From: Bacteroidales bacterium
Lineage (GTDB): Bacteria; Bacteroidota; Bacteroidia; Bacteroidales; Tenuifilaceae
Assembly: GCA_017524185.1 (NCBI GenBank)
Contig: JAFWUG010000071.1
Location: 3,445 to 67,444, forward strand
Reading direction: 5' to 3'
DNA length: 64,000 bases
In this document: positions 1 through 64,000 of the stretch, piece by piece
Numbering within the stretch: position 1 is the first letter of the stretch
Layout of the letters: the number at the start of each line of letters is the position of its first letter
Made by a program: the position numbers and the translations under genes
Notes under the pieces: generated by a model
Told to the model about the DNA's origin: nothing
Databases searched by the model: none
Seen by the model: the letters and a program-made list of their open reading frames with translations, nothing else

Positions 1-1
1 C

Positions 2-391
2 AACTTTGTGTCGAACCAACGGTGGCGCTACTCCGATGGCGGCCTTGCCATCATGCTACGCCTTGAGCGGCGCAAAGGCCGCGTTTGCCTCACCCACGGC
101 GCTGCAATCCCCTTTTGGGTGTCGGCTCCCATGCTGAGCAACGGAACAAAAGACTTCCGCGTGTTCCCCATCTACCATGCCGAAGCCACAGGCCAACGTT
201 TCGGCTCCGAACACGCCGACTTTGCCCAGTTCGCCGCCGACACCCGCCGCCTGCTCGACTCAGCCGGGCACGGCTTCCCCGAAGCCCGCTACGACGTGTT
301 CACCCGCACATGGGTGCTACCATGGCAACCCACGCCAAAAAAAATAGAACCAATAACCACTTGGAATATAAAACAATGGAAAGAAAATTAA
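2..391 (+). CDS. 3' part of a gene running off the left edge; tentatively CapA/PGA_cap-type protein C-terminus
   Basis: The frame is open from the window edge to TAA at 389-391, with GC-rich coding-like composition. The family call rests only on general sequence character and is weak. Confidence 0.4.
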   Translation, partial: NFVSNQRWRYSDGGLAIMLRLERRKGRVCLTHGAAIPFWVSAPMLSNGTKDFRVFPIYHAEATGQRFGSEHADFAQFAADTRRLLDSAGHGFPEARYDVFTRTWVLPWQPTPKKIEPITTWNIKQWKEN

Positions 392-986
392 CCACCATTG
401 CTGTCGCTATTGCTTTTGCAATAACCCTCAACTCCAATGCTCTGTAGTTGCCTTTGGATATTTGGAGAGAAATATACAAAGCAATCATAAACAATACCGA
501 TGCAGAGGTTCTGTTTTTATCACATAGTTCAAAGACATGGATAGTCGATAAAAACGAAAAAAAAGATAACGTAGTAACCAACCAACGGATAGACACCCTC
601 CTAATTTTACCTAATGAAACATATAAAACGTACAACTACGGACGTAGTGGATCATTTGCTACACCCGATTTTAAAAATATACTGATAGACCGCACTAAAT
701 ACAACTACTCCAACTCATTATATGGGCATCGACTATTTTATTACTACACCGACTCGGTGGATTTTTTTTTTTCAACAACCAAAGACGAATAGTCATTGTG
801 AATGATGATAAAATGGGACAATTTACAGCCCTCGACAAATTTTGGGAAACAAACCGATGGATCGAATCCATGTGCATACAAAAAAAGCCACCTGCAAGTG
901 TACATTCAACTATTTCATCACCAACGAGATGTATGAAATGGCCAAACCAATATAACATAACGGACGCGATGAGCTATAGGCGATAA
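376..986 (+). pseudogene. Decayed gene for a small secreted protein: signal peptide, in-frame TAG, then a frame break at a T11 run
   Basis: ATG at 376 encodes MERKLTTIAVAIAFAITLNSNAL (Sec-type signal peptide). An in-frame TAG follows at 445-447. The same frame continues from 448 to 792 with no ATG (the track ORF starts at TTG). A T11 homopolymer lies at 762-772. The frame open from 699 to 986 would be joined by a +1 T change. The region is AT-rich. Confidence 0.55.
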
Positions 987-1101
987 AACAGATGCCACAA
1001 AAACGCTTCCAAATAAATTTAGATTGCTGTATTTCAGCTATTTATATCTATTCAATGCTGGAATGAGGCACTGTCGCAGCCACGCGAAAAAACTACGTCG
1101 C

Positions 1102-1126
1102 TGTACGGACGCGATTTATCGTGTCC
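1102..1126. repeat. Copy 1 of a dispersed ~25-nt palindromic element TGTACGGACGCGATTTATCGTGTCC
   Basis: Hairpin GGACGCGA-TTTA-TCGTGTCC preceded by TGTAC. Near-identical copies occur in inverted orientation at 54615-54638 and 55146-55170. Confidence 0.6.
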
Positions 1127-1160
1127 CTTTTTCGGCATAGCTGGGTGCATAGTCAAAATA

Positions 1161-1188
1161 GTAGAGCCGCTACGATTCGCGGCTCTGC
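1161..1188 (-). terminator. Hairpin downstream of the small ORF 1194-1352
   Basis: AGAGCCGC (1163-1170) pairs with GCGGCTCT (1179-1186) across an 8-nt loop. On the minus strand it is followed by TATTTTG. Confidence 0.4.
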
Positions 1189-1193
1189 TAATG

Positions 1194-1352
1194 CTATGCT
1201 GCCGAAAGCAGGTGCTGCAATAGGCTGTCAGGCATTTGCGGGGTAAGCCGCTCAAGGCTCTGTAGCAACTCGGCCAACTCGCTGGCCGCAGGGTCGTTGC
1301 CCACGCTAAAAGTGCTTTCTAATGCATTGGGGTCGGTGTAGATATCAGTCAT
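1194..1352 (-). CDS. Small hypothetical protein (52 aa), below the ORF-track cutoff
   Basis: Hand-translated: ATG at 1352, TAG at 1194-1196, MTDIYTDPNALESTFSVGNDPAASELAELLQSLERLTPQMPDSLLQHLLSAA. Codon usage is GC-rich and a hairpin lies immediately downstream. No homology was recognised. Confidence 0.3.
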   Translation of the reverse strand: MTDIYTDPNALESTFSVGNDPAASELAELLQSLERLTPQMPDSLLQHLLSAA

Positions 1353-1402
1353 AGGCTTGGGCTTTTTGAAGTTGCTTAAATTGATGCCTATATAACGCCA
1401 AA

Positions 1403-1426
1403 CCCCGCTGCTTTATTGCAGCGGGG
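1403..1426 (-). terminator. Stem-loop after the ECF sigma gene
   Basis: CCCCGCTGC (1403-1411) pairs with GCAGCGGGG (1418-1426) across a 6-nt loop, followed by TTTGG on the minus strand. It lies 57 nt after the stop at 1483. Confidence 0.55.
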
Positions 1427-1482
1427 CTCCAAAAATTTACGTACCTAACAAAAGAAAACTTACCATGGTTGGGCATAAAGCC

Positions 1483-2076
1483 CTATATGCTCACCGGCAA
1501 ACTGATGTTGTTAGCCTCAATAGTCTTGCGCATGTTCATGATGGCGTAGCGCATGCGGCCCAGGGCGGTGTTGATGCTCACGTTGGTGAGGTCGGCAATC
1601 TCCTTGAAGCTCAAATCACCGTAGTAGCGCAGCAGCACCACCTCGCGCTGCTCCATGGGCAGCTCGTTGAGCAGGCTGCGCACATCGGCCAGCACCTGGC
1701 CGTACACCATACGCTGCTCCACGTTGGCCTCAGAGAAGCGGGCGGTGGCGAACAGGTCGTAGTCGTAGCTGCTGCTGAGCAGCTCCTGCCGTTGCTTGCT
1801 GCGGCGGAAATGGTCGATAACAATGTTATGGGCAATGCGGATGAGCCACGAGCCAAACTTGTTGTCGTCGGAGTATTGGCCGCGCTTAAGCGACTGAATA
1901 GCCTTGATGAATGTGTCCTGCGTGAGATCCTCGGCCAGGTGCGACTGATGCACCATCATTAGGATATAAACATAGACCTTGCGCTCGTAGCGCTTTATGA
2001 GCTGCTCCAATGCAGCACGCTCGCCATTGATATAGTCCGACAGAAGCTCGTAATCGGTACGACCTTGAGTTTTCAC
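1483..2076 (-). CDS. RNA polymerase ECF-type sigma-70 family factor
   Basis: 197 aa with a GTG start. Region 2 (DLTQDTFIKA, WLIRIAHNIVIDHFR) and region 4 HTH (SFKEIADLTNVSINTALGRMRYA) are present. Confidence 0.9.
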   Translation of the reverse strand: MKTQGRTDYELLSDYINGERAALEQLIKRYERKVYVYILMMVHQSHLAEDLTQDTFIKAIQSLKRGQYSDDNKFGSWLIRIAHNIVIDHFRRSKQRQELLSSSYDYDLFATARFSEANVEQRMVYGQVLADVRSLLNELPMEQREVVLLRYYGDLSFKEIADLTNVSINTALGRMRYAIMNMRKTIEANNISLPVSI

Positions 2077-2172
2077 GGTAACCTCTCTTTCTGTTTTGGT
2101 TTACTGTGTAGAGCTTCTCTCGATAGGCAATGGGCTTTAGTGGTTAAAAACTGCGTTTGTTTTTGCGAACCG

Positions 2173-2180
2173 CAAAGGTA
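2173..2180 (-). promoter_or_regulatory. Bacteroidetes-type -7 box TACCTTTG upstream of the ECF sigma gene
   Basis: Matches TAnnTTTG on the minus strand, about 97 nt upstream of the GTG at 2076. Confidence 0.35.
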
Positions 2181-2199
2181 ACGATTCTTTGTATAGCAG

Positions 2200-2215
2200 A
2201 GCAACTTTTGTGCCA
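2200..2215 (-). promoter_or_regulatory. Sigma-54 -24/-12 promoter (TGGCACAAAAGTTGCT)
   Basis: Perfect match to TGGCAC-N5-TTGCW on the minus strand in the intergenic region, about 125 nt upstream of the ECF sigma start. Confidence 0.6.
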
Positions 2216-2302
2216 AAAAAAATTGGTGTTGCTCTGTTTTGCAGTTTACGCAAAAGCGGTGGCCATGGTTACATAAGCTGCAAAAATTTTCTTTTGCTGG
2301 AC

Positions 2303-2322
2303 GGCGCGGAATAGTATTCCGC
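2303..2322. promoter_or_regulatory. Palindromic 20-mer GGCGCGGAATAGTATTCCGC, copy 1 (candidate enhancer/UAS site)
   Basis: Exact repeat of 2362-2381. The internal palindrome is GCGGAAT-AGT-ATTCCGC. It lies about 90 nt upstream of the -24 element. Confidence 0.5.
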
Positions 2323-2361
2323 TATAAAAGGAGAAACGCGAAACGCTCCAAAGAGGCAATG

Positions 2362-2381
2362 GGCGCGGAATAGTATTCCGC
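2362..2381. promoter_or_regulatory. Palindromic 20-mer GGCGCGGAATAGTATTCCGC, copy 2
   Basis: Exact 20/20 repeat, 59 bp from copy 1. Confidence 0.5.
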
Positions 2382-2422
2382 GTAACGGACGAAATAGGAT
2401 TTCGCACAGCCTGCATGTATGC

Positions 2423-2453
2423 AAAAAGCCGCCCCAATGAGGGCGGCTTTTTT
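2423..2453. terminator. Bidirectional rho-independent terminator
   Basis: AAAAA-AGCCGCCC-CAATGA-GGGCGGCT-TTTTT. It lies 19 nt after the stop of the lipoprotein gene (2472). Confidence 0.75.
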
Positions 2454-2471
2454 ATATATAAAAAATAGAAA

Positions 2472-3503
2472 CTATAGGTTAAATATCAACTTTAAGTGAG
2501 CATAAAGTTTAGGCATATCAGATGTTGCTTGACCTGTTTGACCGCCATCTTTATACGTAATAACACCACTTACTACGTCAAGGCTACCAATACCACACTC
2601 TTTACCATCTTGTATGGCAAAGATCTCTATCTTAGTCTCTTTTGTAATCTTAGTAGTGCCATCTATCTTAAGTTTAATATCTCCCCACCTAAGCTCGGCT
2701 TTATCCTTACCTACTAGTCCAGCTAAAGCCTGAGCATGTACATCCTGATAACTGTATATAGGATTTGTTACATCCATATTACGCACAATATAAAACATAC
2801 GTAAATAACTACCATTTCCAATAGTAATACCACCAAAACCTACACCGCTTGTAGCATTAGCGTTATACAAAATAGCAAAATCTTTTCCACCACTTGCTGT
2901 ACTATTAAACCTAAACGTAAAATCACCCAGATCTTTATTTTCGCGGTCAACAGTACAAGTAATTGGCGAAAATATTTGCGTTGTAAGATCAGGATAAAAA
3001 ATAGACGCACTAACGCTTAACTTAGGATCAGTTTCTTGACCTGCATATTGAACATAAGCATACTCCCCACCGTCCTCTAACGGAAAATACACAATAGAAT
3101 TTTTATCACCTCCTTCAATTGGCGTACCATCATCGTTCACTGTTAAATTCATTCCTTCCTCGAGGTTTCCATTAACATCCATTTCATATCCAACACCTGG
3201 TTGTATTGTCGTGTTGTCATGCCAAAAGAACAAGAAATCTTGGTAATAAGTACGATCCATATGCGGAATTTCACCCTCAAATTTTTTGTTACCTGCTTTT
3301 GCAAGCATCTTATCTATGATTTTAATAGCTGGTTCAGCAGCTATGTCTGCCTCTAAACCTGCAATTGCCTCATCAGATGCAATAAACGCAGCAAAAGCCT
3401 CTTCTTTTGTAAGGTCATCACCTTTCTTCTTCTTGCAGGAGGTCATCATGAGTCCTGCGCAAGCTACGAACGCGAGTCCGAGCATGAGTTTGTTTAGTTT
3501 CAT
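2472..3503 (-). CDS. Hypothetical lipoprotein (AT-rich gene)
   Basis: 343 aa. The signal peptide and lipobox are MKLNKLMLGLAFVACAGLMMTSC followed by KKKKGDD. GC content is clearly lower than in neighbouring genes. No family was recognised. Confidence 0.75.
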   Translation of the reverse strand: MKLNKLMLGLAFVACAGLMMTSCKKKKGDDLTKEEAFAAFIASDEAIAGLEADIAAEPAIKIIDKMLAKAGNKKFEGEIPHMDRTYYQDFLFFWHDNTTIQPGVGYEMDVNGNLEEGMNLTVNDDGTPIEGGDKNSIVYFPLEDGGEYAYVQYAGQETDPKLSVSASIFYPDLTTQIFSPITCTVDRENKDLGDFTFRFNSTASGGKDFAILYNANATSGVGFGGITIGNGSYLRMFYIVRNMDVTNPIYSYQDVHAQALAGLVGKDKAELRWGDIKLKIDGTTKITKETKIEIFAIQDGKECGIGSLDVVSGVITYKDGGQTGQATSDMPKLYAHLKLIFNL

Positions 3504-3547
3504 TGTAGTGGTATTGTTAAGTTAAACAGTTTACGGGTTAGGTGTAC

Positions 3548-3563
3548 AGCAAAAAGTGGGCCA
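3548..3563 (-). promoter_or_regulatory. Sigma-54-type -24/-12 promoter (TGGCCCACTTTTTGCT)
   Basis: GG and GC fall at consensus spacing, with one mismatch to TGGCAC-N5-TTGCW. The -12 element lies about 46 nt upstream of the ATG at 3503. Confidence 0.5.
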
Positions 3564-3800
3564 CAACAAAACACAATGCTACAAAAAAAACATGGGCGCA
3601 TGCAAAACGCTCGTTGTCAAACAGGTATTGTTCACTGTGCATGGTTCGCAACATAGGCATTGCATGTTATAACGAGACAAGGTCGCGTTTTGTTGCGCAC
3701 GGGGCGCGATGGGGGCGGCCATCCTGCCTAGTCGCGCTTGGTGGCTGGAAGAATAAACAGACCTTATAAGAAGCGCAACAGAACGAACCACCTATTTGTG

Positions 3801-3917
3801 CAAATTTTTCGGTGCATAGAAGTCAATAAATATAAGCGTTTCAGAAAAAACTGCAAATTATCGCGTTTTTGGAAGGCAAAAAGTGCAGATTATCGCGTTT
3901 TGGTTGATATATCATTG
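3801..3917. repeat. 117-bp direct repeat, copy 1
   Basis: About 85% identical to 3969-4085. It contains two 32-bp sub-repeats: AAAAAACTGCAAATTATCGCGTTTTTGG and AAAAAGTGCAGATTATCGCGTTTTGG. Confidence 0.8.
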
Positions 3918-3968
3918 TAAATCAAATATATATAAGCAAACAGGCATAATTCCACCAGCATAATAGTA

Positions 3969-4085
3969 CAAATTTCGCCACGCATGGAAGTCAATAAATA
4001 TAGGCATTTTAGAAAAAACTGCAATTTATCGCGTTTTTGGATAGCAAAAAGCGCAGATTATCGCGTTTTATAGTGAATGACATTG
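3969..4085. repeat. 117-bp direct repeat, copy 2
   Basis: Same block as 3801-3917, offset by 168 bp. It ends 20 nt before the stop of the ATPase gene. Confidence 0.8.
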
Positions 4086-4104
4086 GCAAACTACTGACAC
4101 ACAA

Positions 4105-5538
4105 CTACATATCTACAAGTGCTTCTTTGGCCATGTCGTTGAGCTTTGATGCGTCGAAAGGTTTTACAACTGATGGTTCGGTGTCGAAATCAAGCAAAAA
4201 CTGCATGTACAACGGGAGCGTAAGCAAAGAGCCGCAGCGGCCAACATTGTAGTCGCCAAACTTGATGATTTGCTGCACTTGGTATTTATCGGGGTGTTTG
4301 AGTACGGTTGATGCGCTCTTGGACTGGTTGCCCTTGGCCTTCACCTCAATGGGCACGCACTCGCCATGCAATCGTGCCAAAAAATCGAGCTCGAGTCCCG
4401 AATCTTTTTGGAAATAGTAGAGCGGTTGCCCCTTTTTATGAAGCGTGTCGGCCATCAGGTTTTCGAAGATGGCGCCCTTGAATCCACCCAAACGCCCCCG
4501 TAGTATGTCGGCGCGAGTGCCTGCGCCAAGCATCTCCACCAGCAAGCCTATGTCGGCCAAATAGACCTTGAATATGTTGTGGCGGGCGTTGCCCTCCATG
4601 GGAAGCCCAGTGATGTCGGTGTTGTAGCATCGGCATATAAGGCCAGCATCCTCGAGCCACTGAAGCGAGCCAGTGTAGGTTTCGCCCCTTCCGCCAGGCT
4701 TTACCTTGGTGTATTGAAACTTCTTGTTTTCCTTTGCAAGCTGCTTAGGCACAGAACCAAAGCACTCCCTGATGTGCGGTTTGTCCTTGTCAGGGGCGTA
4801 CTTCGCCATGTCGTCGCGATACTCCTTTAGTATGGAACGATACTCCTTGCTTACATCGTTCACGTTGTTGGTGCGGAGGAACGCATTGATTGGCGCGGGC
4901 AAACCGCCTATGGCTACGTAGAGATTCAAGTAGTCGCGCATGGCCACATGAATGCCTGCGGGTACGGGCTTTTCGGCTCGATAGTGATGCCGCAAAGTAT
5001 CTATAACATCAGTGTTCACGCCGTTAGCCCACAGAAACTCCTCAAAATCAAGCGGATACATTTCAATAATTTCTTCGCCCCCAACAGGCACGGAGTCGAT
5101 ACCCGTAGCCCACTGCATATCCATATTACGGCGTTTTTTGCGAAGTTCGTCGCCATAGCCTCTAACGCCAAGCAACGAGCCAGTTGCAATTACATCGAAA
5201 CGCCCATCCTCGTTGAAAAACTTGAGCGATGTACGCGCCTCGGGGCATTCCTGTATCTCGTCGAAAATGATACAGGTTTTATACGGAACAAACTTACTAC
5301 CAGCCACTTGTGCCGATAGGTTAAGCACTATGTTGTCAACCTCCTTGGAGTCGAGAAAAGCCTCAACAAGCTTGGGTTCTTTGATGAAGTTTAGATAAAC
5401 GACATGACTATAGTTTGCCTCGGCAAAATGCTGCGCAATGTAGGTTTTCCCACACTGCCGAATACCCATTATCAAAAGGGGCTTATGATTCGGAGTGTTT
5501 TTCCACTCCAAAAGTGATGCTTCAATTTTACGCCTCAT
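4105..5538 (-). CDS. AAA+ ATPase of the AAA_14/DUF4143 family (COG1373-like), paralog 1
   Basis: Walker A is GIRQCGKTY and Walker B is IIFDEIQ. It is collinear with the paralog at 27676-29046. I placed the start at the internal ATG 5538 (MRRKIEASLLEWKN), which aligns with the paralog N-terminus. The longest ORF extends to 5640, into the repeat array. Confidence 0.8.
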   Translation of the reverse strand: MRRKIEASLLEWKNTPNHKPLLIMGIRQCGKTYIAQHFAEANYSHVVYLNFIKEPKLVEAFLDSKEVDNIVLNLSAQVAGSKFVPYKTCIIFDEIQECPEARTSLKFFNEDGRFDVIATGSLLGVRGYGDELRKKRRNMDMQWATGIDSVPVGGEEIIEMYPLDFEEFLWANGVNTDVIDTLRHHYRAEKPVPAGIHVAMRDYLNLYVAIGGLPAPINAFLRTNNVNDVSKEYRSILKEYRDDMAKYAPDKDKPHIRECFGSVPKQLAKENKKFQYTKVKPGGRGETYTGSLQWLEDAGLICRCYNTDITGLPMEGNARHNIFKVYLADIGLLVEMLGAGTRADILRGRLGGFKGAIFENLMADTLHKKGQPLYYFQKDSGLELDFLARLHGECVPIEVKAKGNQSKSASTVLKHPDKYQVQQIIKFGDYNVGRCGSLLTLPLYMQFLLDFDTEPSVVKPFDASKLNDMAKEALVDM

Positions 5539-5564
5539 AGCGTCTGCTTTGCTGTTTAAAAACG

Positions 5565-5572
5565 CAAATGTA
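5565..5572 (-). promoter_or_regulatory. -7 box TACATTTG for ATPase paralog 1
   Basis: TAnnTTTG on the minus strand, about 27 nt upstream of ATG 5538. Confidence 0.45.
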
Positions 5573-5607
5573 TGATTTTCGGGTATATAAAACAAATATT
5601 GTTGCAA

Positions 5608-5793
5608 TTTTTCCAACGACTTTTGATGCAACCAACGCATTTTTTCTAACGACTTATGATGCTATCAACGTAATTTTTATAATGACTTATGATACTATCA
5701 ACACATTTTTTACAATGACTTTTAATGCAACCAACGCATTTTTTCTACCGACTTTTGATGCAACGAACGCATTTTTTCCAACGACTTTTGACA
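5608..5793. repeat. 33-bp tandem array, 5.6 units (consensus TTTTTCYAACGACTTTTGATGCAACCAACGCAT)
   Basis: The GACTT anchor falls at 5618, 5651, 5684, 5717, 5750 and 5783, which are exact 33-bp steps. The last unit is truncated. Confidence 0.95.
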
Positions 5794-5888
5794 AGGTGCA
5801 TCCGTGCGGCAAACACCAACAAGCCCTCCCCGTCGATGTGGCACTCCCAACTTTTTACACTACTTTTGCAACGGAAAAAACGAGCAGA

Positions 5889-7286
5889 ATGGATACCAAT
5901 AGCACTATAGCAGCCATAAGCACGCCCGCAGGCATGGGGGCTTTGGCCGTTATACGCCTAAGCGGGCCACAGGCCACGAGCATTGCCGATAAGGTGTTTA
6001 GGGCTAAATCGGGGCAGTCGTTGGAGCAACAGCCCCACAGCACCGTGCGCTATGGAGCCATTGTGGACGACCAGCGCGAGGTAGACGAGGTGATGGTGAG
6101 CGTGTTCCGCGCACCGCGCTCGTTCACGGGGCAGAATATGGTGGAGATTGCGTGCCATGGGTCGCCCGTGATACAGCGTCAGATTGTGCAACTGCTGATT
6201 CGGCATGGCGCAAAGCCCGCCGCGCCTGGCGAATTTACGCTACGCGCTTTCGTGCATGGGCGGCTCGACCTTGCCCAGGCCGAGGCCGTGGCCGACCTGA
6301 TTGCCTCGAGCAGCGAGGCCGCGCGACGCATGGCCATGCAGCAGCTGCGCGGCGGAGTGTCGTCGCTGCTGAGCCAGCTGCGCCAGAAACTGGTACACCT
6401 GATGGCCATGCTGGAGCTGGAGCTCGACTTCTCGGAGGAGGACGTGGAGTTTGCCAACCGCGACGAGCTGCGCCAGCTGCTGCTCGACGTGCGCACCGAA
6501 GCTGCGCGATTGGCTGGCACATTCGAAGCGGGCAACGCCCTCAAAGAGGGCATTGCGGTGGCCATAGCGGGCCGACCCAATGCGGGCAAGTCGACGCTGC
6601 TAAACCGCCTGCTGCGCGAGGAGCGCGCTTTAGTGTCGGACATCCCCGGCACCACGCGCGACAGCATCGAGGAGCAGATTAGCCTCGGCGGCATGGCTTT
6701 TAGGCTGATCGACACCGCTGGCCTTAGGCAGACAACCGACAGCGTTGAACGCATGGGCATTGCCCGTGCACAGGAGCGCATAGCCCGCGCAGCGGTGGTA
6801 CTCTACCTGGTGGATGCCGCCACCCCTCTGCCCGATATGCTTGACGAAGTGGAAACGTTTGCCAAGCAACTAGAATCGGGGCAGCGGCTGTTGGTGCTGA
6901 TGTCGAAAATAGACTGCGCCCCGCCAACAAGCGAAACGGCAGTCAAACAGTTGATGGACAGGAATATATGTCAGCAAGTGATACTATTATCGGCGCAAAG
7001 CGGCGAGGGGTGCGATGCGCTCGAGGATGCGCTGATTGCCATTGGTAGCTCGTTGCTACCCGAGGAGGGCAGCGTGGTGCTCACCAACGCCCGCCACGAA
7101 CATGCGCTGCGGGCTGCCATTGATGGCATAGATGGTGCGCTGAACGGCATTGAGCAGGGGCTAACCGCCGACCTGCTGGCGGTGGAGCTGCGCTACGCGC
7201 TGGAGCATATTGGCAGCATCACGGGCGAAATCACCACCGATGAGGTGCTGGGCGATATTTTCGCAAATTTCTGTATTGGAAAGTAG
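5889..7286 (+). CDS. mnmE: tRNA modification GTPase MnmE
   Basis: 465 aa from ATG 5889 (MDTNSTIAAISTPAGMGALAVIRLSG). The G-domain has GRPNAGKST and DTAG, and the C-terminal motif is CIGK. The upstream in-frame extension to 5568 is repeat-derived. Confidence 0.95.
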   Translation: MDTNSTIAAISTPAGMGALAVIRLSGPQATSIADKVFRAKSGQSLEQQPHSTVRYGAIVDDQREVDEVMVSVFRAPRSFTGQNMVEIACHGSPVIQRQIVQLLIRHGAKPAAPGEFTLRAFVHGRLDLAQAEAVADLIASSSEAARRMAMQQLRGGVSSLLSQLRQKLVHLMAMLELELDFSEEDVEFANRDELRQLLLDVRTEAARLAGTFEAGNALKEGIAVAIAGRPNAGKSTLLNRLLREERALVSDIPGTTRDSIEEQISLGGMAFRLIDTAGLRQTTDSVERMGIARAQERIARAAVVLYLVDAATPLPDMLDEVETFAKQLESGQRLLVLMSKIDCAPPTSETAVKQLMDRNICQQVILLSAQSGEGCDALEDALIAIGSSLLPEEGSVVLTNARHEHALRAAIDGIDGALNGIEQGLTADLLAVELRYALEHIGSITGEITTDEVLGDIFANFCIGK

Positions 7287-7382
7287 GGCTTCACCCTCCC
7301 CCCCATCAAAACAATGCAGTGGTTTTAACCAGCACAAAACCAAGATAAACATCTATATATCAAATATTTGCACACACAAAAA

Positions 7383-7415
7383 CAGCGCATTATGTTCTAT
7401 GAACAACATGCGCTG
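7383..7415 (+). terminator. Stem-loop after mnmE
   Basis: CAGCGCAT pairs with ATGCGCTG, with an inner TGTTC/GAACA pairing, followed by CTTTTGCTTT. Confidence 0.5.
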
Positions 7416-7463
7416 CTTTTGCTTTGTAAAATACAAACTACAATACGCCCCACATCGTTTTTA

Positions 7464-8294
7464 CTATCTCACAACCTTGGTGAACACAGGGCTTTCGCCC
7501 TCAAGTACGGTTACATATACCTGCATCTCACTTGGAGATGCGGGCGCGGCTTGTGCATCACGGGGCAAATTAACAGCAGTGAACAAATACTCCATTCCAC
7601 CTGGAATAGCACGCGAAGCAACTGTTTTAGCCTCAGCATGTATCATACGATAGCCATCTACTGCGGCATCAAATATAGCAGCATCGTCCTCGCTCACAGG
7701 TGTTTGTACCGAAAAATCGGGAAGTTTAACATAGTCACCATTGATGAAACCGCTGGCTTTCAAAAATTGGTCAACCTCGTGAGGCACAGCCGACAAGCGA
7801 GCAGCACGTACACCATAACCAGGCAAAATCTGCGCTTGGGGCTGCTGCTCGGCCATGTGCGCAACGCTCGACTCGAGTCCGCCGCTACCAAACGTGCAGA
7901 ACGGGACAATTCGCTTGCCACTCAAATCGGTGTTGGTCAAGAAAGTGATAACGGGAGGCGCGTACGTACCAAACCAAACGGGATAGCCGATGAATATCAA
8001 ATCGTAGTCGTCTAAGTTGGCCTGCAGAGGCTTTATCTCGGGGGTGATACCCTGCTCGCGCTCAGCGAGGCTACGGGCTATGGTTGCGTTGTAGGCGGTG
8101 TCGTAGGGGGTAAGGGCAATGATTGGCTCAATGTCGGCCTCAAGCCTCGTGGCTATTTCCTGCGCTACAACCTGTGTGTTGGACGTGAGCGAATAGTATA
8201 AAACTAACGCCTTGGGTGCTTTTTTGTTGGGAGTGCAGGCTACAGTAGCAAGCATTACAACAATGAGCGGAAACATCAATTTAGTAATCTTCAT
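7464..8294 (-). CDS. Flavodoxin-fold protein with a lipoprotein signal peptide and an extra C-terminal domain
   Basis: The N-terminus is MKITKLMFPLIVVMLATVAC (lipobox). The flavodoxin-like core has LVLYYSLTSNTQ and FIGYPVWFGTYAPP. The C-terminal ~100 aa are unassigned. Confidence 0.65.
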   Translation of the reverse strand: MKITKLMFPLIVVMLATVACTPNKKAPKALVLYYSLTSNTQVVAQEIATRLEADIEPIIALTPYDTAYNATIARSLAEREQGITPEIKPLQANLDDYDLIFIGYPVWFGTYAPPVITFLTNTDLSGKRIVPFCTFGSGGLESSVAHMAEQQPQAQILPGYGVRAARLSAVPHEVDQFLKASGFINGDYVKLPDFSVQTPVSEDDAAIFDAAVDGYRMIHAEAKTVASRAIPGGMEYLFTAVNLPRDAQAAPASPSEMQVYVTVLEGESPVFTKVVR

Positions 8295-8353
8295 AAACTG
8301 AATCTTTTAAGAGGAAACAAAACTATAAAACAGGACAAATACTCGTAAACTCA

Positions 8354-10162
8354 TCATTGATTGGCTATTACCGTTTCGTTTGATCGGAGATATTGAACCT
8401 CTATCTGCCCCACATTGCGCAGCACACCCCTATTGTCGAGCTTAAAGACGCAGTTCATCTGCAAACTGGGTATTTGGTGCTGTGATAGGAACTCGCGCAG
8501 ATTCTCTGCTCCGTAGGTTTTGAGCGCGGTGAGGAAATATAAACCCAAATCGTAGCCAAGAAACGACAGCTGCGACGGCTCGGCACGGAAGGTTTCGCGA
8601 TAGTCGCCCACAAACTTGCGCACATTGGGCTGATGATAGTCCACAAAGAAAGGCGAATAGATATGCAGATTAGTCTTATAGAGATACTCGGAAGGGATAT
8701 TCTTCATACGCATCCAGCGAGCAGGGCCATAAACAATGCTGCTGCCTCCCGTTAGGCTGCTAATTACGCCATAAACATTGCCAAGTATCTCGGCCACAAA
8801 CGGTTCGTCCTCAGAGGGAATAATCACAACATTATTCTTGAACAAATCGAAATGACGACGAATGGAGTCCTGCGCAACGCCCGATGGACGGTTCGTAACG
8901 TGACCATAGCGCTGCAATGCTACTCCCGTAGGCGCGAACTTTTGCTGTAGAACAGAGTCGCAGAAACGATGCGCGGTTGAGTAGGTGCTGGCAGCATCAT
9001 AGAGCACGATATAATTAACATCGGGCGAAATATCGAGGCGATTAACAAACGACTCAAACTGCTCGCGGAATGTTTGGTTTATAACGATAGTGCCTGGGGG
9101 CATGGCCGTTGGCCCATTGTATGATGGCGAGACAATGTTTAGCCCCGCATCGGTGGCATAGTGCGCCAAGGGCAGCAGTTCGTCGACAAAGAATGGCCCA
9201 ACAATTAGGTCGGCATTGCTAAGCGCACCGCCTCGGGCAATTGCGCCAACCTCAACGGGCTGTTTCTTGGTGTCGTGCACGGTGAGGTTAACCGACACAC
9301 CAAGGCGTTTCACGGAGTCGAGAGCGAGCAGGAAACCTTCGTAGAACTCCAGCGATGACTCGGTGAAAGCCGAACGACGCTTACCGCTGCTCCCCTCGTC
9401 GCTAAGCGCAGCCGATGAGGGTTGAGTGAAAGGCAACAGCATGGCGACGTTGAAAGCTCTGCCATCGTATTGAAAGGTGTTGGTTGGCTTTTTGATCAGG
9501 GCGTCGAGGCTAATGGTGCGCGGTTCGGGCTGCTGCAAGGTGGGTTTGGGTATGCGCAGCTGCATACCTGGACGCAAGCCATCGACCAATTGCTCGCGGT
9601 TGAGCAACTCGATGTCGCGAGGCGTAACGCTGTAGCGGCGCGATATGCCGTAAAGTCCCTCGCCGCGCTGCACCTCGTGAATTAGGTAGGTGAGCGTATC
9701 GGGGGCGGGCGGTGTGTCGTAGCGCGGCACCAGCACCACCTGGCTGCGCTTTAGCCCGTCTTTGAGAGCGGGATTGAGTTCCAACAACCGCTCCTGGCTC
9801 ACATTATATTGCTTTGCAATGGAATAGAGCGTTTCGCGGCGTTTTGCTATGTGATAGATATAGCGTTCGCCATCGTCGTGTTGCTCTTTAACAGGTATTT
9901 TAAGAGCTTGCCCCGCTTTTAGTTCGGCATAGATGTCGGGGTTGGCCGCCGCAATCTCCGATTGGCTCACTCCGTAGGCGCGACTGATGGAATAGAGCGT
10001 TTGTCCGGACTGCACTATGTGTACATAGTATGAATCACCGCCAATCTTCACCTTGTTAGTCGATACCTCAACGGGTACGGGAGGTGGAGCAGTAGTTTCG
10101 GTTTGTGCCGACAAGGCCAGCGGAGCTATAAAACCAAGTACTAGGGCTATATACTTTATCAT
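8354..10162 (-). CDS. LysM-repeat protein fused to a periplasmic-binding-protein (type 1)-like domain
   Basis: Three LysM-like repeats are present (YHIVQSGQTLYSISRAYGV, YHIAKRRETLYSIAKQYNV, HEVQRGEGLYGISRRYSV). I placed the start at ATG 10162 (MIKYIALVLGFIAPLALSAQ signal peptide). The longest ORF runs to 10237. Confidence 0.75.
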   Translation of the reverse strand: MIKYIALVLGFIAPLALSAQTETTAPPPVPVEVSTNKVKIGGDSYYVHIVQSGQTLYSISRAYGVSQSEIAAANPDIYAELKAGQALKIPVKEQHDDGERYIYHIAKRRETLYSIAKQYNVSQERLLELNPALKDGLKRSQVVLVPRYDTPPAPDTLTYLIHEVQRGEGLYGISRRYSVTPRDIELLNREQLVDGLRPGMQLRIPKPTLQQPEPRTISLDALIKKPTNTFQYDGRAFNVAMLLPFTQPSSAALSDEGSSGKRRSAFTESSLEFYEGFLLALDSVKRLGVSVNLTVHDTKKQPVEVGAIARGGALSNADLIVGPFFVDELLPLAHYATDAGLNIVSPSYNGPTAMPPGTIVINQTFREQFESFVNRLDISPDVNYIVLYDAASTYSTAHRFCDSVLQQKFAPTGVALQRYGHVTNRPSGVAQDSIRRHFDLFKNNVVIIPSEDEPFVAEILGNVYGVISSLTGGSSIVYGPARWMRMKNIPSEYLYKTNLHIYSPFFVDYHQPNVRKFVGDYRETFRAEPSQLSFLGYDLGLYFLTALKTYGAENLREFLSQHQIPSLQMNCVFKLDNRGVLRNVGQIEVQYLRSNETVIANQ

Positions 10163-10252
10163 GGTGCTGTGTTTCTGATGTTTACAGACGAAATAAATAT
10201 AAACTAAAACGGCGTAAAGGTAAATATAAAACATCAAAGGCGCAAATGGCCG

Positions 10253-11191
10253 CTAACTGGACGGGCGATTTGTGGCTATTTTTATGATATAGGTGCGCTG
10301 TTTCTTGTTGGTGAGTTTATTGTCGCGCAGCCAGGGATTTAGGGTTTTGAGCATCTTGTAGTTGATGCCCTGATGGCGAGCGAACTGCGCCAAATCGGAA
10401 ATGGTGCTATCTACCTGAACCTCTTTGTATTGGTAGCGGGGATAGATGTCGGACTGACGCATTTTGAATCCGTAGGCCTGCGGATCGGACAAGATGGCCT
10501 TGAAGGCCAATATGCGGAACACGTAGCGAGCCGTTTCAGAGTTAAGCAGCAGGTTGTAGTAGTTGGTTTCGCCCTGCTTGGCCACCTGTTTTGCGAGCGC
10601 GTTTGGGCCGTTGTTGTAGGCGGCGGCGGCCATGGTCCAGCTCCCCATGCGCTCGTAGAGGCGTTTGAGGTAGATACAAGCGGCCACGGTGGATTTCTCT
10701 ATGTGGTAGCGCTCATCGACCTCGTCGCCCACCTCTAAGCCCACCTCGCGCCCAGTACCCTCGAGAATTTGCCACAGTCCAACGGCCTTTGAGGGCGACA
10801 CGGCGGTAGGCATTAGGTTGCTCTCGGTGATGGCCAGGTATTTGAAATCGTCGGGCATCCCCTGCTCGGCCAAAATGGGCTCGATGATACTAAAAAAGCG
10901 GTCGGCTTTTTTAATTATCAGCATGGTTTGCGTATGCCAATAGGCGCAGGCAGTGAGCTCACGATCGAGACTTTCGCGCACATCGAAATGATGAAGCGGC
11001 ACCTGTTCGCCCGCAAAACACATGCTATCGGGACTTTGCACCGAAACAACGTGCGACATGGGAATTAGCGTATCGGCGGGCAGAAATCGAGGATCGACAC
11101 TGCCACGCTCGCCCCATGGCGCAAGGGCATAGGCCACAGCACCGCCCACAGCCACTGCTGCTATAAGCATCAAAAGCGTTGTCTTTTTCAT
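10253..11191 (-). CDS. Lytic transglycosylase (SLT domain, MltD-like)
   Basis: The SLT catalytic region is AITESNLMPTAVSPSKAVGLWQI and AAYNNGPN. I placed the start at ATG 11191 (MKKTTLLMLIAAVAV). Confidence 0.8.
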   Translation of the reverse strand: MKKTTLLMLIAAVAVGGAVAYALAPWGERGSVDPRFLPADTLIPMSHVVSVQSPDSMCFAGEQVPLHHFDVRESLDRELTACAYWHTQTMLIIKKADRFFSIIEPILAEQGMPDDFKYLAITESNLMPTAVSPSKAVGLWQILEGTGREVGLEVGDEVDERYHIEKSTVAACIYLKRLYERMGSWTMAAAAYNNGPNALAKQVAKQGETNYYNLLLNSETARYVFRILAFKAILSDPQAYGFKMRQSDIYPRYQYKEVQVDSTISDLAQFARHQGINYKMLKTLNPWLRDNKLTNKKQRTYIIKIATNRPSS

Positions 11192-11237
11192 CAAACCAAA
11201 CATATTATAGAATACAAGAATCAAACAAAAGAGGAGG

Positions 11238-12260
11238 CTAAGGCCGATAACGAGAGCCGTTTAGCAACGCAATATAGTCGGTTTGCTGCATCAGTTCGGC
11301 CAGCGTGGTTTGGGGATGGTGGTGCATGTAGCTTGCCACAATGCGATAGGCCAGCCAAACAGCAGCACGTCCGGGCGACTCCTGGGTGAAACCCGATGTG
11401 AACGGTGCCTCACCCATATATTTGTTGATTTCCAAATTGTTAGACGTAAACAGCAATTTTTGTTCCACAAGCGTGGTCCACATACGCTCCTCGTTGTTGC
11501 GGCAGAAGCGCATTTGGTCGTCGGTGAAGCCAAACAGCAGATTTTCAGGACATTGCGGTAGCAAATGCATTGCAGCATACATCACCGCACCCTCCCACAT
11601 CATGTGGGCAGCAAAATTATCGATGCTATCGGCAAAAGGAAACTCGCCCACCAGCCAAGCGCGAATGGCATCGGGCGCAATATGCTCGGGCGACATTTTG
11701 ACCTGCATATAGCGGGGTATGCCGAGCATGGAATAGTAGGCGCACGAAGCACCAAGATAGCGATCCAGACCGATATAGAGCGCAGCACTATCGACCCCCA
11801 TGGACACGTTGAATCCCGAAACCAGCGCAAACACGCGCGGAGTGGCTGCCGTGGGGAAATAAACCGCCGCACGTCGGAAAGCATCGGTGAGTTCACGCTC
11901 GAGACCGTCGATTTGGCCAAAAGTGCTGGCCACCTGACGATTAACATCAGCAATCATGGTGTCGGTAAGAAAACGGCCCAGCATCTCAGCAAAACCAGGA
12001 CTTTGCGGTGCACCTATACGAATTATGCGATAGGCAAACAGGTCGATAAAATCGCCATAAACGCTGCGCAATCCCTCGTATCCCTGCTGAAGGCTATCGG
12101 GGTTGAGGGCAAACAGCTGGTGGTCGAAACGCTCAACGCGCACATCGAGGTCGATGCTACTGATGTCGATGTCGGGACGCTCACCTGTGCGCCGGCAACT
12201 CGCGAACACCAAAATAATCGCGAAAAAAATTGATGCTATGATATATACGTATCTTTGCAT
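11238..12260 (-). CDS. Lipoprotein, tentatively GldB-like/DUF2268-like
   Basis: 340 aa with signal/lipobox IILVFASC. The N-terminal pattern VERFDHQLF resembles GldB-family proteins. The family call is from memory only. Confidence 0.45.
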   Translation of the reverse strand: MQRYVYIIASIFFAIILVFASCRRTGERPDIDISSIDLDVRVERFDHQLFALNPDSLQQGYEGLRSVYGDFIDLFAYRIIRIGAPQSPGFAEMLGRFLTDTMIADVNRQVASTFGQIDGLERELTDAFRRAAVYFPTAATPRVFALVSGFNVSMGVDSAALYIGLDRYLGASCAYYSMLGIPRYMQVKMSPEHIAPDAIRAWLVGEFPFADSIDNFAAHMMWEGAVMYAAMHLLPQCPENLLFGFTDDQMRFCRNNEERMWTTLVEQKLLFTSNNLEINKYMGEAPFTSGFTQESPGRAAVWLAYRIVASYMHHHPQTTLAELMQQTDYIALLNGSRYRP

Positions 12261-12679
12261 AGTTAGCTGTTATGGGAATAATTATACGCCCAAAATTAGT
12301 AAAAATGTTTCGCACAACAGAAACTACAAACTACAATCGACAAAAAGCAAAATTTGATTATTAGACACAAAAATATTTTTCCCTTATTTTTTTATCAGAA
12401 AAGGTGCTCACAAAGTCGAAATAAGCCAAATAATATACACAGATTACTGCATAAAACATTACATTAAATTTACATTTTTTGTATTCTGAAATCACCAAAT
12501 CAAGTAGGTCGAAATCTCAAACTGGCTCAACGCTGTTGTGCATCTATACATCTAAACTACAATAATTTACACAATCCTTACTAAACTCATTGGTGATTTG
12601 TTCAAAAAAACTCATTGCTACAGACCTGTTTTCTCCCACTATTTGCCTACCTTTGCGCTCGAACAACACCCACCGCGTC

Positions 12680-14248
12680 ATGGCCGAGAAGCGCAGCAAC
12701 TACAGCAAGAAAACATCGAACCGACCGCTAACCCCTGAGGAGCTGGGCGGACGCATTCCGCCTCAGGCTCTCGAATTGGAAGAAGCAGTGCTGGGTGCAA
12801 TCATGGTTGAGCAAGATGCCATTGTGGTGGTTAGCGAAATGCTTACCGCCGACGCGTTCTACCGCGAGGCCAACCGCTCCATCTACCGAGCCATTTTGGA
12901 GCTAATGCAGCGCCAAGAGCCCATCGACCTATACACGGTTACCGAGGAATTGCGGCGACGCGGCGAACTCGACGAGGTGGGCGGTGCAGCGCATTTGGCC
13001 GCGCTTACCCAACGTGTGGGGTCGGCAGCACACATCGAGTACCACGCCAAGATTGTGGTGCAAAAGCACGTGCAACGCGAACTAATCCATGCCGCATCGA
13101 ACATACAGCAACGCGCTTTCGATGAGCAGGAAGACGTGGAAGAACTCATCAACTACTCGGAACAGGAGATTTTCAAAATAGCCGAAGGCAGCCTCAAGAG
13201 CGATGCCCGCCCCATTAGCAACATCATCACCGAGGCGTTGCGCAACATCGACGAAGCCAGTCAGCGCGAAGAGGGTCTGAGCGGCGTTCCATCAGGGTTC
13301 ACAGCCCTCGATCGCCTCACGTCGGGCTGGCAAAAATCGGACCTAATTATTGTGGCAGCACGCCCCTCGATGGGCAAAACTGCCTTTGTGCTCTCAATGG
13401 CACGCAACATGGCCGTGGAGCACAATGTGCCCGTGGTGATGTTCTCGCTTGAGATGTCGAGCGTACAACTGGTGAACCGTCTGCTGGTAAGCGAATCGGA
13501 ACTGGGGTCGGAAAAAATACGCAGCGGCAAACTCACCCCCGACGAGCGTAAACAACTCAACGACAAGATTATAAACCTATCCAACGCCAAACTATTCATC
13601 GACGACACCCCTGCCCTATCGATATTTGAATTTAGGGCAAAATGCCGCCGTTTGGTCGATCAGCACGGCATAAAAATGGCCATTATCGACTACCTACAGC
13701 TCATGACAGGCCCATCGGGCAACGGCAACCGCGAGCAAGAAGTGAGCATGATTTCGCGCTCGCTCAAGGCTGTGGCCAAAGAGCTCAACATCCCAATAAT
13801 AGCCCTATCGCAGCTAAGCCGTGCAGTGGAAACCCGTGGCGGCAACAAGCGTCCGGTGCTATCGGACCTCCGCGAATCGGGAGCCATAGAGCAGGATGCC
13901 GACATTGTGCTATTCATCCACCGTCCCGAATACTACGGCATTGCCGCCACCGAGGATGGCACATCGACGGCCAATTTGGCCGAGATTATTGTTGCCAAGC
14001 ACCGTAACGGTGCGCTCGACACAGTGCCGCTCACCTTCCGCAAGGAACTGGCACGATTCAGCGACATGTACAGCTTCAGCTCCGATGCAGCGACATTCAG
14101 CGCAAGCTCAATCACCTCCGATGATGGCAGCGTAACGCACGTAACCACAACCACATACACATCTAAAATCAACAGCGATTTTGACCTGGGCGACCAAGAC
14201 GCAGGATCATTTAAGCTCGACAACCCCACCGATAACATTCCTTACTAA
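12680..14248 (+). CDS. dnaB: Replicative DNA helicase DnaB
   Basis: The N-terminal domain has PPQALELEEAVLGAIM. Walker A is ARPSMGKTAF, and IIDYLQLM and SQLSRAVE are present. It starts at ATG 12680 and has a Ser/Thr/Asp-rich C-terminal tail. Confidence 0.95.
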   Translation: MAEKRSNYSKKTSNRPLTPEELGGRIPPQALELEEAVLGAIMVEQDAIVVVSEMLTADAFYREANRSIYRAILELMQRQEPIDLYTVTEELRRRGELDEVGGAAHLAALTQRVGSAAHIEYHAKIVVQKHVQRELIHAASNIQQRAFDEQEDVEELINYSEQEIFKIAEGSLKSDARPISNIITEALRNIDEASQREEGLSGVPSGFTALDRLTSGWQKSDLIIVAARPSMGKTAFVLSMARNMAVEHNVPVVMFSLEMSSVQLVNRLLVSESELGSEKIRSGKLTPDERKQLNDKIINLSNAKLFIDDTPALSIFEFRAKCRRLVDQHGIKMAIIDYLQLMTGPSGNGNREQEVSMISRSLKAVAKELNIPIIALSQLSRAVETRGGNKRPVLSDLRESGAIEQDADIVLFIHRPEYYGIAATEDGTSTANLAEIIVAKHRNGALDTVPLTFRKELARFSDMYSFSSDAATFSASSITSDDGSVTHVTTTTYTSKINSDFDLGDQDAGSFKLDNPTDNIPY

Positions 14249-14362
14249 ACAAAATTGAACGTCAAACGTATTAGCCCACGTCTATACATAATCAACACCA
14301 CACATTCACCTTATTTCCCTAAAAAACAACCCAAACCAATCAAACATCCAAGCAGCAAGGCA

Positions 14363-15649
14363 ATGAGCAAGATGGATTATGCCCAAATCACAGCACTCAT
14401 ACAGCGCGAAGTAATACCAGCCATGGGCTGCACAGAACCCGCCGCCGTTGCGCTGTGCGTGGCCAAAGCCACCGAAACGCTAGGCGAACTGCCCCAACGC
14501 GTGGAGGTGATGCTAAGCGCAAACGTGCTTAAAAACGCGCTGGGCGTAGGCATTCCAGGGACCTGCATGATTGGACTCCCCATAGCCATTGCGCTGGGCG
14601 CACTAATAGGCAAATCGGAGCGACAGCTCGAGGTGCTATGCGATTGCACCCCCGAATCCACAGCACGCGGGCAACAATTCATCAACGAGGGGCGCATCGA
14701 CATACAGCAAAAAAACACCGACCACAAACTCTACATAGAAGCCACGTGCGTAGGTCAAAACGGACATCGCGCCACAGCCATCATTGCAGGCGAGCACACA
14801 AACTTCGTACACATTGAGCGCGACGGACAAACGCTGCTACACCAAGAATACACGTGCAGCAACACCCACAACGACTCGGCACCCTCGCTCACCCTACAGG
14901 CAGTTTATGACTACGCCACCACCGTACCACTCGACGACATCCGATTCATACTCGCCACCAAGCAGCTGAACAAAGCAGCCGCCGAACACTCGTTCAGCAA
15001 CAGCTGCGGACACAACCTTGGCTATCTGCTCAACCACGGCGCAGGCGACCTCATGCTGGGGCAAACCACATTCAACCGCATGGTGGCCTACACCGCAGGA
15101 GCATGCGATGCGCGTATGGCAGGCGCACAAATACCTGTGATGAGCAACTCGGGCAGCGGCAACCAGGGCATCACCGCCACGCTACCCGTGGTTATATACG
15201 CCGAGGACAACCACAACAGCGAAGAGGAACTCATACGCGCACTGGCGCTGAGCCACCTCACCGTAATCTACATAAAGCAAAACCTTGGGCGACTTTCAGC
15301 CCTCTGCGGATGCGTTGTGGCCAGCACTGGCTCCAGCTGCGGCATCACCTACCTGATGGGCGGAAAATATGCCCAAATAGCCTCTGCCGTGCAGAACATG
15401 ATTGCCAACATCACCGGCATGATATGCGATGGCGCAAAGCCCAGCTGCGCTCTAAAAGTAGCCACAGGCACATCCACCGCCGTGCTGTCGGCCATACTGG
15501 CCATGAACGGCAAGCACGTTTGCGGTTTAGAAGGCATTATCGATAACGATGTGGACAAAAGCATACGCAACATGAGCCGCATAGGTTCTGAGAGCATGCT
15601 CGAAACCGACAGACTGATTCTGCAAATAATGACCAACAAGCAGGAATAA
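14363..15649 (+). CDS. UPF0597 / L-cysteine desulfidase-like (serine dehydratase alpha-like) family protein
   Basis: The N-terminal motif is VIPAMGCTEPAAVALCVA. Length is about 428 aa from ATG 14363. Confidence 0.7.
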   Translation: MSKMDYAQITALIQREVIPAMGCTEPAAVALCVAKATETLGELPQRVEVMLSANVLKNALGVGIPGTCMIGLPIAIALGALIGKSERQLEVLCDCTPESTARGQQFINEGRIDIQQKNTDHKLYIEATCVGQNGHRATAIIAGEHTNFVHIERDGQTLLHQEYTCSNTHNDSAPSLTLQAVYDYATTVPLDDIRFILATKQLNKAAAEHSFSNSCGHNLGYLLNHGAGDLMLGQTTFNRMVAYTAGACDARMAGAQIPVMSNSGSGNQGITATLPVVIYAEDNHNSEEELIRALALSHLTVIYIKQNLGRLSALCGCVVASTGSSCGITYLMGGKYAQIASAVQNMIANITGMICDGAKPSCALKVATGTSTAVLSAILAMNGKHVCGLEGIIDNDVDKSIRNMSRIGSESMLETDRLILQIMTNKQE

Positions 15650-15666
15650 CTACCAAATCTACAAAT

Positions 15667-16305
15667 ATGAGCAGACACACTATGGACACAACTACCAAGG
15701 CGAAAGAAAGAAACAACTCACGAAAAAAATTGATGGCCGCCGCCCGCGAATTATTCATGAAGTACGGAGTGGATCGGGTGAGCGTACGCGACATCGCCAC
15801 GCATTCAGGAGTAAACCTTTCGTTGATGAACTACTATTTCCAATCGAAAGAAAACCTCCTGAACCAAATATTCGGCGACGCCATCAAAAACATCGCCGCT
15901 CAGCAACGAGCAATCCTCGACTCCGACCAAACGCTCGAAAAAAAAATACAGGAATACATAAACAGCTACATCGACGCGCTGATAAAAGAGCCGCTATTGG
16001 TTTCGTTCGTACTGTCGATATTGCACCGCTTTGCCGACAAAGCCTCCGACCTGGACTCGGTGGGGCTGCTCTACAGCACCGACAAATTCGCGCAGCAGAT
16101 TCGACAGGAAGCAGAAATGGGCATGATACGGCCATTCGACCCCGAGCATCTCTACATCAACATGCTATCGCTAATCCTTTTCCCATTCTCAATCAAGGAT
16201 TTGATACAGCATCGCACCCAGACCACCGAGGCCGATATGCGCCTATTCCTTGAAGAACGCCGTGCAGTGGTTTACAACACAGTGATGGCCTCAATTAAGC
16301 TATAA
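15667..16305 (+). CDS. TetR/AcrR family transcriptional regulator
   Basis: N-terminal HTH AARELFMKYGVDRVSVRDIATHSGVNLSLMNYYF. Confidence 0.9.
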   Translation: MSRHTMDTTTKAKERNNSRKKLMAAARELFMKYGVDRVSVRDIATHSGVNLSLMNYYFQSKENLLNQIFGDAIKNIAAQQRAILDSDQTLEKKIQEYINSYIDALIKEPLLVSFVLSILHRFADKASDLDSVGLLYSTDKFAQQIRQEAEMGMIRPFDPEHLYINMLSLILFPFSIKDLIQHRTQTTEADMRLFLEERRAVVYNTVMASIKL

Positions 16306-16328
16306 AACACACCGCACATATTGCTACC

Positions 16329-16371
16329 ACGGAAGTTTTGCCAGCCGGCAAGACTTCCGTTTTTTTTTTTT
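16329..16371 (+). terminator. Rho-independent terminator after the TetR gene
   Basis: ACGGAAGT-TTTGCC-AGCC-GGCAAG-ACTTCCGT followed by T11. Confidence 0.8.
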
Positions 16372-16639
16372 CCAAGCCAAACTATATGCTTGGGGAACGC
16401 CAGCGATAGAAAGGCTCACATTGGACATCGAAATGCACAAGCGAACTACTATCTACAACAGCGAACGATCATCTTAGATATACCGCACATTAAACTATTA
16501 CATCACTGACGAGATGCGCGAGCAAATTGTTGCTATTCGCCAGTAAAAAAAAATGTACACAGATAGGCTCACAAGCCAATATTTAGCCACCTCTACTTTT
16601 CCCAAACACAATGGATCAAAGCAGAAAAGGATAAAAATA

Positions 16640-16675
16640 CGATAGGGAAACTTGGTTGTTCAAGTTTCCCTATCG
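16640..16675 (-). terminator. Stem-loop immediately downstream of tRNA-Arg
   Basis: CGATAGGGAAACTTG pairs with CAAGTTTCCCTATCG (15-bp stem, 6-nt loop). Confidence 0.65.
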
Positions 16676-16680
16676 CTATG

Positions 16681-16754
16681 TGACCCCGGCGGGATTCAAA
16701 CCCACAACCTTCTGATCCGTAGTCAGATGCTCTATTCAGTTGAGCTACGGAGCC
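16681..16754 (-). tRNA. tRNA-Arg (anticodon ACG)
   Basis: Hand-folded cloverleaf: acceptor GGCTCCG/CGGGGTC, D-arm GCTC/GAGC, anticodon arm TCTGA-CTACGGA-TCAGA, T-arm GTGGG-TTTGAAT-CCCGC. No CCA is encoded. Confidence 0.9.
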
Positions 16755-17074
16755 ATTGCTTAGAGCGGTGCAAAGATAGGCATTATTTTTCAGATGCAAA
16801 CTTTTTCGCAAAAATTTTTGCGAAAAAGTTTCGACACCATTCCACTGAAAACTACTAACAGTTTGAATTTCAAATCTTTAAAACCCAAAAACCACTTGCA
16901 CTTTTTTTGTTGGCAAGAACGCTGATGCCGCCTCATCGGCTCAAAAATCAATATCCAGCAGCCATAAAACAGAGCGCAAAAGCATACAACTAACTGTATA
17001 TAAATGTATTAAAAATAAAACGTGCAACTACACTGCAAACAAACAATTGAAACACAACAAATTACCCTCAAAAT

Positions 17075-17953
17075 TTACCTAAACGTAAGCCGAAAAACTG
17101 TTTGGGTTAGGTTGCTTCGCAGCAACTCGATTGAGCCATTATGCTGATGCATAATCTGTTGCGATATGCTAAGTCCAATTCCAGAGCCTTCGGACTTGGT
17201 GCTGAAAAACGGCACAAAAATCGACTCCTGCGCCGCAATCGGTATTGGCTCGCCATCGTTGGCTACTTCAACCACTATTTCGTCTTCATCGGCCAGCATT
17301 GATGTTATCTCTATATGCTTGGCACCAGCCTGCAGAGCGTTCTTTATGAGGTTGATGAGTATTTGCGCTATCTGCCCCTCGTCGACGTAGATAATCAGAT
17401 CGCTATCCATGGGCAGATAGCGGCACTGGGCATGCTGTTCGGCAACCAACTCGCTATTCAATGCTATAATCTTATCCATCAGCTCGTTGAGGTCAATGGC
17501 CTTTTTTATCGGGCGCGCCACGCCCGACATTTGCCTGTACGACTCCACAAAACGAATCAGGTTGTTCGATGAATGCGCAATAGTTTTTAGTCCTGCTTTG
17601 ATATTGAGCTGGCTCCGTCCCTCGTCGTCCACCGAGTTGGCAAGCGCGTCGGAGAGCGTGTATATGGGCGTTACGGTGTTCATAATCTCGTGGGTTAGAA
17701 TCCTTATGAGCTTGTTCCACGAGTCCTGCTCATGCGCAGTGCGCTGTTTATCAAAAATGAAACGTATGCGATTTAGAGTACGATTTAGCCTATTGTTGTT
17801 CAGAAAGCGGAAGTTTAACTCTCCGTCTTCCATGGCATCCATCATATAAGCCACCTTGTTAATGTCGCGCCTTCGGGTGGCAATGTGAGCCACCAATGCG
17901 GCCACCACAGCCGAGGCGCAACATGCTGCTATTAGCCATGACGTTTGAATCAT
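17075..17953 (-). CDS. Sensor histidine kinase (NtrB/AtoS-like)
   Basis: One N-terminal TM segment. The H-box is LTHEIMNTVTPI, and the ATPase boxes are NLIKNALQA and SEGSGIGLS. The start ATG 17953 overlaps the upstream stop (ATGA). Confidence 0.85.
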   Translation of the reverse strand: MIQTSWLIAACCASAVVAALVAHIATRRRDINKVAYMMDAMEDGELNFRFLNNNRLNRTLNRIRFIFDKQRTAHEQDSWNKLIRILTHEIMNTVTPIYTLSDALANSVDDEGRSQLNIKAGLKTIAHSSNNLIRFVESYRQMSGVARPIKKAIDLNELMDKIIALNSELVAEQHAQCRYLPMDSDLIIYVDEGQIAQILINLIKNALQAGAKHIEITSMLADEDEIVVEVANDGEPIPIAAQESIFVPFFSTKSEGSGIGLSISQQIMHQHNGSIELLRSNLTQTVFRLTFR

Positions 17954-19272
17954 AGGCCATACTTTTTGAGCTTTGTATAGAGCGTGGGGCGGCTGATACC
18001 GAGCATTTTTGCCGCCGCCGAAACATTTCCGCCGCAGCGTTGCATAGCAACGCGAACACGCTGCTCTTCGCTGGACGAATGAACACTGGGACGGAATTGA
18101 CAATTGTCGGGGGCAAGCTGCAAATCGGAGCATGTTATGAGCGGACCTTCCGAAAGAATTACGGCCTTCTCCATGCAGTTTTGCAGTTCGCGGATATTGC
18201 CACTCCAACGGTTGTCCTGCAGCATGGCCTGCGCCTGTGGAGCAATGCCCTTAATGGGACGATGATACTTGGCAGCAAACTGATGCACAAAGTTTTGGGC
18301 CAACGGCACAATATCGGTCAATCGTTCGCGCAACGGCGGCAAGGCCAAGCGCACGGTACTGATGCGGTAGTATAGGTCTTCGCGAAATCGCCCCTCGCGT
18401 ATCATCTGCTCCAAATCCATGTTGGTGGCGCACACCAGCCGTATGTCAATTTGCTTGCTTTGCGAACCACCAACACGCGTAATGCATCGATTCTGTATGG
18501 CTCGCAGCAGTTTGGCCTGAAGATGTGGCGGTATGTTGCCAATCTCGTCGAGGAAGAGCGTACCGCCATCGGCCTGCTCAAATTTGCCCATGTGGTCGGC
18601 ATGGGCATCGGTGAATGCGCCTTTAACGTGGCCAAACAGTTCGCTCTCAAAGAGCGTATCGGCGATGACTCCAACGTCCACGGCCACCATGGGCATATTA
18701 CACCTGGTGCTTTGGGCATGAATTTCGTGAGCCAGCACGTCTTTGCCCGTGCCGTTTTCGCCAGTAATTAGCACCGACACCTCGGTTGGGGCAATTTTGC
18801 TCAGCGTGTGCTGTATGGCCTGCATGGCTACGCTATCGCCCCAAAACATTTGGTGTTGCTGCGTCGAGGCGCTATGCTTTCCACGCGCTTTGTCGCGCGC
18901 ATGGGTGAGACTCTCAATCAGTTTATCGTTTTGCCATGGCTTAGTGATGAAGTCGAACGCGCCGCGTTTCATGCCCTCCACGGCCAGCTGTATGTCGGCG
19001 TAGGCCGTGAATAGCACCACCTCAACGTTAGACATCAATCCTTTGATTTGATCGAGCCAAAACAAACCCTCGTTGCCCGTGTTTATGGCCGCTTCAAAGT
19101 TCATATCGAGCAGCACCACGTCGGGCTGTATGCGTTCAAGCGAGACAACCAGTTTTGATGGCGAGGCTATGGTGTACACCTCATCGAAATGCAATGGTAG
19201 CAATATTTCGAGCGTGCGTCGGATACCCGCATTATCGTCAACTATGAGTATTTTTCCTGATTTATGTGCCAT
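17950..19272 (-). CDS. Sigma-54-dependent response regulator (NtrC/AtoC-type enhancer-binding protein)
   Basis: The receiver domain has ILIVDDN and VLLDMNF. The AAA+ domain has GENGTGKD and a GAFTDA loop. The C-terminal Fis-type HTH is [20 protein letters not shown]. It starts at ATG 19272. Confidence 0.9.
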
Positions 19273-19499
19273 GTGCAATTTGTGATATATCCGAGAGCCA
19301 CATGCCCCTTGAGTGGCCATTTATGGCCGCAAGATACTATTTTTTGCTTCAGAGTGTGATAATGCTCGATCCGTTGCCCCTCGTTTTATGCATGTAATCC
19401 ATAACAAACAGCAATACGCACTAAGTTTTTTTTGCTCAAAACAACAAGGCCCACCCTGCGGATGAGCCCTGTTTATGCTTATTGTGTGATGGCCGTAAA

Positions 19500-20075
19500 C
19501 TATTTAACAAGCCCAGCAAAACCCATAAAGGCCAACGCCAATATACCTGCAGTGATAAGCGTGATGGGTGTACCGCGCATCCCTTTGGGGATGTCGGCCA
19601 ACTCCATTTGCTCGCGTATGCCCGCCATTATCACCATGGCCAAACCAAAACCGATGGCGGTAGCAAACGAATAGACCACACCCTCAAGCAGCCCGAATTC
19701 CTTCTTAATCACCATTATAGCCACACCCAACACGGCGCAGTTGGTGGTGATTAGCGGTAAAAATACGCCCAAAGCCTGATAGAGAGCGGGACTAACCTTT
19801 TTCAGCACAATCTCAACCATTTGCACCAGCGATGCTATAACCAAGATGAACACTATGGTTTGCATAAAATCGATGCCCAATGGCACCAGCACGTAGTGCT
19901 GTAGCAAGAATGTTACGATGGTGGCCAGCACCATCACAAAAGCAACAGCACCAGCCATACCCGAAGCGGTGTTTATTTTCGACGATACGCCCAAAAAGGG
20001 GCATATCCCCAAGAATTGCGAAAGAACCACATTGTTAACAAATATGGCTGCGATGATTATGAGCAAATATTCCAT
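19500..20075 (-). CDS. rnfA: Rnf electron transport complex subunit A
   Basis: 191-aa polytopic membrane protein with N-terminus [18 protein letters not shown]. Confidence 0.9.
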
Positions 20076-20081
20076 GGCGTG

Positions 20082-20660
20082 TTATCGTTTAATGCGGTTA
20101 AACAGGGCAATCAGATAGCCCAAAGCGATGAATGCTCCAGGGGCCAGCACAAATACCAAAATGGCATCGGTTTGGATAAGCCTGAGGCCGAACACCGAGC
20201 CTGCACCCAGCAACTCGCGCACAGCGCCCAGCAACGTGAGCGCAAGCGTGAATCCCAAGCCCATGCCTATGGCATCGAGCAGCGAGTCGAACGCGCTATT
20301 TTTGTTGGCAAACGCCTCGGCACGACCAAGCACCACGCAGTTCACCACAATAAGCGGTATGAATATACCCAACGTTTCGTAGAGCGACTGCGTGTAGGCC
20401 TGCATCAGCAGGTCAATTATAGTTACAAAAGTAGCTATCACCACTATATAGGAGGGTATGCGCACCTTGTCGGGGATGAATCGGGCAATGAGCGATATAA
20501 CCACGTTGGAGCCCATCAGCACGAACATGGTGGCCATGCCCATGCCCAGCCCGTTGAGGGCCGAGCTGGTGGTGGCCAACGTGGGACACATGCCCAACAC
20601 TATCACAAAAATGGGGTTCTCGCGGATTAGTCCGCGTGTGAGATTATTCAAGCGGTTCAT
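20082..20660 (-). CDS. rnfE: Rnf complex subunit E
   Basis: 192 aa with [18 protein letters not shown]. Position is between rnfG and rnfA. Confidence 0.9.
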
Positions 20661-21232
20661 TGCGCACCTCCTTTCGTCAGGGCGATGTAGGCACGCTGCA
20701 CGGCATCGCAGTAGGCACGCGACGAGATGGTGGAGGCCGTTATGGCATCAACATCGCCACCATCCTTGCGAACGCTAAGCGCAAAGTGGTCGGGATGCTT
20801 GCCCTCGAACTGTACACAGAAGTTCGACTTCGAGGGATCGATTTTGTCGCCCAGGCCGGGTGTCTCGTTGTGCGACACCACCGCTATGCGGTGAATGCTG
20901 CTGTCGGGTAAAAAGCCCACCATTAGCTCTATGTTGCCGCCAAAACCATTTTTCGAGAATGTTTTGATGGCTGTCCCCACGGATTCGCCCCCTTGGGTGG
21001 CGCGGTATATGGTGAGTTCGCCACCATCAAGGCTCAATGTTTGTGCTTGCTCCGATGGATTGTTGTCGAACTCCGGCAGCACAGCCTTTATGGCGTTGTT
21101 CACCTTTTCAGCCTTGGCCAACGCAATTGGTGTTTTGGTGGAGTTATATACAAAACCAAGCAGCAGCGAGGCCACGAGAGTAATCACCACCAGGGCGACA
21201 AGCATGTTTTTGAGGTTCGATTCTGTTGCCAT
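20657..21232 (-). CDS. rnfG: Rnf complex subunit G (FMN-binding)
   Basis: 191 aa with an N-terminal TM segment and an FMN-attachment region [12 protein letters not shown]. It overlaps rnfE by 4 nt. Confidence 0.85.
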
Positions 21233-21236
21233 AGAC

Positions 21237-22235
21237 TTACTGAGCGGCCCTCCTTTCGCCGAAACGTTTGGGTTTCATGTATTTATTGATTAGCGGCACC
21301 ACGCTATTCATAATCAGTATGGCAAACGACATGCCCTCGGGATAGGAACCCCAAACGCGGATTATGACCGTGAGCAGGCCTATGCCAATGCCATACACCC
21401 ACATACCAGCGGGATGCATGGGAGAGGTAACATAGTCGGTGGCCATAAAAATAGCACCCAACAACAAACCGCCAGTGAGCAGGTGGAATATGGGGTTGGC
21501 GTTGGTTTCGGGAGCAACAAGCCATAGTATGCCAGTGAAAGCGGCCACCGTGCCGATTATGGATACGGGTATGTGCCAAGTGATGGTACGTGTGATGAGC
21601 AGCCAAACCATCCCGATGAGCAGCGCGAGAGCTGAAATCTCACCCAGCGAGCCGCCCATCAGCCCCATAAACATATCCATGTTGCTGGGTAAATCCATCT
21701 GCGAAATGGTTTGACCCTTGCTCAGCCCCTCCTTAAGCACGGCCAACGGAGTGGCTCCAGTGAGCGCATCGGTATATTGCAAACGCGACTCAATGGGCTG
21801 CGGCCAGCTGGTCATCTGCACAGGGAAAGATATGAGCAGGAACACGCGAGCAACAATAGCGGGGTTAAAAATGTTGTTACCCAAGCCACCGAAGCTCATC
21901 TTAGTCATGCCAATGGCCACCAAAGCTCCCAACACCACTATGTACCAAGGCAGGTTACTCGGCACATTGAACGCCAAAATAAGTCCAGTTACAACGGCCG
22001 AAAGGTCGCCAACGGTCGATTTAGTGCGTAGCACGAAGCGCTGTATCAGGTATTCGATTAGAACGCACGATCCCACCGATAGGAGCGTAACCAAAAGCGG
22101 GCCAATGCCGAAGTAGAACAACGACACGGCAAAGGCGGGCATAAGCGCCAGCACCACGTTAAGCATGAGCTTCTGCGTTGTTTGCGGGCTCTGCACATGG
22201 GGCGATAGCGATACCACTAGTTGTTTATTGTCCAT
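21237..22235 (-). CDS. rnfD: Rnf complex subunit D
   Basis: 332-aa polytopic protein with motif FMATDYVTSP. Confidence 0.9.
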   Translation of the reverse strand: MDNKQLVVSLSPHVQSPQTTQKLMLNVVLALMPAFAVSLFYFGIGPLLVTLLSVGSCVLIEYLIQRFVLRTKSTVGDLSAVVTGLILAFNVPSNLPWYIVVLGALVAIGMTKMSFGGLGNNIFNPAIVARVFLLISFPVQMTSWPQPIESRLQYTDALTGATPLAVLKEGLSKGQTISQMDLPSNMDMFMGLMGGSLGEISALALLIGMVWLLITRTITWHIPVSIIGTVAAFTGILWLVAPETNANPIFHLLTGGLLLGAIFMATDYVTSPMHPAGMWVYGIGIGLLTVIIRVWGSYPEGMSFAILIMNSVVPLINKYMKPKRFGERRAAQ

Positions 22236-22289
22236 ATATTGCTTATAATCTACTTGTTATCTTGTTTGGGCTTATTATTTCGGAGCCTA

Positions 22290-23633
22290 CTATTTTTTCG
22301 CATTGCGGCTACGAATCATGGCTCCCACCTCGTTTTTGCCCAGTTTAATGTAGTCGAGCAACGAAACCTTAGCGGGACAGGCGTAGAAGCACGAACCACA
22401 CTCCATGCAGTCCATCACGCGTTCGTTCTCCATATCGGCAAACCTACCGCGCTGGCTGAGGCGAGCAAAGAGGTATGGCTCCAACCCCAGCGGACACGCG
22501 TTCACGCAGCGGGCGCAGCGTATGCACGCTTGCGGTTCGCCCTTTGTGGCCTCGCTGCTGGGCATAAGCACCACGCCCGACGTGCCCTTGGCAACAGCCA
22601 CATCGGTGCTAATCAACGCTTTACCCATCATAGGACCACCGCTAATCACCTTACCCGTGTCGGAGGGCATACCGCCTGCAGCCTCTATCAGAGTTGATAT
22701 AGGCGTACCAATGCGCACCCTAAAGTTCGATGGTTTTTCCAACTGTTTGCCCGTAACCGTAACCACACGCTCAAAGAGCGGCTTACGTTTCTGTACGGCC
22801 TCGTAGGCGGCCAGCACCGAGCCCACGTTCACCACCACCGCACCAACCTCGATGGGCAGCCCACCCGATGGCACTTCGCGCCCCGTGATGGCCTTGATAA
22901 GCATTTTCTCGCCACCCTGCGGATATTTCACACGTAGGGGCTGCACCTCTATGCCTTTATAATCCTGTGCCAACTTGCTAAGATGCGCAATTGCATCGGG
23001 CTTATTGTTCTCGATACCAATCACAGTGCGCTCCACTCCAATGGACTTCATCAAAAGCTGTAGTCCAACCATAATCTCAGGGCCATGCTCGAGCATCACC
23101 CGATGGTCGGACGTGAGGTAGGGCTCACACTCCACCGCATTAACAATCAACACGTTGGCTTTCTTACCTGTGGGTATGGTCAATTTCACGTGCATTGGGA
23201 ATGTTGCACCGCCAAGGCCAACAATGCCAGCCTCGGCAATACGTTTCACAATCTCGTCGGGAGCAACATCAAGATTGGTGTTAAGTTCGGTGGAACGGTC
23301 GATAGACTCGAGCCACTCGTCGCCCTCCACGGCTATGGTTATGGTTGGACGTTTATAGCCTGTGCCGTCGGCTATTGGCTCAAGCGATTCCACCACGCCC
23401 GAAACCGAGCTGTGAATGTTGGCCGAAACAAAACCACCGCTTTGCGCCAGCAGTTGCCCAACCTTGACCCTATCGCCTTTGGCTACCACGGCTGTGGGTG
23501 GTGCTCCAATATGCTGCTGTAGAGGTATATACACCTTAGCAGGCAGTTGCAGGCGTTCGATGGGGCGATCGGCGCTGAGTTTTTGCTCTGGTGGGTGTAC
23601 GCCGCCCTTTCTGAATGTCCTCAATTTGCTCAT
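22290..23633 (-). CDS. rnfC: Rnf complex subunit C
   Basis: 447 aa. The NADH-binding-like region has GLGGATFP. Two 4Fe-4S motifs are present: CIRCARCVNACP and CMECGSCFYACP. Confidence 0.9.
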   Translation of the reverse strand: MSKLRTFRKGGVHPPEQKLSADRPIERLQLPAKVYIPLQQHIGAPPTAVVAKGDRVKVGQLLAQSGGFVSANIHSSVSGVVESLEPIADGTGYKRPTITIAVEGDEWLESIDRSTELNTNLDVAPDEIVKRIAEAGIVGLGGATFPMHVKLTIPTGKKANVLIVNAVECEPYLTSDHRVMLEHGPEIMVGLQLLMKSIGVERTVIGIENNKPDAIAHLSKLAQDYKGIEVQPLRVKYPQGGEKMLIKAITGREVPSGGLPIEVGAVVVNVGSVLAAYEAVQKRKPLFERVVTVTGKQLEKPSNFRVRIGTPISTLIEAAGGMPSDTGKVISGGPMMGKALISTDVAVAKGTSGVVLMPSSEATKGEPQACIRCARCVNACPLGLEPYLFARLSQRGRFADMENERVMDCMECGSCFYACPAKVSLLDYIKLGKNEVGAMIRSRNAKK

Positions 23634-23675
23634 CTGTTTCTATGCTGATGTGCTTTTTTGTTTATTTTTAGCTAC

Positions 23676-24548
23676 TTACGATTGCGCCTCGGCAACTGTC
23701 GTTGCTTCGGTTGCGGCGGGCTTACGCGGCGGGAAATTCACCTCGTGGATTGCTCCCGTAGGACATTCGCCCACGCATTTGCGGCAGGCCTTACAGCGCT
23801 CAAAATCGATATAGGCCACGTTGTTCTCCACCGTAATGGCCTCGAACGGGCAAATTTTTGCACACTTGCCGCAGCCAATGCAAGCCACGCCACAGGCTTT
23901 ACGTGCCACACCGCCCTTGTCTCTATTGAGACACGAAACAAATACTCGCCTTCCCTTTGCGCCCTTCTTGCGCAACTCAATCACATTTTTAGGGCAAGCA
24001 GAAACGCAAGCACCGCAAGCAGTACATAGTTCCTCGTTCACCACGGGGAGCAGCGTTGTGGGATCAATTGCAATGGCACCAAACTTACACACGCGGGAGC
24101 AATCGCCCAGCCCCAGACAACCGAACGGACAAGCGGTGTCGCCCGCAAACAGCGAAGCGGCCAGTTTGCACGATGGTGCGCTATTATAGACAGCAGTGCG
24201 TGGGCGTTTGGCCGGACTTCCAGCACAACGCACCACAGCCACTTGCGGCTCTTTGGCCTCAATGCTCATACCCATTATGGCGGCAGCAGCCTCCATGGCC
24301 TTGTTTCCGCCTACAGGACAAAACATGGCACTGGGGTTATCGCTCTTAACAAAGGCGTCGGCAAATCCCCTACAGCCCGGATAGCCACAGCCACCGCAGT
24401 TAGCGCCGGGCAGCACCGCTTCAACCTCATCGATACGCGGATCCTCATCCACCCTAAATTTGTTGGCCACCACAAAAAGCACTATGGCCAGCACGATTCC
24501 TAAACCAGCTAATATCAGCACGGAGTATAAGATGATTGGATTCATCAA
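23676..24548 (-). CDS. rnfB: Rnf complex subunit B (polyferredoxin type)
   Basis: 290 aa with an N-terminal TM segment, CGGCGYPGC, and several CxxCxxCxxxCP ferredoxin motifs. Confidence 0.9.
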   Translation of the reverse strand: MMNPIILYSVLILAGLGIVLAIVLFVVANKFRVDEDPRIDEVEAVLPGANCGGCGYPGCRGFADAFVKSDNPSAMFCPVGGNKAMEAAAAIMGMSIEAKEPQVAVVRCAGSPAKRPRTAVYNSAPSCKLAASLFAGDTACPFGCLGLGDCSRVCKFGAIAIDPTTLLPVVNEELCTACGACVSACPKNVIELRKKGAKGRRVFVSCLNRDKGGVARKACGVACIGCGKCAKICPFEAITVENNVAYIDFERCKACRKCVGECPTGAIHEVNFPPRKPAATEATTVAEAQS

Positions 24549-24623
24549 CTATTGTTTTATAATTCTCACACACAAATATTTACACCCAAACATTGGGCTT
24601 ATAATCCTAAGCGTATGCTTGAG

Positions 24624-25055
24624 CTAGAGCCGCTCCACCTGTAGGGACAAACGCGATGCTATGCGTTTGTTTAACAGCCGCAAGCCGAGATAGTAGGGAA
24701 CCAAAGAGCATAATGCTATCAAACCCGACAAACCCTCATTAAGCCCTGCGGCGCACAACGCAAATAGCACAATCACCACAACCATAAGTGGGAGCAGATA
24801 GCCATATAGCACCGATTTTAGCCCCATGCGGGTGGGCATCACCACCTTAACAGCATCGCCCACGCTGTAACCCCCTGTGGGACAAGCGATGTCGAGCAAA
24901 CGTGTAGTGCTATCGAGGGCGATGCAAGCACCTTTGGCATGGCAAGCAGCGCAAGCCGATTGGCTGCTTATGCTAACCTGAAGCCCCGTGGCCGTTATGG
25001 CCGCCACCTGTCCGATATGCTCAATACTGTTCGCCCGCGTTCCCAATTCGTGCAT
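24624..25055 (-). CDS. RseC/MucC-family (SoxR-reducing system) membrane protein, first gene of the rnf operon
   Basis: 143 aa with a Cys-rich N-domain (SACAACHAKGAC) and two C-terminal TM helices. It sits upstream of rnfB. Confidence 0.75.
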   Translation of the reverse strand: MHELGTRANSIEHIGQVAAITATGLQVSISSQSACAACHAKGACIALDSTTRLLDIACPTGGYSVGDAVKVVMPTRMGLKSVLYGYLLPLMVVVIVLFALCAAGLNEGLSGLIALCSLVPYYLGLRLLNKRIASRLSLQVERL

Positions 25056-25070
25056 TTACTTAAGATTATG

Positions 25071-25078
25071 CAAAGATA
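25071..25078 (-). promoter_or_regulatory. -7 box TATCTTTG for the rseC-rnf operon
   Basis: TAnnTTTG on the minus strand, 16-23 nt upstream of ATG 25055. Confidence 0.4.
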
Positions 25079-25275
25079 ACATTTTTTGCCCCCAAATCAA
25101 TCGGCGACCTATCTATTTATACAAAATCCAAATAGCAAAAAAGTACATATACATATCCAACCTAAAGGCCTAACGCCCGCATGTTCAGGCGTATTACACA
25201 TCAAACTATAAGATATATCGTTATACATAAACACACATTTTTATGTAGAAGCACACCGTGTATAACTTTAGTTGC

Positions 25276-25283
25276 TATATTTG
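25276..25283 (+). promoter_or_regulatory. -7 box TATATTTG for the dipeptidase gene
   Basis: TAnnTTTG, 32 nt upstream of ATG 25315. Confidence 0.45.
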
Positions 25284-25314
25284 CATTCTGTAAACCAACA
25301 AACCGTTTTTTGGA

Positions 25315-27057
25315 ATGAAACTCAATGCAAAGATGATGGCCATGGGACTATGCCTACTCGTGGCCATGGCCAAGCCTACACTGGCTTGCACCAACTTCTT
25401 GGTAACCAAATCGGCCTCAACCGATGGAGCTACCATGATAACCTACGCCGCCGACTCGCACTACCTCTACGGTGAGCTATATTTCCGTCCGGCAGCCGAC
25501 TACCCCGAAGGCACATGGTTCGATGTTTATGAGTGGGACACCGGACGCTACCTTGGACGCATCCCGCAGGTGCGCCACACCTACTCGGTGGTGGGCAACA
25601 TGAACGAATATCAGTTAGCCATTGGCGAAACCACATTCGGAGGTCGCCACGAACTGGAAGACAGCACTGGCATAATTGACTATGGTTCACTTATTTACCT
25701 CACTCTACAGCGTGCTCGCTCGGCTCGCGAGGCCATTGTAACCATGGCGCGTTTGGTTGAGGAGTATGGCTACGCCAGCTCAGGCGAATCGTTCTCTATA
25801 GCCGACAAAGACGAGGTTTGGGTGCTTGAGATGATTGGCAAGGGCACCAACATGCAAACCGACAAGAAAACCAAAAAATCGCGCAACGCTAACAAGGGCG
25901 CAGTGTGGGTGGCCGTTCGCATCCCCGATGGCTATGTGTCGGGACACGCCAATCAGGCCCGCATCACCACCTTTGCCCTCGAAAACATGAACACTTCAAT
26001 ATCGTCGAAAAATCTCGACAAGATTTTTGAACCCAATATTGAGGTGGTTTACTCGCACGATGTGGTGTCGTTTGCCCGATCAAAGGGCTATTTCAACGGC
26101 AAGGACGAAGAGTTCAGCTTCTCCGACACCTACGCCCCCATCACATTTGGTGGTGCACGTTTCTGCGATGCTCGCGTTTGGTCGTTCTTCAAGGACGTGA
26201 ACCCCGACATGAAGAGCTACGAAGACTACGCCTTGGGCAAAAACCTGAGCCATCGTATGCCGCTGTATATCAAACCCAACCGCAAAATATCGGTACGCGA
26301 CCTGATGAACTTCATGCGCGACCACTACGAGGGTACAACCATGGACATGACCAAGGATTTTGGCGCAGGACCTCACGGCCTACCCTATCGTTGGCGCCCC
26401 ATGACCTGGAAGTATAACGGTCAGAACTACGTACACGAGCGTGCCACGGCCACCCAGCAAACGGGCTTCTCGTTCGTAACCCAGTCGCGCAACTGGCTAC
26501 CCGATGCCATTGGTGGCATACTGTGGTTCAGCGTCGATGATGCTGCCACCACCGTTTACTACCCCGTTTATTGCAGTTCGACACGCGTTGCCGAAGCATA
26601 CGCTGTGGGCAATGGCGATTTGATGAACTACCGCGAAAACTGCGCTTTTTGGACCTTTACAAAGGTGTCGAACTTTGCCTACCTGCGCTACGACCTCATG
26701 TCGGCCGACATTAAGAAGGTACAGGACGAACTCGAGGAGCGTTTTATCCGCTCAACCAGCACCGTTGATGCCGAGGCGCAGAACCTCTACAAATCCAACC
26801 CGCAGGAGGCCATTCGCTTCCTAACCGACTACTCGGTAACCACGGGCAACTACGTTGAGGCTCGCTGGGAGCAGCTATTCCGATTCCTGCTGGTTAAATA
26901 CATGGACGGCAATGTGAAACGCCAAAACCCCGACGGTTCGTTCCGTCGCAGCAAGTACTACCCTGGCGTTCCCGACGCTTTGGACAACCCCGAATACCCC
27001 GATTGGTGGAAAAAGATGCTGATTGAAAGTACGGGCGATAAGCTCAAGCAACTGTAA
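25315..27057 (+). CDS. Peptidase family C69 dipeptidase (secreted)
   Basis: 580 aa. The signal peptide ends at the catalytic Cys ([15 protein letters not shown]). Length and composition are typical of C69. Confidence 0.85.
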
Positions 27058-27076
27058 AAGGTGCAAAGCACTATCA

Positions 27077-27110
27077 ACGGGGAGACTCCGAAAGGATTTC
27101 CCCGTTTTTT
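27077..27110 (+). terminator. Rho-independent terminator after the dipeptidase gene
   Basis: ACGGGGA pairs with TCCCCGT, with an inner TCC-GAAA-GGA pairing, followed by TTTTTT. Confidence 0.75.
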
Positions 27111-27154
27111 ATGTTCAAAAAAAGATACCTACTTGGTGCTTTGGGGAAAAAATT

Positions 27155-27162
27155 GTACATTT
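27155..27162 (+). promoter_or_regulatory. -7 box TACATTTG for rplS
   Basis: TAnnTTTG, about 90 nt upstream of ATG 27251. Confidence 0.4.
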
Positions 27163-27250
27163 GCGCCCGATTTGGCATGTAATCTCTTGTAAGGACATAG
27201 GAGCCTATAATATTGCATGTCGGAAATGTAACCTACTAAAACACAGACTA

Positions 27251-27619
27251 ATGGATTTAGTTAAAGTGGCCGAAGAGGCATTTGCCGTGAAGAAAGAGTA
27301 CCCCGAGTTTAAGAGCGGCGACACCATTGTGGTACGCTACCGCATCATAGAGGGTAACAAGGAGCGTGTGCAGAACTTCAAGGGCGTGGTGATTCAGCGC
27401 AAGGGTGCTGGCTCAACCGCTACCTTCACCGTGCGCAAAATGTCGGGCGGTGTTGGCGTTGAGCGTATTTTCCCTGTTTTCTCACCTTTCATCGAGGGCA
27501 TTGAGCTCACCAAGCAGGGTCGCGTTCGCCGTGCCCGTATCTACTACCTGCGCAACCTCACTGGCAAGAAAGCTCGCATAAAAGAGAAACGTCGCAATGT
27601 GGTAGCGAGCAACAACTAG
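27251..27619 (+). CDS. rplS: 50S ribosomal protein L19
   Basis: 122 aa from ATG 27251, with [33 protein letters not shown] and [10 protein letters not shown]. Confidence 0.95.
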
Positions 27620-27635
27620 TTGATTGGTCAACAAC

Positions 27636-27671
27636 GAAAAAAATCCTCTTGTACAAGAGGATTTTTTTTTT
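27636..27671. terminator. Bidirectional terminator shared by rplS and ATPase paralog 2
   Basis: A-run, AATCCTCTTG-TA-CAAGAGGATT, then a T-run. Confidence 0.8.
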
Positions 27672-27675
27672 CACC

Positions 27676-29046
27676 CTACCGCCAACTTTGCTTCATGCTG
27701 CCCAGCGCGTAGAGCGGGTATACATCAATGTGTCGGATAGGGCTGGAGTCGTCAGGGGCGGGCTGGGAATCGGTGTGGTCGTAGGACGCAAAATTTTCCA
27801 ACGACGTGCGAACCGCCGCGTGGAGATGCTTCGTCCGCATGAACAGGTACATGCTTTGCATGGCCCCCTGTGTGCTGGCCTTCACCTCGATGGGGAGGAT
27901 AACGCCTTTGCGCACCTCGAGGTAGTCTACCTCGGCATTGGCGTTCTTGCTGTGCCGATACCAATAGTACATCTCGGAGCGCTGAAAGCAGTCGCTGCTC
28001 TTCATCAACTCAAGACCGGCAAAAATCTCGGCCATAGCTCCCTTGTTCACCAGCTCTAGGTCCGTGGCCAACAAAACCTCGGTGCTGGGAATACTTTGCC
28101 AGGAGAGCAAAAGCCCCGTGTCGAGGAATAGGTACTTAACCCCACGGTCGCTCACCTGAGCACCAAGCGGCAAGCCATCGGCGAATGTGTGTTCAACCGG
28201 CACGATTAGTCCGGCCTGCGTGAGTTTGCGCAACGCCCGCTTCACCACAGCGCTCCGGATTTCGTCGTCGGCCTGATTGTAAACAAACTTGGTTCCGCCC
28301 TGGAGCGCAACGGCCCGCAGCACCTTGCGAAGCAGCTCGGGCGACATGCGCTCCTGGTATTTACCAAAATCGTCGAGGTAGGTTTCCATGATGTCGCTGT
28401 GCACGCGGGCGCAGGCCAGGTAATCGTGGGTTTCGACCCACGCCGACACGGCCTCGGGCATACCACCAACCAGCATAAAGCTGCGCACCTGCTCAATCAT
28501 CATCTGGTGCAGCACATCGTCGAGCGGCTGCTGTGGACTGGCACTGCGAATGGCATCGAGCTGCATATCAAGCCCTTGCGCTTTCAGAAACTCGTCGAAC
28601 GAGAACGGATACATATAGAGTGAACGGATGCGCCCCACCGCAAACGACGGGATTTCGGACAGGGCGAACTCCAGCAACGAGCCCGCCGCTACAACATGCA
28701 GCTCGGGGTAGTCCTCCTTGAAGTAGCGAAGCGACATGATGGCGGGGAGGCAACTCTGGATTTCGTCGATAAAGAGCAACGTTTTGCCTGGGATAATAGG
28801 GATGCCTACAGCAGAGCTGATTTTGCTGCACGTTTTCTTGACATCAATATCGGTAGTAAAAAAAGCCTGAAGACTCGCCTGCTTTTCGAGATTGATTTCA
28901 ACATAGTGCTTGAACGTTTTGCCCAGTTTGCGCACCGCCGACGATTTTCCCACCTGCCTAGCACCACGAATAAGGAGCGGTTTGTGATGGGGTGCGTCTC
29001 GCCACTCAAGGAGTTGCTCATCTACTCTTCTATTAAAATAGGCCAT
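27676..29046 (-). CDS. AAA+ ATPase of the AAA_14/DUF4143 family, paralog 2
   Basis: 456 aa. Walker A is GARQVGKSS and Walker B is LLFIDEIQ. Architecture matches 4105-5538. Confidence 0.85.
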   Translation of the reverse strand: MAYFNRRVDEQLLEWRDAPHHKPLLIRGARQVGKSSAVRKLGKTFKHYVEINLEKQASLQAFFTTDIDVKKTCSKISSAVGIPIIPGKTLLFIDEIQSCLPAIMSLRYFKEDYPELHVVAAGSLLEFALSEIPSFAVGRIRSLYMYPFSFDEFLKAQGLDMQLDAIRSASPQQPLDDVLHQMMIEQVRSFMLVGGMPEAVSAWVETHDYLACARVHSDIMETYLDDFGKYQERMSPELLRKVLRAVALQGGTKFVYNQADDEIRSAVVKRALRKLTQAGLIVPVEHTFADGLPLGAQVSDRGVKYLFLDTGLLLSWQSIPSTEVLLATDLELVNKGAMAEIFAGLELMKSSDCFQRSEMYYWYRHSKNANAEVDYLEVRKGVILPIEVKASTQGAMQSMYLFMRTKHLHAAVRTSLENFASYDHTDSQPAPDDSSPIRHIDVYPLYALGSMKQSWR

Positions 29047-29067
29047 AGCATGTCGGTTTTATGGCTG

Positions 29068-29075
29068 CAAAGGTA
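29068..29075 (-). promoter_or_regulatory. -7 box TACCTTTG for ATPase paralog 2
   Basis: TAnnTTTG on the minus strand, 22-29 nt upstream of ATG 29046. Confidence 0.45.
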
Positions 29076-29087
29076 GGATTTTTTGCA

Positions 29088-29306
29088 CAAATCCAACCCA
29101 AAAATCGGCAATAAAATGACAAAATACAACCCAAAAAACGACAATATCGTGCTAAAATCCAACCCAAAATTTCGCAACATCGTGCTAAAATCCAACCCAA
29201 AAATCGACATTGTTATGCTAAATTCCAATCCAAAAATCGACAACATCACGCCATAATCCAACCCAAAAACCGACAACATTGTGCTAAAATCCAACCCAAA
29301 ACTAAC
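29088..29306. repeat. 33-bp tandem array, 6.6 units (consensus AAAATCCAACCCAAAAATCGACAACATCGTGCT)
   Basis: The (T/A)CCAA anchor falls at 29093, 29126, 29159, 29192, 29225, 29258 and 29291, which are exact 33-bp steps. The last unit is truncated. Confidence 0.95.
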
Positions 29307-29349
29307 TCTGATGTACTTTATAGGTGCAAAACGACAAATTGCATGTCGA

Positions 29350-29411
29350 GTGTAAAGTTTGTGTAAAGCAAAGTGTAAAATCGCCTTTACAACTTTACAC
29401 TTTTTTTACAC
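29350..29411. promoter_or_regulatory. Candidate enhancer (UAS) block: three GTGTAAAG-type repeats facing three CTTTACAC-type repeats
   Basis: GTGTAAAG occurs at 29350 and 29361, and GTGTAAAA at 29373. CTTTACA occurs at 29385, CTTTACAC at 29393 and TTTTACAC at 29404. The dyad centre is near 29381. The block lies 47-108 nt upstream of the -24 element. Confidence 0.45.
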
Positions 29412-29457
29412 TTTATGTAAGACATAAACAACTATAACATAAGTACTTAAATAGTTT

Positions 29458-29473
29458 TGGCACGATTGATGCA
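29458..29473 (+). promoter_or_regulatory. Sigma-54-type -24/-12 promoter (TGGCACGATTGATGCA) of the efflux operon
   Basis: GG and GC fall at consensus spacing, with one mismatch (ATGC instead of TTGC). The -12 element lies 32 nt upstream of ATG 29504. Confidence 0.55.
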
Positions 29474-29503
29474 AGTGGGGCAAACAAAGATAAAACCAAC
29501 GCA

Positions 29504-30835
29504 ATGTTTTACAGAAACCTCATAGCAATAATAGCCGCCACAGTGCTCGCGCTGAACACCAAAGCTCAGCCGCTCACGCTCAAGCAGTGCATGGAATATG
29601 CCATGACCCACGCCACGCAGCTGCGCGTGAAGAACACCGAGGCCGACAACGCCCGCCGCGAACGCCGCAATGCCATTCTGTCGGCTTTCACACCCACGGT
29701 GAGCGCAAGCACTAGCGCTTACTATCAGTTTGGACGCAACATCGACCCGCAAACCAACACCTATTTCAACACCACGTCGTTCCACAACAACTATGGCGTT
29801 GATGCGGGAATCGACCTGTTCAACGGCTTTAGCGCGGTGAACAACATACGGATAGCCAAAACCACCATGCTCATGGCTCAGTCGGAGCAGGAGCAGGCCG
29901 AGGCCAATATCTGCTTAGCTGTGATGGAAGCCTACTACAACGTGCTGTACTACAGCACAATGCTCGGCATCTACGCCGAACAGGTGGCCAACGCCGAGGA
30001 GGCCCTGAAGCGGGCGCAGCGGCAGGAGGAACTGGGCCAGAAAGGTCGCGCCGACGTGCTACAGATGGAGGCCGACCTAGCCGACCGCCGTTTCGAACAG
30101 CTCAACATGCAGCACATACACACCAACCAGCTGATGGTGCTGTCGGACCTAATGCTGTGGCCGCTCGACGAGCCGCTGGCCATCGATACCACGCTACCCG
30201 CCGCTCCCCTCGCCCAACCCGCCAGCACCAACGGCGACGAGGTGGTGAGTTTCGCCATGGAGCATAACCCCAGCGTGAAACTGGCCTCGCTATCGGTGAG
30301 CAACGCCCAGCGCGAACTCTCAACCGCCCGCTGGCAACGGCTTCCGAAGTTAAGCCTCTACGCTGGCTGGGGTACCAACTACTTTAACTACGAGGGTACG
30401 CAAACAATGCCATTTGCCGAGCAGTTTAGCAACAACCGAGGCGAATATGTGCAGCTAGCGCTCTCAATTCCGATTTGGGGGCGCATGCAGCGGCAATCGA
30501 ACGTGGCTCGCAAACGCAACGCCCTAACGGTGGCCAACGCCGAGCTGGACCAAAAGCGCCGCGACGTGGAGAGCGAAGTGCGTCGCGCCATGCACGACCG
30601 CGACGATGCCGCCCTGGCCCTACAGCAGGCTCAGCGCAGAGCCGAGGTGCAGAACCAGACCTACGCGCTCAACCTGAAACGGCTTCAGCAGGGGCTAATA
30701 TCGCCCATCGAGTTTCAAACGGCCAGCAACAGCTATCTAAAGGCGCAGGCCGATGCCACCAGCGCCCTGTTCAAGCTGCTAATAAAGCACGCCGTGGTGC
30801 GCTACTACGGCGGCGAGGAATACATCAACCAGTAG
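29504..30835 (+). CDS. TolC-family outer membrane efflux protein
   Basis: 443 aa with a signal peptide and two coiled-coil/beta-barrel repeats typical of the OEP family. Confidence 0.85.
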   Translation: MFYRNLIAIIAATVLALNTKAQPLTLKQCMEYAMTHATQLRVKNTEADNARRERRNAILSAFTPTVSASTSAYYQFGRNIDPQTNTYFNTTSFHNNYGVDAGIDLFNGFSAVNNIRIAKTTMLMAQSEQEQAEANICLAVMEAYYNVLYYSTMLGIYAEQVANAEEALKRAQRQEELGQKGRADVLQMEADLADRRFEQLNMQHIHTNQLMVLSDLMLWPLDEPLAIDTTLPAAPLAQPASTNGDEVVSFAMEHNPSVKLASLSVSNAQRELSTARWQRLPKLSLYAGWGTNYFNYEGTQTMPFAEQFSNNRGEYVQLALSIPIWGRMQRQSNVARKRNALTVANAELDQKRRDVESEVRRAMHDRDDAALALQQAQRRAEVQNQTYALNLKRLQQGLISPIEFQTASNSYLKAQADATSALFKLLIKHAVVRYYGGEEYINQ

Positions 30836-30853
30836 AAAAACAACTCATTCATC

Positions 30854-32113
30854 ATGGACCGCATAATAGAGAAAAAAACAGGCTGGCGAACCGCCTTTAC
30901 CAAGAAAGCTCTACCCTACTGGGGCGGAGCAGCCCTCGCAGTATTCATCGGCTGGCTGGTGCTACGCGACAATTCGAGCGTGCTCAACGTGGATGCCAGC
31001 ACCCTGACAGTGGCCAACGCGCAGCGCGGCGAGTTCAACGACTACATACGCATCAGCGGGCAGGTGATGCCGATGGTTACCATCCAAATTAGCCCCATAG
31101 AGGGCGGCGTGGTGCAGGAGATAATGGTGGAGGAGGGTGCGCAGGTGCGCAAGGGCGACGAGCTGCTGCGCCTGTCGAACGACAACCTCGACCTCCAAAT
31201 TCTCAACTCCGAGGCCGAGCTGGCCGAGAAGGAGAACCTGCTGCGCAACACGCAGATACAGATGGAGCAGGACCGCCTACAGGTGAAGCAGAGCCGCGCC
31301 CAGCTGCAGGTGGAGGTGCGCCGCCTCGAGCGCACCTACAAGCAGCAGCAATCGCTCTACGACGAGCAGCTGATAGCCCGCGAGGACTACCTCCGCGCCA
31401 AGGAGGACTACGACCTAGCCATGGAAAAGCTCGCTCTGGTGCGCGAGAAAGAGATACAGGACAGCCTATACCGCCGCGCTCAGGTGGAGCGTATGCGCGA
31501 AAGCCTCGACAACATGCAGCTCAACATGGCCATGATTCGCCGCCGCAAGGACAACCTCACCATAAAAGCCCCAATAGACGGGCAGCTGGGGCTGCTCGAT
31601 GCCGTGCTGGGCGAGAGCATTGCCGCAGGCACCAAGATTGGCCAGATTAGCAACATGGAGAACTATAAAATTGAGGCTCAGATAGATGAACACTACATAG
31701 ACAAGGTGCAGCCCGGTCTCATGGCCTCCATTGAGCGGCAGGGCAACGCCTTTGAGGCGCAGCTGCGCAAGGTATACCCCGAGGTGCGCTCGGGCAAGTT
31801 CAAGGCCGACTTCAAGCTCATGGGCGAACGCCCCGATAACATCCGCAACGGCCAAACCTACCACCTCAACCTACAGCTGGGGCAGCCCGAGGAGGCCATA
31901 ATCATACAACGCGGCAGCTTCTACCAAAATACGGGCGGACGCTGGATCTACGTACTTGAGGCCGATGGCCAACGCGCCGTGAAGCGCGAAATACGCATAG
32001 GCCGCCAGAACCCGCAGCACTACGAGGTAATCGAGGGGATACAGCCCGGCGAGCGGGTGATAGTGTCGAGCTACGACAACTTTGGCGATAACGATGTATT
32101 GGTACTGAAATAA
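30854..32113 (+). CDS. Efflux periplasmic adaptor (HlyD/MacA-type membrane fusion protein)
   Basis: 419 aa with an N-terminal TM segment, a long coiled-coil segment and a beta-barrel C-terminus. Confidence 0.85.
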   Translation: MDRIIEKKTGWRTAFTKKALPYWGGAALAVFIGWLVLRDNSSVLNVDASTLTVANAQRGEFNDYIRISGQVMPMVTIQISPIEGGVVQEIMVEEGAQVRKGDELLRLSNDNLDLQILNSEAELAEKENLLRNTQIQMEQDRLQVKQSRAQLQVEVRRLERTYKQQQSLYDEQLIAREDYLRAKEDYDLAMEKLALVREKEIQDSLYRRAQVERMRESLDNMQLNMAMIRRRKDNLTIKAPIDGQLGLLDAVLGESIAAGTKIGQISNMENYKIEAQIDEHYIDKVQPGLMASIERQGNAFEAQLRKVYPEVRSGKFKADFKLMGERPDNIRNGQTYHLNLQLGQPEEAIIIQRGSFYQNTGGRWIYVLEADGQRAVKREIRIGRQNPQHYEVIEGIQPGERVIVSSYDNFGDNDVLVLK

Positions 32114-32123
32114 ACATAATACA

Positions 32124-34472
32124 ATGATACTCAAAAACTTATCTACACTAATCAGGCGTTACCCCGCAACGGTACTGCTCAACTTTGTGGGCTTGGTAGC
32201 AGCCTATGCAGCGTTCTCGCTCATATTCCTACAGGCCGACTACGAGCTATCGTTCGACCGCTGCCACCCCACAGCGCAGCGCGTGTTCCGCGCCGACAAA
32301 CAGGCCGACGAATCGCTGTTCCGCAACATCCTGCCACGTGGCTTCGCCGACGACATCATAGCCGCATCGGCCAGCATTGAGGCGGGCTGCACCGTGATGC
32401 CATTCTACGGCGAAACCTACTGCTCGGCCAGCAGCAGCGAGCAGGGCAGCCCAGTGGGCTTTAAGCGGACGCTGATATACGCCTCGGAGCGTTTCATCGA
32501 TGTGTTTGGCCTGCAGATGGTTGAGGGCGACAGCCACGCGCTGGATCAGTTTGGCAATGCGATTATACCCCGCTCGCTGGCCGAGATGCTTTTCCACAAC
32601 GAACCCGCAAAGGGCAAGCTGCTAAAACTCGACAAGAAAGACGCAGGACAGAACGACGAGGTAACCATCGCGGGCGTTTACGAGGATTTTCCGTCGAACA
32701 CACAATTGGGCAACGACATCTACTGCGCTCAGGGCGACTTAGCCAAAGGCACATACGGCGCAGCCAACTACGTATGCTACGTGCTGCTACGCGATGCCAA
32801 CAACGCGCAGGCGGTGGCCGACGAATTCAACGGACGCTTCGACTTCAAGCCCTACGAGGGCTGGCTCAGTCCCATTGAGCTGGTGCCGCTCACCGAGATT
32901 TACTTCCGCAACGAGGGCAACATCTACAAGAGCGGCAGCCGCTCGCAGCTGTGGCTGCTCATTGCCATTGCCATACTCACGCTGGCCATTGGGCTAATCA
33001 ACTTCACCAATTTCTACGTGGCCCTAACCCCGCTGCGCATCCGCAACATCAACCTACAGAAAATCTTAGGCTCATCGACCATGCGCTTGCGCCTGCTGGT
33101 GGTGGCCGAAGCCGTGGCTTGGTGCCTATGCGCCTTTGCGCTGGCCGCCCTGCTGCTAAAACCCGCCTCGCAGAGCCTACAGGCGCACAACGTGCTGATG
33201 CAAACCTTTGCGCTGAGCAAGCAATGGACGCTGCTGCTGCTGATTGGCGCAGCCGCGATTGGCACGGGCTTCATTGCGGGCATTTGGCCGAGCATCTACT
33301 CAACCCAAGGCCAGCCAGCCCTTATCCTGCGGGGCAAATTCGGCCTGTCGGCCTCTGGACGCAAGCTCCGCTCCGTTTTGGTGAGCATACAGTTCGTAAT
33401 CTCCACAGCGCTGCTCATATTTGTGCTGTTTGTGCAGAAACAGAGCCAATTCATGCAGGAATACCCCTGCGGCTACGACAAGAACAACCTGGCCGTGGTG
33501 CAAATTGGCGGCGACAACAGCCGCACCAACTCCAATCGGCTGCGCGAAGAACTGAGGCAACTGCATGAAGTTGAAGATGTTGCCTTTGCCATGGAACTCA
33601 TTGGCGGTGCCGACTCCTACTCCACCAACGGTGCCACCTTCGACGATAAGCAGGTGTATATCAACATGATGTACTGCACCTACAACCTGCCGCAGGTGCT
33701 TGGTTTGCAAGTGATTGAGGGACGAGCATTCACCGAAACCGACCTTGGTTCATTGCTGTTCACCCATAACCTAAAAGACTACGGCGCCGAGCTCAAAGCA
33801 TACCCCGAAAAATTTGGCACTCTAGCACCCGCTATTGGATTTGTTAACAATCTGAATATTACATCTTTACGCAAAGCAAGTACGCCAGTAGCATTCCTGC
33901 TTACACCCACGCAGCAACAATGGGTACTGCCCTACGCCTACATACGCCTAAACGAGGGCGCAAACCGTCTAGAAGCTCTGGAGAAAATACAGCGCACGCT
34001 GAGAAACATCGACCCCACATCGCCCTTTGAGGTACTATTCTACGATGCCATAGGCAAGAACCTATACAGCGGCGAGGAGCGGCTACGCCTTGCCGTATGG
34101 CTATTCTCGATGTTGGCCATGCTGCTCTCAATGATGGGCGTTTGGGGACAGGTGCTAATGGATGTGCAGTATAAAAAGACCGAAATAGCCCTGAAACGCG
34201 TGTTTGGAGCCAACACTGAGCAAATCAGGCGCGAGGGGCTGAAATACTACCTGCTCAAGCTGTTCATAAGCTTTGTGGTGGCCATACCGCTGGGCTGGTT
34301 CGTTGCCAACATCTATCTGCAACGCTTTGCCGAGCGCGTGAGTGGTTACTACATCTGCACAGCCGCCATCGTTGCCATGCTCACCGTGGCCATCATCTGC
34401 GCATTGGTGGTGCACATACAGTATATGCACACAACCAAGGCCGACCCCGCAAAAACACTGAAGACAGAATAA
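32124..34472 (+). CDS. ABC transporter permease, FtsX/MacB-type (two FtsX modules)
   Basis: 782 aa. It has an N-terminal TM segment, a large periplasmic domain and 4-TM FtsX blocks, repeated. Confidence 0.85.
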   Translation: MILKNLSTLIRRYPATVLLNFVGLVAAYAAFSLIFLQADYELSFDRCHPTAQRVFRADKQADESLFRNILPRGFADDIIAASASIEAGCTVMPFYGETYCSASSSEQGSPVGFKRTLIYASERFIDVFGLQMVEGDSHALDQFGNAIIPRSLAEMLFHNEPAKGKLLKLDKKDAGQNDEVTIAGVYEDFPSNTQLGNDIYCAQGDLAKGTYGAANYVCYVLLRDANNAQAVADEFNGRFDFKPYEGWLSPIELVPLTEIYFRNEGNIYKSGSRSQLWLLIAIAILTLAIGLINFTNFYVALTPLRIRNINLQKILGSSTMRLRLLVVAEAVAWCLCAFALAALLLKPASQSLQAHNVLMQTFALSKQWTLLLLIGAAAIGTGFIAGIWPSIYSTQGQPALILRGKFGLSASGRKLRSVLVSIQFVISTALLIFVLFVQKQSQFMQEYPCGYDKNNLAVVQIGGDNSRTNSNRLREELRQLHEVEDVAFAMELIGGADSYSTNGATFDDKQVYINMMYCTYNLPQVLGLQVIEGRAFTETDLGSLLFTHNLKDYGAELKAYPEKFGTLAPAIGFVNNLNITSLRKASTPVAFLLTPTQQQWVLPYAYIRLNEGANRLEALEKIQRTLRNIDPTSPFEVLFYDAIGKNLYSGEERLRLAVWLFSMLAMLLSMMGVWGQVLMDVQYKKTEIALKRVFGANTEQIRREGLKYYLLKLFISFVVAIPLGWFVANIYLQRFAERVSGYYICTAAIVAMLTVAIICALVVHIQYMHTTKADPAKTLKTE

Positions 34473-34492
34473 ATTCGTAACAAATATCACAC

Positions 34493-36826
34493 ATGAACAG
34501 TTTTTGGAATTTTCTGAAGAAGAACAAGCTCTACGCAGCCATAAACCTGGTGGGGCTAACGGTTTCGATGGCGTTTGTGCTGCTGCTGGCCACCTACGTG
34601 CAGCGGCAGCTAAGCACCGATGCGTTTCAGCAAAACGCCGACCGCATTTTTGTAATCGCGACCGAGAATAACGTGTTATCGGGCTATTGGCTCGACAAGC
34701 ACCTGAAAAACAATTTCCCCGAAATTGAAAAGGGCTGCTGCGTGGCCGCCCTGGCCGACCTCTCGTCGAAGCAGGCATTCGAAATCGACGAGCAGACGGT
34801 TCACGCCACCACATCGGCTGCCGACAGCACGTTTTTCGACATATTCAGCTACAAGCTGATTGCAGGCGATAGGGCCGAATGGGCTGTTGCCCCCGACCGC
34901 TGCATGGTGAGCGAGGCCTTCGCCCTTACCCATTTCGCCGAAAAAGACCCCATTGGCAAGGTTATTTATTTGGGAGGCAACAAGGAACTCCCGTTTACAA
35001 TTTGCGGCGTTTACAAAGACTTCGGCAACTCTATCATAAAATGTCCCGACGTGCTGCTACGCGGCGATGTTATGCCCAAATACAATCCCTATCACAATGA
35101 ATACATGTCGAATGCCGGCGGTGGAATATGCTTTGTGATGGTCCACAAGGGCATCGACCTACAGGCCAAACACGACAACCTGCTCGGCTGGATGAAGGAG
35201 AACTATTGGATTTATAGGGGCGGCGTGGAAAAACTTCGCATCATCCCGCTAAAGGACATGTACTTCTTGGAGGACGGGCGCACCGACTATACAGGCACGG
35301 TGCTCTTCGGCAACAAGAATTTTGTGAAGCTGCTGCTGGCCATGTGCCTGCTGCTGCTGGCCTTTGCGGTGCTCAACTACATCAACATGACCACCGCCCT
35401 GACGGGCTTCCGCGCCACGGAGATGGCCACCCGCCGCCTGGTGGGTGCCGACAAGCGTAGCATTGTAGCCAAAATTATTGCCGAGAGCACCACTGTCTGC
35501 GCCATATCGATGCTACTGGCCGTAGTGCTGGCCGAAGCAATTGCGCCATTGGCCTCGCGGATGTTAGACTACCCCGTGTCCATCGTCAGCGCCATATCAC
35601 CCCTGAGCATACTGCTGGTGCTGGTGCAAATAGCAGTGCTGGGGGTGGTTGCTGGCATTGTGCCCGCCTACCTGATACAGCAAACAAAGCCCATCGACAT
35701 TGTGCGCGGCACGCTACGCCGCAAAACCAAAACGGTCTATAGCAAAGTGAGCATAGTGGTGCAGGCCATGGTGGCCGTGGTGATGCTGGTGAGCGCAATC
35801 GCCATGAACCTGCAAATTCAGCACATGCTCACCGCCGATTTGGGCTACAACACCAAGGATATACTCGAGGTGAACAACAACTTCGGGTATGCTGGCCAAC
35901 TCCAGCCGCTGCTCGACCGACTGAAAACCATACCATGCGTAGAAAATATTGGCCTTGGCAATGGCTCTCCCATCGGAACAACAAACAACGCTACGATTCC
36001 GATGCCCAACAATCAACAGCTGTCGTTTCAGCAAATCACTGGCGACGACAGGTATTTCCAAATTTTGGGATTGCGCATAAAACAGGACAACCACCTACAA
36101 GACAACCCCTACTGGCTCAACGAATATGCCTTCAAGCAGCTCGGCATCGACGAAACAGCCCTGGAGTTTGTTGCAGAACATAAAGCTTGGCCTATAGGCG
36201 GAATATACTACGACTTTAAAATTCGCCCCCTTGAAGCCGACCAAAGTGCCGCGCTAATCACTAATTACGGCGAATTCCCCGAAAATGGTTTCCCTTGGAA
36301 CATTTTTGTAAAAACCACTGGCGACCAAGGCACTGCCCGCAAGCAGGTAGAAGCCGCCTGCAAGGAGATATTCCCCGACGACCTTTTCGAGGCCAAATAC
36401 ATTGAGGAAATCATCGCCGATGGCTTTAGCACCGAATCGCGCCTGCTCAAAATTGTGCTAATCTTCACGCTGCTTTCCATGATAGTGGCCGCCTTAGGGC
36501 TATTCGCCATGAGCGCCTACTACATGCGGCAGGAAATACGCACCGTGTCGGTGAAAAAGGTGTTCGGAGCCGAGGTTTCGGGCGTGCTCAGCGAGCTGGT
36601 GCTGGCTTTCATGAAAATGGTGGGCATCGCCTTTGTAATCGCCGTGCCAGTGGCCTACTACATCATGAAAAGTTGGCTCTCCAACTACAGCCATCGCATC
36701 AACCTGCACTGGTGGATATTTGCGCTGGCAGGGCTAACCGTGGCCGCCATTGCAGCCATATCGGTGCTATACCAGAGCATACGCACCGCCCGCACAAACC
36801 CCGCTCTGGCCCTGAAGAAAGAATAA
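34493..36826 (+). CDS. ABC transporter permease, FtsX/MacB-type
   Basis: 777 aa with the same architecture. The C-terminus NPALALKKE is typical of the family. Confidence 0.85.
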   Translation: MNSFWNFLKKNKLYAAINLVGLTVSMAFVLLLATYVQRQLSTDAFQQNADRIFVIATENNVLSGYWLDKHLKNNFPEIEKGCCVAALADLSSKQAFEIDEQTVHATTSAADSTFFDIFSYKLIAGDRAEWAVAPDRCMVSEAFALTHFAEKDPIGKVIYLGGNKELPFTICGVYKDFGNSIIKCPDVLLRGDVMPKYNPYHNEYMSNAGGGICFVMVHKGIDLQAKHDNLLGWMKENYWIYRGGVEKLRIIPLKDMYFLEDGRTDYTGTVLFGNKNFVKLLLAMCLLLLAFAVLNYINMTTALTGFRATEMATRRLVGADKRSIVAKIIAESTTVCAISMLLAVVLAEAIAPLASRMLDYPVSIVSAISPLSILLVLVQIAVLGVVAGIVPAYLIQQTKPIDIVRGTLRRKTKTVYSKVSIVVQAMVAVVMLVSAIAMNLQIQHMLTADLGYNTKDILEVNNNFGYAGQLQPLLDRLKTIPCVENIGLGNGSPIGTTNNATIPMPNNQQLSFQQITGDDRYFQILGLRIKQDNHLQDNPYWLNEYAFKQLGIDETALEFVAEHKAWPIGGIYYDFKIRPLEADQSAALITNYGEFPENGFPWNIFVKTTGDQGTARKQVEAACKEIFPDDLFEAKYIEEIIADGFSTESRLLKIVLIFTLLSMIVAALGLFAMSAYYMRQEIRTVSVKKVFGAEVSGVLSELVLAFMKMVGIAFVIAVPVAYYIMKSWLSNYSHRINLHWWIFALAGLTVAAIAAISVLYQSIRTARTNPALALKKE

Positions 36827-36856
36827 CAACGTTAAACAATTAATACACAACTGATT

Positions 36857-37537
36857 ATGATTACAGTAAACAACCTTTCGCGAATCTTCCGGACGGAAGA
36901 AATTGAGACCACCGCCATCAACGGCGTATCGTTCGAAATCAACGACGGCGAATTTGTGGCCATCATGGGTCCTTCGGGCTGCGGCAAATCCACGCTGCTC
37001 AACGTGCTTGGCCTGCTCGACAGCCCCACCGGCGGCAGCTACATGCTGCTCGGCACCGAGGTGGCTGGCCTAAAGGAGAAAGACCGCACCAAGTTCCGCA
37101 AGGGCAACATCGGCTTTGTGTTCCAAAGCTTCAACCTAATCGACGAGCTCAATGTTTACGAGGACATCGAGCTGCCGCTGCGCTACCTCAACATGGGTGC
37201 CAAGGAGCGCAAGGAGCGCGTAACCAACATCATGAAACGCATGGCCATCAGCCACCGTGCGCAGCACTTCCCGGCGCAGCTCTCGGGCGGTCAGCAGCAG
37301 CGCGTGGCCATTGCCCGCGCCGTGGTGGCCAATCCCAAGCTAATCCTTGCCGACGAGCCAACGGGTAACCTCGACTCCAAAAACGGCAAGGAGGTGATGA
37401 ACCTGCTGCGCGAGCTCAACGCCGAGGGCACCACCATTGTGATGGTTACTCACTCGCAGAAGGATGCCGCCATGGCCCAGCGCATCATCAATCTGTTCGA
37501 TGGGCAGATTGTATCGGATGTTAAGAAAGAATTGTAA
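36857..37537 (+). CDS. ABC transporter ATP-binding protein (MacB/LolD-like)
   Basis: Walker A is GPSGCGKST, the signature is LSGGQQQRV and Walker B is LILADEPT. Confidence 0.9.
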
Positions 37538-37617
37538 TATTTATTACATTATTCAATTAATACCCTATAAAAGTAGGAACTATAGGAGTTATTGGTTTTA
37601 GTTTGTTTTGTTTCGTT

Positions 37618-37674
37618 CCTCGCAGCGGCGCTAACTGGGGGCTTCTCCCCCACGCCCTGCGAGGTTACGGAGCA
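37618..37674. other. Nested GC-rich hairpin in the 354-nt gap inside the efflux cluster
   Basis: CCTCGCAG (37618-37625) pairs with CTGCGAGG (37667-37674). This stem encloses GGGGG-CTTCT-CCCCC. Confidence 0.5.
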
Positions 37675-37891
37675 AAAAATTGTTTTGATTATGCGTAAAC
37701 CACATCCATTCAACCCAACAATATGTACAGCACAGTAGCATACTACTTGCAACCTGTCTCTTTCAAGGTCCCCAATTGTGATCTTGAAGTTACAAATTGT
37801 TACCTCAAGTTTGTAAATTGCTCATTGCAAAGCAAAAACTGGGCAGAAATCTGTTCTGTTCATATCGCTCAACGCCAAAAGTAATTATGCC

Positions 37892-40267
37892 ATGAAAAGC
37901 TACATCAAGTTTCTGTCGCGCAACAAGCTCTACACCGCCGTCGAGGCGGTGGGGCTAACCGTGAGCATAGCCTTCGTAATCCTGATTGGGAACTACGTGC
38001 TGCAGCAGCATCGGGTGGCGCGCGAATCGCCCCATTGGGAGCGCACCTTTGTGCTGGGTGCCAACGACAATCTTAACACCTCCTACTGGGATAAAGAGGA
38101 GCTGCAGATGAACATCCCCGAGGTGCTATGCGCCACCCACATGAATAATCTATGGAGACCGTTGGTGGAGGTGGGCGACACAAAGTTCTACGTCGAGGGT
38201 ATTGAGGGCGATGCCAATCTGTTCGAGGTTTTTCCGCAATATAGAATTGTGGAGGGCAGCGCGAGCGATTTTGTTGCACCAACCGACGTAATAATCAGCC
38301 AATCGCTGGCTCAACGCATTGCCAACAACGGCGAAAACCTACTGGGCAGCTCGCTAACGCTGAACGGAACGGCACGAACCATCAAGGCCATCTACGCCGA
38401 TTTTGGCCCAGCATCATTCCTCATGCCGTTCGAGGTCATTGCGCATAGCTCCAGTTCGCCAACAGCCAGCCAGCCCAAGCCCAAACGCTTCAATCGGCGA
38501 ACGCACCTCACATGGTACCGCGTGCGCGACGATGCCAATTTGGCCGATGTTGAGGCCAAGGTGAAAGCCCAGCTCCTCAAAAACTACGGCAGCAGCTGGG
38601 GCGGGCAAAATGTGGAAACATGGCGCCCCTGGCGCATGGACGAAGCATTCTACCACAGCGATCACACCTACCTCACGCGTGTGGGCGACAAGCTGATGGT
38701 GAAAATGCTAACGGCAGTGGTGCTGCTCCTGCTGCTCTCGGCCATATTCAACTACGTCAACCTAAGCCTAGCCCTCACCGGCAAACGCGCCAAGGAGATA
38801 GCCACACGACGGCTGCTGGGAGCCAGCCCAACGAGCATCCTTTGGAAATACATCGCCGAATCGGTGGCATTCACCGCCGTGTGCTTTGCGGCAGCGCTCG
38901 TGCTTGCCCACCTGCTGGTGCCCATGGTGCAGGAACTGCTTACGGTCGATGGCGAAATAGGCGTAACTCTCTCGCTAACAACATCCATAGGCCACATGGC
39001 AGCCTACGCCGCAGGAATAGTGCTGCTGGGCACCATCTGCGGTGTTCTGCCCGCCCTGGCCATCCTGCGCCTCACGCCCATCGATGCGGTTAGGGGTACG
39101 CTCCGCCTACGCAACAAAATGGTGGTAAGCCGCATATTCATTGCCGTGCAAAACGTGCTGGCCGTTACGCTCATCGCCCTGTCGCTGGTGATGGAGCTAC
39201 AGATGCGCCACATGCTCAATCGCCCCATGCATTCGGCCACCGATAATCTGTACTACATCGGCTATTCTCAGAGCGAAAGCCACGACATGACCATGCGCCT
39301 TGTGCACAAGGTGCGCAACCTACCATTCGTTACCCAGGTGGGCATAGGAATGGGTGTGCCAGGCTCCATCAATCTCAACGCCGCTTTGCACCCCGACGAC
39401 AATGACTATGAAAGAATAATTACCCTGAATATGATAGCCGGCGACTCCACCTACTTCAGCCTGATGGGGCTTGAGGTGGAGGAGAACTTCGGCCACCCGC
39501 TGCAGCATTCCGTTTGGGTGAGCCGCTCACTCTTCAATGAGCTCGACTCCCTAACAACATTCCCACACACCCTAAGCCGTTCCACGCGCATGCCCCTCGA
39601 ATATGTGGGCGGTGTTGTTACCGATTTCCCAACAGGAAAGGCCTCCGTTAGCGAAATCAAGCCGCACTGCGCGGTGATGGTGGTTCCCGCCGACAAAATC
39701 CCAGTGGGCTGGGCATTATGCATGCTAATCAAAACAACGGGCGAGAATGCCGCCTACGACGAACAAATTCAGCAGGCTTACCGCGAATACATGAAAGAGA
39801 ACCTCGACCTGGACGAAGTGAATGGGGAGGAATTCGGATTCCTACGCAATTTTCACGAAAAGCGGCTACGCCCCCTGCGCCGAACGCTACGCCTGCTCGA
39901 GCTGTTCACGGTGCTGGCTGTAATCATAGCAATGCTGGGGCTGCTGGCCATGAGCACCTACTTTGCCGACGAGCACACCAAGCAAATTGCAGTCCGCAAG
40001 GTGTTCGGTGCCGATGTGCGCGGCGAAACCTGGCGCAACGTGCGCGGCTACATGGTGCTAACGTGCATTGCCTGCGCAATTGGCATACCGCTGGCAATTT
40101 GGGGCGCACAGCTCTACCTCACACGATTTGCCTACCGCATAGATAACTACAGCTGGATATTTGCTGTAGCGGTGGTCATAACCATGGCCATCGCATTCGC
40201 CAGCGTGCTTTGGCAAACCCTCCGCGCCGCCCACACCAACCCCACCGCCGCGCTAAGGAAGGAGTGA
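37892..40267 (+). CDS. ABC transporter permease, FtsX/MacB-type (third copy)
   Basis: 791 aa with the same architecture as 32124 and 34493. The C-terminus is NPTAALRKE. Confidence 0.85.
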   Translation: MKSYIKFLSRNKLYTAVEAVGLTVSIAFVILIGNYVLQQHRVARESPHWERTFVLGANDNLNTSYWDKEELQMNIPEVLCATHMNNLWRPLVEVGDTKFYVEGIEGDANLFEVFPQYRIVEGSASDFVAPTDVIISQSLAQRIANNGENLLGSSLTLNGTARTIKAIYADFGPASFLMPFEVIAHSSSSPTASQPKPKRFNRRTHLTWYRVRDDANLADVEAKVKAQLLKNYGSSWGGQNVETWRPWRMDEAFYHSDHTYLTRVGDKLMVKMLTAVVLLLLLSAIFNYVNLSLALTGKRAKEIATRRLLGASPTSILWKYIAESVAFTAVCFAAALVLAHLLVPMVQELLTVDGEIGVTLSLTTSIGHMAAYAAGIVLLGTICGVLPALAILRLTPIDAVRGTLRLRNKMVVSRIFIAVQNVLAVTLIALSLVMELQMRHMLNRPMHSATDNLYYIGYSQSESHDMTMRLVHKVRNLPFVTQVGIGMGVPGSINLNAALHPDDNDYERIITLNMIAGDSTYFSLMGLEVEENFGHPLQHSVWVSRSLFNELDSLTTFPHTLSRSTRMPLEYVGGVVTDFPTGKASVSEIKPHCAVMVVPADKIPVGWALCMLIKTTGENAAYDEQIQQAYREYMKENLDLDEVNGEEFGFLRNFHEKRLRPLRRTLRLLELFTVLAVIIAMLGLLAMSTYFADEHTKQIAVRKVFGADVRGETWRNVRGYMVLTCIACAIGIPLAIWGAQLYLTRFAYRIDNYSWIFAVAVVITMAIAFASVLWQTLRAAHTNPTAALRKE

Positions 40268-40297
40268 GCGCTACAAATAACTATAACACATCAACCT

Positions 40298-40349
40298 CCC
40301 ACAAAACAAACAAGCGCAACCGTATGGCTGCGCTTGTTTGTTTTGTGGG
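40298..40349. terminator. Long perfect hairpin (21-bp stem) between the permease gene and tRNA-Val
   Basis: CCCACAAAACAAACAAGCGCA pairs with TGCGCTTGTTTGTTTTGTGGG. The 3' arm overlaps the last 4 nt of the tRNA. Confidence 0.7.
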
Positions 40350-40420
40350 ACTTAGCAGATTCGAACTGCTGACCTCTTGCGTGTGAAGCAAGCGCTCTGA
40401 ACCAGCTGAGCTAAAGTCCC
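40346..40420 (-). tRNA. tRNA-Val (anticodon CAC)
   Basis: Hand-folded: acceptor GGGACTT/AAGTCCC, D-arm GCTC/GAGC, anticodon arm CTTGC-TTCACAC-GCAAG, T-arm AGCAG-TTCGAAT-CTGCT. Confidence 0.9.
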
Positions 40421-40436
40421 CCGGGCAAACGACCCG

Positions 40437-40658
40437 CTAATACTCGTCCTCGTTAAAGAAGAAGTCTTCCTTTGTGGGATAATCGGGCCAAATATCCTCT
40501 ATGCTCTCATATATATCACCCTCATCCTCAAGCTCCTGCAGGTTCTCTATAACCTCAAGCGGAGCTCCAGAACGAATGGAGTAGTCAATGAGTTCCTCCT
40601 TAGTGGCGGGCCATGGCGCATCCTCGAGTTTCGAGGCCAATTCTAGCGTCCAATACAT
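40437..40658 (-). CDS. DUF2795-family small acidic protein
   Basis: 73 aa with WPATKEELIDY and GAPLEVIENLQEL. Confidence 0.65.
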   Translation of the reverse strand: MYWTLELASKLEDAPWPATKEELIDYSIRSGAPLEVIENLQELEDEGDIYESIEDIWPDYPTKEDFFFNEDEY

Positions 40659-40733
40659 GGTTAAAATATTAAGTTGTTTATTATCAAAACATTACAAATA
40701 CTTATCGATAGGCAAATATAACAGTTTTTTTTC

Positions 40734-41282
40734 TCAAACTGCAGGTTGCCATTTTATTTGTTCAATTTTTAGTTCCTTAGCCAACTGCTGCGACAGGGCA
40801 AACAGATAGTCGCTCAGACGATTAAGGTACTTATTGGTGAGCGGTGGCAGCTCAACTTCCTGCGCCAATCTAACAGCAGCACGTTCGGCGCGACGGCACA
40901 CCGTGCGACACACATGGCAGAGCGATAGCACGCTATGCCCGCAGGGCAGCACAAAGGCGCGTAGAGGTTCAATCTGAGCATAGATAACGTCAATTTCGGC
41001 CTCAAGACGCGCAATCTCGGACTCGGTTATCTGTGGCACTTTGCTCTGAACCGATTCTTCAGAAGCATAAATCGCCGAACAATCCATCAACCTACTAATG
41101 ATGTTAACCAGCAGCGACTTAACCGCAGGCTTAACCTCTGGGCTATCGTGCAACTGACCCAAAAAAGCGGTGAGCTCGTCAACCGCGCCGTAGGTTTCCA
41201 AACGAAGGCTATATTTGGGCACACGCGTTCCACCCACGAGCGAGGTGGTGCCGGTGTCGCCTGTTTTGGTATAAATCTTCAT
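40734..41282 (-). CDS. ATP:cob(I)alamin adenosyltransferase, PduO type
   Basis: MKIYTKTGDTGTTSLVGG at the N-terminus. It starts at ATG 41282; the longer ORF begins at TTG 41291. Confidence 0.85.
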   Translation of the reverse strand: MKIYTKTGDTGTTSLVGGTRVPKYSLRLETYGAVDELTAFLGQLHDSPEVKPAVKSLLVNIISRLMDCSAIYASEESVQSKVPQITESEIARLEAEIDVIYAQIEPLRAFVLPCGHSVLSLCHVCRTVCRRAERAAVRLAQEVELPPLTNKYLNRLSDYLFALSQQLAKELKIEQIKWQPAV

Positions 41283-41320
41283 GCTGCGCAAATATTTTGT
41301 TGCCCTTACGATGCTACACC

Positions 41321-42037
41321 CTACAGGGTTTCAGATAGCGTGGGCGTGGGATTCACTTCGTCGGTTTCAATTAGCCCATCGCGCAAACGCACAATGCGAC
41401 GGGCATATCGGGCTATATCCTCTTCGTGCGTAACCACAATAATGGTGTTGCCCCTACGGTAGATGTCCTCGAAAAGGCGCATAATGTCGATGGAAGTTTG
41501 CGTATCGAGGTTGCCCGTTGGCTCGTCGGCCAATATAATGGAGGGGCTATTCACAAGCGCACGCGCCACAGCCACGCGCTGCCGCTGTCCGCCCGACATC
41601 TCGTTAGGCCTATGCCCCATGCGATGCTCTAGGCCAACGCTGCACAAAGCCCGCTCGGCACGTTCGGCACGTTCGGCACGGCTCATGCCGGCATACACCA
41701 GCGGAAGCATAACATTTTCGAGAGCTGTATATCGAGGCATCAGGTTGAAAGTCTGAAAAACAAAGCCAATCTCGCGGTTGCGTATATCGGCCAACGCATC
41801 GTCGGTTTGCTTACTAACATCGGCCCCGTTAAGCACGTAGCGACCCGATGTGGGTGTATCCAAACACCCCAAAATGTTCATCAGCGTGGACTTGCCCGAC
41901 CCCGATGGCCCCATGATGGCCACATACTCGTTACGTCCTATGCTGAGATTGACGCCCCTGAGTGCCTCAACCACCACATTGCCTACCAAAAATCGTTTCT
42001 TGATGCTATGCAAACCTATTATAGCGTCATCTATCAT
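41321..42037 (-). CDS. ABC transporter ATP-binding protein (LolD/MacB-like), no adjacent permease
   Basis: Walker A is GPSGSGKST, the signature is MSGGQRQRV and Walker B is IILADEPT. Confidence 0.85.
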
Positions 42038-42058
42038 ATTTTCAATATCTTACACTAT

Positions 42059-42853
42059 CTAATAGGGACCAAAACGTAGGTTGAAATGCTGTTTCGCAAC
42101 ACCTTGCCTAAAAAGCAGGATACCGCAGCGGAACAGGTCGATTGAGAGGCTAACGCGTAGATCGGCGCAAAGCACGTGCCAAGCCGCCTCCATGTCGTCG
42201 CTCCAGCGAATATCGTCGAGAACCAACATGCTGCTGGGCGTGATGTGTGGCAGCATGGCCTCCACATAGCGCAACATGGCCTCGCCCTGATGGTGCCCAT
42301 CTACAAAGGCCAAGCCCACCGATGGCAAATGCTGGAGCAAAGAAGGCAAATGCTCGGCAAACGTGCCGCAATGCGTATACACATTACCACAACCCATCGT
42401 ATCGAACTGATTTTGTGCTATTTGCTGCACATCGGCATTAACCTCAATGGTGTGCAACGGCACATCTGGAGTAGCAACCGCCATATATAAAGTGCTGATA
42501 CCCAACGATGTTCCCAATTCAACAATGCTCTGCGGCTGCATGTATCGACATAGCCTAAAAAGCAATCGGCCCAAATGCGGCGGTATGGCTGCCTTTCGAG
42601 CAATTTTTCTCACCTCCGAAGTCGCTTGCGAACAGCCATCCGCACCAACCAAATCGATGCGCTGCGCACATCGCTTTAGGCTTTGCCTATATCGCTCAAT
42701 GGGCAGAAATGCTGGTTCTTTCGCATCGGAATCGATTGCCTGCGTATAGAGTTCAAACACAAAGGGCGAATGTATGCCAAAGCCATGCCTTGGTTTACAA
42801 AGGCGGCGGAAAGCCAAATAGCGGCGCGATAGCCCTAAAATGCCCGTCTTCAT
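42059..42853 (-). CDS. Class I SAM-dependent (O-)methyltransferase
   Basis: The SAM-binding motif is IVELGTSLGIST, and GLAFVDGHH is present. It starts at ATG 42853; the longer ORF starts at TTG. Confidence 0.7.
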   Translation of the reverse strand: MKTGILGLSRRYLAFRRLCKPRHGFGIHSPFVFELYTQAIDSDAKEPAFLPIERYRQSLKRCAQRIDLVGADGCSQATSEVRKIARKAAIPPHLGRLLFRLCRYMQPQSIVELGTSLGISTLYMAVATPDVPLHTIEVNADVQQIAQNQFDTMGCGNVYTHCGTFAEHLPSLLQHLPSVGLAFVDGHHQGEAMLRYVEAMLPHITPSSMLVLDDIRWSDDMEAAWHVLCADLRVSLSIDLFRCGILLFRQGVAKQHFNLRFGPY

Positions 42854-42992
42854 GCGTTTCCCTACGGTGAATTGGGCTGCTAAGATAGCGTATTTTATGC
42901 TGATTTTGCTGCTACATGCGCAACAAAATACACACAACAAACCCAAATACTACGCTTTCAAAGAATAAGAAAACGCCATACCGACGCATAGA

Positions 42993-43475
42993 CTACTGAG
43001 CCAACTCAGTGGTTGCAGAACGCACCAACAGCGTGGTTGCAGTGGTGTTGTTGTCGGGCGACATGATATTGAAATACAACCGCTGACTTGCGTCAACATC
43101 GGCTTTCTGGTCCTGCGTGAGAGTGTAGCGCACGGTTACAACGGTGTCGTCCACCACCATAATGCCATTGCCATCGTCGCCCTCGTAGTGCAGATGCGCC
43201 ACGGCGCTATAGTTGAACAATGTGTCGTGCATAAGTGCCTCCCAGAACTGCAAATTGCTCCACAGATTGGAGTGTTCAACCGAGCAGCGCAAATGTAGCT
43301 GCATCTCAGCACAATCGAGCAAGGGGTCGATATAGAGCGTGTCGGGGATACCGCCAACCACCTTTAGGTGAATGCTTTCAATGGTGTTTATGTTCTGTTT
43401 TTCGTCGAATTTACATCCAACCGCAACAAATAGCAACAACAGAACGAGCAGTAGGCTTGTAATGGCTGTACGCAT
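42993..43475 (-). CDS. Hypothetical lipoprotein, tandem paralog A
   Basis: 160 aa with lipobox FVAVGC. It shares about half its residues with 43562-44029, including the block LHLRCSVEHSNLWSNL. Confidence 0.7.
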   Translation of the reverse strand: MRTAITSLLLVLLLLFVAVGCKFDEKQNINTIESIHLKVVGGIPDTLYIDPLLDCAEMQLHLRCSVEHSNLWSNLQFWEALMHDTLFNYSAVAHLHYEGDDGNGIMVVDDTVVTVRYTLTQDQKADVDASQRLYFNIMSPDNNTTATTLLVRSATTELAQ

Positions 43476-43561
43476 GGCTTTCTGCTTTTTGGTTGATGCC
43501 GTACACGTTACAAATATCGTGCTAAAGTGCTTAATTTCAACTACAAATTACGCACAAAACG

Positions 43562-44029
43562 CTATTTCTCAGCCCAATGAGGTAGCACCCAAAGCGTGTC
43601 GAAAATGCTATTTGGCGGCGAAATTAGATGAATATAGAGCTTTTGGCTAAAACCGGAATCTACAGTCATGCCCATGGGTATGCGATAGCCCACGCTAACA
43701 GCGGTGTCCTTGGTGATTGGAATGCCATTGCCATCGTACCCCTCATAAAACAGCGATGCCACAGCAGCATAGTGGAACACCGTGTCGCCCACCTTAGTGT
43801 TCATAAAACTAAGATTGCTCCATAGGTTTGAATGCTCCACCGAGCAGCGCAGATGCAGTTTTACTGCAGCCTCCAAACGAACGCTATCGAGATACAACGT
43901 GTCGGGGAGGGGCGATTTCAATTTCAGATGTATATACTCAACAGAACTAACCTCCTGCTTTCCCGATAAATCGCAAGCAGCAATTGCAAAAAACATCAAG
44001 CCTGATAGCAGTAGTATAGATATACGCAT
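43562..44029 (-). CDS. Hypothetical lipoprotein, tandem paralog B
   Basis: 155 aa with lipobox FAIAAC. It is a paralog of 42993-43475. Confidence 0.7.
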   Translation of the reverse strand: MRISILLLSGLMFFAIAACDLSGKQEVSSVEYIHLKLKSPLPDTLYLDSVRLEAAVKLHLRCSVEHSNLWSNLSFMNTKVGDTVFHYAAVASLFYEGYDGNGIPITKDTAVSVGYRIPMGMTVDSGFSQKLYIHLISPPNSIFDTLWVLPHWAEK

Positions 44030-44116
44030 AACGCACTGCTTTTTAGAAATTTAACAACGCTACAAAGGTAATAAAAAAAAACACAAATGACCACCCGACA
44101 AAGAGCGGGCAAAAGC

Positions 44117-44965
44117 CTACAGCACCTTGTTCTTGGAAAAGCGGCTGGTTATGAAACGACCACCAATGCTGAGTATTAGCACAATAAACGTGAGCACAAC
44201 GGCAGCAGCGTATGCCCTGTTCTGCACCTCTATCTGGGGTGCGCTGAGCTGAAAGAAAACGCTAAGAGGGAGCGTTGCCGTTTGCTGCGACAAGCTGGTG
44301 GGTATGCTGTCGGAAAAACCAGCGGCAAACATCACACCCGCTGCATCGCCTATGGCGCGGCCAATGGAAAGCAGCGTGGCCGTGGCTATGGCGGGGGCAA
44401 TCTGGCGCATAACCACGCCAATTGTCTCAATGCGCGTGGCTCCAAGGCTGTAGGAGGCCTCCAGTATCTCCTTGGGAAAGGTTTTAGCCACCTCATCCAT
44501 GGAGCGAATCAGAATGGGAATGATGAGCAGCGCCACCACTATTATACCGCCCAGCAACGATGCCCTGAGCCCAAAAAATATCATCACGGTGAAACCGAAT
44601 GCGCCATAAACAATTGATGGTATGCCAAATAGCACATCGAACGCCAACCTGGCAACGTAGCCCAACTTGGAATCTTGCCGCAGATAGACGTTCAGGTAGA
44701 ACACCACCGGTATGCTAAACACCAATCCCAGCAGCGTGCTTGCGCCCACAATGTAGAGCGAGCCAACAATGGCGTTCAAAAAACCTCCCTCCTTGCCAAT
44801 GTAGAAACCACCACCGGGCAGCGAGGTAATCATCTCCCAGGTGAGCACTGGTATGCCACGCTTGAATACGCTAAAAATCACGCTCAGCACAAAGAATAGT
44901 ACCACGGCCACCGAGAACAGCATCAGACCTCGGAATATGCGTTCTTCTATAAATTTACGTTTCAT
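44117..44965 (-). CDS. pstA: PstA-family ABC permease
   Basis: 282 aa with 6 TM segments and a binding-protein-dependent transport motif region. It follows the pstC-like gene. Confidence 0.8.
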   Translation of the reverse strand: MKRKFIEERIFRGLMLFSVAVVLFFVLSVIFSVFKRGIPVLTWEMITSLPGGGFYIGKEGGFLNAIVGSLYIVGASTLLGLVFSIPVVFYLNVYLRQDSKLGYVARLAFDVLFGIPSIVYGAFGFTVMIFFGLRASLLGGIIVVALLIIPILIRSMDEVAKTFPKEILEASYSLGATRIETIGVVMRQIAPAIATATLLSIGRAIGDAAGVMFAAGFSDSIPTSLSQQTATLPLSVFFQLSAPQIEVQNRAYAAAVVLTFIVLILSIGGRFITSRFSKNKVL

Positions 44966-44988
44966 ACAATTGCCTATATTCTATTTGT

Positions 44989-45888
44989 TTATTTATCCTT
45001 GGCCATGCGACGAAGCACAACCCGCGAACCCAGGTTGAATACCAGCACCACAAAGAACAGGATAAAAGCTGCGAACATCAATGCGGCCTCATAGAGCGGC
45101 TGCGATAGCATCTCGCCATAGTTGTTGGCAATGAGCGCAGGTATGGGATAGCACGCTTCGAGCAACGAGCGCGGTGCCTTGGGCAGATTGCCGCAAACCA
45201 TCAGCACGGCCACCGTTTCGCCAAGCGCACGGCTAATGGCCAGCACCACCGAGGCCAAAATACCTGGTGCAGTTTTGAGCAGCACAACAAACTTGGTGGT
45301 TTGCCATCGTGTAGCGCCCAAGGCCAACGACGATTCGCGCAAATCGTTCGACACGCTAGCAAATATCTCAATGAAGAGACTCACCAGCAGCGGCAAAATC
45401 ATCACGCTGAGCACAATGCCGCTGGCCAACACAGTGTAGCCACTCGATATGCCATTGGCCGAAAAACGCGGTCCAAGATAGTCGGCTATGAAAGGCACAA
45501 TCACCAGTGTGCCCCAAACGCCGTAGATTACCGACGGAATGCCCGCCAAAATATCGAGCAACGGATAAACATAGCGGCGCACAGCGCTATGCGCATACTC
45601 CATCAAGTAGATGGCCATGAGCATAGCCACGGGCAACGCTATGAGTACGGCAATACCCGTAACCCATAGCGTCCCCATGATGAACGGAAAGAAACCGAAC
45701 TGATTACGCAAAGGCTTCCAATGCGATGCCGACAGCAGTTCCCAAAGCGAATGCTCCTGCAAAATGGGAGCCGACTTCAGATAAAGTCCAACGCCCATAA
45801 CCACCACCAGCAGCAACGATAGCACAGTAAAGACAAGCATCAGCCGTCCTGCCATGCGATCTTTGAAAAGCCTGTATCTCGATTTCAC
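44989..45888 (-). CDS. pstC: PstC-family ABC permease
   Basis: 299 aa polytopic protein with SLALGATRWQT in the EAA loop. Confidence 0.8.
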   Translation of the reverse strand: MKSRYRLFKDRMAGRLMLVFTVLSLLLVVVMGVGLYLKSAPILQEHSLWELLSASHWKPLRNQFGFFPFIMGTLWVTGIAVLIALPVAMLMAIYLMEYAHSAVRRYVYPLLDILAGIPSVIYGVWGTLVIVPFIADYLGPRFSANGISSGYTVLASGIVLSVMILPLLVSLFIEIFASVSNDLRESSLALGATRWQTTKFVVLLKTAPGILASVVLAISRALGETVAVLMVCGNLPKAPRSLLEACYPIPALIANNYGEMLSQPLYEAALMFAAFILFFVVLVFNLGSRVVLRRMAKDK

Positions 45889-45918
45889 TTCCTTAATGCC
45901 ATTTGTCTGCCTTCCCTG

Positions 45919-46899
45919 CTATTTCAGCATTTCAAGGCTACGATTCACTTTTTCGGGACTCATGCCAATATAGCCCTGGGGTACATTCTCTTTCTGACCC
46001 TCGGTGAGTATATAGCGCAAAAAGTCGATAACTACAGGATTTTTGGGTATCCCCTTCGACACCAAATAAAGATCGCGGGCGGGAGGCGAGGGATAGCGAT
46101 CATTGGCTATGGCCTCCACAATCAGGTCTTTGTTGTCGTAGAAATTTTCCTCGGGGTCAATTTGCCCATTGCCATTCACATCGATGGGCAACACCAACAG
46201 ACCATCGTGGGTTTTCTTGGTGTTAATATCGTAGGCATAGCCTATGTTGTTAAACCCAATACTGTTGGGGTCTTTCTGCACGGCGGCAGCCAAACCAGGG
46301 TCGCCAAACACAGCCACACCGTTCAAGTCTTCCTGACGCTGACCAAACCACAGCGCCCATGTTTCGGCAGCCCCGCAAGCATCGGTGCGGTTGTAAACAG
46401 TTATGGGTGTCGCATCGGTAGTGCCAGCCAGTTGCCCCCAAGTGGTTATGGTCTGGTCGATCCACAAGCCATGAGCGGCCTCACGGGTTAGACCCTTTTT
46501 TAGCAAATCGGCTAAAATAGGATTGTTAGCATTGATGGTAGGCACCACAGCGTCCTTGGCAACAGCAAAAGGCACAGCCCCTTTATCGAGCTCTACCTGC
46601 GCAATCTCGCGCGACACCATGCCAAAATCTACCACACCTGCCAGCGCATCGGTGATACCCTTGCCTGCTCCACCGGCTGAGATGTCGATTTTTACTTCGG
46701 GGTGCAATTTCTGATACTCTGCTGCCCATTTAACTGCCAGCGGATACAGCGCAAAAGCACCCGACAAAGAAATCTCGTTGCTATAGGTGCCAGTGCTATC
46801 GTTGGCGTTTTTTTTCTTTCCGCCAATGCACGATGTGGCTCCGCCCAGCACCAATGCGGCAACACTGATGGCCGCAATGCATAGTAATGTTCGTTTCAT
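45919..46899 (-). CDS. pstS: PstS-family (PBP_like_2) substrate-binding lipoprotein
   Basis: Lipobox GGATSC, with LSGAFALYPLAVKWAAEY and SAGGAGKGI. It lies 44 nt downstream of cysH on the same strand. Confidence 0.8.
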   Translation of the reverse strand: MKRTLLCIAAISVAALVLGGATSCIGGKKKNANDSTGTYSNEISLSGAFALYPLAVKWAAEYQKLHPEVKIDISAGGAGKGITDALAGVVDFGMVSREIAQVELDKGAVPFAVAKDAVVPTINANNPILADLLKKGLTREAAHGLWIDQTITTWGQLAGTTDATPITVYNRTDACGAAETWALWFGQRQEDLNGVAVFGDPGLAAAVQKDPNSIGFNNIGYAYDINTKKTHDGLLVLPIDVNGNGQIDPEENFYDNKDLIVEAIANDRYPSPPARDLYLVSKGIPKNPVVIDFLRYILTEGQKENVPQGYIGMSPEKVNRSLEMLK

Positions 46900-46943
46900 C
46901 GTAAATAATTAAGAATTAGGTATTTGGTTTAGTTTGTTTTGAC

Positions 46944-47660
46944 TTATGAATTATTGCGATGCAGGCCACACTCGCGATGGTCGGGCGACTCCCACCACCA
47001 CCGACCAGAACGTATATCGTCGCCAGGTTTCACAGCGCGGGTGCATGGTTCGCAGCCTATGCTCGGAAAACCCTTGTCGTGCAACTTGTTATAGGGGACA
47101 TGATGCTCGCGGATATAAGCCCAAACCTGTTCCTCGCTCCAATCTATTAGCGGGTTAACCTTAACCAAGCCGTGCATAGCATCCCACTCCACGGCCTGCA
47201 TATCGTGGCGCGTAACCGACTGCTGACGGCGAAGCCCGCAAATCCAAGCATTGCAGCCTGCAAAAGCCCGCGCGAGCGGCTCCAGCTTGCGCACCTGGCA
47301 GCAGCGATGGCGGCTCTCAATGCTATTATAGAACAGGTTGATACCCTCGGCGCGCACCATCTGCTCAACAGCCTCGTGCTGCGGAAAATAAGTGGCTATA
47401 CTGATGCCATAGTGCATGGCTGTTTTGTCGATTAGCTGATAGGTTTCGGGGAACAACCTCCCAGTGTCGAGGGTAAAAATGCGGACCTTGGGGTCTATCT
47501 TTACAGCCATATCGGTAAGCACTTGATCCTCAATGCTTAGGCTCGACGACAGGGCAATACCATGCCCAAACGTGCGAAGCGCGGCAGCCATGATGTCGTG
47601 CGCTGATGCACCTTGAAGCGACTGGTTGAGTTCGGCGGCTAATTCGGCGGTGGGTTTCAT
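46944..47660 (-). CDS. cysH: Adenylyl-sulfate (APS)/PAPS reductase CysH; Fe-S (APS reductase) subtype predicted
   Basis: 238 aa. A CC pair (RHRCCQVRK) plus CxxC (SIGCEPCT) are the cluster ligands of APS reductases. The C-terminal ECGLH motif is present. Confidence 0.85.
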   Translation of the reverse strand: MKPTAELAAELNQSLQGASAHDIMAAALRTFGHGIALSSSLSIEDQVLTDMAVKIDPKVRIFTLDTGRLFPETYQLIDKTAMHYGISIATYFPQHEAVEQMVRAEGINLFYNSIESRHRCCQVRKLEPLARAFAGCNAWICGLRRQQSVTRHDMQAVEWDAMHGLVKVNPLIDWSEEQVWAYIREHHVPYNKLHDKGFPSIGCEPCTRAVKPGDDIRSGRWWWESPDHRECGLHRNNS

Positions 47661-47675
47661 GCGTCGTGCTGATGC

Positions 47676-48950
47676 TTATTTAATCATACCCGCACCCACG
47701 GTCTCGTTGGTATCGGGGTCGATGAATATAAGGCTTCCAGTGGTACGATTGTCGGCGTAGCGGTCGAACACCAGCGGATTAGCGGCACGCAGGGTTATCT
47801 CGGCTATGTCGTTCATGCGCAACTCGCCCACGTTAGTTTCGAGTTCCAAAGTGTTGATGTTACGCCTATGGTTGATGGCACTAACCATGCCCATGGTTTC
47901 GGCGGTTGCCTGGCGCACCACGTATTTGCTGCGGGGAAGCAGGGGACGCTCGTTGAACCAGCACACATCAACCACAACCTCGCGCTCCACCTGTGGCTGC
48001 GGCTCATCGGCACGTACCAACAAGTCGCCACGGCTGATGTCAATGTCATCGGTTAACTCAATGGTGATGCTCGATGGTGCATAAGCCTCATTCATGGGCG
48101 TTTGTGCCATACCAATGGCCTTCACCGTGCTCTCCAAGCCCGATGGCAGCACCCGCACACGGTCCTCCATGCGGAGCACACCTCCAGCCACACGTCCAGC
48201 GTAGCCCCTAAAATCGGCAAATCTGTCGCTAATGGGACGTATCACATACTGCACAGGCATTCTGAAATGCTCGCCTCCCAACTTGTTGGGCATTGGCACT
48301 GTTTCCAAAAAATTTAGCAGCGGCTTGCCTGTGTACCAAGGCATATTCTCTGAGGCGTTCACCACGTTATCGCCCTTTTTGGCACTAATGGGAATGAACT
48401 CCACGTTAGGAATCTGCAGCACCTCCGACATGCGCCTGTAGGCAGCAACAATGTCGTTGTAAACCTGCTCCGAATAGTCAACCAAGTCCATCTTGTTGAT
48501 GGCCACCACAATGGTGGGTATGCCCAACAGACTCGAAATATAGCTGTGGCGAATGGTTTGCTCCAGCACACCATGGCGAGCATCAACCAATATGATCGAC
48601 AAATCGGAGGTAGACGCTCCGGTTACCATGTTTCGGGTATATTGAATATGTCCCGGAGTGTCGGCTATGATGAATTTACGGCGTGGCGTAGCAAAATAGC
48701 GGTAGGCCACGTCGATGGTGATGCCCTGCTCGCGCTCAGCGCGAAGGCCGTCGGTGAGCAAGGCAAGGTTCACATCCTCGTTGCCACGCGATTTTGAGGC
48801 GGCCTCCACCGCCTCCAATTGATCCTCGAATATGGATTTACTATCGTAGAGCAAACGCCCTATGAGCGTGCTTTTGCCATCATCGACGCTGCCTGCGGTT
48901 GAAAATCGCAGCAGTTCCATGTCGAGGTATCCTCTTGTGCTATCTAACAT
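47676..48950 (-). CDS. cysN: Sulfate adenylyltransferase subunit 1 (GTPase) CysN, without a fused APS kinase domain
   Basis: GSVDDGKSTLIGRLL, DTPGH and NKMD are present. At 424 aa there is no CysC extension. Confidence 0.9.
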   Translation of the reverse strand: MLDSTRGYLDMELLRFSTAGSVDDGKSTLIGRLLYDSKSIFEDQLEAVEAASKSRGNEDVNLALLTDGLRAEREQGITIDVAYRYFATPRRKFIIADTPGHIQYTRNMVTGASTSDLSIILVDARHGVLEQTIRHSYISSLLGIPTIVVAINKMDLVDYSEQVYNDIVAAYRRMSEVLQIPNVEFIPISAKKGDNVVNASENMPWYTGKPLLNFLETVPMPNKLGGEHFRMPVQYVIRPISDRFADFRGYAGRVAGGVLRMEDRVRVLPSGLESTVKAIGMAQTPMNEAYAPSSITIELTDDIDISRGDLLVRADEPQPQVEREVVVDVCWFNERPLLPRSKYVVRQATAETMGMVSAINHRRNINTLELETNVGELRMNDIAEITLRAANPLVFDRYADNRTTGSLIFIDPDTNETVGAGMIK

Positions 48951-48976
48951 TGCTTTGTGTGGTGTCTTTTGGGTGT

Positions 48977-49882
48977 TTAGAAGTATCCCGCTTTTTTACG
49001 ATCCTCCATGGCTGTTTCGGAGCGCTTATCATCGGCACGGCTACCGCGCTCGGTTACACGGGTGGCGGCAATCTCCTCAATTATATCCTCCAGCGAGTGA
49101 GCCGCCGACAGGGTTAGCCCTGTGCAGGTGATGTCGCCAATGGTGCGGCAGCGTACCTGCTTGGTTATCACCTGCTCGGTGGGTTTGCGGGGGATGCATG
49201 GCTCGGCTGCGAGCCACTGCCCATCGCGCTCGAACACCTCGCGCTGATGGGTGAAATATAGGCTTGGCATGGGAATTTGCTCCTGATAGATATACTGCCA
49301 AACGTCCATCTCGGTCCAGTTGGAGATGGGGAACACTCGGAAATGCTCGCCCATAGCCTTTTTCCCATTATAGATGCTCCAGAGCTCGGGGCGCTGATTT
49401 TTGGGATTCCACTGCCCAAACTCGTCGCGATGGCTAAAGAAGCGCTCCTTGGCTCGGGCCTTCTCCTCATCGCGACGCGCTCCGCCAATGGCGGCATCGA
49501 AACGATGCTGCTCAATGGTGTCAAGCAGGGTAACGGTTTGCAGCTTATTGCGGCTGGCATAGTAGCCAGTTTCCTCCTTCACGCGGCCTTTGTCGATGCT
49601 CTCCTGCACTGAGCCCACAATAAGTTCTGCACCAATGCGTTGAACCAGCGCATCGCGATAGTCGAGGGTTTCCTGAAAATTATGTCCCGTGTCGATATGC
49701 AGCAACGGGAAAGGCAGCCGGGCTGGGTAGAACGCCTTGTAAGCTAGGTGTGTAACCACAATGGAGTCCTTGCCGCCCGAGAACAGAATCACTGGGCGTT
49801 CGAACTGAGCCGCTGCCTCACGCAGCACATAAATCGACTCGGCCTCAAGCTCTTTTAGGTGTGTTATTTTGGGCTTATCCAT
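48977..49882 (-). CDS. cysD: Sulfate adenylyltransferase subunit 2 CysD
   Basis: The PAPS_reduct fold has ILFSGGKDS. I placed the start at ATG 49882 (MDKPKITHLKELEAESI). The longest ORF runs to 49978. Confidence 0.9.
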   Translation of the reverse strand: MDKPKITHLKELEAESIYVLREAAAQFERPVILFSGGKDSIVVTHLAYKAFYPARLPFPLLHIDTGHNFQETLDYRDALVQRIGAELIVGSVQESIDKGRVKEETGYYASRNKLQTVTLLDTIEQHRFDAAIGGARRDEEKARAKERFFSHRDEFGQWNPKNQRPELWSIYNGKKAMGEHFRVFPISNWTEMDVWQYIYQEQIPMPSLYFTHQREVFERDGQWLAAEPCIPRKPTEQVITKQVRCRTIGDITCTGLTLSAAHSLEDIIEEIAATRVTERGSRADDKRSETAMEDRKKAGYF

Positions 49883-49955
49883 ATCTGATGTATAAACAAT
49901 ACACCACCCAATGCCACAAGGCTCAGCCTCCTGATTCGGGCATTGGGAAGCAGGC

Positions 49956-49963
49956 GCAAAAAT
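49956..49963 (-). promoter_or_regulatory. -7 box TATTTTTG (with TTTG 19 nt upstream) for the cysD operon
   Basis: TAnnTTTG on the minus strand, 74 nt upstream of ATG 49882. A -33-like TTTG lies at 49983-49986. Confidence 0.4.
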
Positions 49964-50010
49964 AGCGTTTTTCTGCAATAATCAAATGAGATATGTGAGG
50001 GTAGATTTAT

Positions 50011-50028
50011 ATACCAAACGTTAGGTAT
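50011..50028. promoter_or_regulatory. Operator-like palindrome ATACCAAACGTTAGGTAT (17/18 symmetric)
   Basis: It lies upstream of the cysD promoter. It is a near-identical copy of the perfect palindrome at 50737-50754. Confidence 0.6.
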
Positions 50029-50037
50029 TTTCACACC

Positions 50038-50685
50038 CTAACCGAACACCGACAGGTCGAAAACGCCCATGCGCAAGGCAGCCATCACGGCATCGTGGGC
50101 GGTTTTCACGCCCAGTTTTCTGAATATATTCTTACGATGCGTGTTGACGGTGTGTCGGCTCAAGAAGCGCTCTTGCGCTATCTGGCGCGTGGTTTTGCCC
50201 TGCGCAATGCAGCGCAAGATTTCAATCTCGGTGTAGGTCAAATCCTCCGTAACGCCATGCTCCATGTCGTGTTTTTGCAGACTGAGCAGCATTTCCGTAG
50301 CCCTATGGCACATGTAGCGCTCGTGCTTAAGCGCATACTCGATGCCTGCCATCACAGCCTGCTCCGACGAATCTTTGAAAACCACGCCTACACAGCGCGT
50401 TTCGTAGGCAATGCGCCGCAAAAAACTCACCGACAGCCTATCGCTCAGCAACAGCCACGAAGCATCTGGAAATCTGAGCGTTAGCCCAATAAGCGAGTCC
50501 TCGCTATCGAAATCGAGCAGCTTAAAATCGAGCAACACCACGGCTTTAGGGTACAACACAAGCAAACCCGTGAGTTCGGCACTAGTATTGACCCTATGCT
50601 GTATGCAATCGGGGAAAGCACTCAGCATGGCACTAAGCCCTTTGCGCGTAAGCTCCTGATTATCTGCAAGAATAAAGCAAGTCAT
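50038..50685 (-). CDS. LuxR/FixJ-type response-regulator-like transcription factor (atypical receiver)
   Basis: 215 aa. The C-terminal LuxR HTH is LTYTEIEILRCIAQGKTTRQIAQERFLSRHTVNTHRKNIFRKLG. The receiver-like N-domain has ADN in place of the usual acidic pair. No kinase gene is adjacent. Confidence 0.8.
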   Translation of the reverse strand: MTCFILADNQELTRKGLSAMLSAFPDCIQHRVNTSAELTGLLVLYPKAVVLLDFKLLDFDSEDSLIGLTLRFPDASWLLLSDRLSVSFLRRIAYETRCVGVVFKDSSEQAVMAGIEYALKHERYMCHRATEMLLSLQKHDMEHGVTEDLTYTEIEILRCIAQGKTTRQIAQERFLSRHTVNTHRKNIFRKLGVKTAHDAVMAALRMGVFDLSVFG

Positions 50686-50702
50686 GGCGTTGTTATCGGG
50701 TG

Positions 50703-50710
50703 CAAATATA
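50703..50710 (-). promoter_or_regulatory. -7 box TATATTTG for the LuxR-type gene
   Basis: TAnnTTTG on the minus strand, 18-25 nt upstream of ATG 50685. Confidence 0.35.
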
Positions 50711-50736
50711 GCCTTTTTACATCAATACACACAAAA

Positions 50737-50754
50737 ATACCAAACGTTTGGTAT
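50737..50754. promoter_or_regulatory. Operator-like perfect 18-bp palindrome ATACCAAACGTTTGGTAT
   Basis: It lies in the divergent luxR-type/pstB-like intergenic region. Confidence 0.6.
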
Positions 50755-50799
50755 TAAAAAGACATCGCCTATGGTATTGTTATAGCACCAAAAACGCTG

Positions 50800-50807
50800 T
50801 ATCTTTG
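50800..50807 (+). promoter_or_regulatory. -7 box TATCTTTG for the pstB-like gene
   Basis: TAnnTTTG, 68 nt upstream of ATG 50875. Confidence 0.4.
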
Positions 50808-50874
50808 CTGCCTATTATTATGAAGTATTTGATGCTAGAAGTGCCGCACCGCCCGCATCGCGAAAAGCAAGCCA

Positions 50875-51741
50875 ATGAGCAATCCACTGAAACAACTAAT
50901 ATTGCGCTATAAGCGCAACAAGGGCGAAGTTGCCATCAACTCGCGCAAGTCGTTTGTTGTGAACAGCAAATTCCCCAAGTTGGAGAACGCCCAGCTGTCC
51001 ACCCAAAACCTCAACGTATATATCAACGGAGCGCATATCCTTAAAGACGTAACGGTGGACATCCCCCGCAACAAAATTACCTGCATAATAGGTCCGTCGG
51101 GGTGCGGCAAAAGCACACTGCTACGCACATTCAACCGCCTCACCGACACCACCGAGGGCGTTAAAATCACGGGCGATGTGCTGCTGGGCGACCGCAGCAT
51201 TACCAAGGCCAGCGGCACAGAAATCACCGAACTTAGGCGCAACATCGGACTGGTGCCACAAAAACCCTGTCCGCTGCCCATGAATATCTACGCCAACGTG
51301 GTTTATGGATGCCGCATACACGGCATACATGGCCGTTCAAAGCTCAACGCCGTGGTGCGCCACTACCTACGAGCCGTGGGGCTATGGGACGAGGTGAAGG
51401 ATCGCCTGCGCTCACCAGCAGCCCGCCTGTCGATTGGACAGCAACAACGCCTATGCCTTGCGCGCTCGCTGGCCGTTGAGCCCAACTACTTGCTGGCCGA
51501 CGAGTCCACCTCGGCACTCGACCCCATATCGAGCCGCACCATTGAGGAACTATTCGTGCGACTGAAAGAGGAGTACTCCATTGTGATGGTTACACACACT
51601 CTGCGCCAGGCCATGCGCATAGCCGACTATGTAGTATTTATGTACCTAGGCGAGGTGATTGAGGCGGGCGAGGCGCAGCAGATATTTCGCAATCCCCAAA
51701 AAGAACTCACCCAGCGCTACCTCAAAGGAGCTTTCAGCTAA
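50875..51741 (+). CDS. pstB: PstB-family ABC ATPase (divergent signature motif)
   Basis: [26 protein letters not shown] and VMVTHTLRQA are PstB-like. The signature is LSIGQQQRL instead of LSGGQ. An N-terminal extension of about 35 aa is present. Confidence 0.8.
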   Translation: MSNPLKQLILRYKRNKGEVAINSRKSFVVNSKFPKLENAQLSTQNLNVYINGAHILKDVTVDIPRNKITCIIGPSGCGKSTLLRTFNRLTDTTEGVKITGDVLLGDRSITKASGTEITELRRNIGLVPQKPCPLPMNIYANVVYGCRIHGIHGRSKLNAVVRHYLRAVGLWDEVKDRLRSPAARLSIGQQQRLCLARSLAVEPNYLLADESTSALDPISSRTIEELFVRLKEEYSIVMVTHTLRQAMRIADYVVFMYLGEVIEAGEAQQIFRNPQKELTQRYLKGAFS

Positions 51742-51765
51742 AGCACAGAGATTCATAAGCATTAA

Positions 51766-51798
51766 AAAAGGGCTGCGATTTTTATCGACAGCCCTTTT
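51766..51798. terminator. Bidirectional terminator between the pstB-like gene and mltG
   Basis: AAAAGGGCTG pairs with CAGCCCTTTT across a 13-nt loop. Confidence 0.75.
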
Positions 51799-51838
51799 GC
51801 ATACAGCAAGTTTGCGTGAACTATACGATGCATAATTG

Positions 51839-52891
51839 TCATCGATAAATCTTACGCTGATTGAGATGACGCGAGTACTCGCGCGAATGGCGCATGTGCT
51901 CGGCATAGTTGGTCGAAAAATGGTGCGTGCCTGAGCCTTCGGCCTTGGCGCAAAAATAGAGATAGTTGTTCTGTGGTGCATTTAGCACCGCATCAATGGC
52001 CGCAATAGATGCCAATCCTATCGGCCCAGGCGGCAAACCGCTGTTCCGATAGGTATTGTAGGGCGACTCCACCTCTAAATGACGATCCAACACACGGCGC
52101 AAACCAAAATCGCGAAGCGCAAACTTAACCGTGGGACAAGCCTGCAAGGGCATACCGCGCCCTAATCTATTGAGATATACCCGCGCCACAAGCGGCTGCT
52201 CGGTGGCCTTGTGGGTTTCTTCTTGCACAATGGAGGCCACAGTGCTCACCTCGATGCGAGATAGCCCCAACGCATGAGCCTTGCCATCGCGCTCTGAGGT
52301 CCAGAAACGGTCATACTCCTTGCGCATACGGTCGAAAAGTTGCTCAGGGGTGATGCTCCAATACACCTCGTAGGTGTTGGGCACAAACATGGCAATGAAT
52401 GTTTGCGGGGTGAATCCATAGCGCTGCGCCATGGTGTCAGACGTGAGCAGCCCCACCAGGGTGGCCGAATCGACTTCAACCTGCCTGGCCAAACGTCCTG
52501 CCAGCTCCTCGGGCAAACGCAGGTTGTTGAAGGTGAGCCTTATGGGCTTTTGCCATCCCAAGCGAAGCATGTTCACCATACGCTTGTTGCTCATTCCTGG
52601 CTCAAACACGTAGCGGCCAGGATAGATTTTATCCCCATAGCCCTGCTGCGCCACCACCCGCTTGAAAATTTCCCAATTATGCACCACCCGATGACATTGC
52701 AACGAGTCGAAAACCTGCTGCAGCGTAGCGTTTGTAGGTATATAGATGCTCACCGGACTATCGATACTGGTGTTTGGCTGCATCTGGCGGCGATAGATAC
52801 GCAACCCCACAACGGCCAGCCCTCCCCCCAACAAGAGTGCCACCGCGACTAGCATAATAATCAACCTTGTTCGACGCTGCATTACAACCAT
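51839..52891 (-). CDS. mltG: Endolytic murein transglycosylase MltG (YceG-like)
   Basis: 350 aa with an N-terminal TM segment. The conserved region has ASIVQEET, YLNRL, LQACPTV, SPYNTY and GLPPGPI. Confidence 0.9.
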   Translation of the reverse strand: MVVMQRRTRLIIMLVAVALLLGGGLAVVGLRIYRRQMQPNTSIDSPVSIYIPTNATLQQVFDSLQCHRVVHNWEIFKRVVAQQGYGDKIYPGRYVFEPGMSNKRMVNMLRLGWQKPIRLTFNNLRLPEELAGRLARQVEVDSATLVGLLTSDTMAQRYGFTPQTFIAMFVPNTYEVYWSITPEQLFDRMRKEYDRFWTSERDGKAHALGLSRIEVSTVASIVQEETHKATEQPLVARVYLNRLGRGMPLQACPTVKFALRDFGLRRVLDRHLEVESPYNTYRNSGLPPGPIGLASIAAIDAVLNAPQNNYLYFCAKAEGSGTHHFSTNYAEHMRHSREYSRHLNQRKIYR

Positions 52892-52980
52892 CTATTTAAC
52901 AGTCCATAAATAGGTTAGTATAAAAAATGGGAGGCAGTACAACCGTCTCCCATCCTCTTCTAAACCATGACAAATAAACT

Positions 52981-53466
52981 CTAATCGAGTTTTTCGTAAA
53001 CCCAAAGTTCCCAAGGCTCCTCTTCCTCCGCATTGTAGTTGATGCGGTCGATCTCGTTGAAAGCCTTACTGTAGGTATCAAAACTGCCCACCGACACGAG
53101 CGTAAAGCCGTTGGGGCCATCGATAATCTTGGTATCTTTGAAACCCATCTGACGCACCTCGCGCTCCCAGCTCTCGGCATTCGAAGGCACTTTGAAACTG
53201 CCTATAATTACATGGAAACGGAATTGGGCCTCGCGCTCTTTAACTTGGCGGATGGAGTCTTGGATAGCCTCTTGGCGAGCCACACGGATGCGCTCGGCCT
53301 CCTGCTCCTGGGCTATTCTGATGCTATCCTCGCGAGCCTTTTCGGCGGCAGCAGGGTCAACAACCTTTTCCTGCTTTGCTTTTTTCTTGTTCTTGCCCTT
53401 GTCGAAGTATTTGCAACCGCCAGCAACAACGGCCAGCGCAACGAACATGAGTACTAGCTTCTTCAT
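52981..53466 (-). CDS. SPOR-domain lipoprotein
   Basis: Lipobox VVAGGC, a Lys/Glu-rich linker, and a C-terminal SPOR-like FRFHVIIGSFKVPSNAE...LVSVGSFDTYSKA. Confidence 0.75.
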   Translation of the reverse strand: MKKLVLMFVALAVVAGGCKYFDKGKNKKKAKQEKVVDPAAAEKAREDSIRIAQEQEAERIRVARQEAIQDSIRQVKEREAQFRFHVIIGSFKVPSNAESWEREVRQMGFKDTKIIDGPNGFTLVSVGSFDTYSKAFNEIDRINYNAEEEEPWELWVYEKLD

Positions 53467-53615
53467 ATCAGCTTGTTAGTTAGGTAGAGTGCTAAAAACA
53501 CCGCAATTTATGAATTTTTTTTATGATAGCGAACACAAAATCGCCATAAAAATAGAGTTTTTTGGAGCATGTCAATATAACACACTGAAATACACTAAAT
53601 TACAATGAATATTTT

Positions 53616-54545
53616 TTACTCCCCAAATGGTGCTTCCGCATCGAAATTGGGGCGATAGGTTTGGGCACTGCTTAGCTCCTGCGCCCAGCCACGTAGCCCC
53701 AACGCATTATACTCGGCAAGCACAGCAGCATACTCCTGCGGTGTAAGGCTACGGTTGAGCGGGCTGGGCAAACTAAGCCCTTCGGGCGGATAGTACTGCG
53801 CCATGAGCGACACGTGTAGCCGAGGCGAAATGCGCTCAACCAACAAGCGCAAAGCGGCAATGCTATTGTCGGTCTGCTCGGGCAGCACCAAATGCCTGAC
53901 TATCAAACCAAACTCGGCCTCGCCATTGTCGTTGAGCACCAACGATGCACCTTTCTGCCTATACATTTCGGCCAGAGCCGCTGTGGCCGTCTCCACATAG
54001 CGTTCTACACCCGAAAAGGCAAGGGCCAACGCGTTGTTGGCATATTTGAAATCGGGCAGATATACATCCACCACGCCCTCGAGCAAACGTAGCATTTGCG
54101 GACTGTCGTAGCCGTTGGAGTTATAGACAATGCGGGGGCGCAAGCCTCGATGGTGCAGTTCGTCCACAATGCGTAGCATCTGCGCCAACTGGTGCGAGGG
54201 CGACACAAAGCCTACAGCCGTTGCTCCCCGCTGCAAGCACTGCTCAATGCTATTGGCAATTGCGGTGTAGGATGTGAGCCACGACGGTTGCGCCGCGCCA
54301 TGGCGGCTAATCTGATGATTTTGACAGAAAGCGCAACGCAAATTGCAGCCCGCAAAGAACACATTGCAAATACCAACCGAACCCGATATGGGCGGTTCCT
54401 CGCCACGATGCAAACACACCGAGGCCACCACGGGCTGCGCCGACACACCGCAACGCCCTACCCCAGCATGGCGATTAGCCCCGCACTGATGGGGACAGAG
54501 CGAGCATGCCTCAAGGGATGTATCGAAATTGGGAACAGACAACAT
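53616..54545 (-). CDS. Radical SAM protein (PflX/COG1313-like activase family)
   Basis: The CxxxCxxC motif is CNLRCAFCQN. I placed the start at ATG 54545 (MLSVPNF...CSLCPHQCG). The longer ORF to 54845 runs through the hairpin cluster. Confidence 0.75.
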   Translation of the reverse strand: MLSVPNFDTSLEACSLCPHQCGANRHAGVGRCGVSAQPVVASVCLHRGEEPPISGSVGICNVFFAGCNLRCAFCQNHQISRHGAAQPSWLTSYTAIANSIEQCLQRGATAVGFVSPSHQLAQMLRIVDELHHRGLRPRIVYNSNGYDSPQMLRLLEGVVDVYLPDFKYANNALALAFSGVERYVETATAALAEMYRQKGASLVLNDNGEAEFGLIVRHLVLPEQTDNSIAALRLLVERISPRLHVSLMAQYYPPEGLSLPSPLNRSLTPQEYAAVLAEYNALGLRGWAQELSSAQTYRPNFDAEAPFGE

Positions 54546-54797
54546 GCATAGGGTATTTTGCCAACGCAAAGATACGAAAAAAGCGGGGATAGAGGTACGG
54601 GCGAAGTGCATGAAGGCACGATAAATCGCGTCCGTACAACAACGCGTGGTTGAGCGTGTCGAAGACACGTTCCTCTCTGTAACCCCACACGGAAGTGTGG
54701 GGGAAGTGCTCACCCCCGCGTCTTTGCTCTCGAAGAGAGCTCCCAGTGCGAACGCGGACACACACGGTGTGTCCCAACCTGCCTGTCGGCAGAAACG

Positions 54798-54852
54798 ACA
54801 TCCACAAACGCAGCAATTACGTGGGTTTCGGATGCGGCACGCCACATTCGCA
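54798..54852. repeat. ~55-nt direct repeat, copy A
   Basis: ACATCCACAAACGCAGCAATTACGTGGGTTTCGGATGCGGCACGCCAC, about 90% identical to 54950-55007. Confidence 0.8.
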
Positions 54853-54949
54853 CGAGAAACAAGGGGGCATGCCCCCTTGTCTTTTCCGCGATTGGATTAC
54901 ACGGAAACGCGTATGTTCGGGGCGTAGAGACGGGGCGTGCCCCGTCTCT

Positions 54950-55007
54950 ACATCCGCAAAACGCAACAATTACGCGGGTTTCGGACGCGGCACGCCACGT
55001 CCCTACA
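54950..55007. repeat. ~55-nt direct repeat, copy B
   Basis: ACATCCGCAAAACGCAACAATTACGCGGGTTTCGGACGCGGCACGCCAC. Confidence 0.8.
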
Positions 55008-55296
55008 TGCGAAACATGATTGTAAATATTTGAATATAAATTACTTACGTTTATTTATACACGCAATTAGGCTGCGATAATATCACAGCCCTACATGCGC
55101 GTTTTGCATGTAAATAAATGATTACAAAACACTTACACCAAACAAGGACGCGATGAATCGCGTCCGTACAACGAACTCAAATACGCCTGAATAGCGGCCT
55201 TGCGCGTTGGGTTCCCCCTCTCCACAGTGGAGAGGGGGTCAGGGGGTGAGGTCTATTGCGCGTACAACCGCTACACACGCCCAATAGGCGCAAAAA

Positions 55297-55319
55297 AAGG
55301 GAGGCATTGCGCCTCCCTT
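55297..55319 (-). terminator. Rho-independent terminator of the OMP gene 55346-56017
   Basis: AAGGGAGGC pairs with GCCTCCCTT. On the minus strand it is followed by TTTTTTTG. Confidence 0.75.
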
Positions 55320-55345
55320 GCATGTTTGCGTTATTATGCAGCAAA

Positions 55346-56017
55346 TTAGAACTTCCAGCCCAACTCAACGGAAAGGCCACGATGAGTGTTTTTTGTATTA
55401 GCTGACTGTACGGCAGCCACATTAGCAAAACCTTGCCACCAAATTAAGCCAACCGATAGTTGGTCATACTCTAAACCAAGCCCAAAATCAGCTCCCCAAT
55501 CAAGACGACGATAGTCAGCAGGAGCTTCGTTACCCCATATAAAGTCCTTAGTGCTTTTACCACTGCTAGTGTTATCACCAACAGTTGTTTCTGTCATGTA
55601 TTTCCTTTTACCGAATAAACCAAAACCCACATAAGGACCCACCTGAGCAAAAAGCTTAAGATCACTACCCAAAGTAAGGAAATATGCCTTTAAGTTTACA
55701 GGTATGTCCACATAAAATTGTGAATAAATATCCTGCGTTTTAGTATTCAACGTAGGAAGTATATTTTCTCTCTTGCAACCTTTACGCGAGAAAAGAGCGT
55801 CAACCTCAAGGGCGAGGATGTCGGTTAGGCCAATCTCCATACCCACACCAGCATTGAAGCCGAGCAGCCAGCCTGGCTCGTACTTTGTGGTTGCGTCTTG
55901 CCAAGTCATGGTTGTGGTGTTCAAACCAGCTTTTACGCTGAACGAGAGCTGCGCTGAGGCAGTTGTGCCCATTGCCATCATGGCTACAAGGGCAAAAAGT
56001 AGTGTTGCTTTCTTCAT
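55346..56017 (-). CDS. Outer membrane beta-barrel protein (small porin-like family)
   Basis: 223 aa with signal peptide ending TTASAQ, alternating hydrophobic beta-strand pattern and a C-terminal WKF. Confidence 0.75.
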   Translation of the reverse strand: MKKATLLFALVAMMAMGTTASAQLSFSVKAGLNTTTMTWQDATTKYEPGWLLGFNAGVGMEIGLTDILALEVDALFSRKGCKRENILPTLNTKTQDIYSQFYVDIPVNLKAYFLTLGSDLKLFAQVGPYVGFGLFGKRKYMTETTVGDNTSSGKSTKDFIWGNEAPADYRRLDWGADFGLGLEYDQLSVGLIWWQGFANVAAVQSANTKNTHRGLSVELGWKF

Positions 56018-56169
56018 AACTTATAGGTTTAATGAGGTTTGTTCGGTCTCAAAAAATGCTGTTCAACTTTGAACATTGGTGTTTTACAAAAAGAGCGCCA
56101 CAATTGCCATCGCCTCTGAACCATCGGCTACGCTCACCGCCTTTAACGGCACTTGCCACAAATTGGTTG

Positions 56170-56811
56170 CTAAAAGCGGTAGAAAAGGTTGATGGTTTCG
56201 CCATAGACAACGAAACGTTGGTGCGTTGCATACTTGTCTTTCTCGCGGATGCGAAAGGCCGCCAGAGAGGTTAGGCCTGTCCTGGTTTCGAGCCCAATGT
56301 GCCAAGATTTGTTGATTGCAAAATCGAAGCCCAGAGCAAGGTTAAGGCTCATGCCAGTTTGGTTGCTGAGCCAGCGCCCCTCGGGGTTGTTATTCTGTAT
56401 GTCGAAGGCGAAACCAGGTTTTAGGTAGAGCCACTTCAACAGGTCGAAACGTGCAAATAGGGGGATGCTCCAAATATTCGAGGGGCAAGTGCGCTGGACA
56501 ACAGGGTCGCTGGCGTAGCTTTGATAGGTGTTGTATAGCCCCATGTAGTTCACTCCGCCACCAACCCACAGCCAATCTATAACCTTGCGGCTGTAGGTTA
56601 TACCGAATGTGGCACCTCCACCAGGCTTTGCTGTGCGCATTTCGCCGTCGGTTTTGAATCGGAACACGTTGTTGAGCATGTGTCCGCCGCTTATCTCGAG
56701 CATATTGTCCTTGGGTATCTCGAGCGAGTAGGTCTCGGTTGCGCTTTGGGCAAAAGCCGTGGTTGAGATAGCCATAAGGGCAACCGCAGTGAAGAATCGT
56801 TTGATACGCAT
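56170..56811 (-). CDS. Outer membrane beta-barrel protein
   Basis: 213 aa with signal peptide ending TTAFAQ, beta-strand periodicity and a C-terminal aromatic residue (YRF). Confidence 0.7.
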   Translation of the reverse strand: MRIKRFFTAVALMAISTTAFAQSATETYSLEIPKDNMLEISGGHMLNNVFRFKTDGEMRTAKPGGGATFGITYSRKVIDWLWVGGGVNYMGLYNTYQSYASDPVVQRTCPSNIWSIPLFARFDLLKWLYLKPGFAFDIQNNNPEGRWLSNQTGMSLNLALGFDFAINKSWHIGLETRTGLTSLAAFRIREKDKYATHQRFVVYGETINLFYRF

Positions 56812-57032
56812 AGTCTATCTGAGTATGTTTATAATATTATCACACAATAAATTACACCTTTATAGCGCAAGGCGCAAAACGGTCGCAAGATACGCATTTT
56901 GCCCCAATAGCGAGCAGCAGGCGGCTTAATTTTTAAGTTTATACTAACGCTACATCCGCACTGGCTGGGCGTTTGCGGGATAAATAGCGAGGCAATAGCT
57001 GAGCAACATGGTTTGGCAAAGGGTTTTTGTAG

Positions 57033-57040
57033 TACCTTTG
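57033..57040 (+). promoter_or_regulatory. -7 box TACCTTTG for uvrA
   Basis: TAnnTTTG, 66 nt upstream of ATG 57106. A TTTG lies 17 nt upstream of it. Confidence 0.4.
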
Positions 57041-57105
57041 CAGGATTTACATCGCGAGGTGTTGGAGCGTGCCGATTCCCCGCGCAACAGACAGAGAAGC
57101 GCAAC

Positions 57106-59937
<2,832 letters not shown>

Positions 59938-59939
59938 CC

Positions 59940-60716
59940 ATGCCACGCTATAAACTCACCATTGAATACGACGGCTCGCGCTACCACGGATGGCAATTCC
60001 AACGCGAATCGCCCACCATTATGGGCGCACTGATGACCGCCATTCGCGACGTGTATGGCGATGTGCCTTTCGAACTCTACGGCGCAGGCCGCACCGACGC
60101 GGGCGTTCACGCGCTGGGACAAGTTGCGCACCTCGACATCGACTCAAAACTACCCGCAGCCCATGCCCTACACGATCTGAACCAAGCACTGCCCCGCTCC
60201 ATTGCCATACTCGCCATGGAGCCAACCCACAGCCGTTTCCACGCCCGCCACGACGCGGTATCGCGCAGCTACGTCTATCACATCGCGTTGCGCAAATCGG
60301 CCTTTGGGCGCAACCACACGTGGTGGGTGAAAAATCGCTTAAATCTGGAAACAATGGCCGAAACCGCTATGCTACTTGAAGGGATGCACGATTTTAAATC
60401 GTTTGGGCGAACCGAGCAAAAAGGCGGTTCAACGTTGGTGCAACTGCAACGCCTACGCATCTACGAACTGGGCGATTCGGTGGTTATACACGTGCTTGGC
60501 TCGCATTTTCTTTGGCGCATGGTGCGCCGCCTGGTTGGCACGCTGGTTGAAGTTGGCCGTGGCGGCCTAACCCCAAAACAGGTTGAGGGCTTTCTGCTCC
60601 ACGAGTCGGACATTCCCACGCAACTAATAGCACCGCCATCGGGCCTATACCTCGAGCATGTCTATTACCCCAGCGACCCAATCGAGGACGAACCTACGTT
60701 TTTGATGAATTTATAG
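59940..60716 (+). CDS. truA: tRNA pseudouridine(38-40) synthase TruA
   Basis: 258 aa with YDGSRYHGWQ and the catalytic GAGRTDAGVHA. Confidence 0.93.
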   Translation: MPRYKLTIEYDGSRYHGWQFQRESPTIMGALMTAIRDVYGDVPFELYGAGRTDAGVHALGQVAHLDIDSKLPAAHALHDLNQALPRSIAILAMEPTHSRFHARHDAVSRSYVYHIALRKSAFGRNHTWWVKNRLNLETMAETAMLLEGMHDFKSFGRTEQKGGSTLVQLQRLRIYELGDSVVIHVLGSHFLWRMVRRLVGTLVEVGRGGLTPKQVEGFLLHESDIPTQLIAPPSGLYLEHVYYPSDPIEDEPTFLMNL

Positions 60717-60795
60717 GATTATGAGATAGAATATATCTCTAAGCCATAATTCTACCTAAAAAAACAACCCAAAGGACACAGCAGCCAACCCCCCC

Positions 60796-61980
60796 CTACT
60801 CTACCTGTAGCACAAGCCCTTTAAGATACTCACCCTCAGGATGATATATACTTATGGGATGATCGGCAGGCTGAGTGAGTTGATGGAGAATGCGAGCATC
60901 GCGCTGGGCAATGGCGCACGCCGAGAATACAGCATTGCGAAAATTCTGTTTATCGACCACCTGCGAACACGAAAAGGTGAAAAGCAACCCTCCTGGACGA
61001 AGGCAGCGCAAAGCAGCGAGGTTTAAGCGCTTGTAGGCCTGAAGCGCATTGCGAAGCGCATCGCCGTGCTTGGCAAAGGCAGGCGGATCAAGCACAATGA
61101 TGTCGAACGGTTCGGGGTGTGTGCGCAGATACTCGAACGTGTCCATGGCCACTGCCTCGTGGGGCGCATTGTTGCCAAAATTGATGGCCACATTTTGGGC
61201 GGCAATTTCAACGGCCTTTGCCGACGTATCGACAGAAACAACGCGCGTTGCTCCACCTGCAAGCGCATACACCGAAAATCCGCCCGTATAGCAAAAAGTG
61301 TTCAGCACGGTTTGACCGCTCGCATAACGGCGAAGCAATTCGCGATTCTCACGCTGATCGATAAAAAAACCTGTTTTTTGCCCCCCTTCCCACGCCACAT
61401 TGAATTTGCAGCCGTTCTCCTGCACCATATCGCTGGGCAGAGCATTGCCCACCAATGGACCATCAACGGGATTGTAGCGCTCGCGCATAGGCATGGTGCC
61501 GCTGCTCTTGTCGTACACCGCTGCTATAGGAGATTCGGGCAACTCCATGAGCAGCTGAGCCAGTTGCTCCCTGATGCGATACATACCCACGGTATGACAC
61601 TGTATGACAGCTGTTTGCGCATACACATCGACAACCAACCCCGGCAAGCCATCGGCCTCGCCGTGCACGAGCCTAAAGGCGTTGGTGCCGTCATTTGCGC
61701 ACAAGCCCTGCTGCTGTCGGCGACGTAGCGCAGCCTCAAGCCGCATTCGCCAAAATTCAGCATTCAAAGGTTTTTCGCCAAACTGTAGCACTCGAACGGT
61801 GATTGATCCCGAATGAAAATGGCCATGCGCCAAAACATCGCCCTGCGCTGTGCGCACGGCCACCACATCGCCCTCGGCAGGCTGTCCGTCAATACGAGCA
61901 ATTGCGCCCGAAAACACCCAAGGATGGAAACGGAGCAACGACTGCTCTCGATTCGGTTTTAGTACTACAACTGCATTCAT
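60796..61980 (-). CDS. rlmI: Class I SAM-dependent rRNA methyltransferase, RlmI-like (PUA + MTase)
   Basis: The N-terminus has LKPNREQSLLRFHPWVFSGAI, and the MTase core has VLNTFCYTGGFS and IVLDPPAF. The start ATG 61980 overlaps the upstream stop (ATGA). Confidence 0.75.
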   Translation of the reverse strand: MNAVVVLKPNREQSLLRFHPWVFSGAIARIDGQPAEGDVVAVRTAQGDVLAHGHFHSGSITVRVLQFGEKPLNAEFWRMRLEAALRRRQQQGLCANDGTNAFRLVHGEADGLPGLVVDVYAQTAVIQCHTVGMYRIREQLAQLLMELPESPIAAVYDKSSGTMPMRERYNPVDGPLVGNALPSDMVQENGCKFNVAWEGGQKTGFFIDQRENRELLRRYASGQTVLNTFCYTGGFSVYALAGGATRVVSVDTSAKAVEIAAQNVAINFGNNAPHEAVAMDTFEYLRTHPEPFDIIVLDPPAFAKHGDALRNALQAYKRLNLAALRCLRPGGLLFTFSCSQVVDKQNFRNAVFSACAIAQRDARILHQLTQPADHPISIYHPEGEYLKGLVLQVE

Positions 61981-62573
61981 GGCCTTACATTTTGTGGATT
62001 TTCGGCTTGTAGGCGCATATACATCAGCAACCCCACCCAGGCATCGGTGGCAGCATAGCTGATTTGCGCCGGTGTATAGGTTTCGGCCTCCCAATTACTG
62101 AGCTGCTGGGTTTTTGATACACGTCCATTCAGCACTACGGCGGCCATCTTGCGCAGCCCTTTAACAGCAATGCCGAATCGGGGGACTATGCTCTGTAAGT
62201 CGACAAAACCATACGCTTTGAAACGAGCAATGCGTTGTAGCCCTTTAATATCGTCGTGTACAGCCGCTCCAACCTTAAGCACATCGGGCGATTCGAGCAA
62301 TCTAAGAATTGGCGCGGGCACCCCCGCTGTGTTTAGGCGCACGAGCACTGCCAGTTGTTCGGTGGCCAACTGCAACAAAGCTGTGGGGTTGCGCGGCCCA
62401 GCCTTAAACACGGGGCGGGTTTCGGTGTCGAAGCCCAACACGGGTGCGCTATAGAGTTCGGTCAACAAGTCGGTGGTAAGATCTTCGGCGGTATTTATGA
62501 TGGCTGTACGTCCGCCAAATTGCAACAGAGGCAGTTGTGATATTTCTTCGTTAGAAATACTCTCAGCAAACAT
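61977..62573 (-). CDS. 3'-5' exonuclease domain protein (RNase D/DnaQ-like fold)
   Basis: 198 aa with the ExoI motif VLGFDTET, LLQLAT and YAATDAW. Confidence 0.75.
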   Translation of the reverse strand: MFAESISNEEISQLPLLQFGGRTAIINTAEDLTTDLLTELYSAPVLGFDTETRPVFKAGPRNPTALLQLATEQLAVLVRLNTAGVPAPILRLLESPDVLKVGAAVHDDIKGLQRIARFKAYGFVDLQSIVPRFGIAVKGLRKMAAVVLNGRVSKTQQLSNWEAETYTPAQISYAATDAWVGLLMYMRLQAENPQNVRP

Positions 62574-62582
62574 AGCTTTAAT

Positions 62583-62834
62583 TTATATTTTAATTCTATC
62601 CATAAACTCCCTAAATTGCTTGCGATACTTGCTGCGATCGCTTTTTCGGCCCAAATGATTGCGAGCATAAAAAATCATCCGTTCGCGAAACGCATTTTCG
62701 GCCACAATATAGCCATCTTGCACTATGTAATGGTCGTAGATGGCATTTTGCAACTCAAACTTTTGCATGGTGCATTGAGTATGTTCGTCGAGAGCTGAAA
62801 GCAATGTTAGGTAGCGAGAATAGGTAAGCAACAT
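62583..62834 (-). CDS. Hypothetical small protein
   Basis: 83-aa ORF (or 61 aa from the internal Met), tightly spaced between flanking same-strand genes. No family was recognised. Confidence 0.45.
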   Translation of the reverse strand: MLLTYSRYLTLLSALDEHTQCTMQKFELQNAIYDHYIVQDGYIVAENAFRERMIFYARNHLGRKSDRSKYRKQFREFMDRIKI

Positions 62835-62852
62835 GAATGTAAAATAGGGCTT

Positions 62853-63425
62853 TTAAGATTCGTCCCAGAGGTCGTCGGAAGTTGGACGGGGTTTAACTGG
62901 TGGTTCTAGGTCGATGCCAGAATGTCGGAGCCGGTGAAACTCGGCGACCAGACGCGCCAAACGCTCGCCCCAGCGATCGGCAAAAGTTTCGGACAGCTCC
63001 CACAGCGCATCGTTCATAATCTCGTCGTTTCCAATGCTAAATCGCCCCTCAAAATTCTTTAGTTCCTGATAAACATCGGCCAAATGCTCGGCCAAACTGG
63101 CCACCTGAACATCCTCGGTGATGCGTCCATCGAGCTGGCAAAGGAGCATAAACTCATCGTTGGGAGCAAGCATCCGCGCCATTTTCTGCTCTATCTGTGC
63201 GTATTGCAACTCGGTTACAAACTGCTCGTTGAGGTCGTCGCATAGCGGTTCGGGGTGCGGAAGCAGCGTTCCCTTATAGTAGAGTAAAGGCAGCAATTTG
63301 TGACAAACACCAACAAATACAGCAGGTCGCGACTCATCGCATGTTTCGAGGTAGGCGCAAAACTCCTTGGCGATGGTGGCAAATTCGAGCGTTTCGCGAC
63401 TGTATATCAACTGTTTAGCGTCCAT
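62853..63425 (-). CDS. Hypothetical acidic protein, tentatively DUF5063-like
   Basis: 190 aa from ATG 63425 (MDAKQLIYSRETLEFATIAKEFCAYLE). The family assignment is from memory only. Confidence 0.5.
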   Translation of the reverse strand: MDAKQLIYSRETLEFATIAKEFCAYLETCDESRPAVFVGVCHKLLPLLYYKGTLLPHPEPLCDDLNEQFVTELQYAQIEQKMARMLAPNDEFMLLCQLDGRITEDVQVASLAEHLADVYQELKNFEGRFSIGNDEIMNDALWELSETFADRWGERLARLVAEFHRLRHSGIDLEPPVKPRPTSDDLWDES

Positions 63426-63551
63426 TCTATTGTCAGAAAATGATGTGCAAAGATACATCATTTTCATTGAACTAATGAAATCGATATAAAACATTTATAA
63501 TAGGATTAAAGAGAAACCAACGTTTTAATCTTTTCGTTTTTTTATATTTGT

Positions 63552-63592
63552 GGGACTTCTAAATAAATCTATTTGATTTATTTAGAAGTCCC
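63552..63592 (-). terminator. 18-bp-stem hairpin downstream of the membrane protein gene
   Basis: GGGACTTCTAAATAAATC-TATTT-GATTTATTTAGAAGTCCC. Confidence 0.65.
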
Positions 63593-63618
63593 CAATTGTT
63601 ATTCCCTCGCAAAAACAA

Positions 63619-63990
63619 TTATTCGTTGCAATGTGATTTATTATTTGAATATGTGGGGTGTACATCATTATCAACGATAGAAACTATTTCTTTTTGCCTC
63701 TTTTCTTCATCATCCTTAGCGGCCACAGCCTCAATGTGTTTGTAATAAAGAGAACGAAAGTATATCAAGAATGTAGTGTATAAAGAAACAAAAAAGCAAC
63801 AAATAAAATACTTATCAATTACATTAACCCAGCTATCTACAACACATAAAAAAACATATAATGTGCTTATAAAAATCAGCGGCAAAAACCACGAAATAAC
63901 AAATACATCAACCATTTGTAACCATTGTTTTCTGAATTTAAATTTTCGTTTTGATAACCATGGTATAGCCACAATATAGGTCAACACCAT
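63619..63990 (-). CDS. Hypothetical membrane protein (AT-rich gene)
   Basis: 123 aa with 2-3 predicted TM helices and a charged C-terminal tail. It has very low GC compared with the rest of the window. Confidence 0.5.
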   Translation of the reverse strand: MVLTYIVAIPWLSKRKFKFRKQWLQMVDVFVISWFLPLIFISTLYVFLCVVDSWVNVIDKYFICCFFVSLYTTFLIYFRSLYYKHIEAVAAKDDEEKRQKEIVSIVDNDVHPTYSNNKSHCNE

Positions 63991-64000
63991 GAAAAATATC

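Follow-up and report, generated by a model that had tools for sequence, protein, structure and literature searches.

Phased 32- to 33-bp repeat arrays upstream of AAA_14-DUF4143 ATPase genes as candidate autoregulatory operators

Plasmid iterons of the P1, F, R6K and pPS10 type lie beside the Rep gene and recur with a period of about 17 to 22 bp. The dnaA gene is autoregulated, and the parC centromere overlaps a promoter, its occupancy autoregulating the operon.

The genes considered here belong to PDC-S01, in published descriptions a fusion of an ATPase with a PD-(D/E)XK domain; it is reported to rank fourth in frequency among the defence loci of prokaryotes, with counts of about 9,986 in archaea and 29,494 in bacteria. 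In rumen genomes it is the most frequent single locus. The PDC systems comprise 145 "untested phage defence candidates" discovered inside known defence systems; most of them still await validation, and the function of DUF4143, a PD-(D/E)XK family, is listed as unknown. In the full-text literature, with subscription journals partly covered, we found no description of upstream repeats or of regulation for DUF4143/COG1373/PDC-S01 genes.

The window analysed here is the whole 64-kb stretch of DNA. Upstream of a minus-strand AAA_14+DUF4143 gene (4105-5538), it carries an array of six units with exact 33-bp spacing. As in iterons, at least three asymmetric sites are arranged head-to-tail at a constant, helically phased distance (six cores, 33 bp).

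Two arrays and two ATPase genes in the window

Tandem Repeats Finder (TRF) placed array 1 at 5604-5791 (period 33, 5.7 copies, 81% matches, 0% indels, score 229). A first, sequence-only reading of this DNA had reported six units in exact 33-bp register, and this was confirmed, with GACTT at 5618, 5651, 5684, 5717, 5750 and 5783. All units are oriented as the ATPase gene, the start codon of which (5538) is backed by homologue alignment. Promoters, here and in all other loci, were assigned by consensus, and cores were scored with a position weight matrix (PWM). The features of the locus are the following.

4105..5538, minus strand: paralog 1, an ATPase of 477 aa with AAA_14 and DUF4143 (PD-(D/E)XK) domains (Pfam, 1.3e-22 and 1.1e-30)
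5565..5572, minus strand: predicted -7 box of the ATPase gene, TACATTTG, Bacteroidetes-type, by consensus only
5573..5605, minus strand: degenerate promoter-proximal unit, 61% match to the shifted register
5593-5596, minus strand: candidate -33 element TTTG, 20 nt upstream of the -7 box, read from the sequence
5604..5791, minus strand: array 1, with a core of ~18 nt and a linker of ~14 nt per unit (TRF; direct-repeat families D1 and D2)
5606..5623, minus strand: core 1, the gene-proximal good core, AAAGTCGTTGGAAAAATT, PWM 22.8 bits
5639..5656, minus strand: core 2, TAAGTCGTTAGAAAAAAT, PWM 20.9 bits
5672..5689, minus strand: core 3, the weakest, TAAGTCATTATAAAAATT, PWM 11.0 bits
5705..5722, minus strand: core 4, AAAGTCATTGTAAAAAAT, PWM 16.1 bits
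5738..5755, minus strand: core 5, AAAGTCGGTAGAAAAAAT, PWM 19.6 bits
5771..5788, minus strand: core 6, gene-distal and the best match, AAAGTCGTTGGAAAAAAT, PWM 24.3 bits
5861-5868, plus strand: -7 box of mnmE, TACTTTTG, by consensus
5889..7286, plus strand: mnmE (Pfam), the divergent neighbour, outside the module

Some details of the first reading needed amendment. The gene-distal unit, described as truncated, does lack its linker, but its core (5771-5788) is complete. The two T-tracts seen in each unit are present; on the gene-sense strand they are A-tracts, and both fall inside the PWM core, as AAA at positions 1-3 (only position 3 is well conserved) and as a near-invariant A-run at 12-16. The -7 box proposed for the ATPase gene is also there, its position now corrected to 5565-5572 on the minus strand, where TACATTTG is the only TAnnTTTG on the ATPase strand between array 1 and the ATG.

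The degenerate unit (5573..5605) occupies one unit-length between core 1 (5606-5623) and the -7 box and gives no PWM match above 10 bits. Sequence comparison shows that this is the position at which relatives carry an intact core abutting the -7 box. In the paralog 1 gene, no intact core overlaps the predicted promoter, the overlapping unit being degenerate, and the six intact sites extend from ~33 nt (roughly -40 from the presumed start site) to ~220 nt upstream of the -7 box. For array 1, the sites of which lie upstream of the -33 element, activation or architecture fits as well as repression.

Since the period equals 11 codons, long open reading frames run through array 1. Those at 5568..7286 (+) and 5725..5910 (+), already suspected of being spurious, are mechanical ORFs, and 4105..5640 (-) is an additional one. 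A coding repeat was rejected, because the ORFs are mechanical extensions, the 5538 ATG is the start used by homologues and the promoter boxes are downstream of the array. Among the neighbourhoods of relatives, mnmE adjoins the ATPase only in the near-identical strain L001; its synteny was dropped as a clue, being common only to this same-species contig.

A second array of the same period lies elsewhere in the window.

27676..29046, minus strand: paralog 2, an AAA_14 + DUF4143 ATPase of 456 aa, 28% identical to paralog 1
29068..29075, minus strand: -7 box of paralog 2, TACCTTTG, by consensus, 13 nt after the last array 2 core
29089..29301, minus strand: array 2, with seven cores reading TTTTGGGTTGGATTT on the gene-sense strand (TRF period 33, 6.5 copies)

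The cores of array 2 are also spaced by exactly 33 bp (29089, 29122, ... 29287). TRF finds only two arrays with a period >21 and a score >200 in the 64-kb window, and each of them lies directly upstream of one of its only two AAA_14/DUF4143 genes; with the only two such arrays at two of two paralogs, chance is excluded. The core of array 2 differs from that of array 1: the array-1 PWM gives no match in array 2, and its matches in the window are the six array 1 cores only. Both proteins match PDC-S01 in PADLOC (8.3e-146 for paralog 1 and 7.3e-131 for paralog 2), and both the domain order, an N-terminal AAA_14 P-loop followed by DUF4143 (PD-(D/E)XK), and the single-gene cassette are those of this family. 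Residues D385, E398 and K400 are invariant in the homologue alignment.

Core, linker and promoter register across the family

One genome per species was sampled, which gave 80 loci encoding proteins 50-79% identical to paralog 1, from Bacteroidales and from MAGs of Lachnospiraceae, Oscillospiraceae, Erysipelotrichaceae and Phascolarctobacterium. The PWM was scored on a set of 78 relatives (50-97% identity) from Bacteroidales and Firmicutes MAGs. A further homologue search, run with a two-sequence profile, yielded hardly any new diversity. By TRF, 42-45 of the 80 loci have an array of period 32-33 between about -30 and -180 relative to the start codon. Such TRF rows numbered 47 upstream versus 2 elsewhere in 513 kb, and one of these two belongs to a divergent second paralog. 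The best autocorrelation lag was 32, 33, 65 or 66 in 61 of 78 upstream segments (-200..-30) versus 9.5% of 2,811 control windows.

Rotation of the unit consensus across loci showed that no more than about half of each unit is common to them. The core consensus on the gene-sense strand, obtained with a PWM refined on the upstream regions, is WWAKTCGYTNGAAAAAGT, of which GTCGTTGG is the part apart from the A-tracts. In 253 sites, T5, C6, T9 and A13-A16 are conserved at 97-100%. All 78 loci carry cores, always co-oriented with the gene, and their number ranges from 1 to 7 (mode 3), a count that may be collapsed in short-read assemblies and that is bounded in several loci by contigs ending a few hundred bases upstream of the gene. 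The core-to-core spacing was 33 bp in 120 cases and 32 bp in 44, with hardly any other value. Information content is ~1-2 bits at most core positions from 3 to 19 and near zero at 20-33. Accordingly, the identity between loci is 0.71 for the core and 0.34 for the linker. Within an array these values are 0.81 and 0.52, which indicates, from sequence comparison, that the units of an array evolve in concert. A conserved asymmetric core combined with an unconstrained linker is the signature of a protein-binding site. Core similarity within the clade could partly reflect shared ancestry; the linkers of the same arrays, however, diverged freely.

The motif is linked to these genes almost exclusively. 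PWM matches above 12 bits numbered 243 on the sense strand at -350..0 versus 10 in the remaining ~1.03 Mb (both strands), and none of these 10 is an antisense match in an upstream region.

The first reading had also considered a curved-DNA or UP element. Phased A-tracts could in principle set promoter strength through such protein-independent architecture: each core carries a near-invariant A5 run, repeated every 32-33 bp, and in the paralog 1 gene the array is directly upstream of the promoter. However, T5, C6, T9 and G11, outside the A-tract, are as conserved as the A-run (T5, C6 and T9 at ~95-98%), the cores of the two paralogs differ, those of the paralog-2 and other clades are quite different, and some loci have cores downstream of the -7 box. 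These observations speak against pure curvature or a UP element, and we consider this explanation very improbable.

Relatives of paralog 2 (metagenomes, 60-73% identity) mostly carry 33-bp arrays of 2.4-4.5 units, with a clade core of roughly TTKSCYTGRMTTTTRGMAAAA, the last unit preceding TAnnTTTG. The same design, with clade-specific cores, was found in distant plasmid members (28-38% identity). Among the bacterial and viral members sampled, the distant ones span Pseudomonadota, Chlamydiota, Bacillota and Bacteroidota, and five phyla are named in the plasmid records. Examples are given below.

Glaesserella plasmid: three units of CTTTCCTTTGAAAAAGTG, the last of which supplies the predicted -35 element, 17 nt before TAAAAT
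Vibrio plasmid: 2.8 units of period 32, core TGCGCRTAAAARTGTA
Acinetobacter plasmid: two units, core TGCGCRTAAAARTGTA, as in Vibrio
Criblamydia: 3.2 units of period 32
Agathobacter: four units of period 33
Phocaeicola plasmid: two sites 66 bp apart, one on each side of the -7 box

Members on viral contigs (26-39% identity; contigs unclassified) mostly have 32-33-bp repeats as well; one of them (L172) has a palindrome in place of direct repeats, and two loci (L162 and L163) showed no clear direct repeats. For 14 of 20 distinct distant loci, the modal spacing of near-identical 12-mers was 32, 33, 64 or 66; for 5 of 363 control windows, it was 32 or 33. The first reading's expectation that arrays accompany other DUF4143 genes is thus borne out by phased cores in 78 of 78 relatives of paralog 1, by 33-bp arrays in most relatives of paralog 2 and by the repeat spacing in 14 of 20 distant members. 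Contig L044 encodes two adjacent, divergently transcribed paralogs, each with its own five-unit array, and their cores are TCCCTTGAAAAAGTG and TGTTGGAAAAACGGACAAAA. Cores of different clades have TTGRA and an A/T-run in common. Next to the arrays only the ATPase gene is conserved, the neighbourhoods being otherwise unrelated.

In most relatives, the arrays are joined to the predicted core promoter in a fixed register. In the Bacteroidales type (46 of 79 loci), 0-1 nt separate the end of a core from the TAnnTTTG, and the core/-7 junction is GAAAAAGTG-TAnnTTTG. In Firmicutes loci, the core's TTGAAA lies 16-17 nt upstream of TATAAT or TATACT and is the predicted -35 hexamer. In several loci the -7 box has sites on both sides, an additional core lying 33 nt downstream and immediately ahead of the ATG. 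Strain L001 resembles the paralog 1 gene: its unit abutting the -7 box is degenerate, and the good cores begin one unit upstream. That the same core is joined to two promoter types argues for a site bound by a factor, as opposed to a promoter element, and where the proximal site overlaps -35 or -7 elements, repression would be expected.

A few loci have one or two units between the predicted -7 box and the ATG, where they could be transcribed as part of a structured 5' leader or a small RNA. In most loci, however, the units are upstream of the promoter. A role as RNA also ranks low because neither strand of array 1 shows a folding signal (z = -0.07 and -0.74) and Rfam gives no match at E ≤ 1, two results on which a structured RNA was rejected; we find a transcribed repeat barely credible.

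The sites could be bound by a factor other than the ATPase, such as a host regulator or an alternative sigma factor. This would agree with the dual role of TTGAAA as core and -35 hexamer in Firmicutes and with the TTGRA and A/T-run common to the cores of different clades. Yet the motif hardly occurs outside the region upstream of its own gene (243 versus 10 matches), it accompanies the gene through five phyla and viral contigs while the neighbourhoods are unrelated, co-resident paralogs differ in their cores, and the same core is kept in Bacteroidota and Firmicutes despite their different promoter types. Another factor is, in our view, improbable. As to an ECF-sigma promoter in each unit, the spacing in the sequence does not fit.

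Unit number varies between strains, as the first reading had supposed it might. L001 (97%-identical protein, same mnmE context) has 6.7 units versus 5.7 in the window, and its alignment with array 1 shows a clean 33-bp indel within the array, near-identical flanks and more diverged inner units. A paralog-2-type cluster whose genes are at least 98% identical contains arrays of 2 to 4 units. The additional suggestion that unit number might switch expression on and off (phase variation) finds no support, since 33-bp steps keep the helical face; it is also disfavoured by the position of the paralog 1 promoter, outside the well-preserved units that vary between strains.

Binder, mechanism and the main rival

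Taken together, the sequence comparisons support the first reading's iteron-like array of protein-binding sites through the family-wide phased cores, the contrast between core and linker and the variable unit number. The core is strictly spaced, co-oriented, asymmetric and under purifying selection, while the linkers are unconstrained, the promoter register is fixed and the occurrence is near-exclusive to one family, all of which suggest a protein-binding array in a promoter. In our best reading, the array would be a cis-regulatory operator array belonging to the ATPase gene itself. The most parsimonious binder is the gene's own product, because the ATPase gene is the sole conserved neighbour of the arrays, because the module moves as a unit between phyla and replicons and because co-resident paralogs have distinct cores. 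We infer the identity of the binder, the cooperativity and the sign of the regulation: on balance, the array is probably bound head-to-tail by this product, resulting in cooperative negative autoregulation.

Under autoregulation by its own product, the ATPase, with its AAA+, helical, probable winged-helix and PD-(D/E)XK nuclease domains, would bind one ~18-nt site per protomer. As 32-33 bp corresponds to about three helical turns, the sites would be presented on roughly one face of the DNA, and asymmetric direct repeats suit a head-to-tail AAA+ assembly; protomers might polymerise along the array in the manner of the AAA+ proteins DnaA and ORC/Cdc6. Occupancy of the promoter-proximal site would occlude the promoter and impose a steep negative autoregulation on a potentially dangerous nuclease. 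In most family members, the array extends into the predicted core promoter. In the paralog 1 gene, control would require spreading, wrapping or looping, because the promoter-proximal site has decayed. Slippage or unequal exchange may change the unit number and thereby set cooperativity and the set-point.

A search of PDB sequences returned no solved structure matching the ATPase, with only P-loop matches to midasin, and NCBIfam gave nothing useful. An AlphaFold2 model built on a shallow alignment is poor (mean pLDDT 59.5), too poor to define a DNA-binding surface; it places an AAA+ core, a helical region, a helix (283-297), a beta hairpin (301-307/323-327) and a C-terminal alpha/beta domain. 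The best fold matches of this low-confidence model were the archaeal AAA+ chains 2fna and 2qen, followed by NB-ARC, ORC and DnaA, with E-values of only 1.6e-6 at best. When the putative winged-helix segment was scanned against Pfam, no wHTH family was found, only DUF4143. A winged-helix DNA-binding domain in the modelled ATPase is plausible but not established, since the fold matches are to AAA+ proteins but no wHTH family matches in Pfam.

The main rival to an autoregulatory operator is a docking or assembly platform, with a foreign regulator, pure curvature and an RNA role ranking lower. The sites would still be bound by the ATPase, and their main task would be to nucleate or park an oligomer of the AAA+ nuclease on the chromosome, for example as an inactive store released on infection or as a loading site, control of expression being secondary. 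Up to 6-7 phased sites exceed the need of simple repression, the intact sites of the paralog 1 gene are all upstream of the promoter, the modelled fold may resemble ORC/Cdc6, STAND and DnaA proteins, which assemble on arrays or ligands, and the family is a candidate defence gene. On the other hand, most loci have 2-4 sites, and the proximal site overlaps promoter elements at a fixed register, which points to transcription control and not to docking. We regard such a platform as possible but rather unlikely.

A more far-reaching version, which we deem unlikely, would make the arrays docking sites on which the AAA+ nuclease is held inactive or licensed until released by infection, or would link them to nuclease-driven recombination, gene conversion or mobility. 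Each AAA_14-DUF4143 gene might then be a self-contained protein-plus-site module, the nuclease polymerising on its own phased sites, and infection or foreign DNA carrying competing sites would release or activate it. If true, this would be a new control of a single-gene immune or selfish element by a self-carried DNA "address."

Significance and comparison with known systems

The gene-linked motif is a first concrete handle on what AAA_14-DUF4143 proteins recognise: it predicts sequence-specific DNA binding, provides the sequence and predicts autoregulation. The homologues of the same design on Acinetobacter, Vibrio and Glaesserella plasmids may offer tractable hosts, and the variation in unit number between strains is a possible tuning mechanism. 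The arrays also explain the frequent N-terminally over-extended ORF annotations and the assembly breaks at these genes.

Plasmid iterons resemble these arrays in being head-to-tail, helically phased, asymmetric monomer-type repeats adjoining the gene of the presumed binder, with a variable repeat number and a sequence specific to each system. In contrast to iterons, the DUF4143 arrays have a period of 32-33 bp, lack origin features and are fused to a promoter; the loci here are chromosomal, with several paralogs per genome, and the protein is an AAA+ PD-(D/E)XK fusion, whereas iterons are bound by a WH-WH Rep initiator. A plasmid replication origin was rejected for array 1, given that the ATPase is not a Rep protein, the context is chromosomal (mnmE) and two arrays occur in 64 kb.

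Arrays of asymmetric sites beside the gene of an AAA+ protein that has a DNA-binding domain and recognises them are also known for DnaA, with boxes at oriC and at the dnaA promoter, and for archaeal Orc1/Cdc6, with ORBs. They differ in that ORBs stand in inverted orientation about an unwinding element and the 9-mer DnaA boxes are variably spaced, and nothing suggests a replication role for the DUF4143 arrays. The partition centromeres (R1 parC, 10 x 11 bp; F sopC, 12 x 43 bp) are also tandem arrays beside the genes of their binders. Those centromeres, however, are plasmid-borne, and their RHH or ParB binders are accompanied by a partner ATPase, whereas here there is a single chromosomal gene without a segregation context.

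The operators of type II TA systems and of BrxR- or CapW-type regulators resemble the DUF4143 arrays in belonging to a horizontally mobile, self-contained cassette in which a promoter-overlapping operator, for the DUF4143 genes a predicted one, would keep a potentially toxic effector low. They are usually palindromes bound by dedicated small repressors, unlike the 2-7 direct repeats found here, for which the effector itself is the presumed repressor. CRISPR arrays, too, have regularly spaced conserved repeats with less conserved segments between them, but there repeats of about 24-48 bp alternate with unique spacers of comparable length; the total period of the DUF4143 array is 33 bp and not about 60-70 bp, and the array is fused to a promoter. 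The first reading had already set a CRISPR array aside, and we reject it as well on the basis of the 33-bp period, the 14-nt linkers that are related within the array (0.52) and the lack of cas genes. The mechanistic kind is therefore a familiar one, an iteron- or operator-like array. What appears new is the 32-33-bp core-plus-linker design, its joining to two promoter types and its family-wide link to abundant uncharacterised genes.

Period and cores of the second array

The second DUF4143 paralog gene (paralog 2) is also preceded by an array, and a cluster of other repeats lies beyond it:

29089-29301: array 2, 33-bp units with seven cores, upstream of the second DUF4143 paralog gene (27676-29046, minus strand)
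29350-29414: GTGTAAAG / CTTTACAC cluster, in the stretch that separates array 2 from the outer-membrane efflux (OEP) gene (29504-30835)

The core of array 2, the conserved part of each unit, is TTTTGGGTTGGATTT and is unlike that of array 1, which lies upstream of paralog 1. TRF scored a 99-bp (three-unit) period slightly better both in array 1 (5608-5791; 83% versus 81%) and in array 2 (29089-29301; 81% versus 78%), which hints that the units of both arrays were duplicated as three-unit blocks. The cluster beyond array 2 comprises about three direct copies of GTGTAAAG followed by about three inverted ones (CTTTACAC), and may be a separate regulator-binding region for the efflux operon.

Direct repeats are not used by every member of the DUF4143 family. 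A distant member on a viral contig (L172) is an exception to this design, with a perfect palindrome, TTAAGTCAAGAAAAATAT ... ATATTTTTCTTGACTTAA, replacing them upstream of the gene (~1360-1410). At another locus, L034, additional strong core matches were observed beyond the main array, at -390, -357 and +3198 from the gene start; these outlying cores may have been left behind by an older array or by another copy.

Gene calls and contig ends at the arrays

Each 33-bp unit corresponds to 11 codons without stops, so that ORF callers can extend both the ATPase gene and the divergent mnmE into array 1 (4105-5640, minus strand, and 5568-7286, plus strand, respectively). Many database homologues are 488 to 541 aa long rather than ~477 aa (noted for P0002, P0005, P0012, and P0026), and this excess length probably reflects starts mis-called within arrays. 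Many homologues are also found on very short contigs or 100 to 450 nt from the upstream-side contig end (L003, L004, L011, L015, L022, L041, L051, and L074). It seems, then, that breaks in short-read assemblies frequently fall close to these arrays or multi-copy genes, so that array lengths may be under-reported.

Genomic neighbourhood of the family

Paralogs of the family can adjoin one another. Two are divergent in L044 (2474-3003), with a five-unit array for each, and in L029 (~730-860) a second paralog has three CTGAAAATGTGATTTTT units flanking its -7 box. Directly downstream of the paralog 1 ATPase gene, comparison with the near-identical strain L001 revealed a cassette swap (window 2332-3968 versus L001 7570-10753). 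L001 carries a HipA_C and HTH gene pair plus a 322-aa ORF, while the window has another segment here, of 1.6 kb, whose 343-aa ORF has no match in Pfam or NCBIfam. This spot looks variable and defence-island-like. HipA/HTH also adjoins a DUF4143 family member in a Phocaeicola plasmid (L165).

What the first reader, a model, noticed from the sequence alone, without database searches (positions are those of the whole stretch)
29088..29306. Second 33-bp array upstream of DUF4143 ATPase paralog 2 shares a CCAAC-N11-CAAC skeleton with the first
What the sequence shows:
- There are seven units in exact 33-bp register, with anchors at 29093, 29126, 29159, 29192, 29225, 29258 and 29291.
- The consensus is AAAATCCAACCCAAAAATCGACAACATCGTGCT, and again the gene-distal unit is truncated.
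- The array begins 12 nt upstream of the TACCTTTG -7 box of the ATPase (ATG 29046).

Comparison with array 1, read on the same strand relative to the gene:
- The period is identical and the copy number is similar.
- CCAAC falls at unit positions 6-10 and CAAC at positions 22-25 in both arrays.
- The remaining positions differ.
- The T-tracts of array 1 are replaced by A-tracts at the same unit positions.

Two independent paralogs with the same repeat architecture argues for a functional gene-plus-array module rather than random microsatellite growth. The sequence divergence suggests cognate specificity per paralog.
Basis: partly seen in the sequence, partly recalled or inferred. Interest (0 to 1): 0.75.

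Follow-up and report, generated by a model that had tools for sequence, protein, structure and literature searches.

The report
Phased repeat array read by its ATPase
A tandem array of 33-bp repeats sits against the promoter of a very common but uncharacterised candidate phage-defence ATPase-nuclease, the same layout recurs next to relatives of this gene in six bacterial phyla, and it co-varies with the protein's predicted DNA-reading helix, so it is most likely the protein's own binding site.

Summary
Window 29089-29301 holds 6.5-7 units of an exact 33-bp repeat that runs up to the Bacteroidetes -7 promoter box of a DUF4143/AAA_14 ATPase (PADLOC candidate defence gene PDC-S01). A second 33-bp array sits the same way upstream of a paralog that is only 28% identical.

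It is not a local microsatellite. In 1.0 Mb of related DNA, 76 of 77 tandem arrays of period 31-34 lie directly upstream of a DUF4143 gene. Arrays with the same 32-33-bp period but unrelated core sequences occur in at least 20 divergent lineages across six phyla.

The predicted protein is an Orc1/Cdc6-like AAA+ module, then a winged helix, then a PD-(D/E)xK domain. In two independent ortholog sets, the protein columns that co-vary most with the repeat core fall in the same 6-residue start of the winged-helix recognition helix. Examples are His with TTTTGGA, Arg with TTTTAGC and Lys with TTTTGGG, with at least two independent His-to-Arg switches.

Best explanation: an iteron-like operator and assembly array bound by the gene's own product, probably autoregulatory. 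Binding itself has not been shown.

I found no report of these arrays in the papers I could search.

The parts
29077..29306 (-). Array 2: seven 33-bp direct repeats. The gene-strand unit is TTTTTGGGTTGGATTTTAGCACGATGTTGTCGA, made of a ~19-bp core (T-tract + GGTTGGA + TTTT + AGC) and a ~14-bp spacer. The proximal unit runs up to the -7 box and the distal unit is truncated.
   Evidence: TRF, register, core hits against shuffles. Strains of the same species carry 8 units instead of 7.
29068..29075 (-). Putative Bacteroidetes -7 promoter box TACCTTTG (TAnnTTTG) of ATPase paralog 2.
   Evidence: Read from the sequence. A TAnnTTTG-like box was found at most 70 nt (mostly 27-38 nt) upstream of the start codon in 80/81 family-2 and 71/80 family-1 loci, with the repeat core in fixed register to it. 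The promoter consensus comes from established knowledge. No transcription start site was mapped.
27676..29046 (-). ATPase paralog 2 (456 aa): AAA_14 ATPase, helical lid, winged helix, C-terminal PD-(D/E)xK-like domain. PADLOC PDC-S01.
   Evidence: Pfam, PADLOC E=7e-131, AlphaFold2 pLDDT 89.4, Foldseek top hits PABY2304 and Orc1/Cdc6/ORC.
28216..28257 (-). Codons for residues 264-277: the N-cap and predicted recognition helix of the winged helix. Arg264 is the residue that co-varies with the 3 nt after the core T-tract.
   Evidence: Secondary structure of the model. Mutual-information ranking puts position 264 first of ~450 columns and position 266 second or third. Independent His-to-Arg switches.
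27880..27933 (-). Codons for residues 372-389 (E372, D374 ... E387-V-K389): the PD-(D/E)xK nuclease motif.
   Evidence: D374, E387 and K389 are invariant and E372 nearly invariant in 58 aligned homologs. DUF4143 is listed as a PD-(D/E)xK family in PMC3424549.
28942..28965 (-). Codons for the Walker A loop (G28-ARQVGK-S35).
   Evidence: G28, G33 and K34 are invariant. D94-E95 (Walker B) are also invariant.
5604..5791 (-). Array 1: 5.7 units of 33 bp. The gene-strand unit is GTTGGTTGCATCAAAAGTCGTTGGAAAAAATGC, with core TCGTTGGAAAAA.
   Evidence: TRF, pattern hits. Orthologs carry the same kind of array in the same orientation.
5565..5572 (-). Putative -7 box TACATTTG of paralog 1. It is separated from array 1 by a ~31-nt degenerate unit.
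   Evidence: Read from the sequence.
4105..5538 (-). ATPase paralog 1 (477 aa): AAA_14 + DUF4143, PDC-S01, 28% identical to paralog 2.

Best explanation
The 33-bp array is a cis-acting, iteron-like operator and assembly site for the protein encoded immediately downstream. That protein is an Orc1/Cdc6-like AAA+ ATPase with a winged helix (WH) and a C-terminal PD-(D/E)xK nuclease domain (DUF4143 / COG1373 / PADLOC PDC-S01).

Proposed mechanism:
- Each unit carries a ~19-bp core: TTGGA-type bases flanked by A- or T-tracts.
- I propose that the N-terminal end of the WH recognition helix reads this core.
- The constant 32-33-bp spacing (about three helical turns) places successive protomers on roughly one face of the DNA, so binding is cooperative and probably coupled to ATP-dependent oligomerisation.
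- The promoter-proximal unit overlaps the core promoter. In Bacteroidales it lies just upstream of the -7 box, and in sigma70-type hosts over the -35 hexamer.
- Occupancy therefore most likely autoregulates, and probably represses, a potentially toxic nuclease.
- Each paralog has its own co-evolving core, which avoids cross-talk.

Shown here:
- The array and its register.
- Its near-exclusive association with DUF4143 genes across phyla.
- Conservation of the period despite divergence of the sequence.
- The protein fold prediction.
- Protein-DNA co-variation.

Inferred:
- Physical binding.
- Cooperativity.
- The direction of regulation.
For: 1. Association. 76 of 77 period-31-34 arrays in 1.007 Mb lie directly upstream of a DUF4143 gene. 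66/75 and 71/73 orthologs of the two paralogs are positive, against 1% of controls by construction. The two 33-bp arrays in the window are its only two period-33 arrays, and they lie upstream of the two DUF4143 genes I identified; the other large ORFs I scanned against Pfam are unrelated.

2. Breadth. 32-33-bp arrays occur upstream of DUF4143 genes in Criblamydia, Collinsella, Glaesserella, Agathobacter, Ruminococcus, Vescimonas, Fusobacterium, Acinetobacter and several further Bacteroidales and proviral subfamilies, each with a different core. The ATPase gene is the only constant neighbour.

3. Fixed register to the promoter. TTGGA starts 14, 47 and 80 nt upstream of the -7 box in family 2, and 11-12, 44-45 and 77-78 nt in family 1. 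In sigma70-type hosts the proximal core reads TTGAAA-17-TATAAT or TTGAAA-17-TAAAAT.

4. Fold. AAA+ module, lid, winged helix, then an alpha/beta domain, with pLDDT 89.4. The best structural matches are PABY2304 and DNA-bound Orc1/Cdc6/ORC. The C-terminal half matches winged-helix repressors and PD-(D/E)xK nucleases only weakly.

5. Co-variation.
- Family 2: position 264, the N-cap of the WH helix, is the top mutual-information column of ~450. His goes with TTTTGGA in 32/32 cases, Arg with TTTTAGC in 7/7, and Lys with TTTTGGG in 5/5 and with TTTCAGA in 3/3. Positions 266 and 267 also rank high.
- Family 1: the aligned positions 289, 286 and 287 rank 1st, 5th and 8th of 462.
- Two nested, independent His-to-Arg plus GGA-to-AGC switches occur, in L017 at 93% identity and L008 at 82% identity to His/GGA relatives.
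- Among pairs 80-97% identical, residue 264 is always the same when the DNA class is the same (415 pairs) and never the same when it differs (33 pairs).

6. Core versus spacer. The 52-bp variants (33 bp plus an extra 19-bp core without spacer) show that the 19-bp core is the unit under selection.

7. No RNA signal. The fold z-score is +0.93 and there is no Rfam hit.
Against: - No binding, footprint, transcription start site or expression data exist. The -7 and -35 assignments are consensus matches only.
- The DNA classes used for the co-variation test were defined after I had looked at the alignments.
- Phylogenetic non-independence was controlled only by 97% de-replication, identity strata and two nested switches.
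- In family 1 the classes largely follow deep clades.
- The WH assignment rests on a predicted model. Structural matches for the isolated C-terminal half are weak, with no Foldseek hit at E<=1e-3.
- A few homologs show no array: Vibrio L168, F. vincentii L166 and the weak homologs L194 and L196.
- 33 bp is a long spacing for direct AAA+-to-AAA+ contacts, so how cooperativity would work is unclear.
- Repression versus activation cannot be decided from sequence.
Confidence: 0.6

Rival explanations
1. The array is more than a transcriptional operator. It is the DNA scaffold on which the AAA+ nuclease is loaded, parked or activated as part of its (defence) function. Examples would be a self-DNA sink that keeps the nuclease inactive until infection, or a nucleation site for a filament. 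This partly overlaps the best explanation.
For: - The 32-33-bp geometry is conserved across phyla, which suggests an oligomer constraint.
- The fold resembles Orc1/Cdc6, MuB and TnsC, proteins that assemble on DNA.
- The ATPase and nuclease motifs are invariant.
- Arrays reach 6-8 units, more than a simple operator needs.
- Copy number differs between strains.
Against: - The strict register to the -7 or -35 element points to a promoter-centred role.
- Most orthologs have only about 3 units.
- There is no evidence of defence activity for PDC-S01 (PMC12988326).
- The window context is housekeeping genes, not a defence island.
Confidence: 0.17
2. The array is a promoter-architecture element that does not depend on the ATPase. 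It would be either phased A/T-tracts giving intrinsic curvature or UP-like stimulation, or sites for a host transcription factor or RNA polymerase.
For: - The most conserved positions in the unit are the A- or T-tracts, spaced about 11-12 bp apart.
- The proximal core resembles a -35 hexamer in sigma70-type hosts.
Against: - The arrays are near-exclusive to DUF4143 genes, 76 of 77.
- The same layout occurs in six phyla with different transcription machinery.
- Two paralogs in one genome carry different cores.
- The core co-varies with the ATPase's own WH helix.
Confidence: 0.13
3. The array is a replication-origin iteron or partition site of a small selfish or mobile module, with the ATPase acting as its initiator.
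For: - The layout of iterons followed by a gene for a WH protein matches plasmid Rep systems, and the ATPase has an Orc1/Cdc6-like fold.
- The flanks of the module differ between loci, and an IS3-family element abuts it in 12 of 175 loci.
Against: - The genes are single chromosomal genes between housekeeping genes, with no other mobile-element genes.
- The flanks are identical in strains of the same species.
- The array is locked to the gene's own promoter.
- There are no Rep or Cdc6 Pfam hits.
Confidence: 0.05
4. The array is a neutral minisatellite produced by slippage or unequal crossing-over, with no function.
For: - Copy number is polymorphic, 7 against 8 units.
- One array has 100% identical units (L003).
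- Spacers are similar within an array but not between species.
Against: - Presence, period, orientation and register to the promoter are conserved across at least 20 divergent lineages.
- The association with DUF4143 genes is near-exclusive.
- The core co-varies with the protein.
Confidence: 0.03

Closest known systems
Plasmid iterons and their Rep initiators (e.g. pPS10 RepA, R6K pi, P1 RepA); comparison from established knowledge
   Same: - Three to seven tandem direct repeats at a fixed spacing sit next to the gene for the winged-helix protein that binds them.
- The protein autoregulates.
- Repeat sequence and protein specificity co-evolve, so related systems do not cross-react.
   Different: - Iterons are 17-22 bp (two helical turns) and define a replication origin.
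- Rep proteins lack an AAA+ module and a nuclease.
- Here the period is 32-33 bp, the protein is AAA+ plus PD-(D/E)xK, the locus is a single chromosomal gene, and the array is locked to the promoter.
- There is no Rep Pfam hit.
Archaeal Orc1/Cdc6 and origin recognition boxes (ORB) next to the orc1/cdc6 gene
   Same: - Same predicted architecture of AAA+ module, lid and winged helix. Foldseek hits include 2qby and ORC-DNA complexes.
- Repeated recognition elements lie adjacent to the protein's own gene.
   Different: - ORBs flank an unwinding element in inverted orientation and serve replication.
- There is no PD-(D/E)xK domain.
- Similarity is at fold level only (TM 0.23-0.33), with no sequence-family membership.
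PADLOC PDC-S01 / Pfam DUF4143 (COG1373) candidate defence ATPase-nucleases
   Same: Both window genes are members by HMM, with E=7e-131 and E=8e-146.
   Different: - The family is described only as an ATPase fused to a PD-(D/E)xK domain, very abundant and experimentally unvalidated (PMC12988326, PMC13356809, PMC3424549).
- No upstream repeat array, DNA-binding specificity or autoregulation is mentioned in any paper I could find.
DnaA boxes in the dnaA promoter; phage repressor-operator immunity groups (from established knowledge)
   Same: - An AAA+ or HTH protein binds multiple sites over its own promoter.
- Operator and recognition-helix specificity diverge together.
   Different: - The site spacing is irregular rather than a strict tandem 33-bp array.
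- The protein families are different.
CRISPR arrays
   Same: Superficially similar: a period of about 30 bp and assembly breaks at the array.
   Different: - There are no unique spacers; the whole 33 bp repeats.
- There is no palindromic repeat and no RNA structure (z=+0.93).
- There are no cas genes.
- This is not a CRISPR array.

Membership tests
DUF4143 / PDC-S01 ATPase-nuclease (the gene) | AAA_14 (PF13173) N-terminal domain plus DUF4143 (PF13635) C-terminal domain, above Pfam gathering scores. | tested here: met
   Paralog 2 scores 84.6 and 82.5 bits. Paralog 1 scores 80.6 and 107 bits. The cut-offs are 27 and 28.1.
DUF4143 / PDC-S01 ATPase-nuclease (the gene) | Match to the PADLOC PDC-S01 models. 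| tested here: met
   E=7.3e-131 and E=8.3e-146 over nearly the full length.
DUF4143 / PDC-S01 ATPase-nuclease (the gene) | Intact Walker A/B and PD-(D/E)xK catalytic residues. | tested here: met
   G33, K34, D94, E95, D374, E387 and K389 are invariant in 58 homologs.
DUF4143 / PDC-S01 ATPase-nuclease (the gene) | Anti-phage activity or a defence-island context. | tested here: not met
   Neighbours in the window are rplS, peptidase C69, a TolC/HlyD/MacB efflux operon, mnmE and dnaB. Defence activity cannot be tested here and is unvalidated in the literature.
Iteron-like operator array bound by the adjacent gene product | At least 3 tandem direct repeats at a constant spacing adjacent to the gene. 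| tested here: met
Iteron-like operator array bound by the adjacent gene product | The adjacent gene encodes a sequence-specific DNA-binding (winged-helix) domain. | tested here: inconclusive
   The winged helix is predicted by AlphaFold2. The fold matches Orc1/Cdc6 and, weakly, winged-helix repressors. No experimental structure or sequence-level PDB relative exists.
Iteron-like operator array bound by the adjacent gene product | Protein specificity and repeat sequence co-evolve. | tested here: met
   The top mutual-information columns fall in the WH helix in two families, and there are independent nested switches. This is correlational.
Iteron-like operator array bound by the adjacent gene product | Physical binding of the protein to the repeats. 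| not testable with these tools
   Needs EMSA, footprinting or ChIP.
Replication-origin iterons / Rep or Orc1-Cdc6 initiator | Membership of a Rep or Cdc6 protein family, and origin function. | tested here: not met
   There are no Rep or Cdc6 Pfam or NCBIfam hits. The similarity is at fold level only. Origin function was not tested.
CRISPR array | Conserved repeats alternating with unique spacers, and cas genes nearby. | tested here: not met
   The whole 33-bp unit repeats. No cas genes are among the neighbours. There is no Rfam hit.
Known structured RNA | An Rfam match or a thermodynamic structure signal. | tested here: not met
   Rfam finds only two tRNAs elsewhere in the window. The array fold z-score is +0.93.

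The most novel reading that the evidence does not exclude
The 32-33-bp array is an integral second component of the PDC-S01 system. It would be a genomic docking array on which an Orc1/Cdc6-like AAA+ nuclease oligomerises in a sequence-specific way that diversifies rapidly. The array would both set expression and hold or license the nuclease, acting as a self-DNA sink or sensor platform. The diverging WH-core pairs would then form 'immunity groups' comparable to phage repressor-operator pairs. If so, one of the most abundant candidate defence systems in prokaryotes would be a protein-plus-DNA-array system rather than a single-gene system.
Probability: 0.17. Interest if true: 0.85.

Novelty: new variant of a known kind. 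Interest (0 to 1): 0.68.

Why it matters
DUF4143/PDC-S01 is reported as the fourth most common candidate defence system in prokaryotes and as the most frequent single locus in rumen genomes. It has no known mechanism and no experimental validation (PMC12988326, PMC13356809).

This work gives the family three concrete, testable handles:
- A conserved cis-element with a fixed geometry.
- A predicted DNA-reading residue, with a simple candidate recognition code: His with GGA, Arg with AGC, Lys with GGG.
- A likely autoregulatory circuit.

It also has practical consequences:
- It may explain why short-read assemblies often break just upstream of these genes.
- It suggests that annotation pipelines should treat the array as part of the locus.
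- It offers orthogonal protein-operator pairs that could be useful as parts for Bacteroides genetics.

Tried and rejected
- Array 1 inverted relative to its gene. Its plus-strand reading (CCAACGACTTTTG) resembles the Segatella family-2 core. I rejected this because all family-1 orthologs carry the A-tract form in the same orientation as the window, and TTGGA keeps the same register to the -7 box in both families.
- Structured RNA or CRISPR-like element. Rejected: Rfam finds only tRNAs, the fold z-score is +0.93, and there are no spacers.
- Tn7-like or Mu-like transposon end next to the array, with TGTCTACTTT repeats ending in GGTACA. This resolved to the end of an IS3-family insertion sequence present in only 12 of 175 loci. 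It is not part of the module.
- Canonical -33 TTTG element inside the unit. The spacing to the -7 box does not fit: 23 or 12 nt instead of 19-21 nt in family 2, and no TTTG in family 1.
- Sequence-level relatives in the PDB. None found.
- Foldseek on the isolated C-terminal half gave only weak hits.
- Literature searches for DUF4143, COG1373, PDC-S01, AAA_14 plus 'direct repeats', and 33-bp repeats in Bacteroides found no description of the arrays.
- NCBIfam gave no meaningful family name.
- I did not use the sigma70 promoter scanner, because Bacteroidetes promoters are outside its model.
Full report
**1. The observation**

Tandem Repeats Finder reports an array at window 29089-29301 with period 33, 6.5 copies, 78% matches and score 242. 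It reports a second array at 5604-5791 with period 33 and 5.7 copies. These are the only two period-33 arrays in the 64-kb window.

Printing the sequence in 33-nt register puts CCAAC exactly at 29093, 29126, 29159, 29192, 29225, 29258 and 29291. The gene-distal unit is truncated.

The core TCCAACCCAAAAA, allowing up to 2 mismatches, occurs 7 times in register in the array. The window total is 9 against 2.1 expected, and 0 of 100 shuffles reach 9. The array-1 core gives 5 hits against 0.23 expected.

Both arrays lie directly upstream of minus-strand genes that carry AAA_14 plus DUF4143 domains:
- Paralog 2 is 27676-29046, 456 aa.
- Paralog 1 is 4105-5538, 477 aa.
- The two proteins are only 28% identical.

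TACCTTTG at 29068-29075 on the minus strand matches the Bacteroidetes -7 consensus TAnnTTTG (established knowledge). The proximal repeat unit runs right up to it.

**2. The gene**

Both proteins match the PADLOC candidate defence family PDC-S01, with E=7e-131 and E=8e-146. NCBIfam gives no name and no PDB entry is related by sequence.

An AlphaFold2 model built on 58 homologs has mean pLDDT 89.4 and pTM 0.89. It shows four parts:
- An AAA+ core.
- A helical lid.
- A winged helix (WH), with helix 265-277 followed by a beta-hairpin.
- A C-terminal alpha/beta domain.

Foldseek places the model nearest the Pyrococcus Walker ATPase PABY2304 (2qen, E=2e-9). Next come Orc1/Cdc6 and ORC subunits bound to origin DNA, then RuvB, MuB, TnsC and NLRs.

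Modelled alone, the C-terminal half (pLDDT 74.5) gives only weak matches. These are dominated by winged-helix repressors (SmtB, MarR-family-DNA complexes, PerR, RTP-DNA) and PD-(D/E)xK nucleases (McrC, Bax1).

Walker A (G33, K34), Walker B (D94, E95) and the D374...E387-x-K389 nuclease motif are invariant.

The literature I could search says the following:
- DUF4143/COG1373 is a PD-(D/E)xK family of unknown function (PMC3424549).
- It is the most frequent single locus in rumen genomes (PMC13356809).

**3. Is the gene-plus-array association general?**

I fetched 80 genomic loci encoding orthologs of paralog 2, at 56-72% identity. They come from Segatella, Prevotella, Leyella, Muribaculaceae, Paludibacteraceae and others. 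I also fetched 80 metagenomic loci encoding orthologs of paralog 1, at 57-77% identity.

Nearly all carry 2.5-7 direct repeats on the gene strand, ending at a TAnnTTTG box that lies mostly 27-38 nt before the start codon.

The best autocorrelation lag of the upstream 140 nt shows the periodicity:

| Family | Lag | Loci |
|---|---|---|
| 2 | 33 | 39 of 75 |
| 2 | 50-52 | 31 of 75 |
| 2 | 66-67 | 5 of 75 |
| 1 | 32-34 | 62 of 72 |
| 1 | 63-66 | 9 of 72 |

With a threshold at the 99th percentile of 636 control windows from the same loci, 66/75 family-2 and 71/73 family-1 loci are positive. Most of the family-2 'negatives' are the variants that carry an extra 19-bp core (51-52-bp lag).

Running TRF over all 1.007 Mb of fetched DNA finds 77 arrays of period 31-34:
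- 73 are upstream of the query gene.
- 3 more are upstream of another DUF4143 gene. These are L079 and L124, where two paralogs in tandem each have their own array, and L165.
- Only one two-copy repeat is unrelated to a DUF4143 gene.

**4. Breadth beyond Bacteroidales**

A tblastn search of the plasmid collection found 59 records, of which I fetched 16 diverse ones. Phased 32-33-bp repeats directly upstream of the DUF4143 gene appear in these hosts:

| Host | Phylum | Period x copies |
|---|---|---|
| Criblamydia | Chlamydiota | 32 x 3 |
| Collinsella | Actinomycetota | 33 x 3 |
| Glaesserella | Gammaproteobacteria | 33 x 3 |
| Agathobacter | Bacillota | 33 x 4 |
| Ruminococcus albus | Bacillota | 32 x 3 |
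| Vescimonas | Bacillota | x 2 |
| Fusobacterium animalis | Fusobacteriota | 32 x 2 |
| Acinetobacter | Gammaproteobacteria | x 2 |

They also appear in further Bacteroidales plasmid genes. Additional subfamilies in proviral contigs show the same thing.

The core sequences are unrelated between lineages, yet the period stays at 32-33 bp. I saw no array for a Vibrio gene, a F. vincentii gene and two very weak homologs.

In sigma70-type hosts the proximal core looks like a -35 hexamer at proper spacing: TTGAAA-17-TATAAT in Vescimonas and TTGAAA-17-TAAAAT in Glaesserella. In Bacteroidales the proximal core sits 6-14 nt upstream of the -7 box. In both cases it overlaps the core promoter.

**5. Anatomy of the unit**

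Anchoring on the -7 box gives these family logos:
- Family 2: TTTTTTGcCctgacTTTTgGAtAaat...TATCTTTG.
- Family 1: aAtTCG.TggAAAAAgTGTATtTTTG.

The information peaks are on the A- or T-tracts and on the TTGG(A) element.

TTGGA starts 14, 47 and 80 nt upstream of the -7 box in family 2, and 11-12, 44-45 and 77-78 nt upstream in family 1. The register to the promoter is therefore shared by two families that are only 28% identical.

Variants with a 52-bp period are 33 bp plus an extra 19-bp core with no spacer. This marks the ~19-bp core as the selected unit and the ~14-bp remainder as spacer.

The first element, CCAAC (GTTGG/TTGGA on the gene strand), is conserved, as is the A-tract versus T-tract difference.

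**6. Who reads the array?**

The ATPase gene is the only constant neighbour across phyla, and two paralogs in one genome have different cores. The simplest reader is therefore the protein itself. I tested this by co-variation.

For 59 non-redundant family-2 orthologs I classed arrays by the 3 nt that follow the core T-tract:

| Residue at position 264 | Core | Cases |
|---|---|---|
| His | TTTTGGA | 32 of 32 |
| Arg | TTTTAGC | 7 of 7 |
| Lys | TTTTGGG | 5 of 5 |
| Lys | TTTCAGA | 3 of 3 |

Position 264, the N-cap of the predicted WH recognition helix, has the highest mutual information of ~450 alignment columns (1.33 of 2.03 bits). Position 266 ranks third by raw mutual information and second when normalised; position 267 ranks ninth when normalised.

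In the independent family-1 set (44 sequences), the aligned positions 289, 286 and 287 rank 1st, 5th (1st when normalised) and 8th of 462 columns.

Two nested switches argue against pure phylogenetic hitch-hiking:
- L017 is 93% identical to Segatella copri orthologs but has His-to-Arg together with GACTTTTGGAT-to-GACTTTTAGCA.
- L008 is 82% identical to a Prevotella clade and shows the same pair of changes.

Among pairs 80-97% identical, residue 264 is identical in all 415 same-class pairs and in none of the 33 different-class pairs.

Two caveats apply. I chose the class definition after inspecting the data. No formal phylogenetic correction was made.

**7. Dynamics**

Strains of the same species, with a 99% identical protein and identical flanks, carry 8 units where the window has 7. 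One ortholog has 5.7 perfectly identical units (L003). Several contigs end inside the array (L179, L180, L024, L064).

Units therefore expand and contract by recombination or slippage, while the core stays under constraint.

**8. Mechanism proposed**

The array is an iteron-like operator and assembly site. WH domains of successive protomers read the cores every ~3 helical turns. ATP-dependent oligomerisation of the Orc1/Cdc6-like module makes occupancy cooperative. Occupancy of the promoter-proximal unit regulates, and probably represses, transcription of a nuclease that is likely harmful in excess. Diverging WH-core pairs insulate paralogs from one another.

The association, geometry, fold prediction and co-variation are shown here. 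Binding, cooperativity and the sign of regulation are inferred.

The main rivals are these:
- The array also serves the protein's effector function as a docking platform. This is not exclusive of the best explanation.
- It is an ATPase-independent promoter element, either curved DNA or a host-factor site. The exclusivity to DUF4143 genes, the spread across phyla and the co-variation argue against this.
- It is origin or partition iterons of a mobile module. The housekeeping context and the strict register to the promoter argue against this.
- It is a neutral minisatellite. The comparative data exclude this.

An RNA or CRISPR-like reading is rejected.

**9. Comparison with known systems, and novelty**

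Functionally the arrangement works most like plasmid iterons with their Rep proteins, or archaeal Orc1/Cdc6 with ORB elements next to their own gene. It also resembles DnaA boxes in the dnaA promoter.

It is not a member of those families:
- There is no Rep or Cdc6 sequence-family hit.
- The period is 32-33 bp rather than 17-22 bp.
- The protein carries a PD-(D/E)xK domain.
- The array is tied to a promoter rather than to an origin.

The gene is a bona fide DUF4143/PDC-S01 member. Six literature searches found no description of an associated repeat array or of sequence-specific DNA binding for this family. That library is limited to open-access papers and preprints.

I therefore rate it a new variant of a known kind: a conserved, co-evolving cis-array attached to a very abundant, uncharacterised ATPase-nuclease.

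**10. Verdict**

- Confidence that the array is a conserved functional element of DUF4143 loci is about 0.95.
- Confidence that it is bound by its own ATPase and is autoregulatory is about 0.6.
- Interest is 0.68.

Noticed in passing
window 29340-29425: Between array 2 and the TolC-like gene (29504+) lies a dense cluster of three GTGTAAA(G) motifs followed by three inverted CTTTACA(C) motifs, spaced about 11-12 nt apart. It is conserved in strains L177 and L178. It may be an operator for the TolC/HlyD/MacB efflux operon. AAAGTGTAAA also resembles the core of other DUF4143 subfamilies.
   Followed up: partly
L151 1315-2870; also L006, L015, L082-84, L087, L089, L097, L127, L128, L174: An IS3-family insertion sequence ends 10-30 bp from the distal edge of the array in 12 of 175 loci, from both ATPase families and from a Firmicute plasmid. 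Its orfB is rve-like. Its end carries 3-4 TGTCTACTTT(G/T)G motifs at 42-bp spacing and terminates in ...GGTACA. This may reflect a target preference for the array or for its bound protein.
   Followed up: partly
L079 4343-4426 and 4492-5754; L124 1235-1323 and 1362-2684; L161 1-800: DUF4143 paralogs often sit next to each other, in tandem or divergently. Each has its own 33-bp array with a different core.
   Followed up: partly
L024, L064, L179, L180 and many loci whose contig ends 77-450 bp upstream of the gene: Short-read contigs frequently terminate inside or just beyond the array. These arrays are probably a systematic cause of assembly breaks upstream of DUF4143 genes.
   Followed up: no
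L026, L053, L058, L066, L067, L074-L077 and the Prevotella rumen (RUG) MAG loci L018-L045: Many family-2 arrays have a 51-52-bp super-period: 33 bp plus an extra 19-bp core directly abutting the next core. These arrays therefore mix 19-bp and 33-bp centre-to-centre spacings. A one-face-of-the-helix model does not obviously explain this.
   Followed up: partly
window 5539-5640: The mechanical ORF of paralog 1 extends into array 1 (ATG at 5640). Ortholog alignment supports the start at 5538 or one codon upstream. A ~31-nt degenerate unit carrying a near -7 box (AATATTTG) separates array 1 from the likely functional -7 box (TACATTTG, 5565-5572).
   Followed up: partly
L172 (Acinetobacter plasmid), upstream of the gene at 795: Here each unit contains an internal palindrome, CACTTTT-N8-AAAAGTG, unlike the asymmetric cores elsewhere. 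This hints that some subfamilies bind as dimers.
   Followed up: no

What the first reader, a model, noticed from the sequence alone, without database searches (positions are those of the whole stretch)
44117..51741. Pst-family ABC importer embedded in the sulfate-assimilation operon: candidate non-phosphate (sulfate?) transporter
Gene arrangement:
- Six same-strand genes, cysD-cysN-cysH-pstS-pstC-pstA, are packed with gaps of 15-44 nt. No hairpin terminator lies between cysH and the pstS-like gene.
- The matching ATPase (pstB-like) is not in the string. It lies 900 bp upstream of cysD, divergent from a LuxR-type regulator.
- No phoU is present.

Established knowledge:
- Canonical Pst systems are pstSCAB-phoU units regulated by phosphate.
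- Sulfate ABC importers use Sbp/CysP-CysTWA.
- In Bacillus subtilis, a phosphate-transporter-family (PiT) protein encoded in the cysH operon acts as the sulfate permease.

Inference: by analogy and by operon context, this Pst-like system may import sulfate or a related sulfur oxyanion rather than phosphate.
Basis: partly seen in the sequence, partly recalled or inferred. Interest (0 to 1): 0.65.

Follow-up and report, generated by a model that had tools for sequence, protein, structure and literature searches.

The report
Phosphate-type ABC importer repurposed for sulfate
A transporter that databases label as a phosphate pump sits inside the sulfate-assimilation genes of a gut or rumen Bacteroidales bacterium, has lost most of the residues that grip phosphate, and is most likely the cell's sulfate importer, a role not yet recognised for this transporter family.

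Summary
On the minus strand the order is a LuxR-type regulator, cysD, cysN, cysH (APS-reductase type), then PstS-, PstC- and PstA-like genes. A PstB-like ATPase is transcribed divergently. No phoU lies in the window.

Three lines of evidence favour sulfate over phosphate:
- **Conserved linkage.** At least 486 species genomes encode this PstS variant. In 54 of 80 fetched loci its genes lie within 10 kb of cysDNH, sulfite reductase or cysK. More than ten gene orders occur. In a Ratteibacteria genome the neighbours are a non-homologous Sat-type ATP sulfurylase and an APS kinase.
- **Remodelled binding site.** Five of the six Ser/Thr hydroxyl ligands of phosphate-binding proteins are replaced by Ala, Phe or Cys. 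The Arg and one Ser are kept. The signature holds down to 46% identity.
- **A separate phosphate system.** One relative carries a canonical pstSCAB-phoU-phoB a few kb away. PstS, PstA and PstB score below NCBIfam cut-offs.

An 18-bp palindrome upstream of both cysD and the luxR/pstB promoter region links the ATPase to the operon.

No literature describing this was found. Ligand binding and transport remain untested. Verdict: new specificity variant of the Pst family; about 0.78 confidence.

The parts
44091..44112 (-). Weak terminator-like hairpin immediately after the pstA-like stop codon; likely the end of the operon
   Evidence: 7-bp stem with 4 GC pairs, T-poor tail. It is the only minus-strand hit downstream of the string.
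44117..44965 (-). PstA-like ABC permease (282 aa)
   Evidence: TIGR00974 181.7 bits, below the 193.45 cut-off; the equivalent of E. coli PstA Arg220 is kept, but 'GETAP' becomes 'GDAAg' in the variant clade. Orthologues at 63-94% identity occur in the related loci; after coverage filters 56 were recovered.
44989..45888 (-). PstC-like ABC permease (299 aa from GTG; NCBI aa)
   Evidence: TIGR02138 261.6 bits, above the 196.45 cut-off; equivalents of E. coli PstC Arg237 and Glu241 are kept. NCBI names it PstC.
45919..46899 (-). PstS-like substrate-binding lipoprotein (326 aa; lipobox Cys24) with a remodelled anion pocket: SGAFA(46-50), GGAGKG(76-81), VSR(95-97), R171, CGA(175-177), W181
   Evidence: TIGR02136 113 bits against a 206.6 cut-off. 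PF12849; residue mapping to the binding sites of 4GD5 and E. coli PstS. AF2 model pLDDT 82; best PDB matches are all phosphate-binding proteins; the signature is invariant across 22 family members.
46944..47660 (-). CysH, thioredoxin-dependent APS reductase type (CC...CxxC iron-sulfur motif, ECGLH)
   Evidence: TIGR02055 272.9 bits, above the 235.3 cut-off; the translated sequence contains RCCQVRK, GCEPC and ECGLH.
47676..48950 (-). CysN, sulfate adenylyltransferase GTPase subunit (no fused APS kinase)
   Evidence: TIGR02034 554.5 bits, above the 336.1 cut-off. The protein is 424 aa and ends before the kinase domain of the PRK05506 model.
48977..49882 (-). CysD, sulfate adenylyltransferase small subunit (the ORF runs up to 49978 from a TTG; the likely ATG is at 49882)
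   Evidence: NF003587 452.6 bits, aligned from residue 35 of the long ORF. ATG followed by GATAAGCCC at that position.
49883..49955 (-). cysD leader with two predicted hairpins; function unknown
   Evidence: MFE -29.1 kcal/mol, z = -2.55 against shuffles; no Rfam family hit.
50011..50028 (.). 18-bp near-perfect palindrome ATACCTAACGTTTGGTAT upstream of cysD; candidate operator of the LuxR-type regulator
   Evidence: the 15-nt core occurs in the window only here and at 50737-50754, apart from one 2-mismatch hit. Expected by chance 0.26; 0 of 100 shuffles reached 5 matches.
50038..50685 (-). GerE/LuxR-type transcription factor with a degenerate receiver-like N-terminal domain (215 aa)
   Evidence: PF00196 only, with no Response_reg hit; full-length but sub-threshold matches to NarL/FixJ-type response regulators; homologues in 11 of 80 related loci.
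50737..50754 (.). Perfect 18-bp palindrome ATACCAAACGTTTGGTAT in the divergent luxR/pstB-like promoter region; candidate operator
   Evidence: the same 14-nt core lies upstream of pstB-like genes in L001, L003, L004, L041 (two copies) and L075.
50875..51741 (+). PstB-like ABC ATPase (288 aa, with about 35-40 extra N-terminal residues relative to canonical PstB)
   Evidence: TIGR00972 319 bits, below the 343.2 cut-off; orthologues at 56-86% identity in 57 of 80 loci, mostly directly after pstA-like; only 46% identical to a canonical Bacteroidota PstB.

Best explanation
This is a four-component ABC importer descended from the phosphate (Pst/PhoT) family that now brings in sulfate for assimilation.

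**Proposed mechanism.**
- A lipid-anchored periplasmic binding protein (PstS-like) captures sulfate.
- It docks on the PstC/PstA-like permease pair.
- The PstB-like ATPase, encoded separately, drives import.
- The co-transcribed CysDN converts sulfate to APS, and the APS reductase CysH converts APS to sulfite. Sulfite reductase is encoded elsewhere in this genome.

**Proposed basis of specificity.** The Ser/Thr hydroxyl ligands of phosphate-binding proteins are replaced by Ala, Phe or Cys. This includes the hydroxyl thought to accept phosphate's proton. What remains is backbone NH groups, one Ser and one Arg. That is a donor-only pocket suited to a fully ionised, proton-free oxyanion, as in the unrelated sulfate-binding protein Sbp.

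**Proposed regulation.** A LuxR-type regulator probably controls its own gene, the cysD operon and the divergent ATPase gene through a shared 18-bp palindrome.

**Shown versus inferred.**
- Shown: gene content, conserved linkage, residue substitutions, sub-threshold family scores, the repeated palindrome.
- Inferred: the ligand, the pocket chemistry, the regulator-operator pairing and the sign of regulation.
For: **Linkage.**
- At least 486 GTDB species genomes encode a relative.
- In 54 of 80 fetched loci the variant pst genes lie within 10 kb of cysD/N/H, a NIR_SIR-TusA sulfite reductase or cysK. More than 10 distinct orders occur: porin-pstSCAB-cysDNH in 10 loci, pstSCAB-cysDNH in 6, cysDNH-porin-pstSCAB-luxR, pstCA-cysDNH-SiR-pstS, and pstB-SiR...pstSCA-cysDNH.
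- Most loci without a sulfur gene are truncated contigs.
- In a Candidatus Ratteibacteria genome, a 56%-identical variant with the same site signature follows a Sat-type ATP sulfurylase and an APS kinase on the same strand.
- Rrf2-family regulators sit directly upstream in L012, L087 and L088.

**Not a standard phosphate system.**
- PstS scores 113 bits against a 206.6 cut-off, PstA 181.7 against 193.45, PstB 319 against 343.2.
- No phoU lies in the window. phoU occurs in only 1 of 80 loci, where it belongs to an adjacent canonical pstS(259 bits)-C-A-B(399 bits)-phoU-phoB in L043.

**Binding site.**
- Mapping onto C. perfringens PBP-1 (ligands listed in PMC5381212) gives S11->A48, T12->F49, S13->A50, S41->A78, S129->C175 and T131->A177. 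S59->S96, R125->R171 and G130->G176 are kept.
- These residues are invariant in 22 family members. They are conserved at 46-56% identity in other lineages and recognisable in representatives down to about 35% identity.

**Fold and architecture.**
- The AF2 model (pLDDT 82) matches phosphate-binding proteins, with target-normalised TM-score up to 0.85.
- The permease Arg/Glu pairs are kept.

**Regulation.** The palindrome sits upstream of cysD and in the luxR/pstB intergenic region. It recurs upstream of pstB-like genes in L001, L003, L004, L041 and L075.

**Pathway logic.** CysH is of the APS-reductase type, so CysDN + CysH need only sulfate as input.
Against: - No experiment addresses ligand binding, transport or regulation in any member.
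- S-type phosphate-binding proteins are already the least selective class (PMC5381212). Residual phosphate binding cannot be excluded from sequence.
- The pocket geometry was inferred from alignments only.
- Eight loci with full 10-kb flanks on both sides showed no cys gene: L019, L047, L056, L066, L072, L043, L064, L080. Two of these carry another sulfur gene (cysK in L056, sulfite reductase in L080).
- Two members at 46-48% identity (L082, L084) are stand-alone operons with no sulfur gene.
- The Ratteibacteria locus is also followed by arsenic-resistance-like genes.
- This window contains no sulfite reductase, porin or cysK.
- Whether this genome has another sulfate or phosphate transporter is unknown.
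Confidence: 0.78

Rival explanations
1. It is still a phosphate importer: a divergent, low-selectivity S-type Pst system that happens to be co-located with cys genes. One possible reason would be that phosphate and sulfur demand are coupled.
For: - All homology points to the Pst family. PstC passes the curated PstC cut-off.
- Every best structural match is a phosphate-binding protein.
- Arg171, Ser96 and the backbone-NH scaffold are retained.
- The permease Arg/Glu residues known to be required in E. coli PstC and PstA are kept.
- Some family members stand alone without sulfur genes.
Against: - Five of six hydroxyl ligands are lost, including the proposed proton acceptor.
- PstS, PstA and PstB fall below curated cut-offs.
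- No variant system is accompanied by phoU.
- A complete canonical pstSCAB-phoU-phoB coexists with the variant in L043.
- Linkage to sulfate-activating enzymes persists through more than 10 rearrangements, and holds with a non-homologous ATP sulfurylase.
- No known physiology links phosphate import to CysDNH.
Confidence: 0.07
2. It imports a different or broader set of oxyanions: thiosulfate, sulfite, selenate or molybdate, or sulfate and thiosulfate together as CysP and Sbp do in enterobacteria. Sulfate would then be only one substrate, or not the main one.
For: - The enlarged, more hydrophobic pocket (Ala, Phe, Ala, Ala, Cys, Ala) could accommodate larger anions.
- Cys175 is an unusual ligand-site residue.
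- In several loci the genes sit next to sulfite reductase, cysK or ThiF/JAB sulfur-carrier genes rather than cysDN.
Against: - The most frequent and tightest partners are CysD and CysN, whose substrate is sulfate. In Ratteibacteria the partners are Sat and APS kinase.
- Thiosulfate or sulfite would bypass these enzymes.
Confidence: 0.12
3. The PstS-like protein and the transporter act mainly as a sensor, a signalling complex analogous to Pst-PhoU-PhoR, rather than as the nutritional uptake route.
For: - Canonical Pst doubles as the phosphate sensor (established knowledge).
- A dedicated regulator with a degenerate receiver domain is encoded next to the genes.
Against: - No PhoU-like coupling protein and no histidine kinase is present in the window.
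- Only 11 of 80 loci carry the LuxR-type gene, while all retain full transporter architecture.
- An anion-porin gene is co-encoded in 41 loci, which fits bulk uptake.
Confidence: 0.03

Closest known systems
S-type phosphate-binding proteins and their PstSCAB transporters (C. perfringens PBP-1, PDB 4GD5/4Q8R; Synechocystis SphX and Sll0540; NCBIfam TIGR02136)
   Same: - Same fold (Foldseek target-normalised TM-score 0.85 to 4GD5) and same Pfam domain PF12849.
- Same ABC architecture with PstC-, PstA- and PstB-type partners.
- Ser in place of the E. coli Asp56, followed by Arg (VSR vs ASR).
- The conserved Arg before the second-lobe glycine loop is kept.
   Different: - The hydroxyl ligands S11, T12, S13, S41, S129 and T131 (4GD5 numbering, PMC5381212) become A, F, A, A, C, A.
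- The score is about half the family cut-off (113 vs 206.6 bits).
- Identity to a canonical Bacteroidota PstS is about 28%.
- No phoU accompanies it. It is embedded in sulfate-assimilation genes instead of a Pho regulon unit.
E. coli PstSCAB-PhoU (D-type, TC 3.A.1.7.1)
   Same: - Four-component binding-protein-dependent ABC importer.
- Equivalents of PstC Arg237/Glu241 and PstA Arg220 are present.
   Different: - There is no Asp56 equivalent and therefore no low-barrier hydrogen bond.
- T10, S38, S139 and T141 are replaced.
- phoU is absent.
- The ATPase gene is detached and divergently transcribed in this window.
SulT sulfate/thiosulfate ABC importer CysPTWA with Sbp (TC 3.A.1.6)
   Same: - The predicted job is the same: ATP-driven sulfate uptake feeding CysDN.
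- The predicted recognition logic is the same: mainly backbone NH donors and few or no proton acceptors (established knowledge for Sbp; inferred here).
   Different: - It is not the same family. Hits to CysT/CysW models are far below cut-off (52.6 vs 246.1 bits), and the binding protein has no Sbp/CysP hit.
- It would be an independent, convergent origin of sulfate specificity.
Bacillus subtilis CysP, a PiT-family phosphate-transporter homologue encoded in the cysH operon that transports sulfate
   Same: - The evolutionary theme is the same: a member of a phosphate-transporter family, recruited into a cysH operon, used for sulfate.
- CysP's function is shown again in PMC11535334, Fig. 6.
   Different: CysP is a single-polypeptide secondary carrier, not an ABC system. 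There is no sequence relationship to the proteins here.
OprO/OprP-type anion-selective porins (Pfam Porin_O_P)
   Same: In 41 of 80 related loci a Porin_O_P-family gene lies immediately upstream of the PstS-like gene. This parallels the pairing of phosphate porins with Pst in Pseudomonas.
   Different: This window has no such gene. Its selectivity for sulfate is only presumed.

Membership tests
Canonical phosphate Pst system (PstSCAB-PhoU) | The binding protein passes a curated PstS model (TIGR02136 or TIGR00975) | tested here: not met
   113.2 bits against a 206.6 cut-off; 61.3 against 205. Ten more distant family representatives score 79-124 bits. A genuine Bacteroidota PstS scores 259.
Canonical phosphate Pst system (PstSCAB-PhoU) | Phosphate-ligating side chains are present: Asp56-type low-barrier H-bond (D-type) or the Ser/Thr hydroxyl set (S-type) | tested here: not met
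   There is no Asp, and five of six hydroxyl positions are Ala, Phe or Cys. Only Ser96 and Arg171 are kept. Ligand lists come from PMC5381212 and PMC13614923.
Canonical phosphate Pst system (PstSCAB-PhoU) | The permeases and ATPase pass the PstC, PstA and PstB equivalog models | tested here: inconclusive
   PstC 261.6 is above 196.45 (met). PstA 181.7 is below 193.45 and PstB 319 is below 343.2 (not met, but close).
Canonical phosphate Pst system (PstSCAB-PhoU) | Linked phoU / Pho-regulon control | tested here: not met
   Linkage: no PhoU or PhoB in the window. PhoU is found in 1 of 80 related loci, and there it belongs to a separate canonical operon. Pho-box or PhoB control of these promoters was not tested.
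Canonical phosphate Pst system (PstSCAB-PhoU) | Type II periplasmic binding-protein fold plus two permeases and one ATPase | tested here: met
   (AF2 model and Foldseek). (BPD_transp_1 in both permeases, ABC_tran in the ATPase).
SulT sulfate/thiosulfate ABC importer (CysPTWA/Sbp) | Homology of the binding protein to Sbp/CysP, and of the permeases to CysT/CysW, above family thresholds | tested here: not met
   the binding protein has no Sbp/CysP hit. CysT scores 52.6 against 246.1; CysW scores 32.9 against 329.1.
SulT sulfate/thiosulfate ABC importer (CysPTWA/Sbp) | Genomic and regulatory association with sulfate-assimilation genes | tested here: met
   (linkage). (shared palindrome).
Any sulfate transporter | Demonstrated sulfate binding or uptake | not testable with these tools
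   This needs ITC or DSF, 35S-sulfate uptake, or complementation.
NarL/FixJ-type response regulators (for the LuxR-type gene) | A recognisable receiver domain with the acidic pocket | tested here: not met
   only GerE (PF00196) is detected, with no Response_reg; the N-terminus reads FILADNQ where DD is usual. Full-length NCBIfam hits are far below cut-off (80 vs 242 bits).

The most novel reading that the evidence does not exclude
A large, unrecognised clade of Pst/PhoT-family ABC transporters is a distinct class of bacterial sulfate importer. It is defined by the binding-site signature SGA[FWY]A / GGAGKG / xSR / RDACGA..W. It would have arisen from S-type phosphate-binding proteins by stripping out the hydroxyl ligands. 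It would be the main route of sulfate entry in much of the gut and rumen Bacteroidales (at least 486 species) and would occur in other phyla. Every current annotation pipeline would be counting it as phosphate uptake.
Probability: 0.7. Interest if true: 0.72.

Novelty: new variant of a known kind. Interest (0 to 1): 0.63.

Why it matters
**Transporter biology.** Recognised bacterial sulfate importers are SulT (CysPTWA), SulP, CysZ, PiT-type CysP and a few recently found carriers (PMC11535334). A sulfate-specific branch of the Pst family would add another.

**Anion discrimination.** Phosphate versus sulfate discrimination by periplasmic binding proteins is a textbook case. Here one scaffold appears to have been switched from one anion to the other through a handful of identifiable substitutions. 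Mutagenesis could test that directly.

**Annotation and microbiome inference.**
- These genes are abundant in gut and rumen metagenomes and are labelled pstS/C/A/B.
- That mislabelling inflates inferred phosphate-scavenging capacity.
- It also hides the fact that many Bacteroidales appear able to assimilate sulfate. This bears on sulfur budgets, competition with sulfate reducers, and cysteine auxotrophy predictions.

**Regulation.** The locus offers a compact regulon for dissecting sulfur regulation in Bacteroidales, where little is known: a LuxR-type factor plus an 18-bp palindrome.

Tried and rejected
- **Riboswitch or known RNA upstream of cysD.** Rfam at gathering thresholds found only two tRNAs in the window. 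The leader folds into two hairpins (z = -2.55), but I did not pursue its conservation.
Rejected as uninformative. The protein belongs to the S-type lineage, which has Ser at that position even in true phosphate binders.
- **Lys80 and Glu179 as sulfate-specific residues.** Rejected. Both also occur in canonical S-type sequences (GGSGKG, SGT.EF).
- **TupA/ModA-type tungstate or molybdate binder.** No family hit. The nearest molybdate-type structure ranks 46th, with a target-normalised TM-score of 0.63 (0.47 on the query).
- **Canonical pst system or other sulfate transporter in this MAG.** Cannot be tested from 64 kb. tblastn found none in the window.
- **Literature.** Six full-text searches found no paper describing a Pst-type sulfate transporter or noting pstS inside cys operons of Bacteroidota. 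Subscription-only literature is not covered.
- **Pocket inspection in the AF2 model.** Coordinates are not exposed, so the residue mapping rests on HMM and MAFFT alignments plus the model's secondary-structure positions.
- **Extending the cys linkage to more distant members.**
  - Two stand-alone operons have no sulfur gene (L082, L084).
  - Two have an Rrf2 regulator upstream (L087, L088).
  - One is linked to Sat and APS kinase (L086).
  - The evidence beyond the clade at 55% identity or more is therefore suggestive only.

Full report
**1. What is in the sequence**

The window comes from a Bacteroidales metagenome-assembled genome. The PstS-like protein is 100% identical to NCBI MBR7067674.1, named 'MAG: substrate-binding domain-containing protein [Bacteroidales bacterium]'.

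ORF listing and profile searches give this order on the minus strand:
- a GerE/LuxR-type regulator, 50038-50685
- cysD, ORF 48977-49978, with the family alignment and an ATG pointing to a start at 49882
- cysN, 47676-48950
- cysH, 46944-47660
- a PstS-like binding protein, 45919-46899
- a PstC-like permease, 44989-45888
- a PstA-like permease, 44117-44965

A PstB-like ATPase (50875-51741) is transcribed divergently from the regulator gene.

Other points checked:
- Intergenic gaps from cysD to pstA are 26, 15, 44, 30 and 23 nt.
- No terminator-like hairpin lies between cysH and the PstS-like gene. A weak one follows pstA directly.
- CysH carries the CC...CxxC iron-sulfur motif and passes the APS-reductase model. 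CysDN + CysH can therefore take sulfate to sulfite without an APS kinase.
- tblastn with a canonical PstS, PhoU, PhoB, an anion porin, a sulfite reductase and CysK finds none of them in the 64 kb.

The one correction is that the regulator gene lies on the same strand as the cys genes, directly upstream of cysD.

**2. The transporter is Pst-derived but is not a standard phosphate system**

Scores against the curated phosphate-family models:

| Component | Score (bits) | Cut-off (bits) | Passes |
|---|---|---|---|
| PstC-like | 261.6 | 196.45 | yes |
| PstS-like | 113.2 | 206.6 | no |
| PstA-like | 181.7 | 193.45 | no |
| PstB-like | 319 | 343.2 | no |

- An AlphaFold2 model of the binding protein (mean pLDDT 82.4) matches only phosphate-binding proteins at the top of a PDB search. 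Target-normalised TM-score reaches 0.85 to C. perfringens PBP-1. Descent from the family is not in doubt.
- A genuine Bacteroidota PstS, from locus L043, scores 259 bits and shares only about 28% identity with the window protein.

**3. The binding site has been rebuilt**

Two classes of phosphate-binding protein are described (PMC5381212; PMC13614923):
- D-type proteins use Asp56 (E. coli numbering) in a low-barrier hydrogen bond.
- S-type proteins have Ser there and hold phosphate through 14 hydrogen bonds, six or seven of them from Ser/Thr hydroxyls.

In C. perfringens PBP-1 the ligands are Ser11, Thr12, Ser13, Ser41, Ser59, Arg125, Ser129, Gly130 and Thr131. The Ser13 hydroxyl is proposed to accept the phosphate proton.

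The profile alignment to 4GD5 and a MAFFT alignment with E. coli PstS and the canonical L043 PstS map these positions as follows:

| 4GD5 ligand | Window residue | Status |
|---|---|---|
| Ser11 | Ala48 | replaced |
| Thr12 | Phe49 | replaced |
| Ser13 | Ala50 | replaced |
| Ser41 | Ala78 | replaced |
| Ser59 | Ser96 | kept |
| Arg125 | Arg171 | kept |
| Ser129 | Cys175 | replaced |
| Gly130 | Gly176 | kept |
| Thr131 | Ala177 | replaced |

- Five of six hydroxyl donors or acceptors are gone, including the proposed proton acceptor.
- These residues are invariant in a 22-sequence family alignment.
- They are identical in members at 46-56% identity from other lineages.
- The hallmark SGA[FWY]A ... 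RDxxGA..W is recognisable in cluster representatives down to about 35% identity. Canonical S-type signatures (SGSTT ... RExSGT) appear only at lower scores.
- All ten distant representatives tested also fall below the PstS cut-off.

By inference, what remains is backbone NH groups, one Ser and one Arg. That resembles the donor-only pocket of the unrelated sulfate-binding protein Sbp (established knowledge, Quiocho's work). It would disfavour protonated phosphate.

In the permeases, the equivalents of E. coli PstC Arg237/Glu241 and PstA Arg220 are retained, which fits continued anion translocation. The PstA 'GETAP' motif is 'GDAAg' in the clade.

**4. Comparative context is the strongest evidence**

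A scan of one genome per GTDB species found at least 486 genomes encoding a relative. The best 80 loci were fetched. They cover Prevotella/Segatella, Alistipes, Rikenellaceae, Paludibacteraceae, Dysgonomonas, Tannerella, Coprobacter, Lentimicrobiaceae, Marinilabiliaceae and others.

tblastn with the window proteins, ORF clustering and Pfam annotation show:
- 62 loci with PstC-like orthologues and 57 with PstB-like orthologues.
- 54 of 80 loci with cysD/N/H, a 775-aa NIR_SIR-TusA sulfite reductase, or cysK within 10 kb.
- Most of the remaining loci are cut by contig ends.

The gene order is highly variable:
- porin-pstS-C-A-B-cysD-N-H in 10 loci
- the same without the porin in 6 loci
- cysDNH-porin-pstSCAB-luxR
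- the window's own arrangement, shared with L001
- pstC-A-cysDNH-sulfite reductase-pstS (L076)
- pstB next to sulfite reductase, with pstSCA-cysDNH elsewhere (L058, L071, L079)

Each of the four transporter components is thus found independently beside sulfate-reduction genes.

Other recurrent neighbours are siroheme and haem-precursor genes, ThiF and JAB sulfur-carrier genes, an O-acetylhomoserine-sulfhydrylase-like enzyme, and Rrf2 and AraC regulators.

A Porin_O_P-family outer-membrane gene sits directly upstream of the PstS-like gene in 41 loci. That would complete an envelope-spanning anion route. This window lacks it.

PhoU occurs in only one locus, L043. There it belongs to a complete canonical pstS-C-A-B-phoU-phoB unit lying about 2 kb beyond the variant operon. 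This shows that the two systems coexist in one genome.

Outside Bacteroidales:
- A Candidatus Ratteibacteria contig places a 56%-identical variant with the same site signature directly after a Sat-type ATP sulfurylase and an APS kinase. These enzymes are not homologous to CysDN but act on the same substrate.
- Two other members have an Rrf2 regulator immediately upstream.
- Two are stand-alone operons.

**5. Regulation**

- A perfect 18-bp palindrome, ATACCAAACGTTTGGTAT, lies in the luxR/pstB intergenic region (50737-50754).
- A one-mismatch copy lies upstream of cysD (50011-50028).
- The core is otherwise absent from the window apart from one 2-mismatch hit. Expected occurrence is 0.26, and 0 of 100 shuffles reached the observed count.
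- The same core is found upstream of pstB-like genes in L001 (both positions, as in the window), L003, L004, L041 (two copies) and L075.
- TAnnTTTG boxes of the Bacteroidetes -7 type follow each site. This is my reading. The consensus itself is established knowledge.

The adjacent regulator has a GerE DNA-binding domain and a receiver-like N-terminus. Pfam does not recognise that N-terminus, and it lacks the usual acidic pair.

I infer that this protein binds the palindromes and co-regulates its own gene, the cysD-to-pstA operon and the detached ATPase gene. The effector and the sign of control are unknown.

**6. Interpretation and rivals**

| Explanation | Confidence |
|---|---|
| Sulfate-specific offshoot of the Pst family feeding CysDN-CysH | 0.78 |
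| Other or additional sulfur oxyanions (e.g. thiosulfate) as substrate | 0.12 |
| Residual phosphate importer | 0.07 |
| Primarily a sensor | 0.03 |

- **Phosphate importer.** This is hard to reconcile with the lost ligands, the missing phoU, the coexisting canonical system and the persistent sulfur linkage.
- **Other oxyanions.** This cannot be excluded from sequence. The partnership with sulfate-activating enzymes argues that sulfate is at least a main substrate.
- **Sensor.** This is unlikely given the full transporter architecture and the co-encoded porin.

**7. Comparison with known systems and novelty**

- Mechanistically it should work like any binding-protein-dependent ABC importer. 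Physiologically it should act like CysPTWA/Sbp.
- By descent it belongs to the Pst/PhoT family, but it fails that family's functional membership tests: the curated thresholds for three of the four components, the ligand residues, and phoU linkage.
- It is not a SulT member.
- The closest conceptual precedent is B. subtilis CysP, a PiT-family phosphate-transporter homologue in the cysH operon that carries sulfate (established knowledge; function illustrated in PMC11535334). CysP is an unrelated secondary carrier.
- Six full-text searches found no description of a Pst-type sulfate importer.
- The June 2026 NCBIfam release has no model for it.

I rate it a new variant of a known kind, of moderate to high interest. 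It is widespread, systematically mis-annotated, and speaks directly to the classic problem of phosphate/sulfate discrimination.

**8. Limits**

- Nothing here measures binding, transport or expression.
- The pocket description rests on alignments, not on inspected coordinates.
- The rest of this MAG could not be examined for a canonical pst system, sulfite reductase or other sulfate carriers.
- The sulfur linkage is demonstrated for the clade at 55% identity or more, plus one Ratteibacteria example. It is not demonstrated for the whole signature-bearing family.

Noticed in passing
window 50011-50028 and 50737-50754: An 18-bp palindrome (ATACCWAACGTTTGGTAT) occurs twice: upstream of cysD, and in the luxR/pstB divergent promoter region. 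The same core lies upstream of pstB-like genes in L001, L003, L004, L041 and L075. It is a candidate operator of the LuxR-type regulator.
   Followed up: partly
window 49883-49955 (-): The cysD leader folds into two adjacent hairpins (-29.1 kcal/mol, z = -2.55). No Rfam family matches. Its conservation in other loci was not examined.
   Followed up: partly
window 42993-43475 and 43562-44029 (-): Two tandem paralogous small lipoprotein-like genes (160 and 155 aa) with similar N-termini lie directly downstream of pstA-like. The 155-aa gene has no Pfam or NCBIfam hit. The 160-aa gene has no NCBIfam hit and was not scanned against Pfam. A 63%-identical homologue occupies the same position in L001.
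   Followed up: partly
L043 10001-20841: One Lentimicrobiaceae contig carries the variant pstSCAB. About 2 kb further on it carries a complete canonical pstS-pstC-pstA-pstB-phoU-phoB. The canonical PstC has an N-terminal extension of about 130 aa.
   Followed up: yes
L086 1009-7191 (Candidatus Ratteibacteria, GCA_028715665.1): Sat-type ATP sulfurylase, APS kinase, DUF2292, DUF2490 and then the variant pstSCAB all lie on one strand. ArsR/ArsP/Acr3-like arsenic-resistance-type genes follow immediately.
   Followed up: partly
related loci, e.g. L061 8793-9884 and 14277-16604: A Porin_O_P-family outer-membrane gene lies directly upstream of the PstS-like gene in 41 of 80 loci. The linked sulfite reductase is an unusual 775-aa protein with duplicated NIR_SIR domains and a C-terminal TusA sulfur-carrier domain.
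   Followed up: partly
protein P0162 (representatives search): A 651-aa protein fuses a variant PstS-like binding domain (52% identical to the window protein, SGAFA/GGAGKG signature) to a PstC-like permease. It would be a tethered-receptor version of the system.
   Followed up: no
window 36857-40267 (+), with further 777-782-aa ORFs at 32124-36826: A DarD/MacB-like ABC ATPase is followed by an ADOP-family duplicated FtsX-type permease. Upstream lie several more long ORFs that may be paralogous permeases. The array is unrelated to the finding.
   Followed up: no
L082 13652-14935; L087 11578-12840; L072 8619-9884: In some loci an Alginate_exp-type outer-membrane barrel takes the place of the Porin_O_P gene next to the variant pst genes. 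This suggests alternative outer-membrane partners.
   Followed up: no

Follow-up and report, generated by a model that had tools for sequence, protein, structure and literature searches.

The locus combines three sulfur-assimilation genes (cysD, cysN and cysH) with genes of a Pst-like ABC importer, and the gene of a LuxR-type regulator separates a pstB-like gene from the others. In the window, the whole stretch of 64,000 nucleotides that was analysed, the following genes and associated elements were annotated:

44091-44112, terminator-like hairpin after pstA
44117-44965, minus strand, PstA-like (NCBIfam and Pfam)
44989-45888, minus strand, PstC-like (NCBIfam and Pfam)
45919-46899, minus strand, PstS-like binding protein (PstS family, 113 bits against a cut-off of 207)
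46944-47660, minus strand, APS reductase (cysH) of the Fe-S type (NCBIfam and Pfam)
47676-48950, minus strand, cysN (NCBIfam and Pfam)
48977-49882, minus strand, cysD, start most likely at 49882 (NCBIfam and Pfam)
44117-49882, minus strand, predicted target operon from cysD to the PstA-like gene
49883-49952, minus strand, structured cysD leader of about 70 nt with two hairpins (dG -29.1 kcal/mol, z -3.5)
50038-50685, minus strand, NarL/FixJ-family regulator of 215 aa, with a divergent receiver domain and a GerE/LuxR helix-turn-helix
50875-51741, plus strand, PstB-like ABC ATPase, divergent from the regulator gene

Because the genome contains no Pst homologues other than the pstSCA-like genes and the PstB-like ATPase, the sole PstB homologue, these must work together, and the ATPase is presumed to partner the PstCA-like permease. 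Palindrome aside, no terminator-like hairpin was found between the regulator gene and cysD, so that read-through across this gap is possible. The intergenic regions, including the cysD leader, matched no Rfam family; the sole hit, a snoRNA at E 0.53, was spurious, and a riboswitch or other known RNA was rejected here.

An 18-bp inverted repeat lies on either side of the regulator gene, each upstream of a candidate -7 box:

49957-49964, minus strand, candidate -7 box TATTTTTG of the cysD-cysN-cysH-pstS-pstC-pstA operon, a match to the TAnnTTTG consensus
50011-50028, site A of the cysD promoter, ATACCAAACGTTAGGTAT, an inverted repeat of the 7-2-7 type that matches the palindrome at 17 of 18 positions
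50703-50710, minus strand, candidate -7 box TATATTTG of the regulator gene, a match to the TAnnTTTG consensus
50737-50754, site A of the pstB-like promoter, ATACCAAACGTTTGGTAT, a perfect palindrome
50800-50807, plus strand, candidate -7 box TATCTTTG of the pstB-like gene, a match to the TAnnTTTG consensus

All three boxes match exactly the TAnnTTTG element at about -7 of Bacteroidetes sigma(ABfr)-type promoters (PMC7366714), the consensus of which also has TTTG near -33. An earlier note, made from the sequence alone, had described the palindrome pair and its position around the regulator gene, and in both points the reading of the sequence and a pattern search agree with it. It had also placed the two sites at matching distances from their boxes. 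The 45 nt between ATACCAAACGTTTGGTAT and the pstB-like box were recounted as claimed; for ATACCAAACGTTAGGTAT and the cysD box the fixed upstream distance stands and the figure needs correction, as it is 46 nt and not 47 nt. ATACCAAACGTTTGGTAT lies 26 nt from the box of the regulator gene, and ATACCAAACGTTAGGTAT starts 9 nt past the regulator stop codon.

Within the window, three matches to the 18-mer with at most three mismatches were found, against about 0.03 expected from shuffles. The third copy (20365-20382, three mismatches) was dismissed, as it lies within a coding sequence and has no -7 box. In the whole assembly (2.52 Mb, 174 contigs, 51% G+C, 97.6% complete), ATACCAAACGTTAGGTAT and ATACCAAACGTTTGGTAT are the sole copies with at most two mismatches, and they are also the only places where TACC-N8-GGTA is followed by TAnnTTTG at 43-47 nt. 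A chance origin was rejected on the grounds of the low expectation per window and of the uniqueness of the two copies in the genome. The earlier note had envisaged further copies elsewhere in the genome, for example upstream of cysK or sulfite reductase genes; the search gave no further copy with up to two mismatches, and those genes are absent from this genome.

The sites are conserved in relatives. In a genome of the same genus (G001), in which the regulator is 60% identical and the gene order unchanged, the divergent region contains an 18-mer identical to ATACCAAACGTTTGGTAT and the regulator-cysD spacer contains ATACCATAGGTTTGGTAT, each 45 nt from a -7-like box, and the regulator gene has a weaker -7-like box, TACCTTAG, 28 nt from the site. 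In neither intergenic region do the two genomes share an invariant block longer than the 18-mer; the conservation that the earlier note had proposed to check was confirmed in this genome, with diverged flanks and retained spacing. Further relatives from the family of the window genome gave generic NarL-type matches only. In G028, which belongs to another family and has a regulator with 33% identity, the order is cysN and cysD on one side and regulator-cysK-pstS-pstC-pstA-pstB-cysH, divergently, on the other, and cATACCTAAAAATAGGTAg is found just past the regulator stop codon, 45 nt before CAACTTTG in front of cysK. In G031, from a different family and with a regulator of 31% identity, the order is pstS-pstC-pstA-pstB-regulator-cysK, and ATACCTCATTTGGGGTAT precedes CAATTTTG in front of cysK by 45 nt. 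From the sites in G001, G028 and G031, ATACC-N8-GGTAT emerges as the common core. As regulator orthologues adjoin or sit within cysK-pstS-pstC-pstA-pstB-cysH clusters in these two other families, pstB belongs with pstSCA, and the earlier proposal that pstB and the cys-pstSCA string form one regulon gains support from the position of pstB inside such operons. A homologue in G034 (27% identical), which has neither cys context nor a site beside its gene, was treated as a paralogue.

The regulator family is large: at E 1e-20 or better it comprises more than 2,700 protein clusters. A scan with one genome per species returned at least 581 contigs with regulator relatives, and the best 80 of these (42-60% identical) come mostly from Prevotella and Bacteroides, with B. 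salyersiae, B. cellulosilyticus, B. intestinalis, B. fluxus and Xylanibacter ruminicola among the cultured carriers. Within 4 kb of the regulator in these best 80 loci, the offsets from TACC-N8-GGTA to a perfect TAnnTTTG peak at 44 nt (20 cases) and 45 nt (19 cases), and there is a second peak at 17 nt (10 cases). Behind the 44-45-nt sites of the best 80 loci lie pstB-like genes, the regulator gene itself, cysK, metY (O-acetylhomoserine sulfhydrylase), mnmA and moeB-like genes; further genes behind the pattern encode ThiS/ThiF/JAB sulfur-carrier proteins, Cys_Met_Meta_PP enzymes, RidA and thioredoxin-like proteins. Candidate targets in other families include cysJ-cysI, cysK-cysJ-cysI and an operon of a TonB receptor, an anaerobic sulfatase maturase and a CysQ-like protein, and the 18-mer of ATACCAAACGTTTGGTAT recurs before cysK or metY in several Prevotella. 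Very often the sites abut the regulator gene, and elsewhere in the family 44-45 nt lie between the regulator's -7 box and the site that belongs to it. In the window, the 26 nt to the regulator box agree with neither of the two site positions found in other loci, and autoregulation is therefore uncertain here: the earlier suggestion of autoregulation via the second site was right about the distance, which does not fit the usual geometry of the family.

The association between pattern and regulator was quantified by counting TACC-N8-GGTA-N45-47-TAnnTTTG, with the pattern read backwards as control, in genomes that were scored as regulator-positive by a match at E 1e-24 or better. In the B. cellulosilyticus family, the 44 regulator-positive genomes out of 151 gave 72 matches, distributed over 29 genomes, against 10 for the control, whereas the 107 regulator-negative genomes gave 11 matches against 11. 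The odds ratio for presence in this family sample is 16.9 (Fisher p 1e-11, ignoring the phylogenetic relatedness of the genomes), and the regulator occurs in about 29% of the Bacteroides/Prevotella family sample. Across the order (251 genomes), 24 matches against 7 were counted in the 21 regulator-positive genomes and 48 against 52 in the 230 regulator-negative ones; the unsplit order-wide count is close to the control (72 versus 59), and the signal appears only once genomes are split by regulator presence. In the family sample, the pattern is thus about 7-fold above control in regulator-positive genomes and at control level in regulator-negative genomes. In eight cultured carriers there were 15 matches versus 3 for the control, and they precede metY, mnmA, cysK, pstB-like, regulator, binding-protein and ThiS genes. 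Exact matches were missing from 15 of the 44 regulator-positive genomes, with a strict pattern and many draft assemblies, and a few regulator-negative genomes (for example G638, G661 and G693) have convincing-looking sites. The nomination of the LuxR-type protein as the regulator of these sites is hence supported, as enrichment was seen only in genomes that encode it. A class-wide sample gave one weak match outside the Bacteroidales; judged from this and the order-wide sample, the family is confined to this order.

Alignment of 39 unique promoters on the -7 box indicated that the operator is more extended than the palindrome. A second element, aAAAT.CC-N8-G.gATTg, begins 4-5 nt past the palindrome, and 22 nt separate it from the -7 box; on the right it falls on the -33 position, where most promoters have ATTG and not TTTG. 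The corresponding elements in the window are:

49983-49986, TTTG, -33-like element of the cysD promoter
49987-50004, minus strand, degenerate site B of the cysD promoter, CTACCCTCACATATCTCA, a weak candidate deduced by alignment with the family consensus
50760-50777, plus strand, site B of the pstB-like promoter, AGACATCGCCTATGGTAT, 5 nt past site A and 22 nt before the -7 box

In the pstB-like promoter, the right end of site B and the adjoining TG form the ATTG (50776-50779) at the -33 position. Of the cysD site B, only the TACC half (50000-50003) is kept, and this TACC is also present in G001. With the box taken as centred on -7, and hence starts assigned from the consensus, site A lies near -65 and site B near -43. 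As read from the aligned promoters, the palindrome is the promoter-distal half of a predicted two-site operator of about 40 bp, whose weaker site B overlaps -33. The earlier view of the palindrome as the operator therefore holds for the site and falls short for the whole operator, of which it represents the distal half.

The regulator protein has a GerE/LuxR helix-turn-helix (PF00196, 63.9 bits against a cut-off of 23.5, residues 149-202), which is all that Pfam sees, as the receiver model PF00072 was unmatched at E 0.01 or better. The AlphaFold2 model (pLDDT 90.3) contains a full (beta-alpha)5 receiver domain followed by a four-helix HTH. Full-length Foldseek searches returned LiaR, VraR, ChrA, RcsB and NarL at E 1e-11 to 1e-7, and LiaR/VraR, ChrA, VpsT, RcsB, EvgA and NarL were the best structural matches of the model, the TM-score to VpsT being 0.41. 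The CsgD model NF007505 scored 57.2 bits against a cut-off of 250, which places the protein outside that family. Neither NCBIfam nor Pfam gave a LysR family domain, so the protein is not a CysB-type member, and no Rrf2, ROK or TetR domain was found with them. All 83 orthologues compared have D8, D53, S81 and K104; Ala takes the place of the first acidic residue, next to D8 on its N-terminal side, in 82 of them, within a family motif I.ADNQ. ADNQ and LDY.LFDF are invariant motifs, and the recognition helix HT.NTHRKNIFRKL is nearly invariant among orthologues. The N-terminal acidic pair had been reported as missing, which applies to the first acidic residue; D8 is kept throughout the 83 orthologues, and the pocket is not devoid of acidic residues. 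As had been stated before, no kinase gene is nearby: no histidine kinase gene was found within about 10 kb in the window or beside the orthologues examined, and the regulator is an orphan because no kinase is linked in any of these loci. A thiol-sensing Cys was considered and rejected, since C126 is Ser in 50 of 83 orthologues. The protein looks like an atypical NarL-family orphan that is possibly still phosphorylatable.

In our preferred model, which we consider probable, the palindromes are the operators of the adjacent orphan NarL/FixJ regulator, which would activate sulfur-assimilation genes. A regulator dimer would bind each palindrome (TACCAAA-CG-TTTGGTA, of the 7-2-7 type) with high affinity, and two dimers, at site A and site B, would sit on the same DNA face with their centres 22-23 bp apart, so as to recruit or position RNA polymerase with the Bacteroidetes primary sigma factor. 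Site 1 would in this way activate cysD-cysN-cysH-pstS-pstC-pstA and site 2 the separated pstB-like gene; with both promoters activated, production of the enzymes would consequently be coordinated with that of the Pst-derived ABC importer in all its four parts, probably under a shortage of usable sulfur. In other Bacteroidales, cysK, metY, cysJI, mnmA and ThiS/ThiF-type genes are predicted to be controlled by the same pair of regulator and operator. Switching of the regulator may occur by phosphorylation of D53 by an unlinked donor, or by a ligand.

The closest parallels are found in NarL and NarP. NarL binds 7-2-7 inverted repeats of TACYYMT heptamers (TACYYMT-N2-AKRRGTA), and the sites described here likewise consist of two inverted heptamers 2 bp apart, with the TACC core common to both, for a regulator that similarly combines a receiver domain with a four-helix HTH. 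Unlike NarL and NarP, however, it has no linked sensor kinase, the first acidic receiver residue is Ala throughout the family, and the Pfam receiver model does not match; the predicted regulon is sulfur assimilation instead of anaerobic respiration, and the promoters are read by a Bacteroidetes sigma factor (-7/-33). VpsT and CsgD, both among the sequence or fold matches, also have a receiver-like domain without a partner kinase, but the score lies far below the CsgD cut-off and, in contrast to these proteins, the regulator keeps the phospho-acceptor Asp, the Ser and the Lys. In layout only, the promoters resemble those of UhpA at uhpT and of LuxR at the lux box, with a strong upstream site, a weaker site that abuts or overlaps the -35 equivalent, and a poor upstream promoter element. 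UhpA responds to sugar phosphate via the UhpBC kinase and LuxR to acyl-homoserine lactone; signals and target genes differ, and activation is here a prediction. The role would be comparable to that of CysB in Proteobacteria and of CymR (Rrf2), CysR and McbR in Gram-positives, where one regulator serves sulfate uptake, activation and reduction together with cysK and metY. CysB, which is LysR-type, likewise uses multiple adjacent sites upstream of -35. The regulator described here, in contrast to all of these, belongs to an unrelated protein family, has a different operator, and is found in Bacteroidales only.

The regulator might, with the same operator, act as a repressor: under an ample supply of sulfur or cysteine, site B, lying over -33, would block RNA polymerase, and the part of site A would be limited to cooperativity. 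Site B does overlap the -33 position in nearly all promoters, and occluding positions are seen in Bacteroides, where 17 nt separate the palindrome from the -7 box of an S41 peptidase gene in divergent orientation, as well as in the window, where the palindrome is 26 nt from the regulator's own box; in other phyla, sulfur genes are under repressors, CymR and McbR among them. Nevertheless we regard repression as unlikely, as the distal site is better conserved than site B and stands at a rigid 44-45 nt from the box in several families and at least seven gene types; such rigidity typifies stereospecific activation, whereas repressor operators are usually variable in position. Furthermore, the -33 elements are mostly ATTG instead of TTTG, as expected of activator-dependent promoters, and UhpA at uhpT and LuxR at -42.5 activate with the same layout. 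The constant geometry of site and box thus suggests activation.

That the palindrome could belong to a different, unlinked transcription factor, with the LuxR-type gene as a bystander, is something we consider very improbable. The good-looking sites in a few regulator-negative genomes, such as G638, G661 and G693, would fit such a factor, but the dependence of the pattern on the regulator, with control level in its absence and about 7-fold enrichment in its presence, argues against it, as do the frequent abutment of sites and regulator gene and the TACC-N8-GGTA shape, which fits GerE/NarL-type dimers; moreover, no other regulator gene common to the loci was found. Least credible of all is that the palindromes are RNA hairpins, for example the terminator of the regulator gene, or chance inverted repeats. 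It is true that ATACCAAACGTTAGGTAT begins 9 nt past the regulator stop codon and that the way to cysD offers no other terminator-like hairpin. However, the stem is A+T-rich, with a mismatch in site 1 and no T run after it, the distance is fixed to promoters and not to stop codons in dozens of genomes, and the expectation of about 0.03 per window speaks against chance. As site 2 is upstream of both flanking genes, it cannot terminate either of them, and the terminator reading was rejected for this reason and for the absence of a T tract.

A difficulty of this model concerns the physiology. The window genome (G000) lacks cysK, metY and sulfite reductase, which weakens the sulfur-limitation logic here; cysK is also absent from G001, and a NIR_SIR sulfite reductase is absent from G000, G001, G028 and G031. 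Sulfite reduction by NrfA does not explain the missing reductase, since NrfA is absent from G000, G001 and G028 and present only in G031 among these four. CysDN, APS reductase and the Pst-derived importer thus occur without siroheme sulfite reductase in at least four genomes from three families. In the PstS-like protein, the anion-binding loops read SGAFA for SGSTS and ACGA for GSGT, so that the phosphate-contacting Ser/Thr residues are lacking, and the acidic residue is kept (SRE for SRD). An idea that we put forward only tentatively, and consider rather unlikely, is that the regulator could be a kinase-independent sensor, the altered receiver pocket of which would read the sulfur status directly, and that the module controlled here would not be ordinary sulfate assimilation. 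If true, this would point to an unrecognised fate of sulfite or an unrecognised transporter substrate in anaerobic Bacteroidales.

In the searchable full-text literature, including a 2025 study of the B. thetaiotaomicron regulatory network (RegPrecise and subscription journals being outside the scope), we found no earlier description of the regulator or its motif, and the searchable literature likewise gave no regulator of sulfur assimilation or of cysteine or methionine synthesis in Bacteroidales. The protein most likely represents a NarL-family activator with a 7-2-7 operator, whose regulon had previously been unassigned in this order. Since cultured and tractable carriers exist, among them B. 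cellulosilyticus, B. salyersiae and Xylanibacter ruminicola, the prediction lends itself to direct testing. For Bacteroides engineering, the constant arrangement of operator and promoter offers a possible building block for promoters that respond to sulfur.

In summary, the analysis yields a candidate regulator family, a two-part operator and a fixed promoter geometry, together with a coherent small set of predicted targets: cysDNH, the Pst-like ABC importer, cysK, metY, cysJI, mnmA and ThiS/ThiF. Bacteroidales dominates the human gut and the rumen, and the pair of site and regulator recurs across gut and rumen members of the order. From the side of regulation, the shared operator would provide independent evidence for placing the Pst-type transporter in sulfur and not in phosphate metabolism.

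The Pst-derived importer is encoded together with cysDN and APS reductase, and four features of its locus in the window are considered here.

45919-46899, minus strand: PstS-like binding protein
42993-44029, minus strand: two small paralogous ORFs (155 and 160 aa) after pstA
44091-44112: terminator-like hairpin between pstA and the two small ORFs
49883-49952, minus strand: cysD leader with two stable predicted hairpins

Compared with solved PstS proteins, the anion-binding loops of the PstS-like protein are remodelled (SGSTS to SGAFA, and GSGT to ACGA), and an acidic residue is retained, with SRE where solved PstS has SRD. This protein and its partners are the sole Pst homologues in the genome. 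Phosphate is probably not the substrate, and sulfate as the substrate is not certain. The two small ORFs share 48% identity and had no family match; a homologue likewise lies 3' of pstA in the same-genus genome G001, and the ORFs may belong to the transporter locus despite the intervening terminator-like hairpin. The cysD leader (predicted fold -29.1 kcal/mol, z -3.5) matched no Rfam family and may act in attenuation or be a site of processing; its counterpart in G001 is G+C-rich but has a different sequence.

The sulfate pathway looks truncated in the window's own genome, and also in G001 and in two genomes of other families with a regulator orthologue (G028 and G031). None of the four has a NIR_SIR sulfite reductase, and only G031 has NrfA; whole-genome searches found no true cysK in the window's genome or G001 and no metY in the former. 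Despite the missing steps, the pathway keeps cysDN, APS reductase and the Pst-like importer, and these genes, judged from the sequence, are apparently regulated.

The candidate operator of the orphan NarL/LuxR-type regulator (TACC-N8-GGTA) is arranged differently among divergent spacers. In seven Bacteroides loci (L056, L058, L070, L089, L093, L100 and L103), one palindrome lies in the divergent region, with the -7 box (TAnnTTTG) of metY or mnmA at a distance of 44 nt and that of an S41 (GFO_1087-family) peptidase gene at 17 nt; given these distances, a single site may activate transcription on one side and repress it on the other. The pstB-like/regulator spacer has a single shared site in the window and G001, whereas in that of Prevotella each promoter has a palindrome of its own, the two lying about 40 bp from one another and each 44-45 nt from the corresponding box.

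L046 3855-3911; L054 3855-3912; L136/L138: Prevotella two-palindrome spacers
L061 4938-6634; L064 6049-7234; L137/L139: Prevotella ThiS/ThiF/JAB members
L115 (contig G172:C13) 6780-11975: site, then TonB-dependent receptor, anaerobic sulfatase-maturating enzyme and CysQ-like phosphatase

Another site lies upstream of a PafA alkaline phosphatase. Among the predicted regulon members in Prevotella are genes for a ThiS-like carrier, a ThiF/MoeB-like adenylyltransferase and a JAB peptidase, a set suggesting that the same regulator governs the synthesis of cysteine or homocysteine by a route that depends on a sulfur-carrier protein. With the L115 site preceding the sulfatase-maturating and CysQ-like genes, the regulon may also reach to the scavenging of organic sulfate esters.
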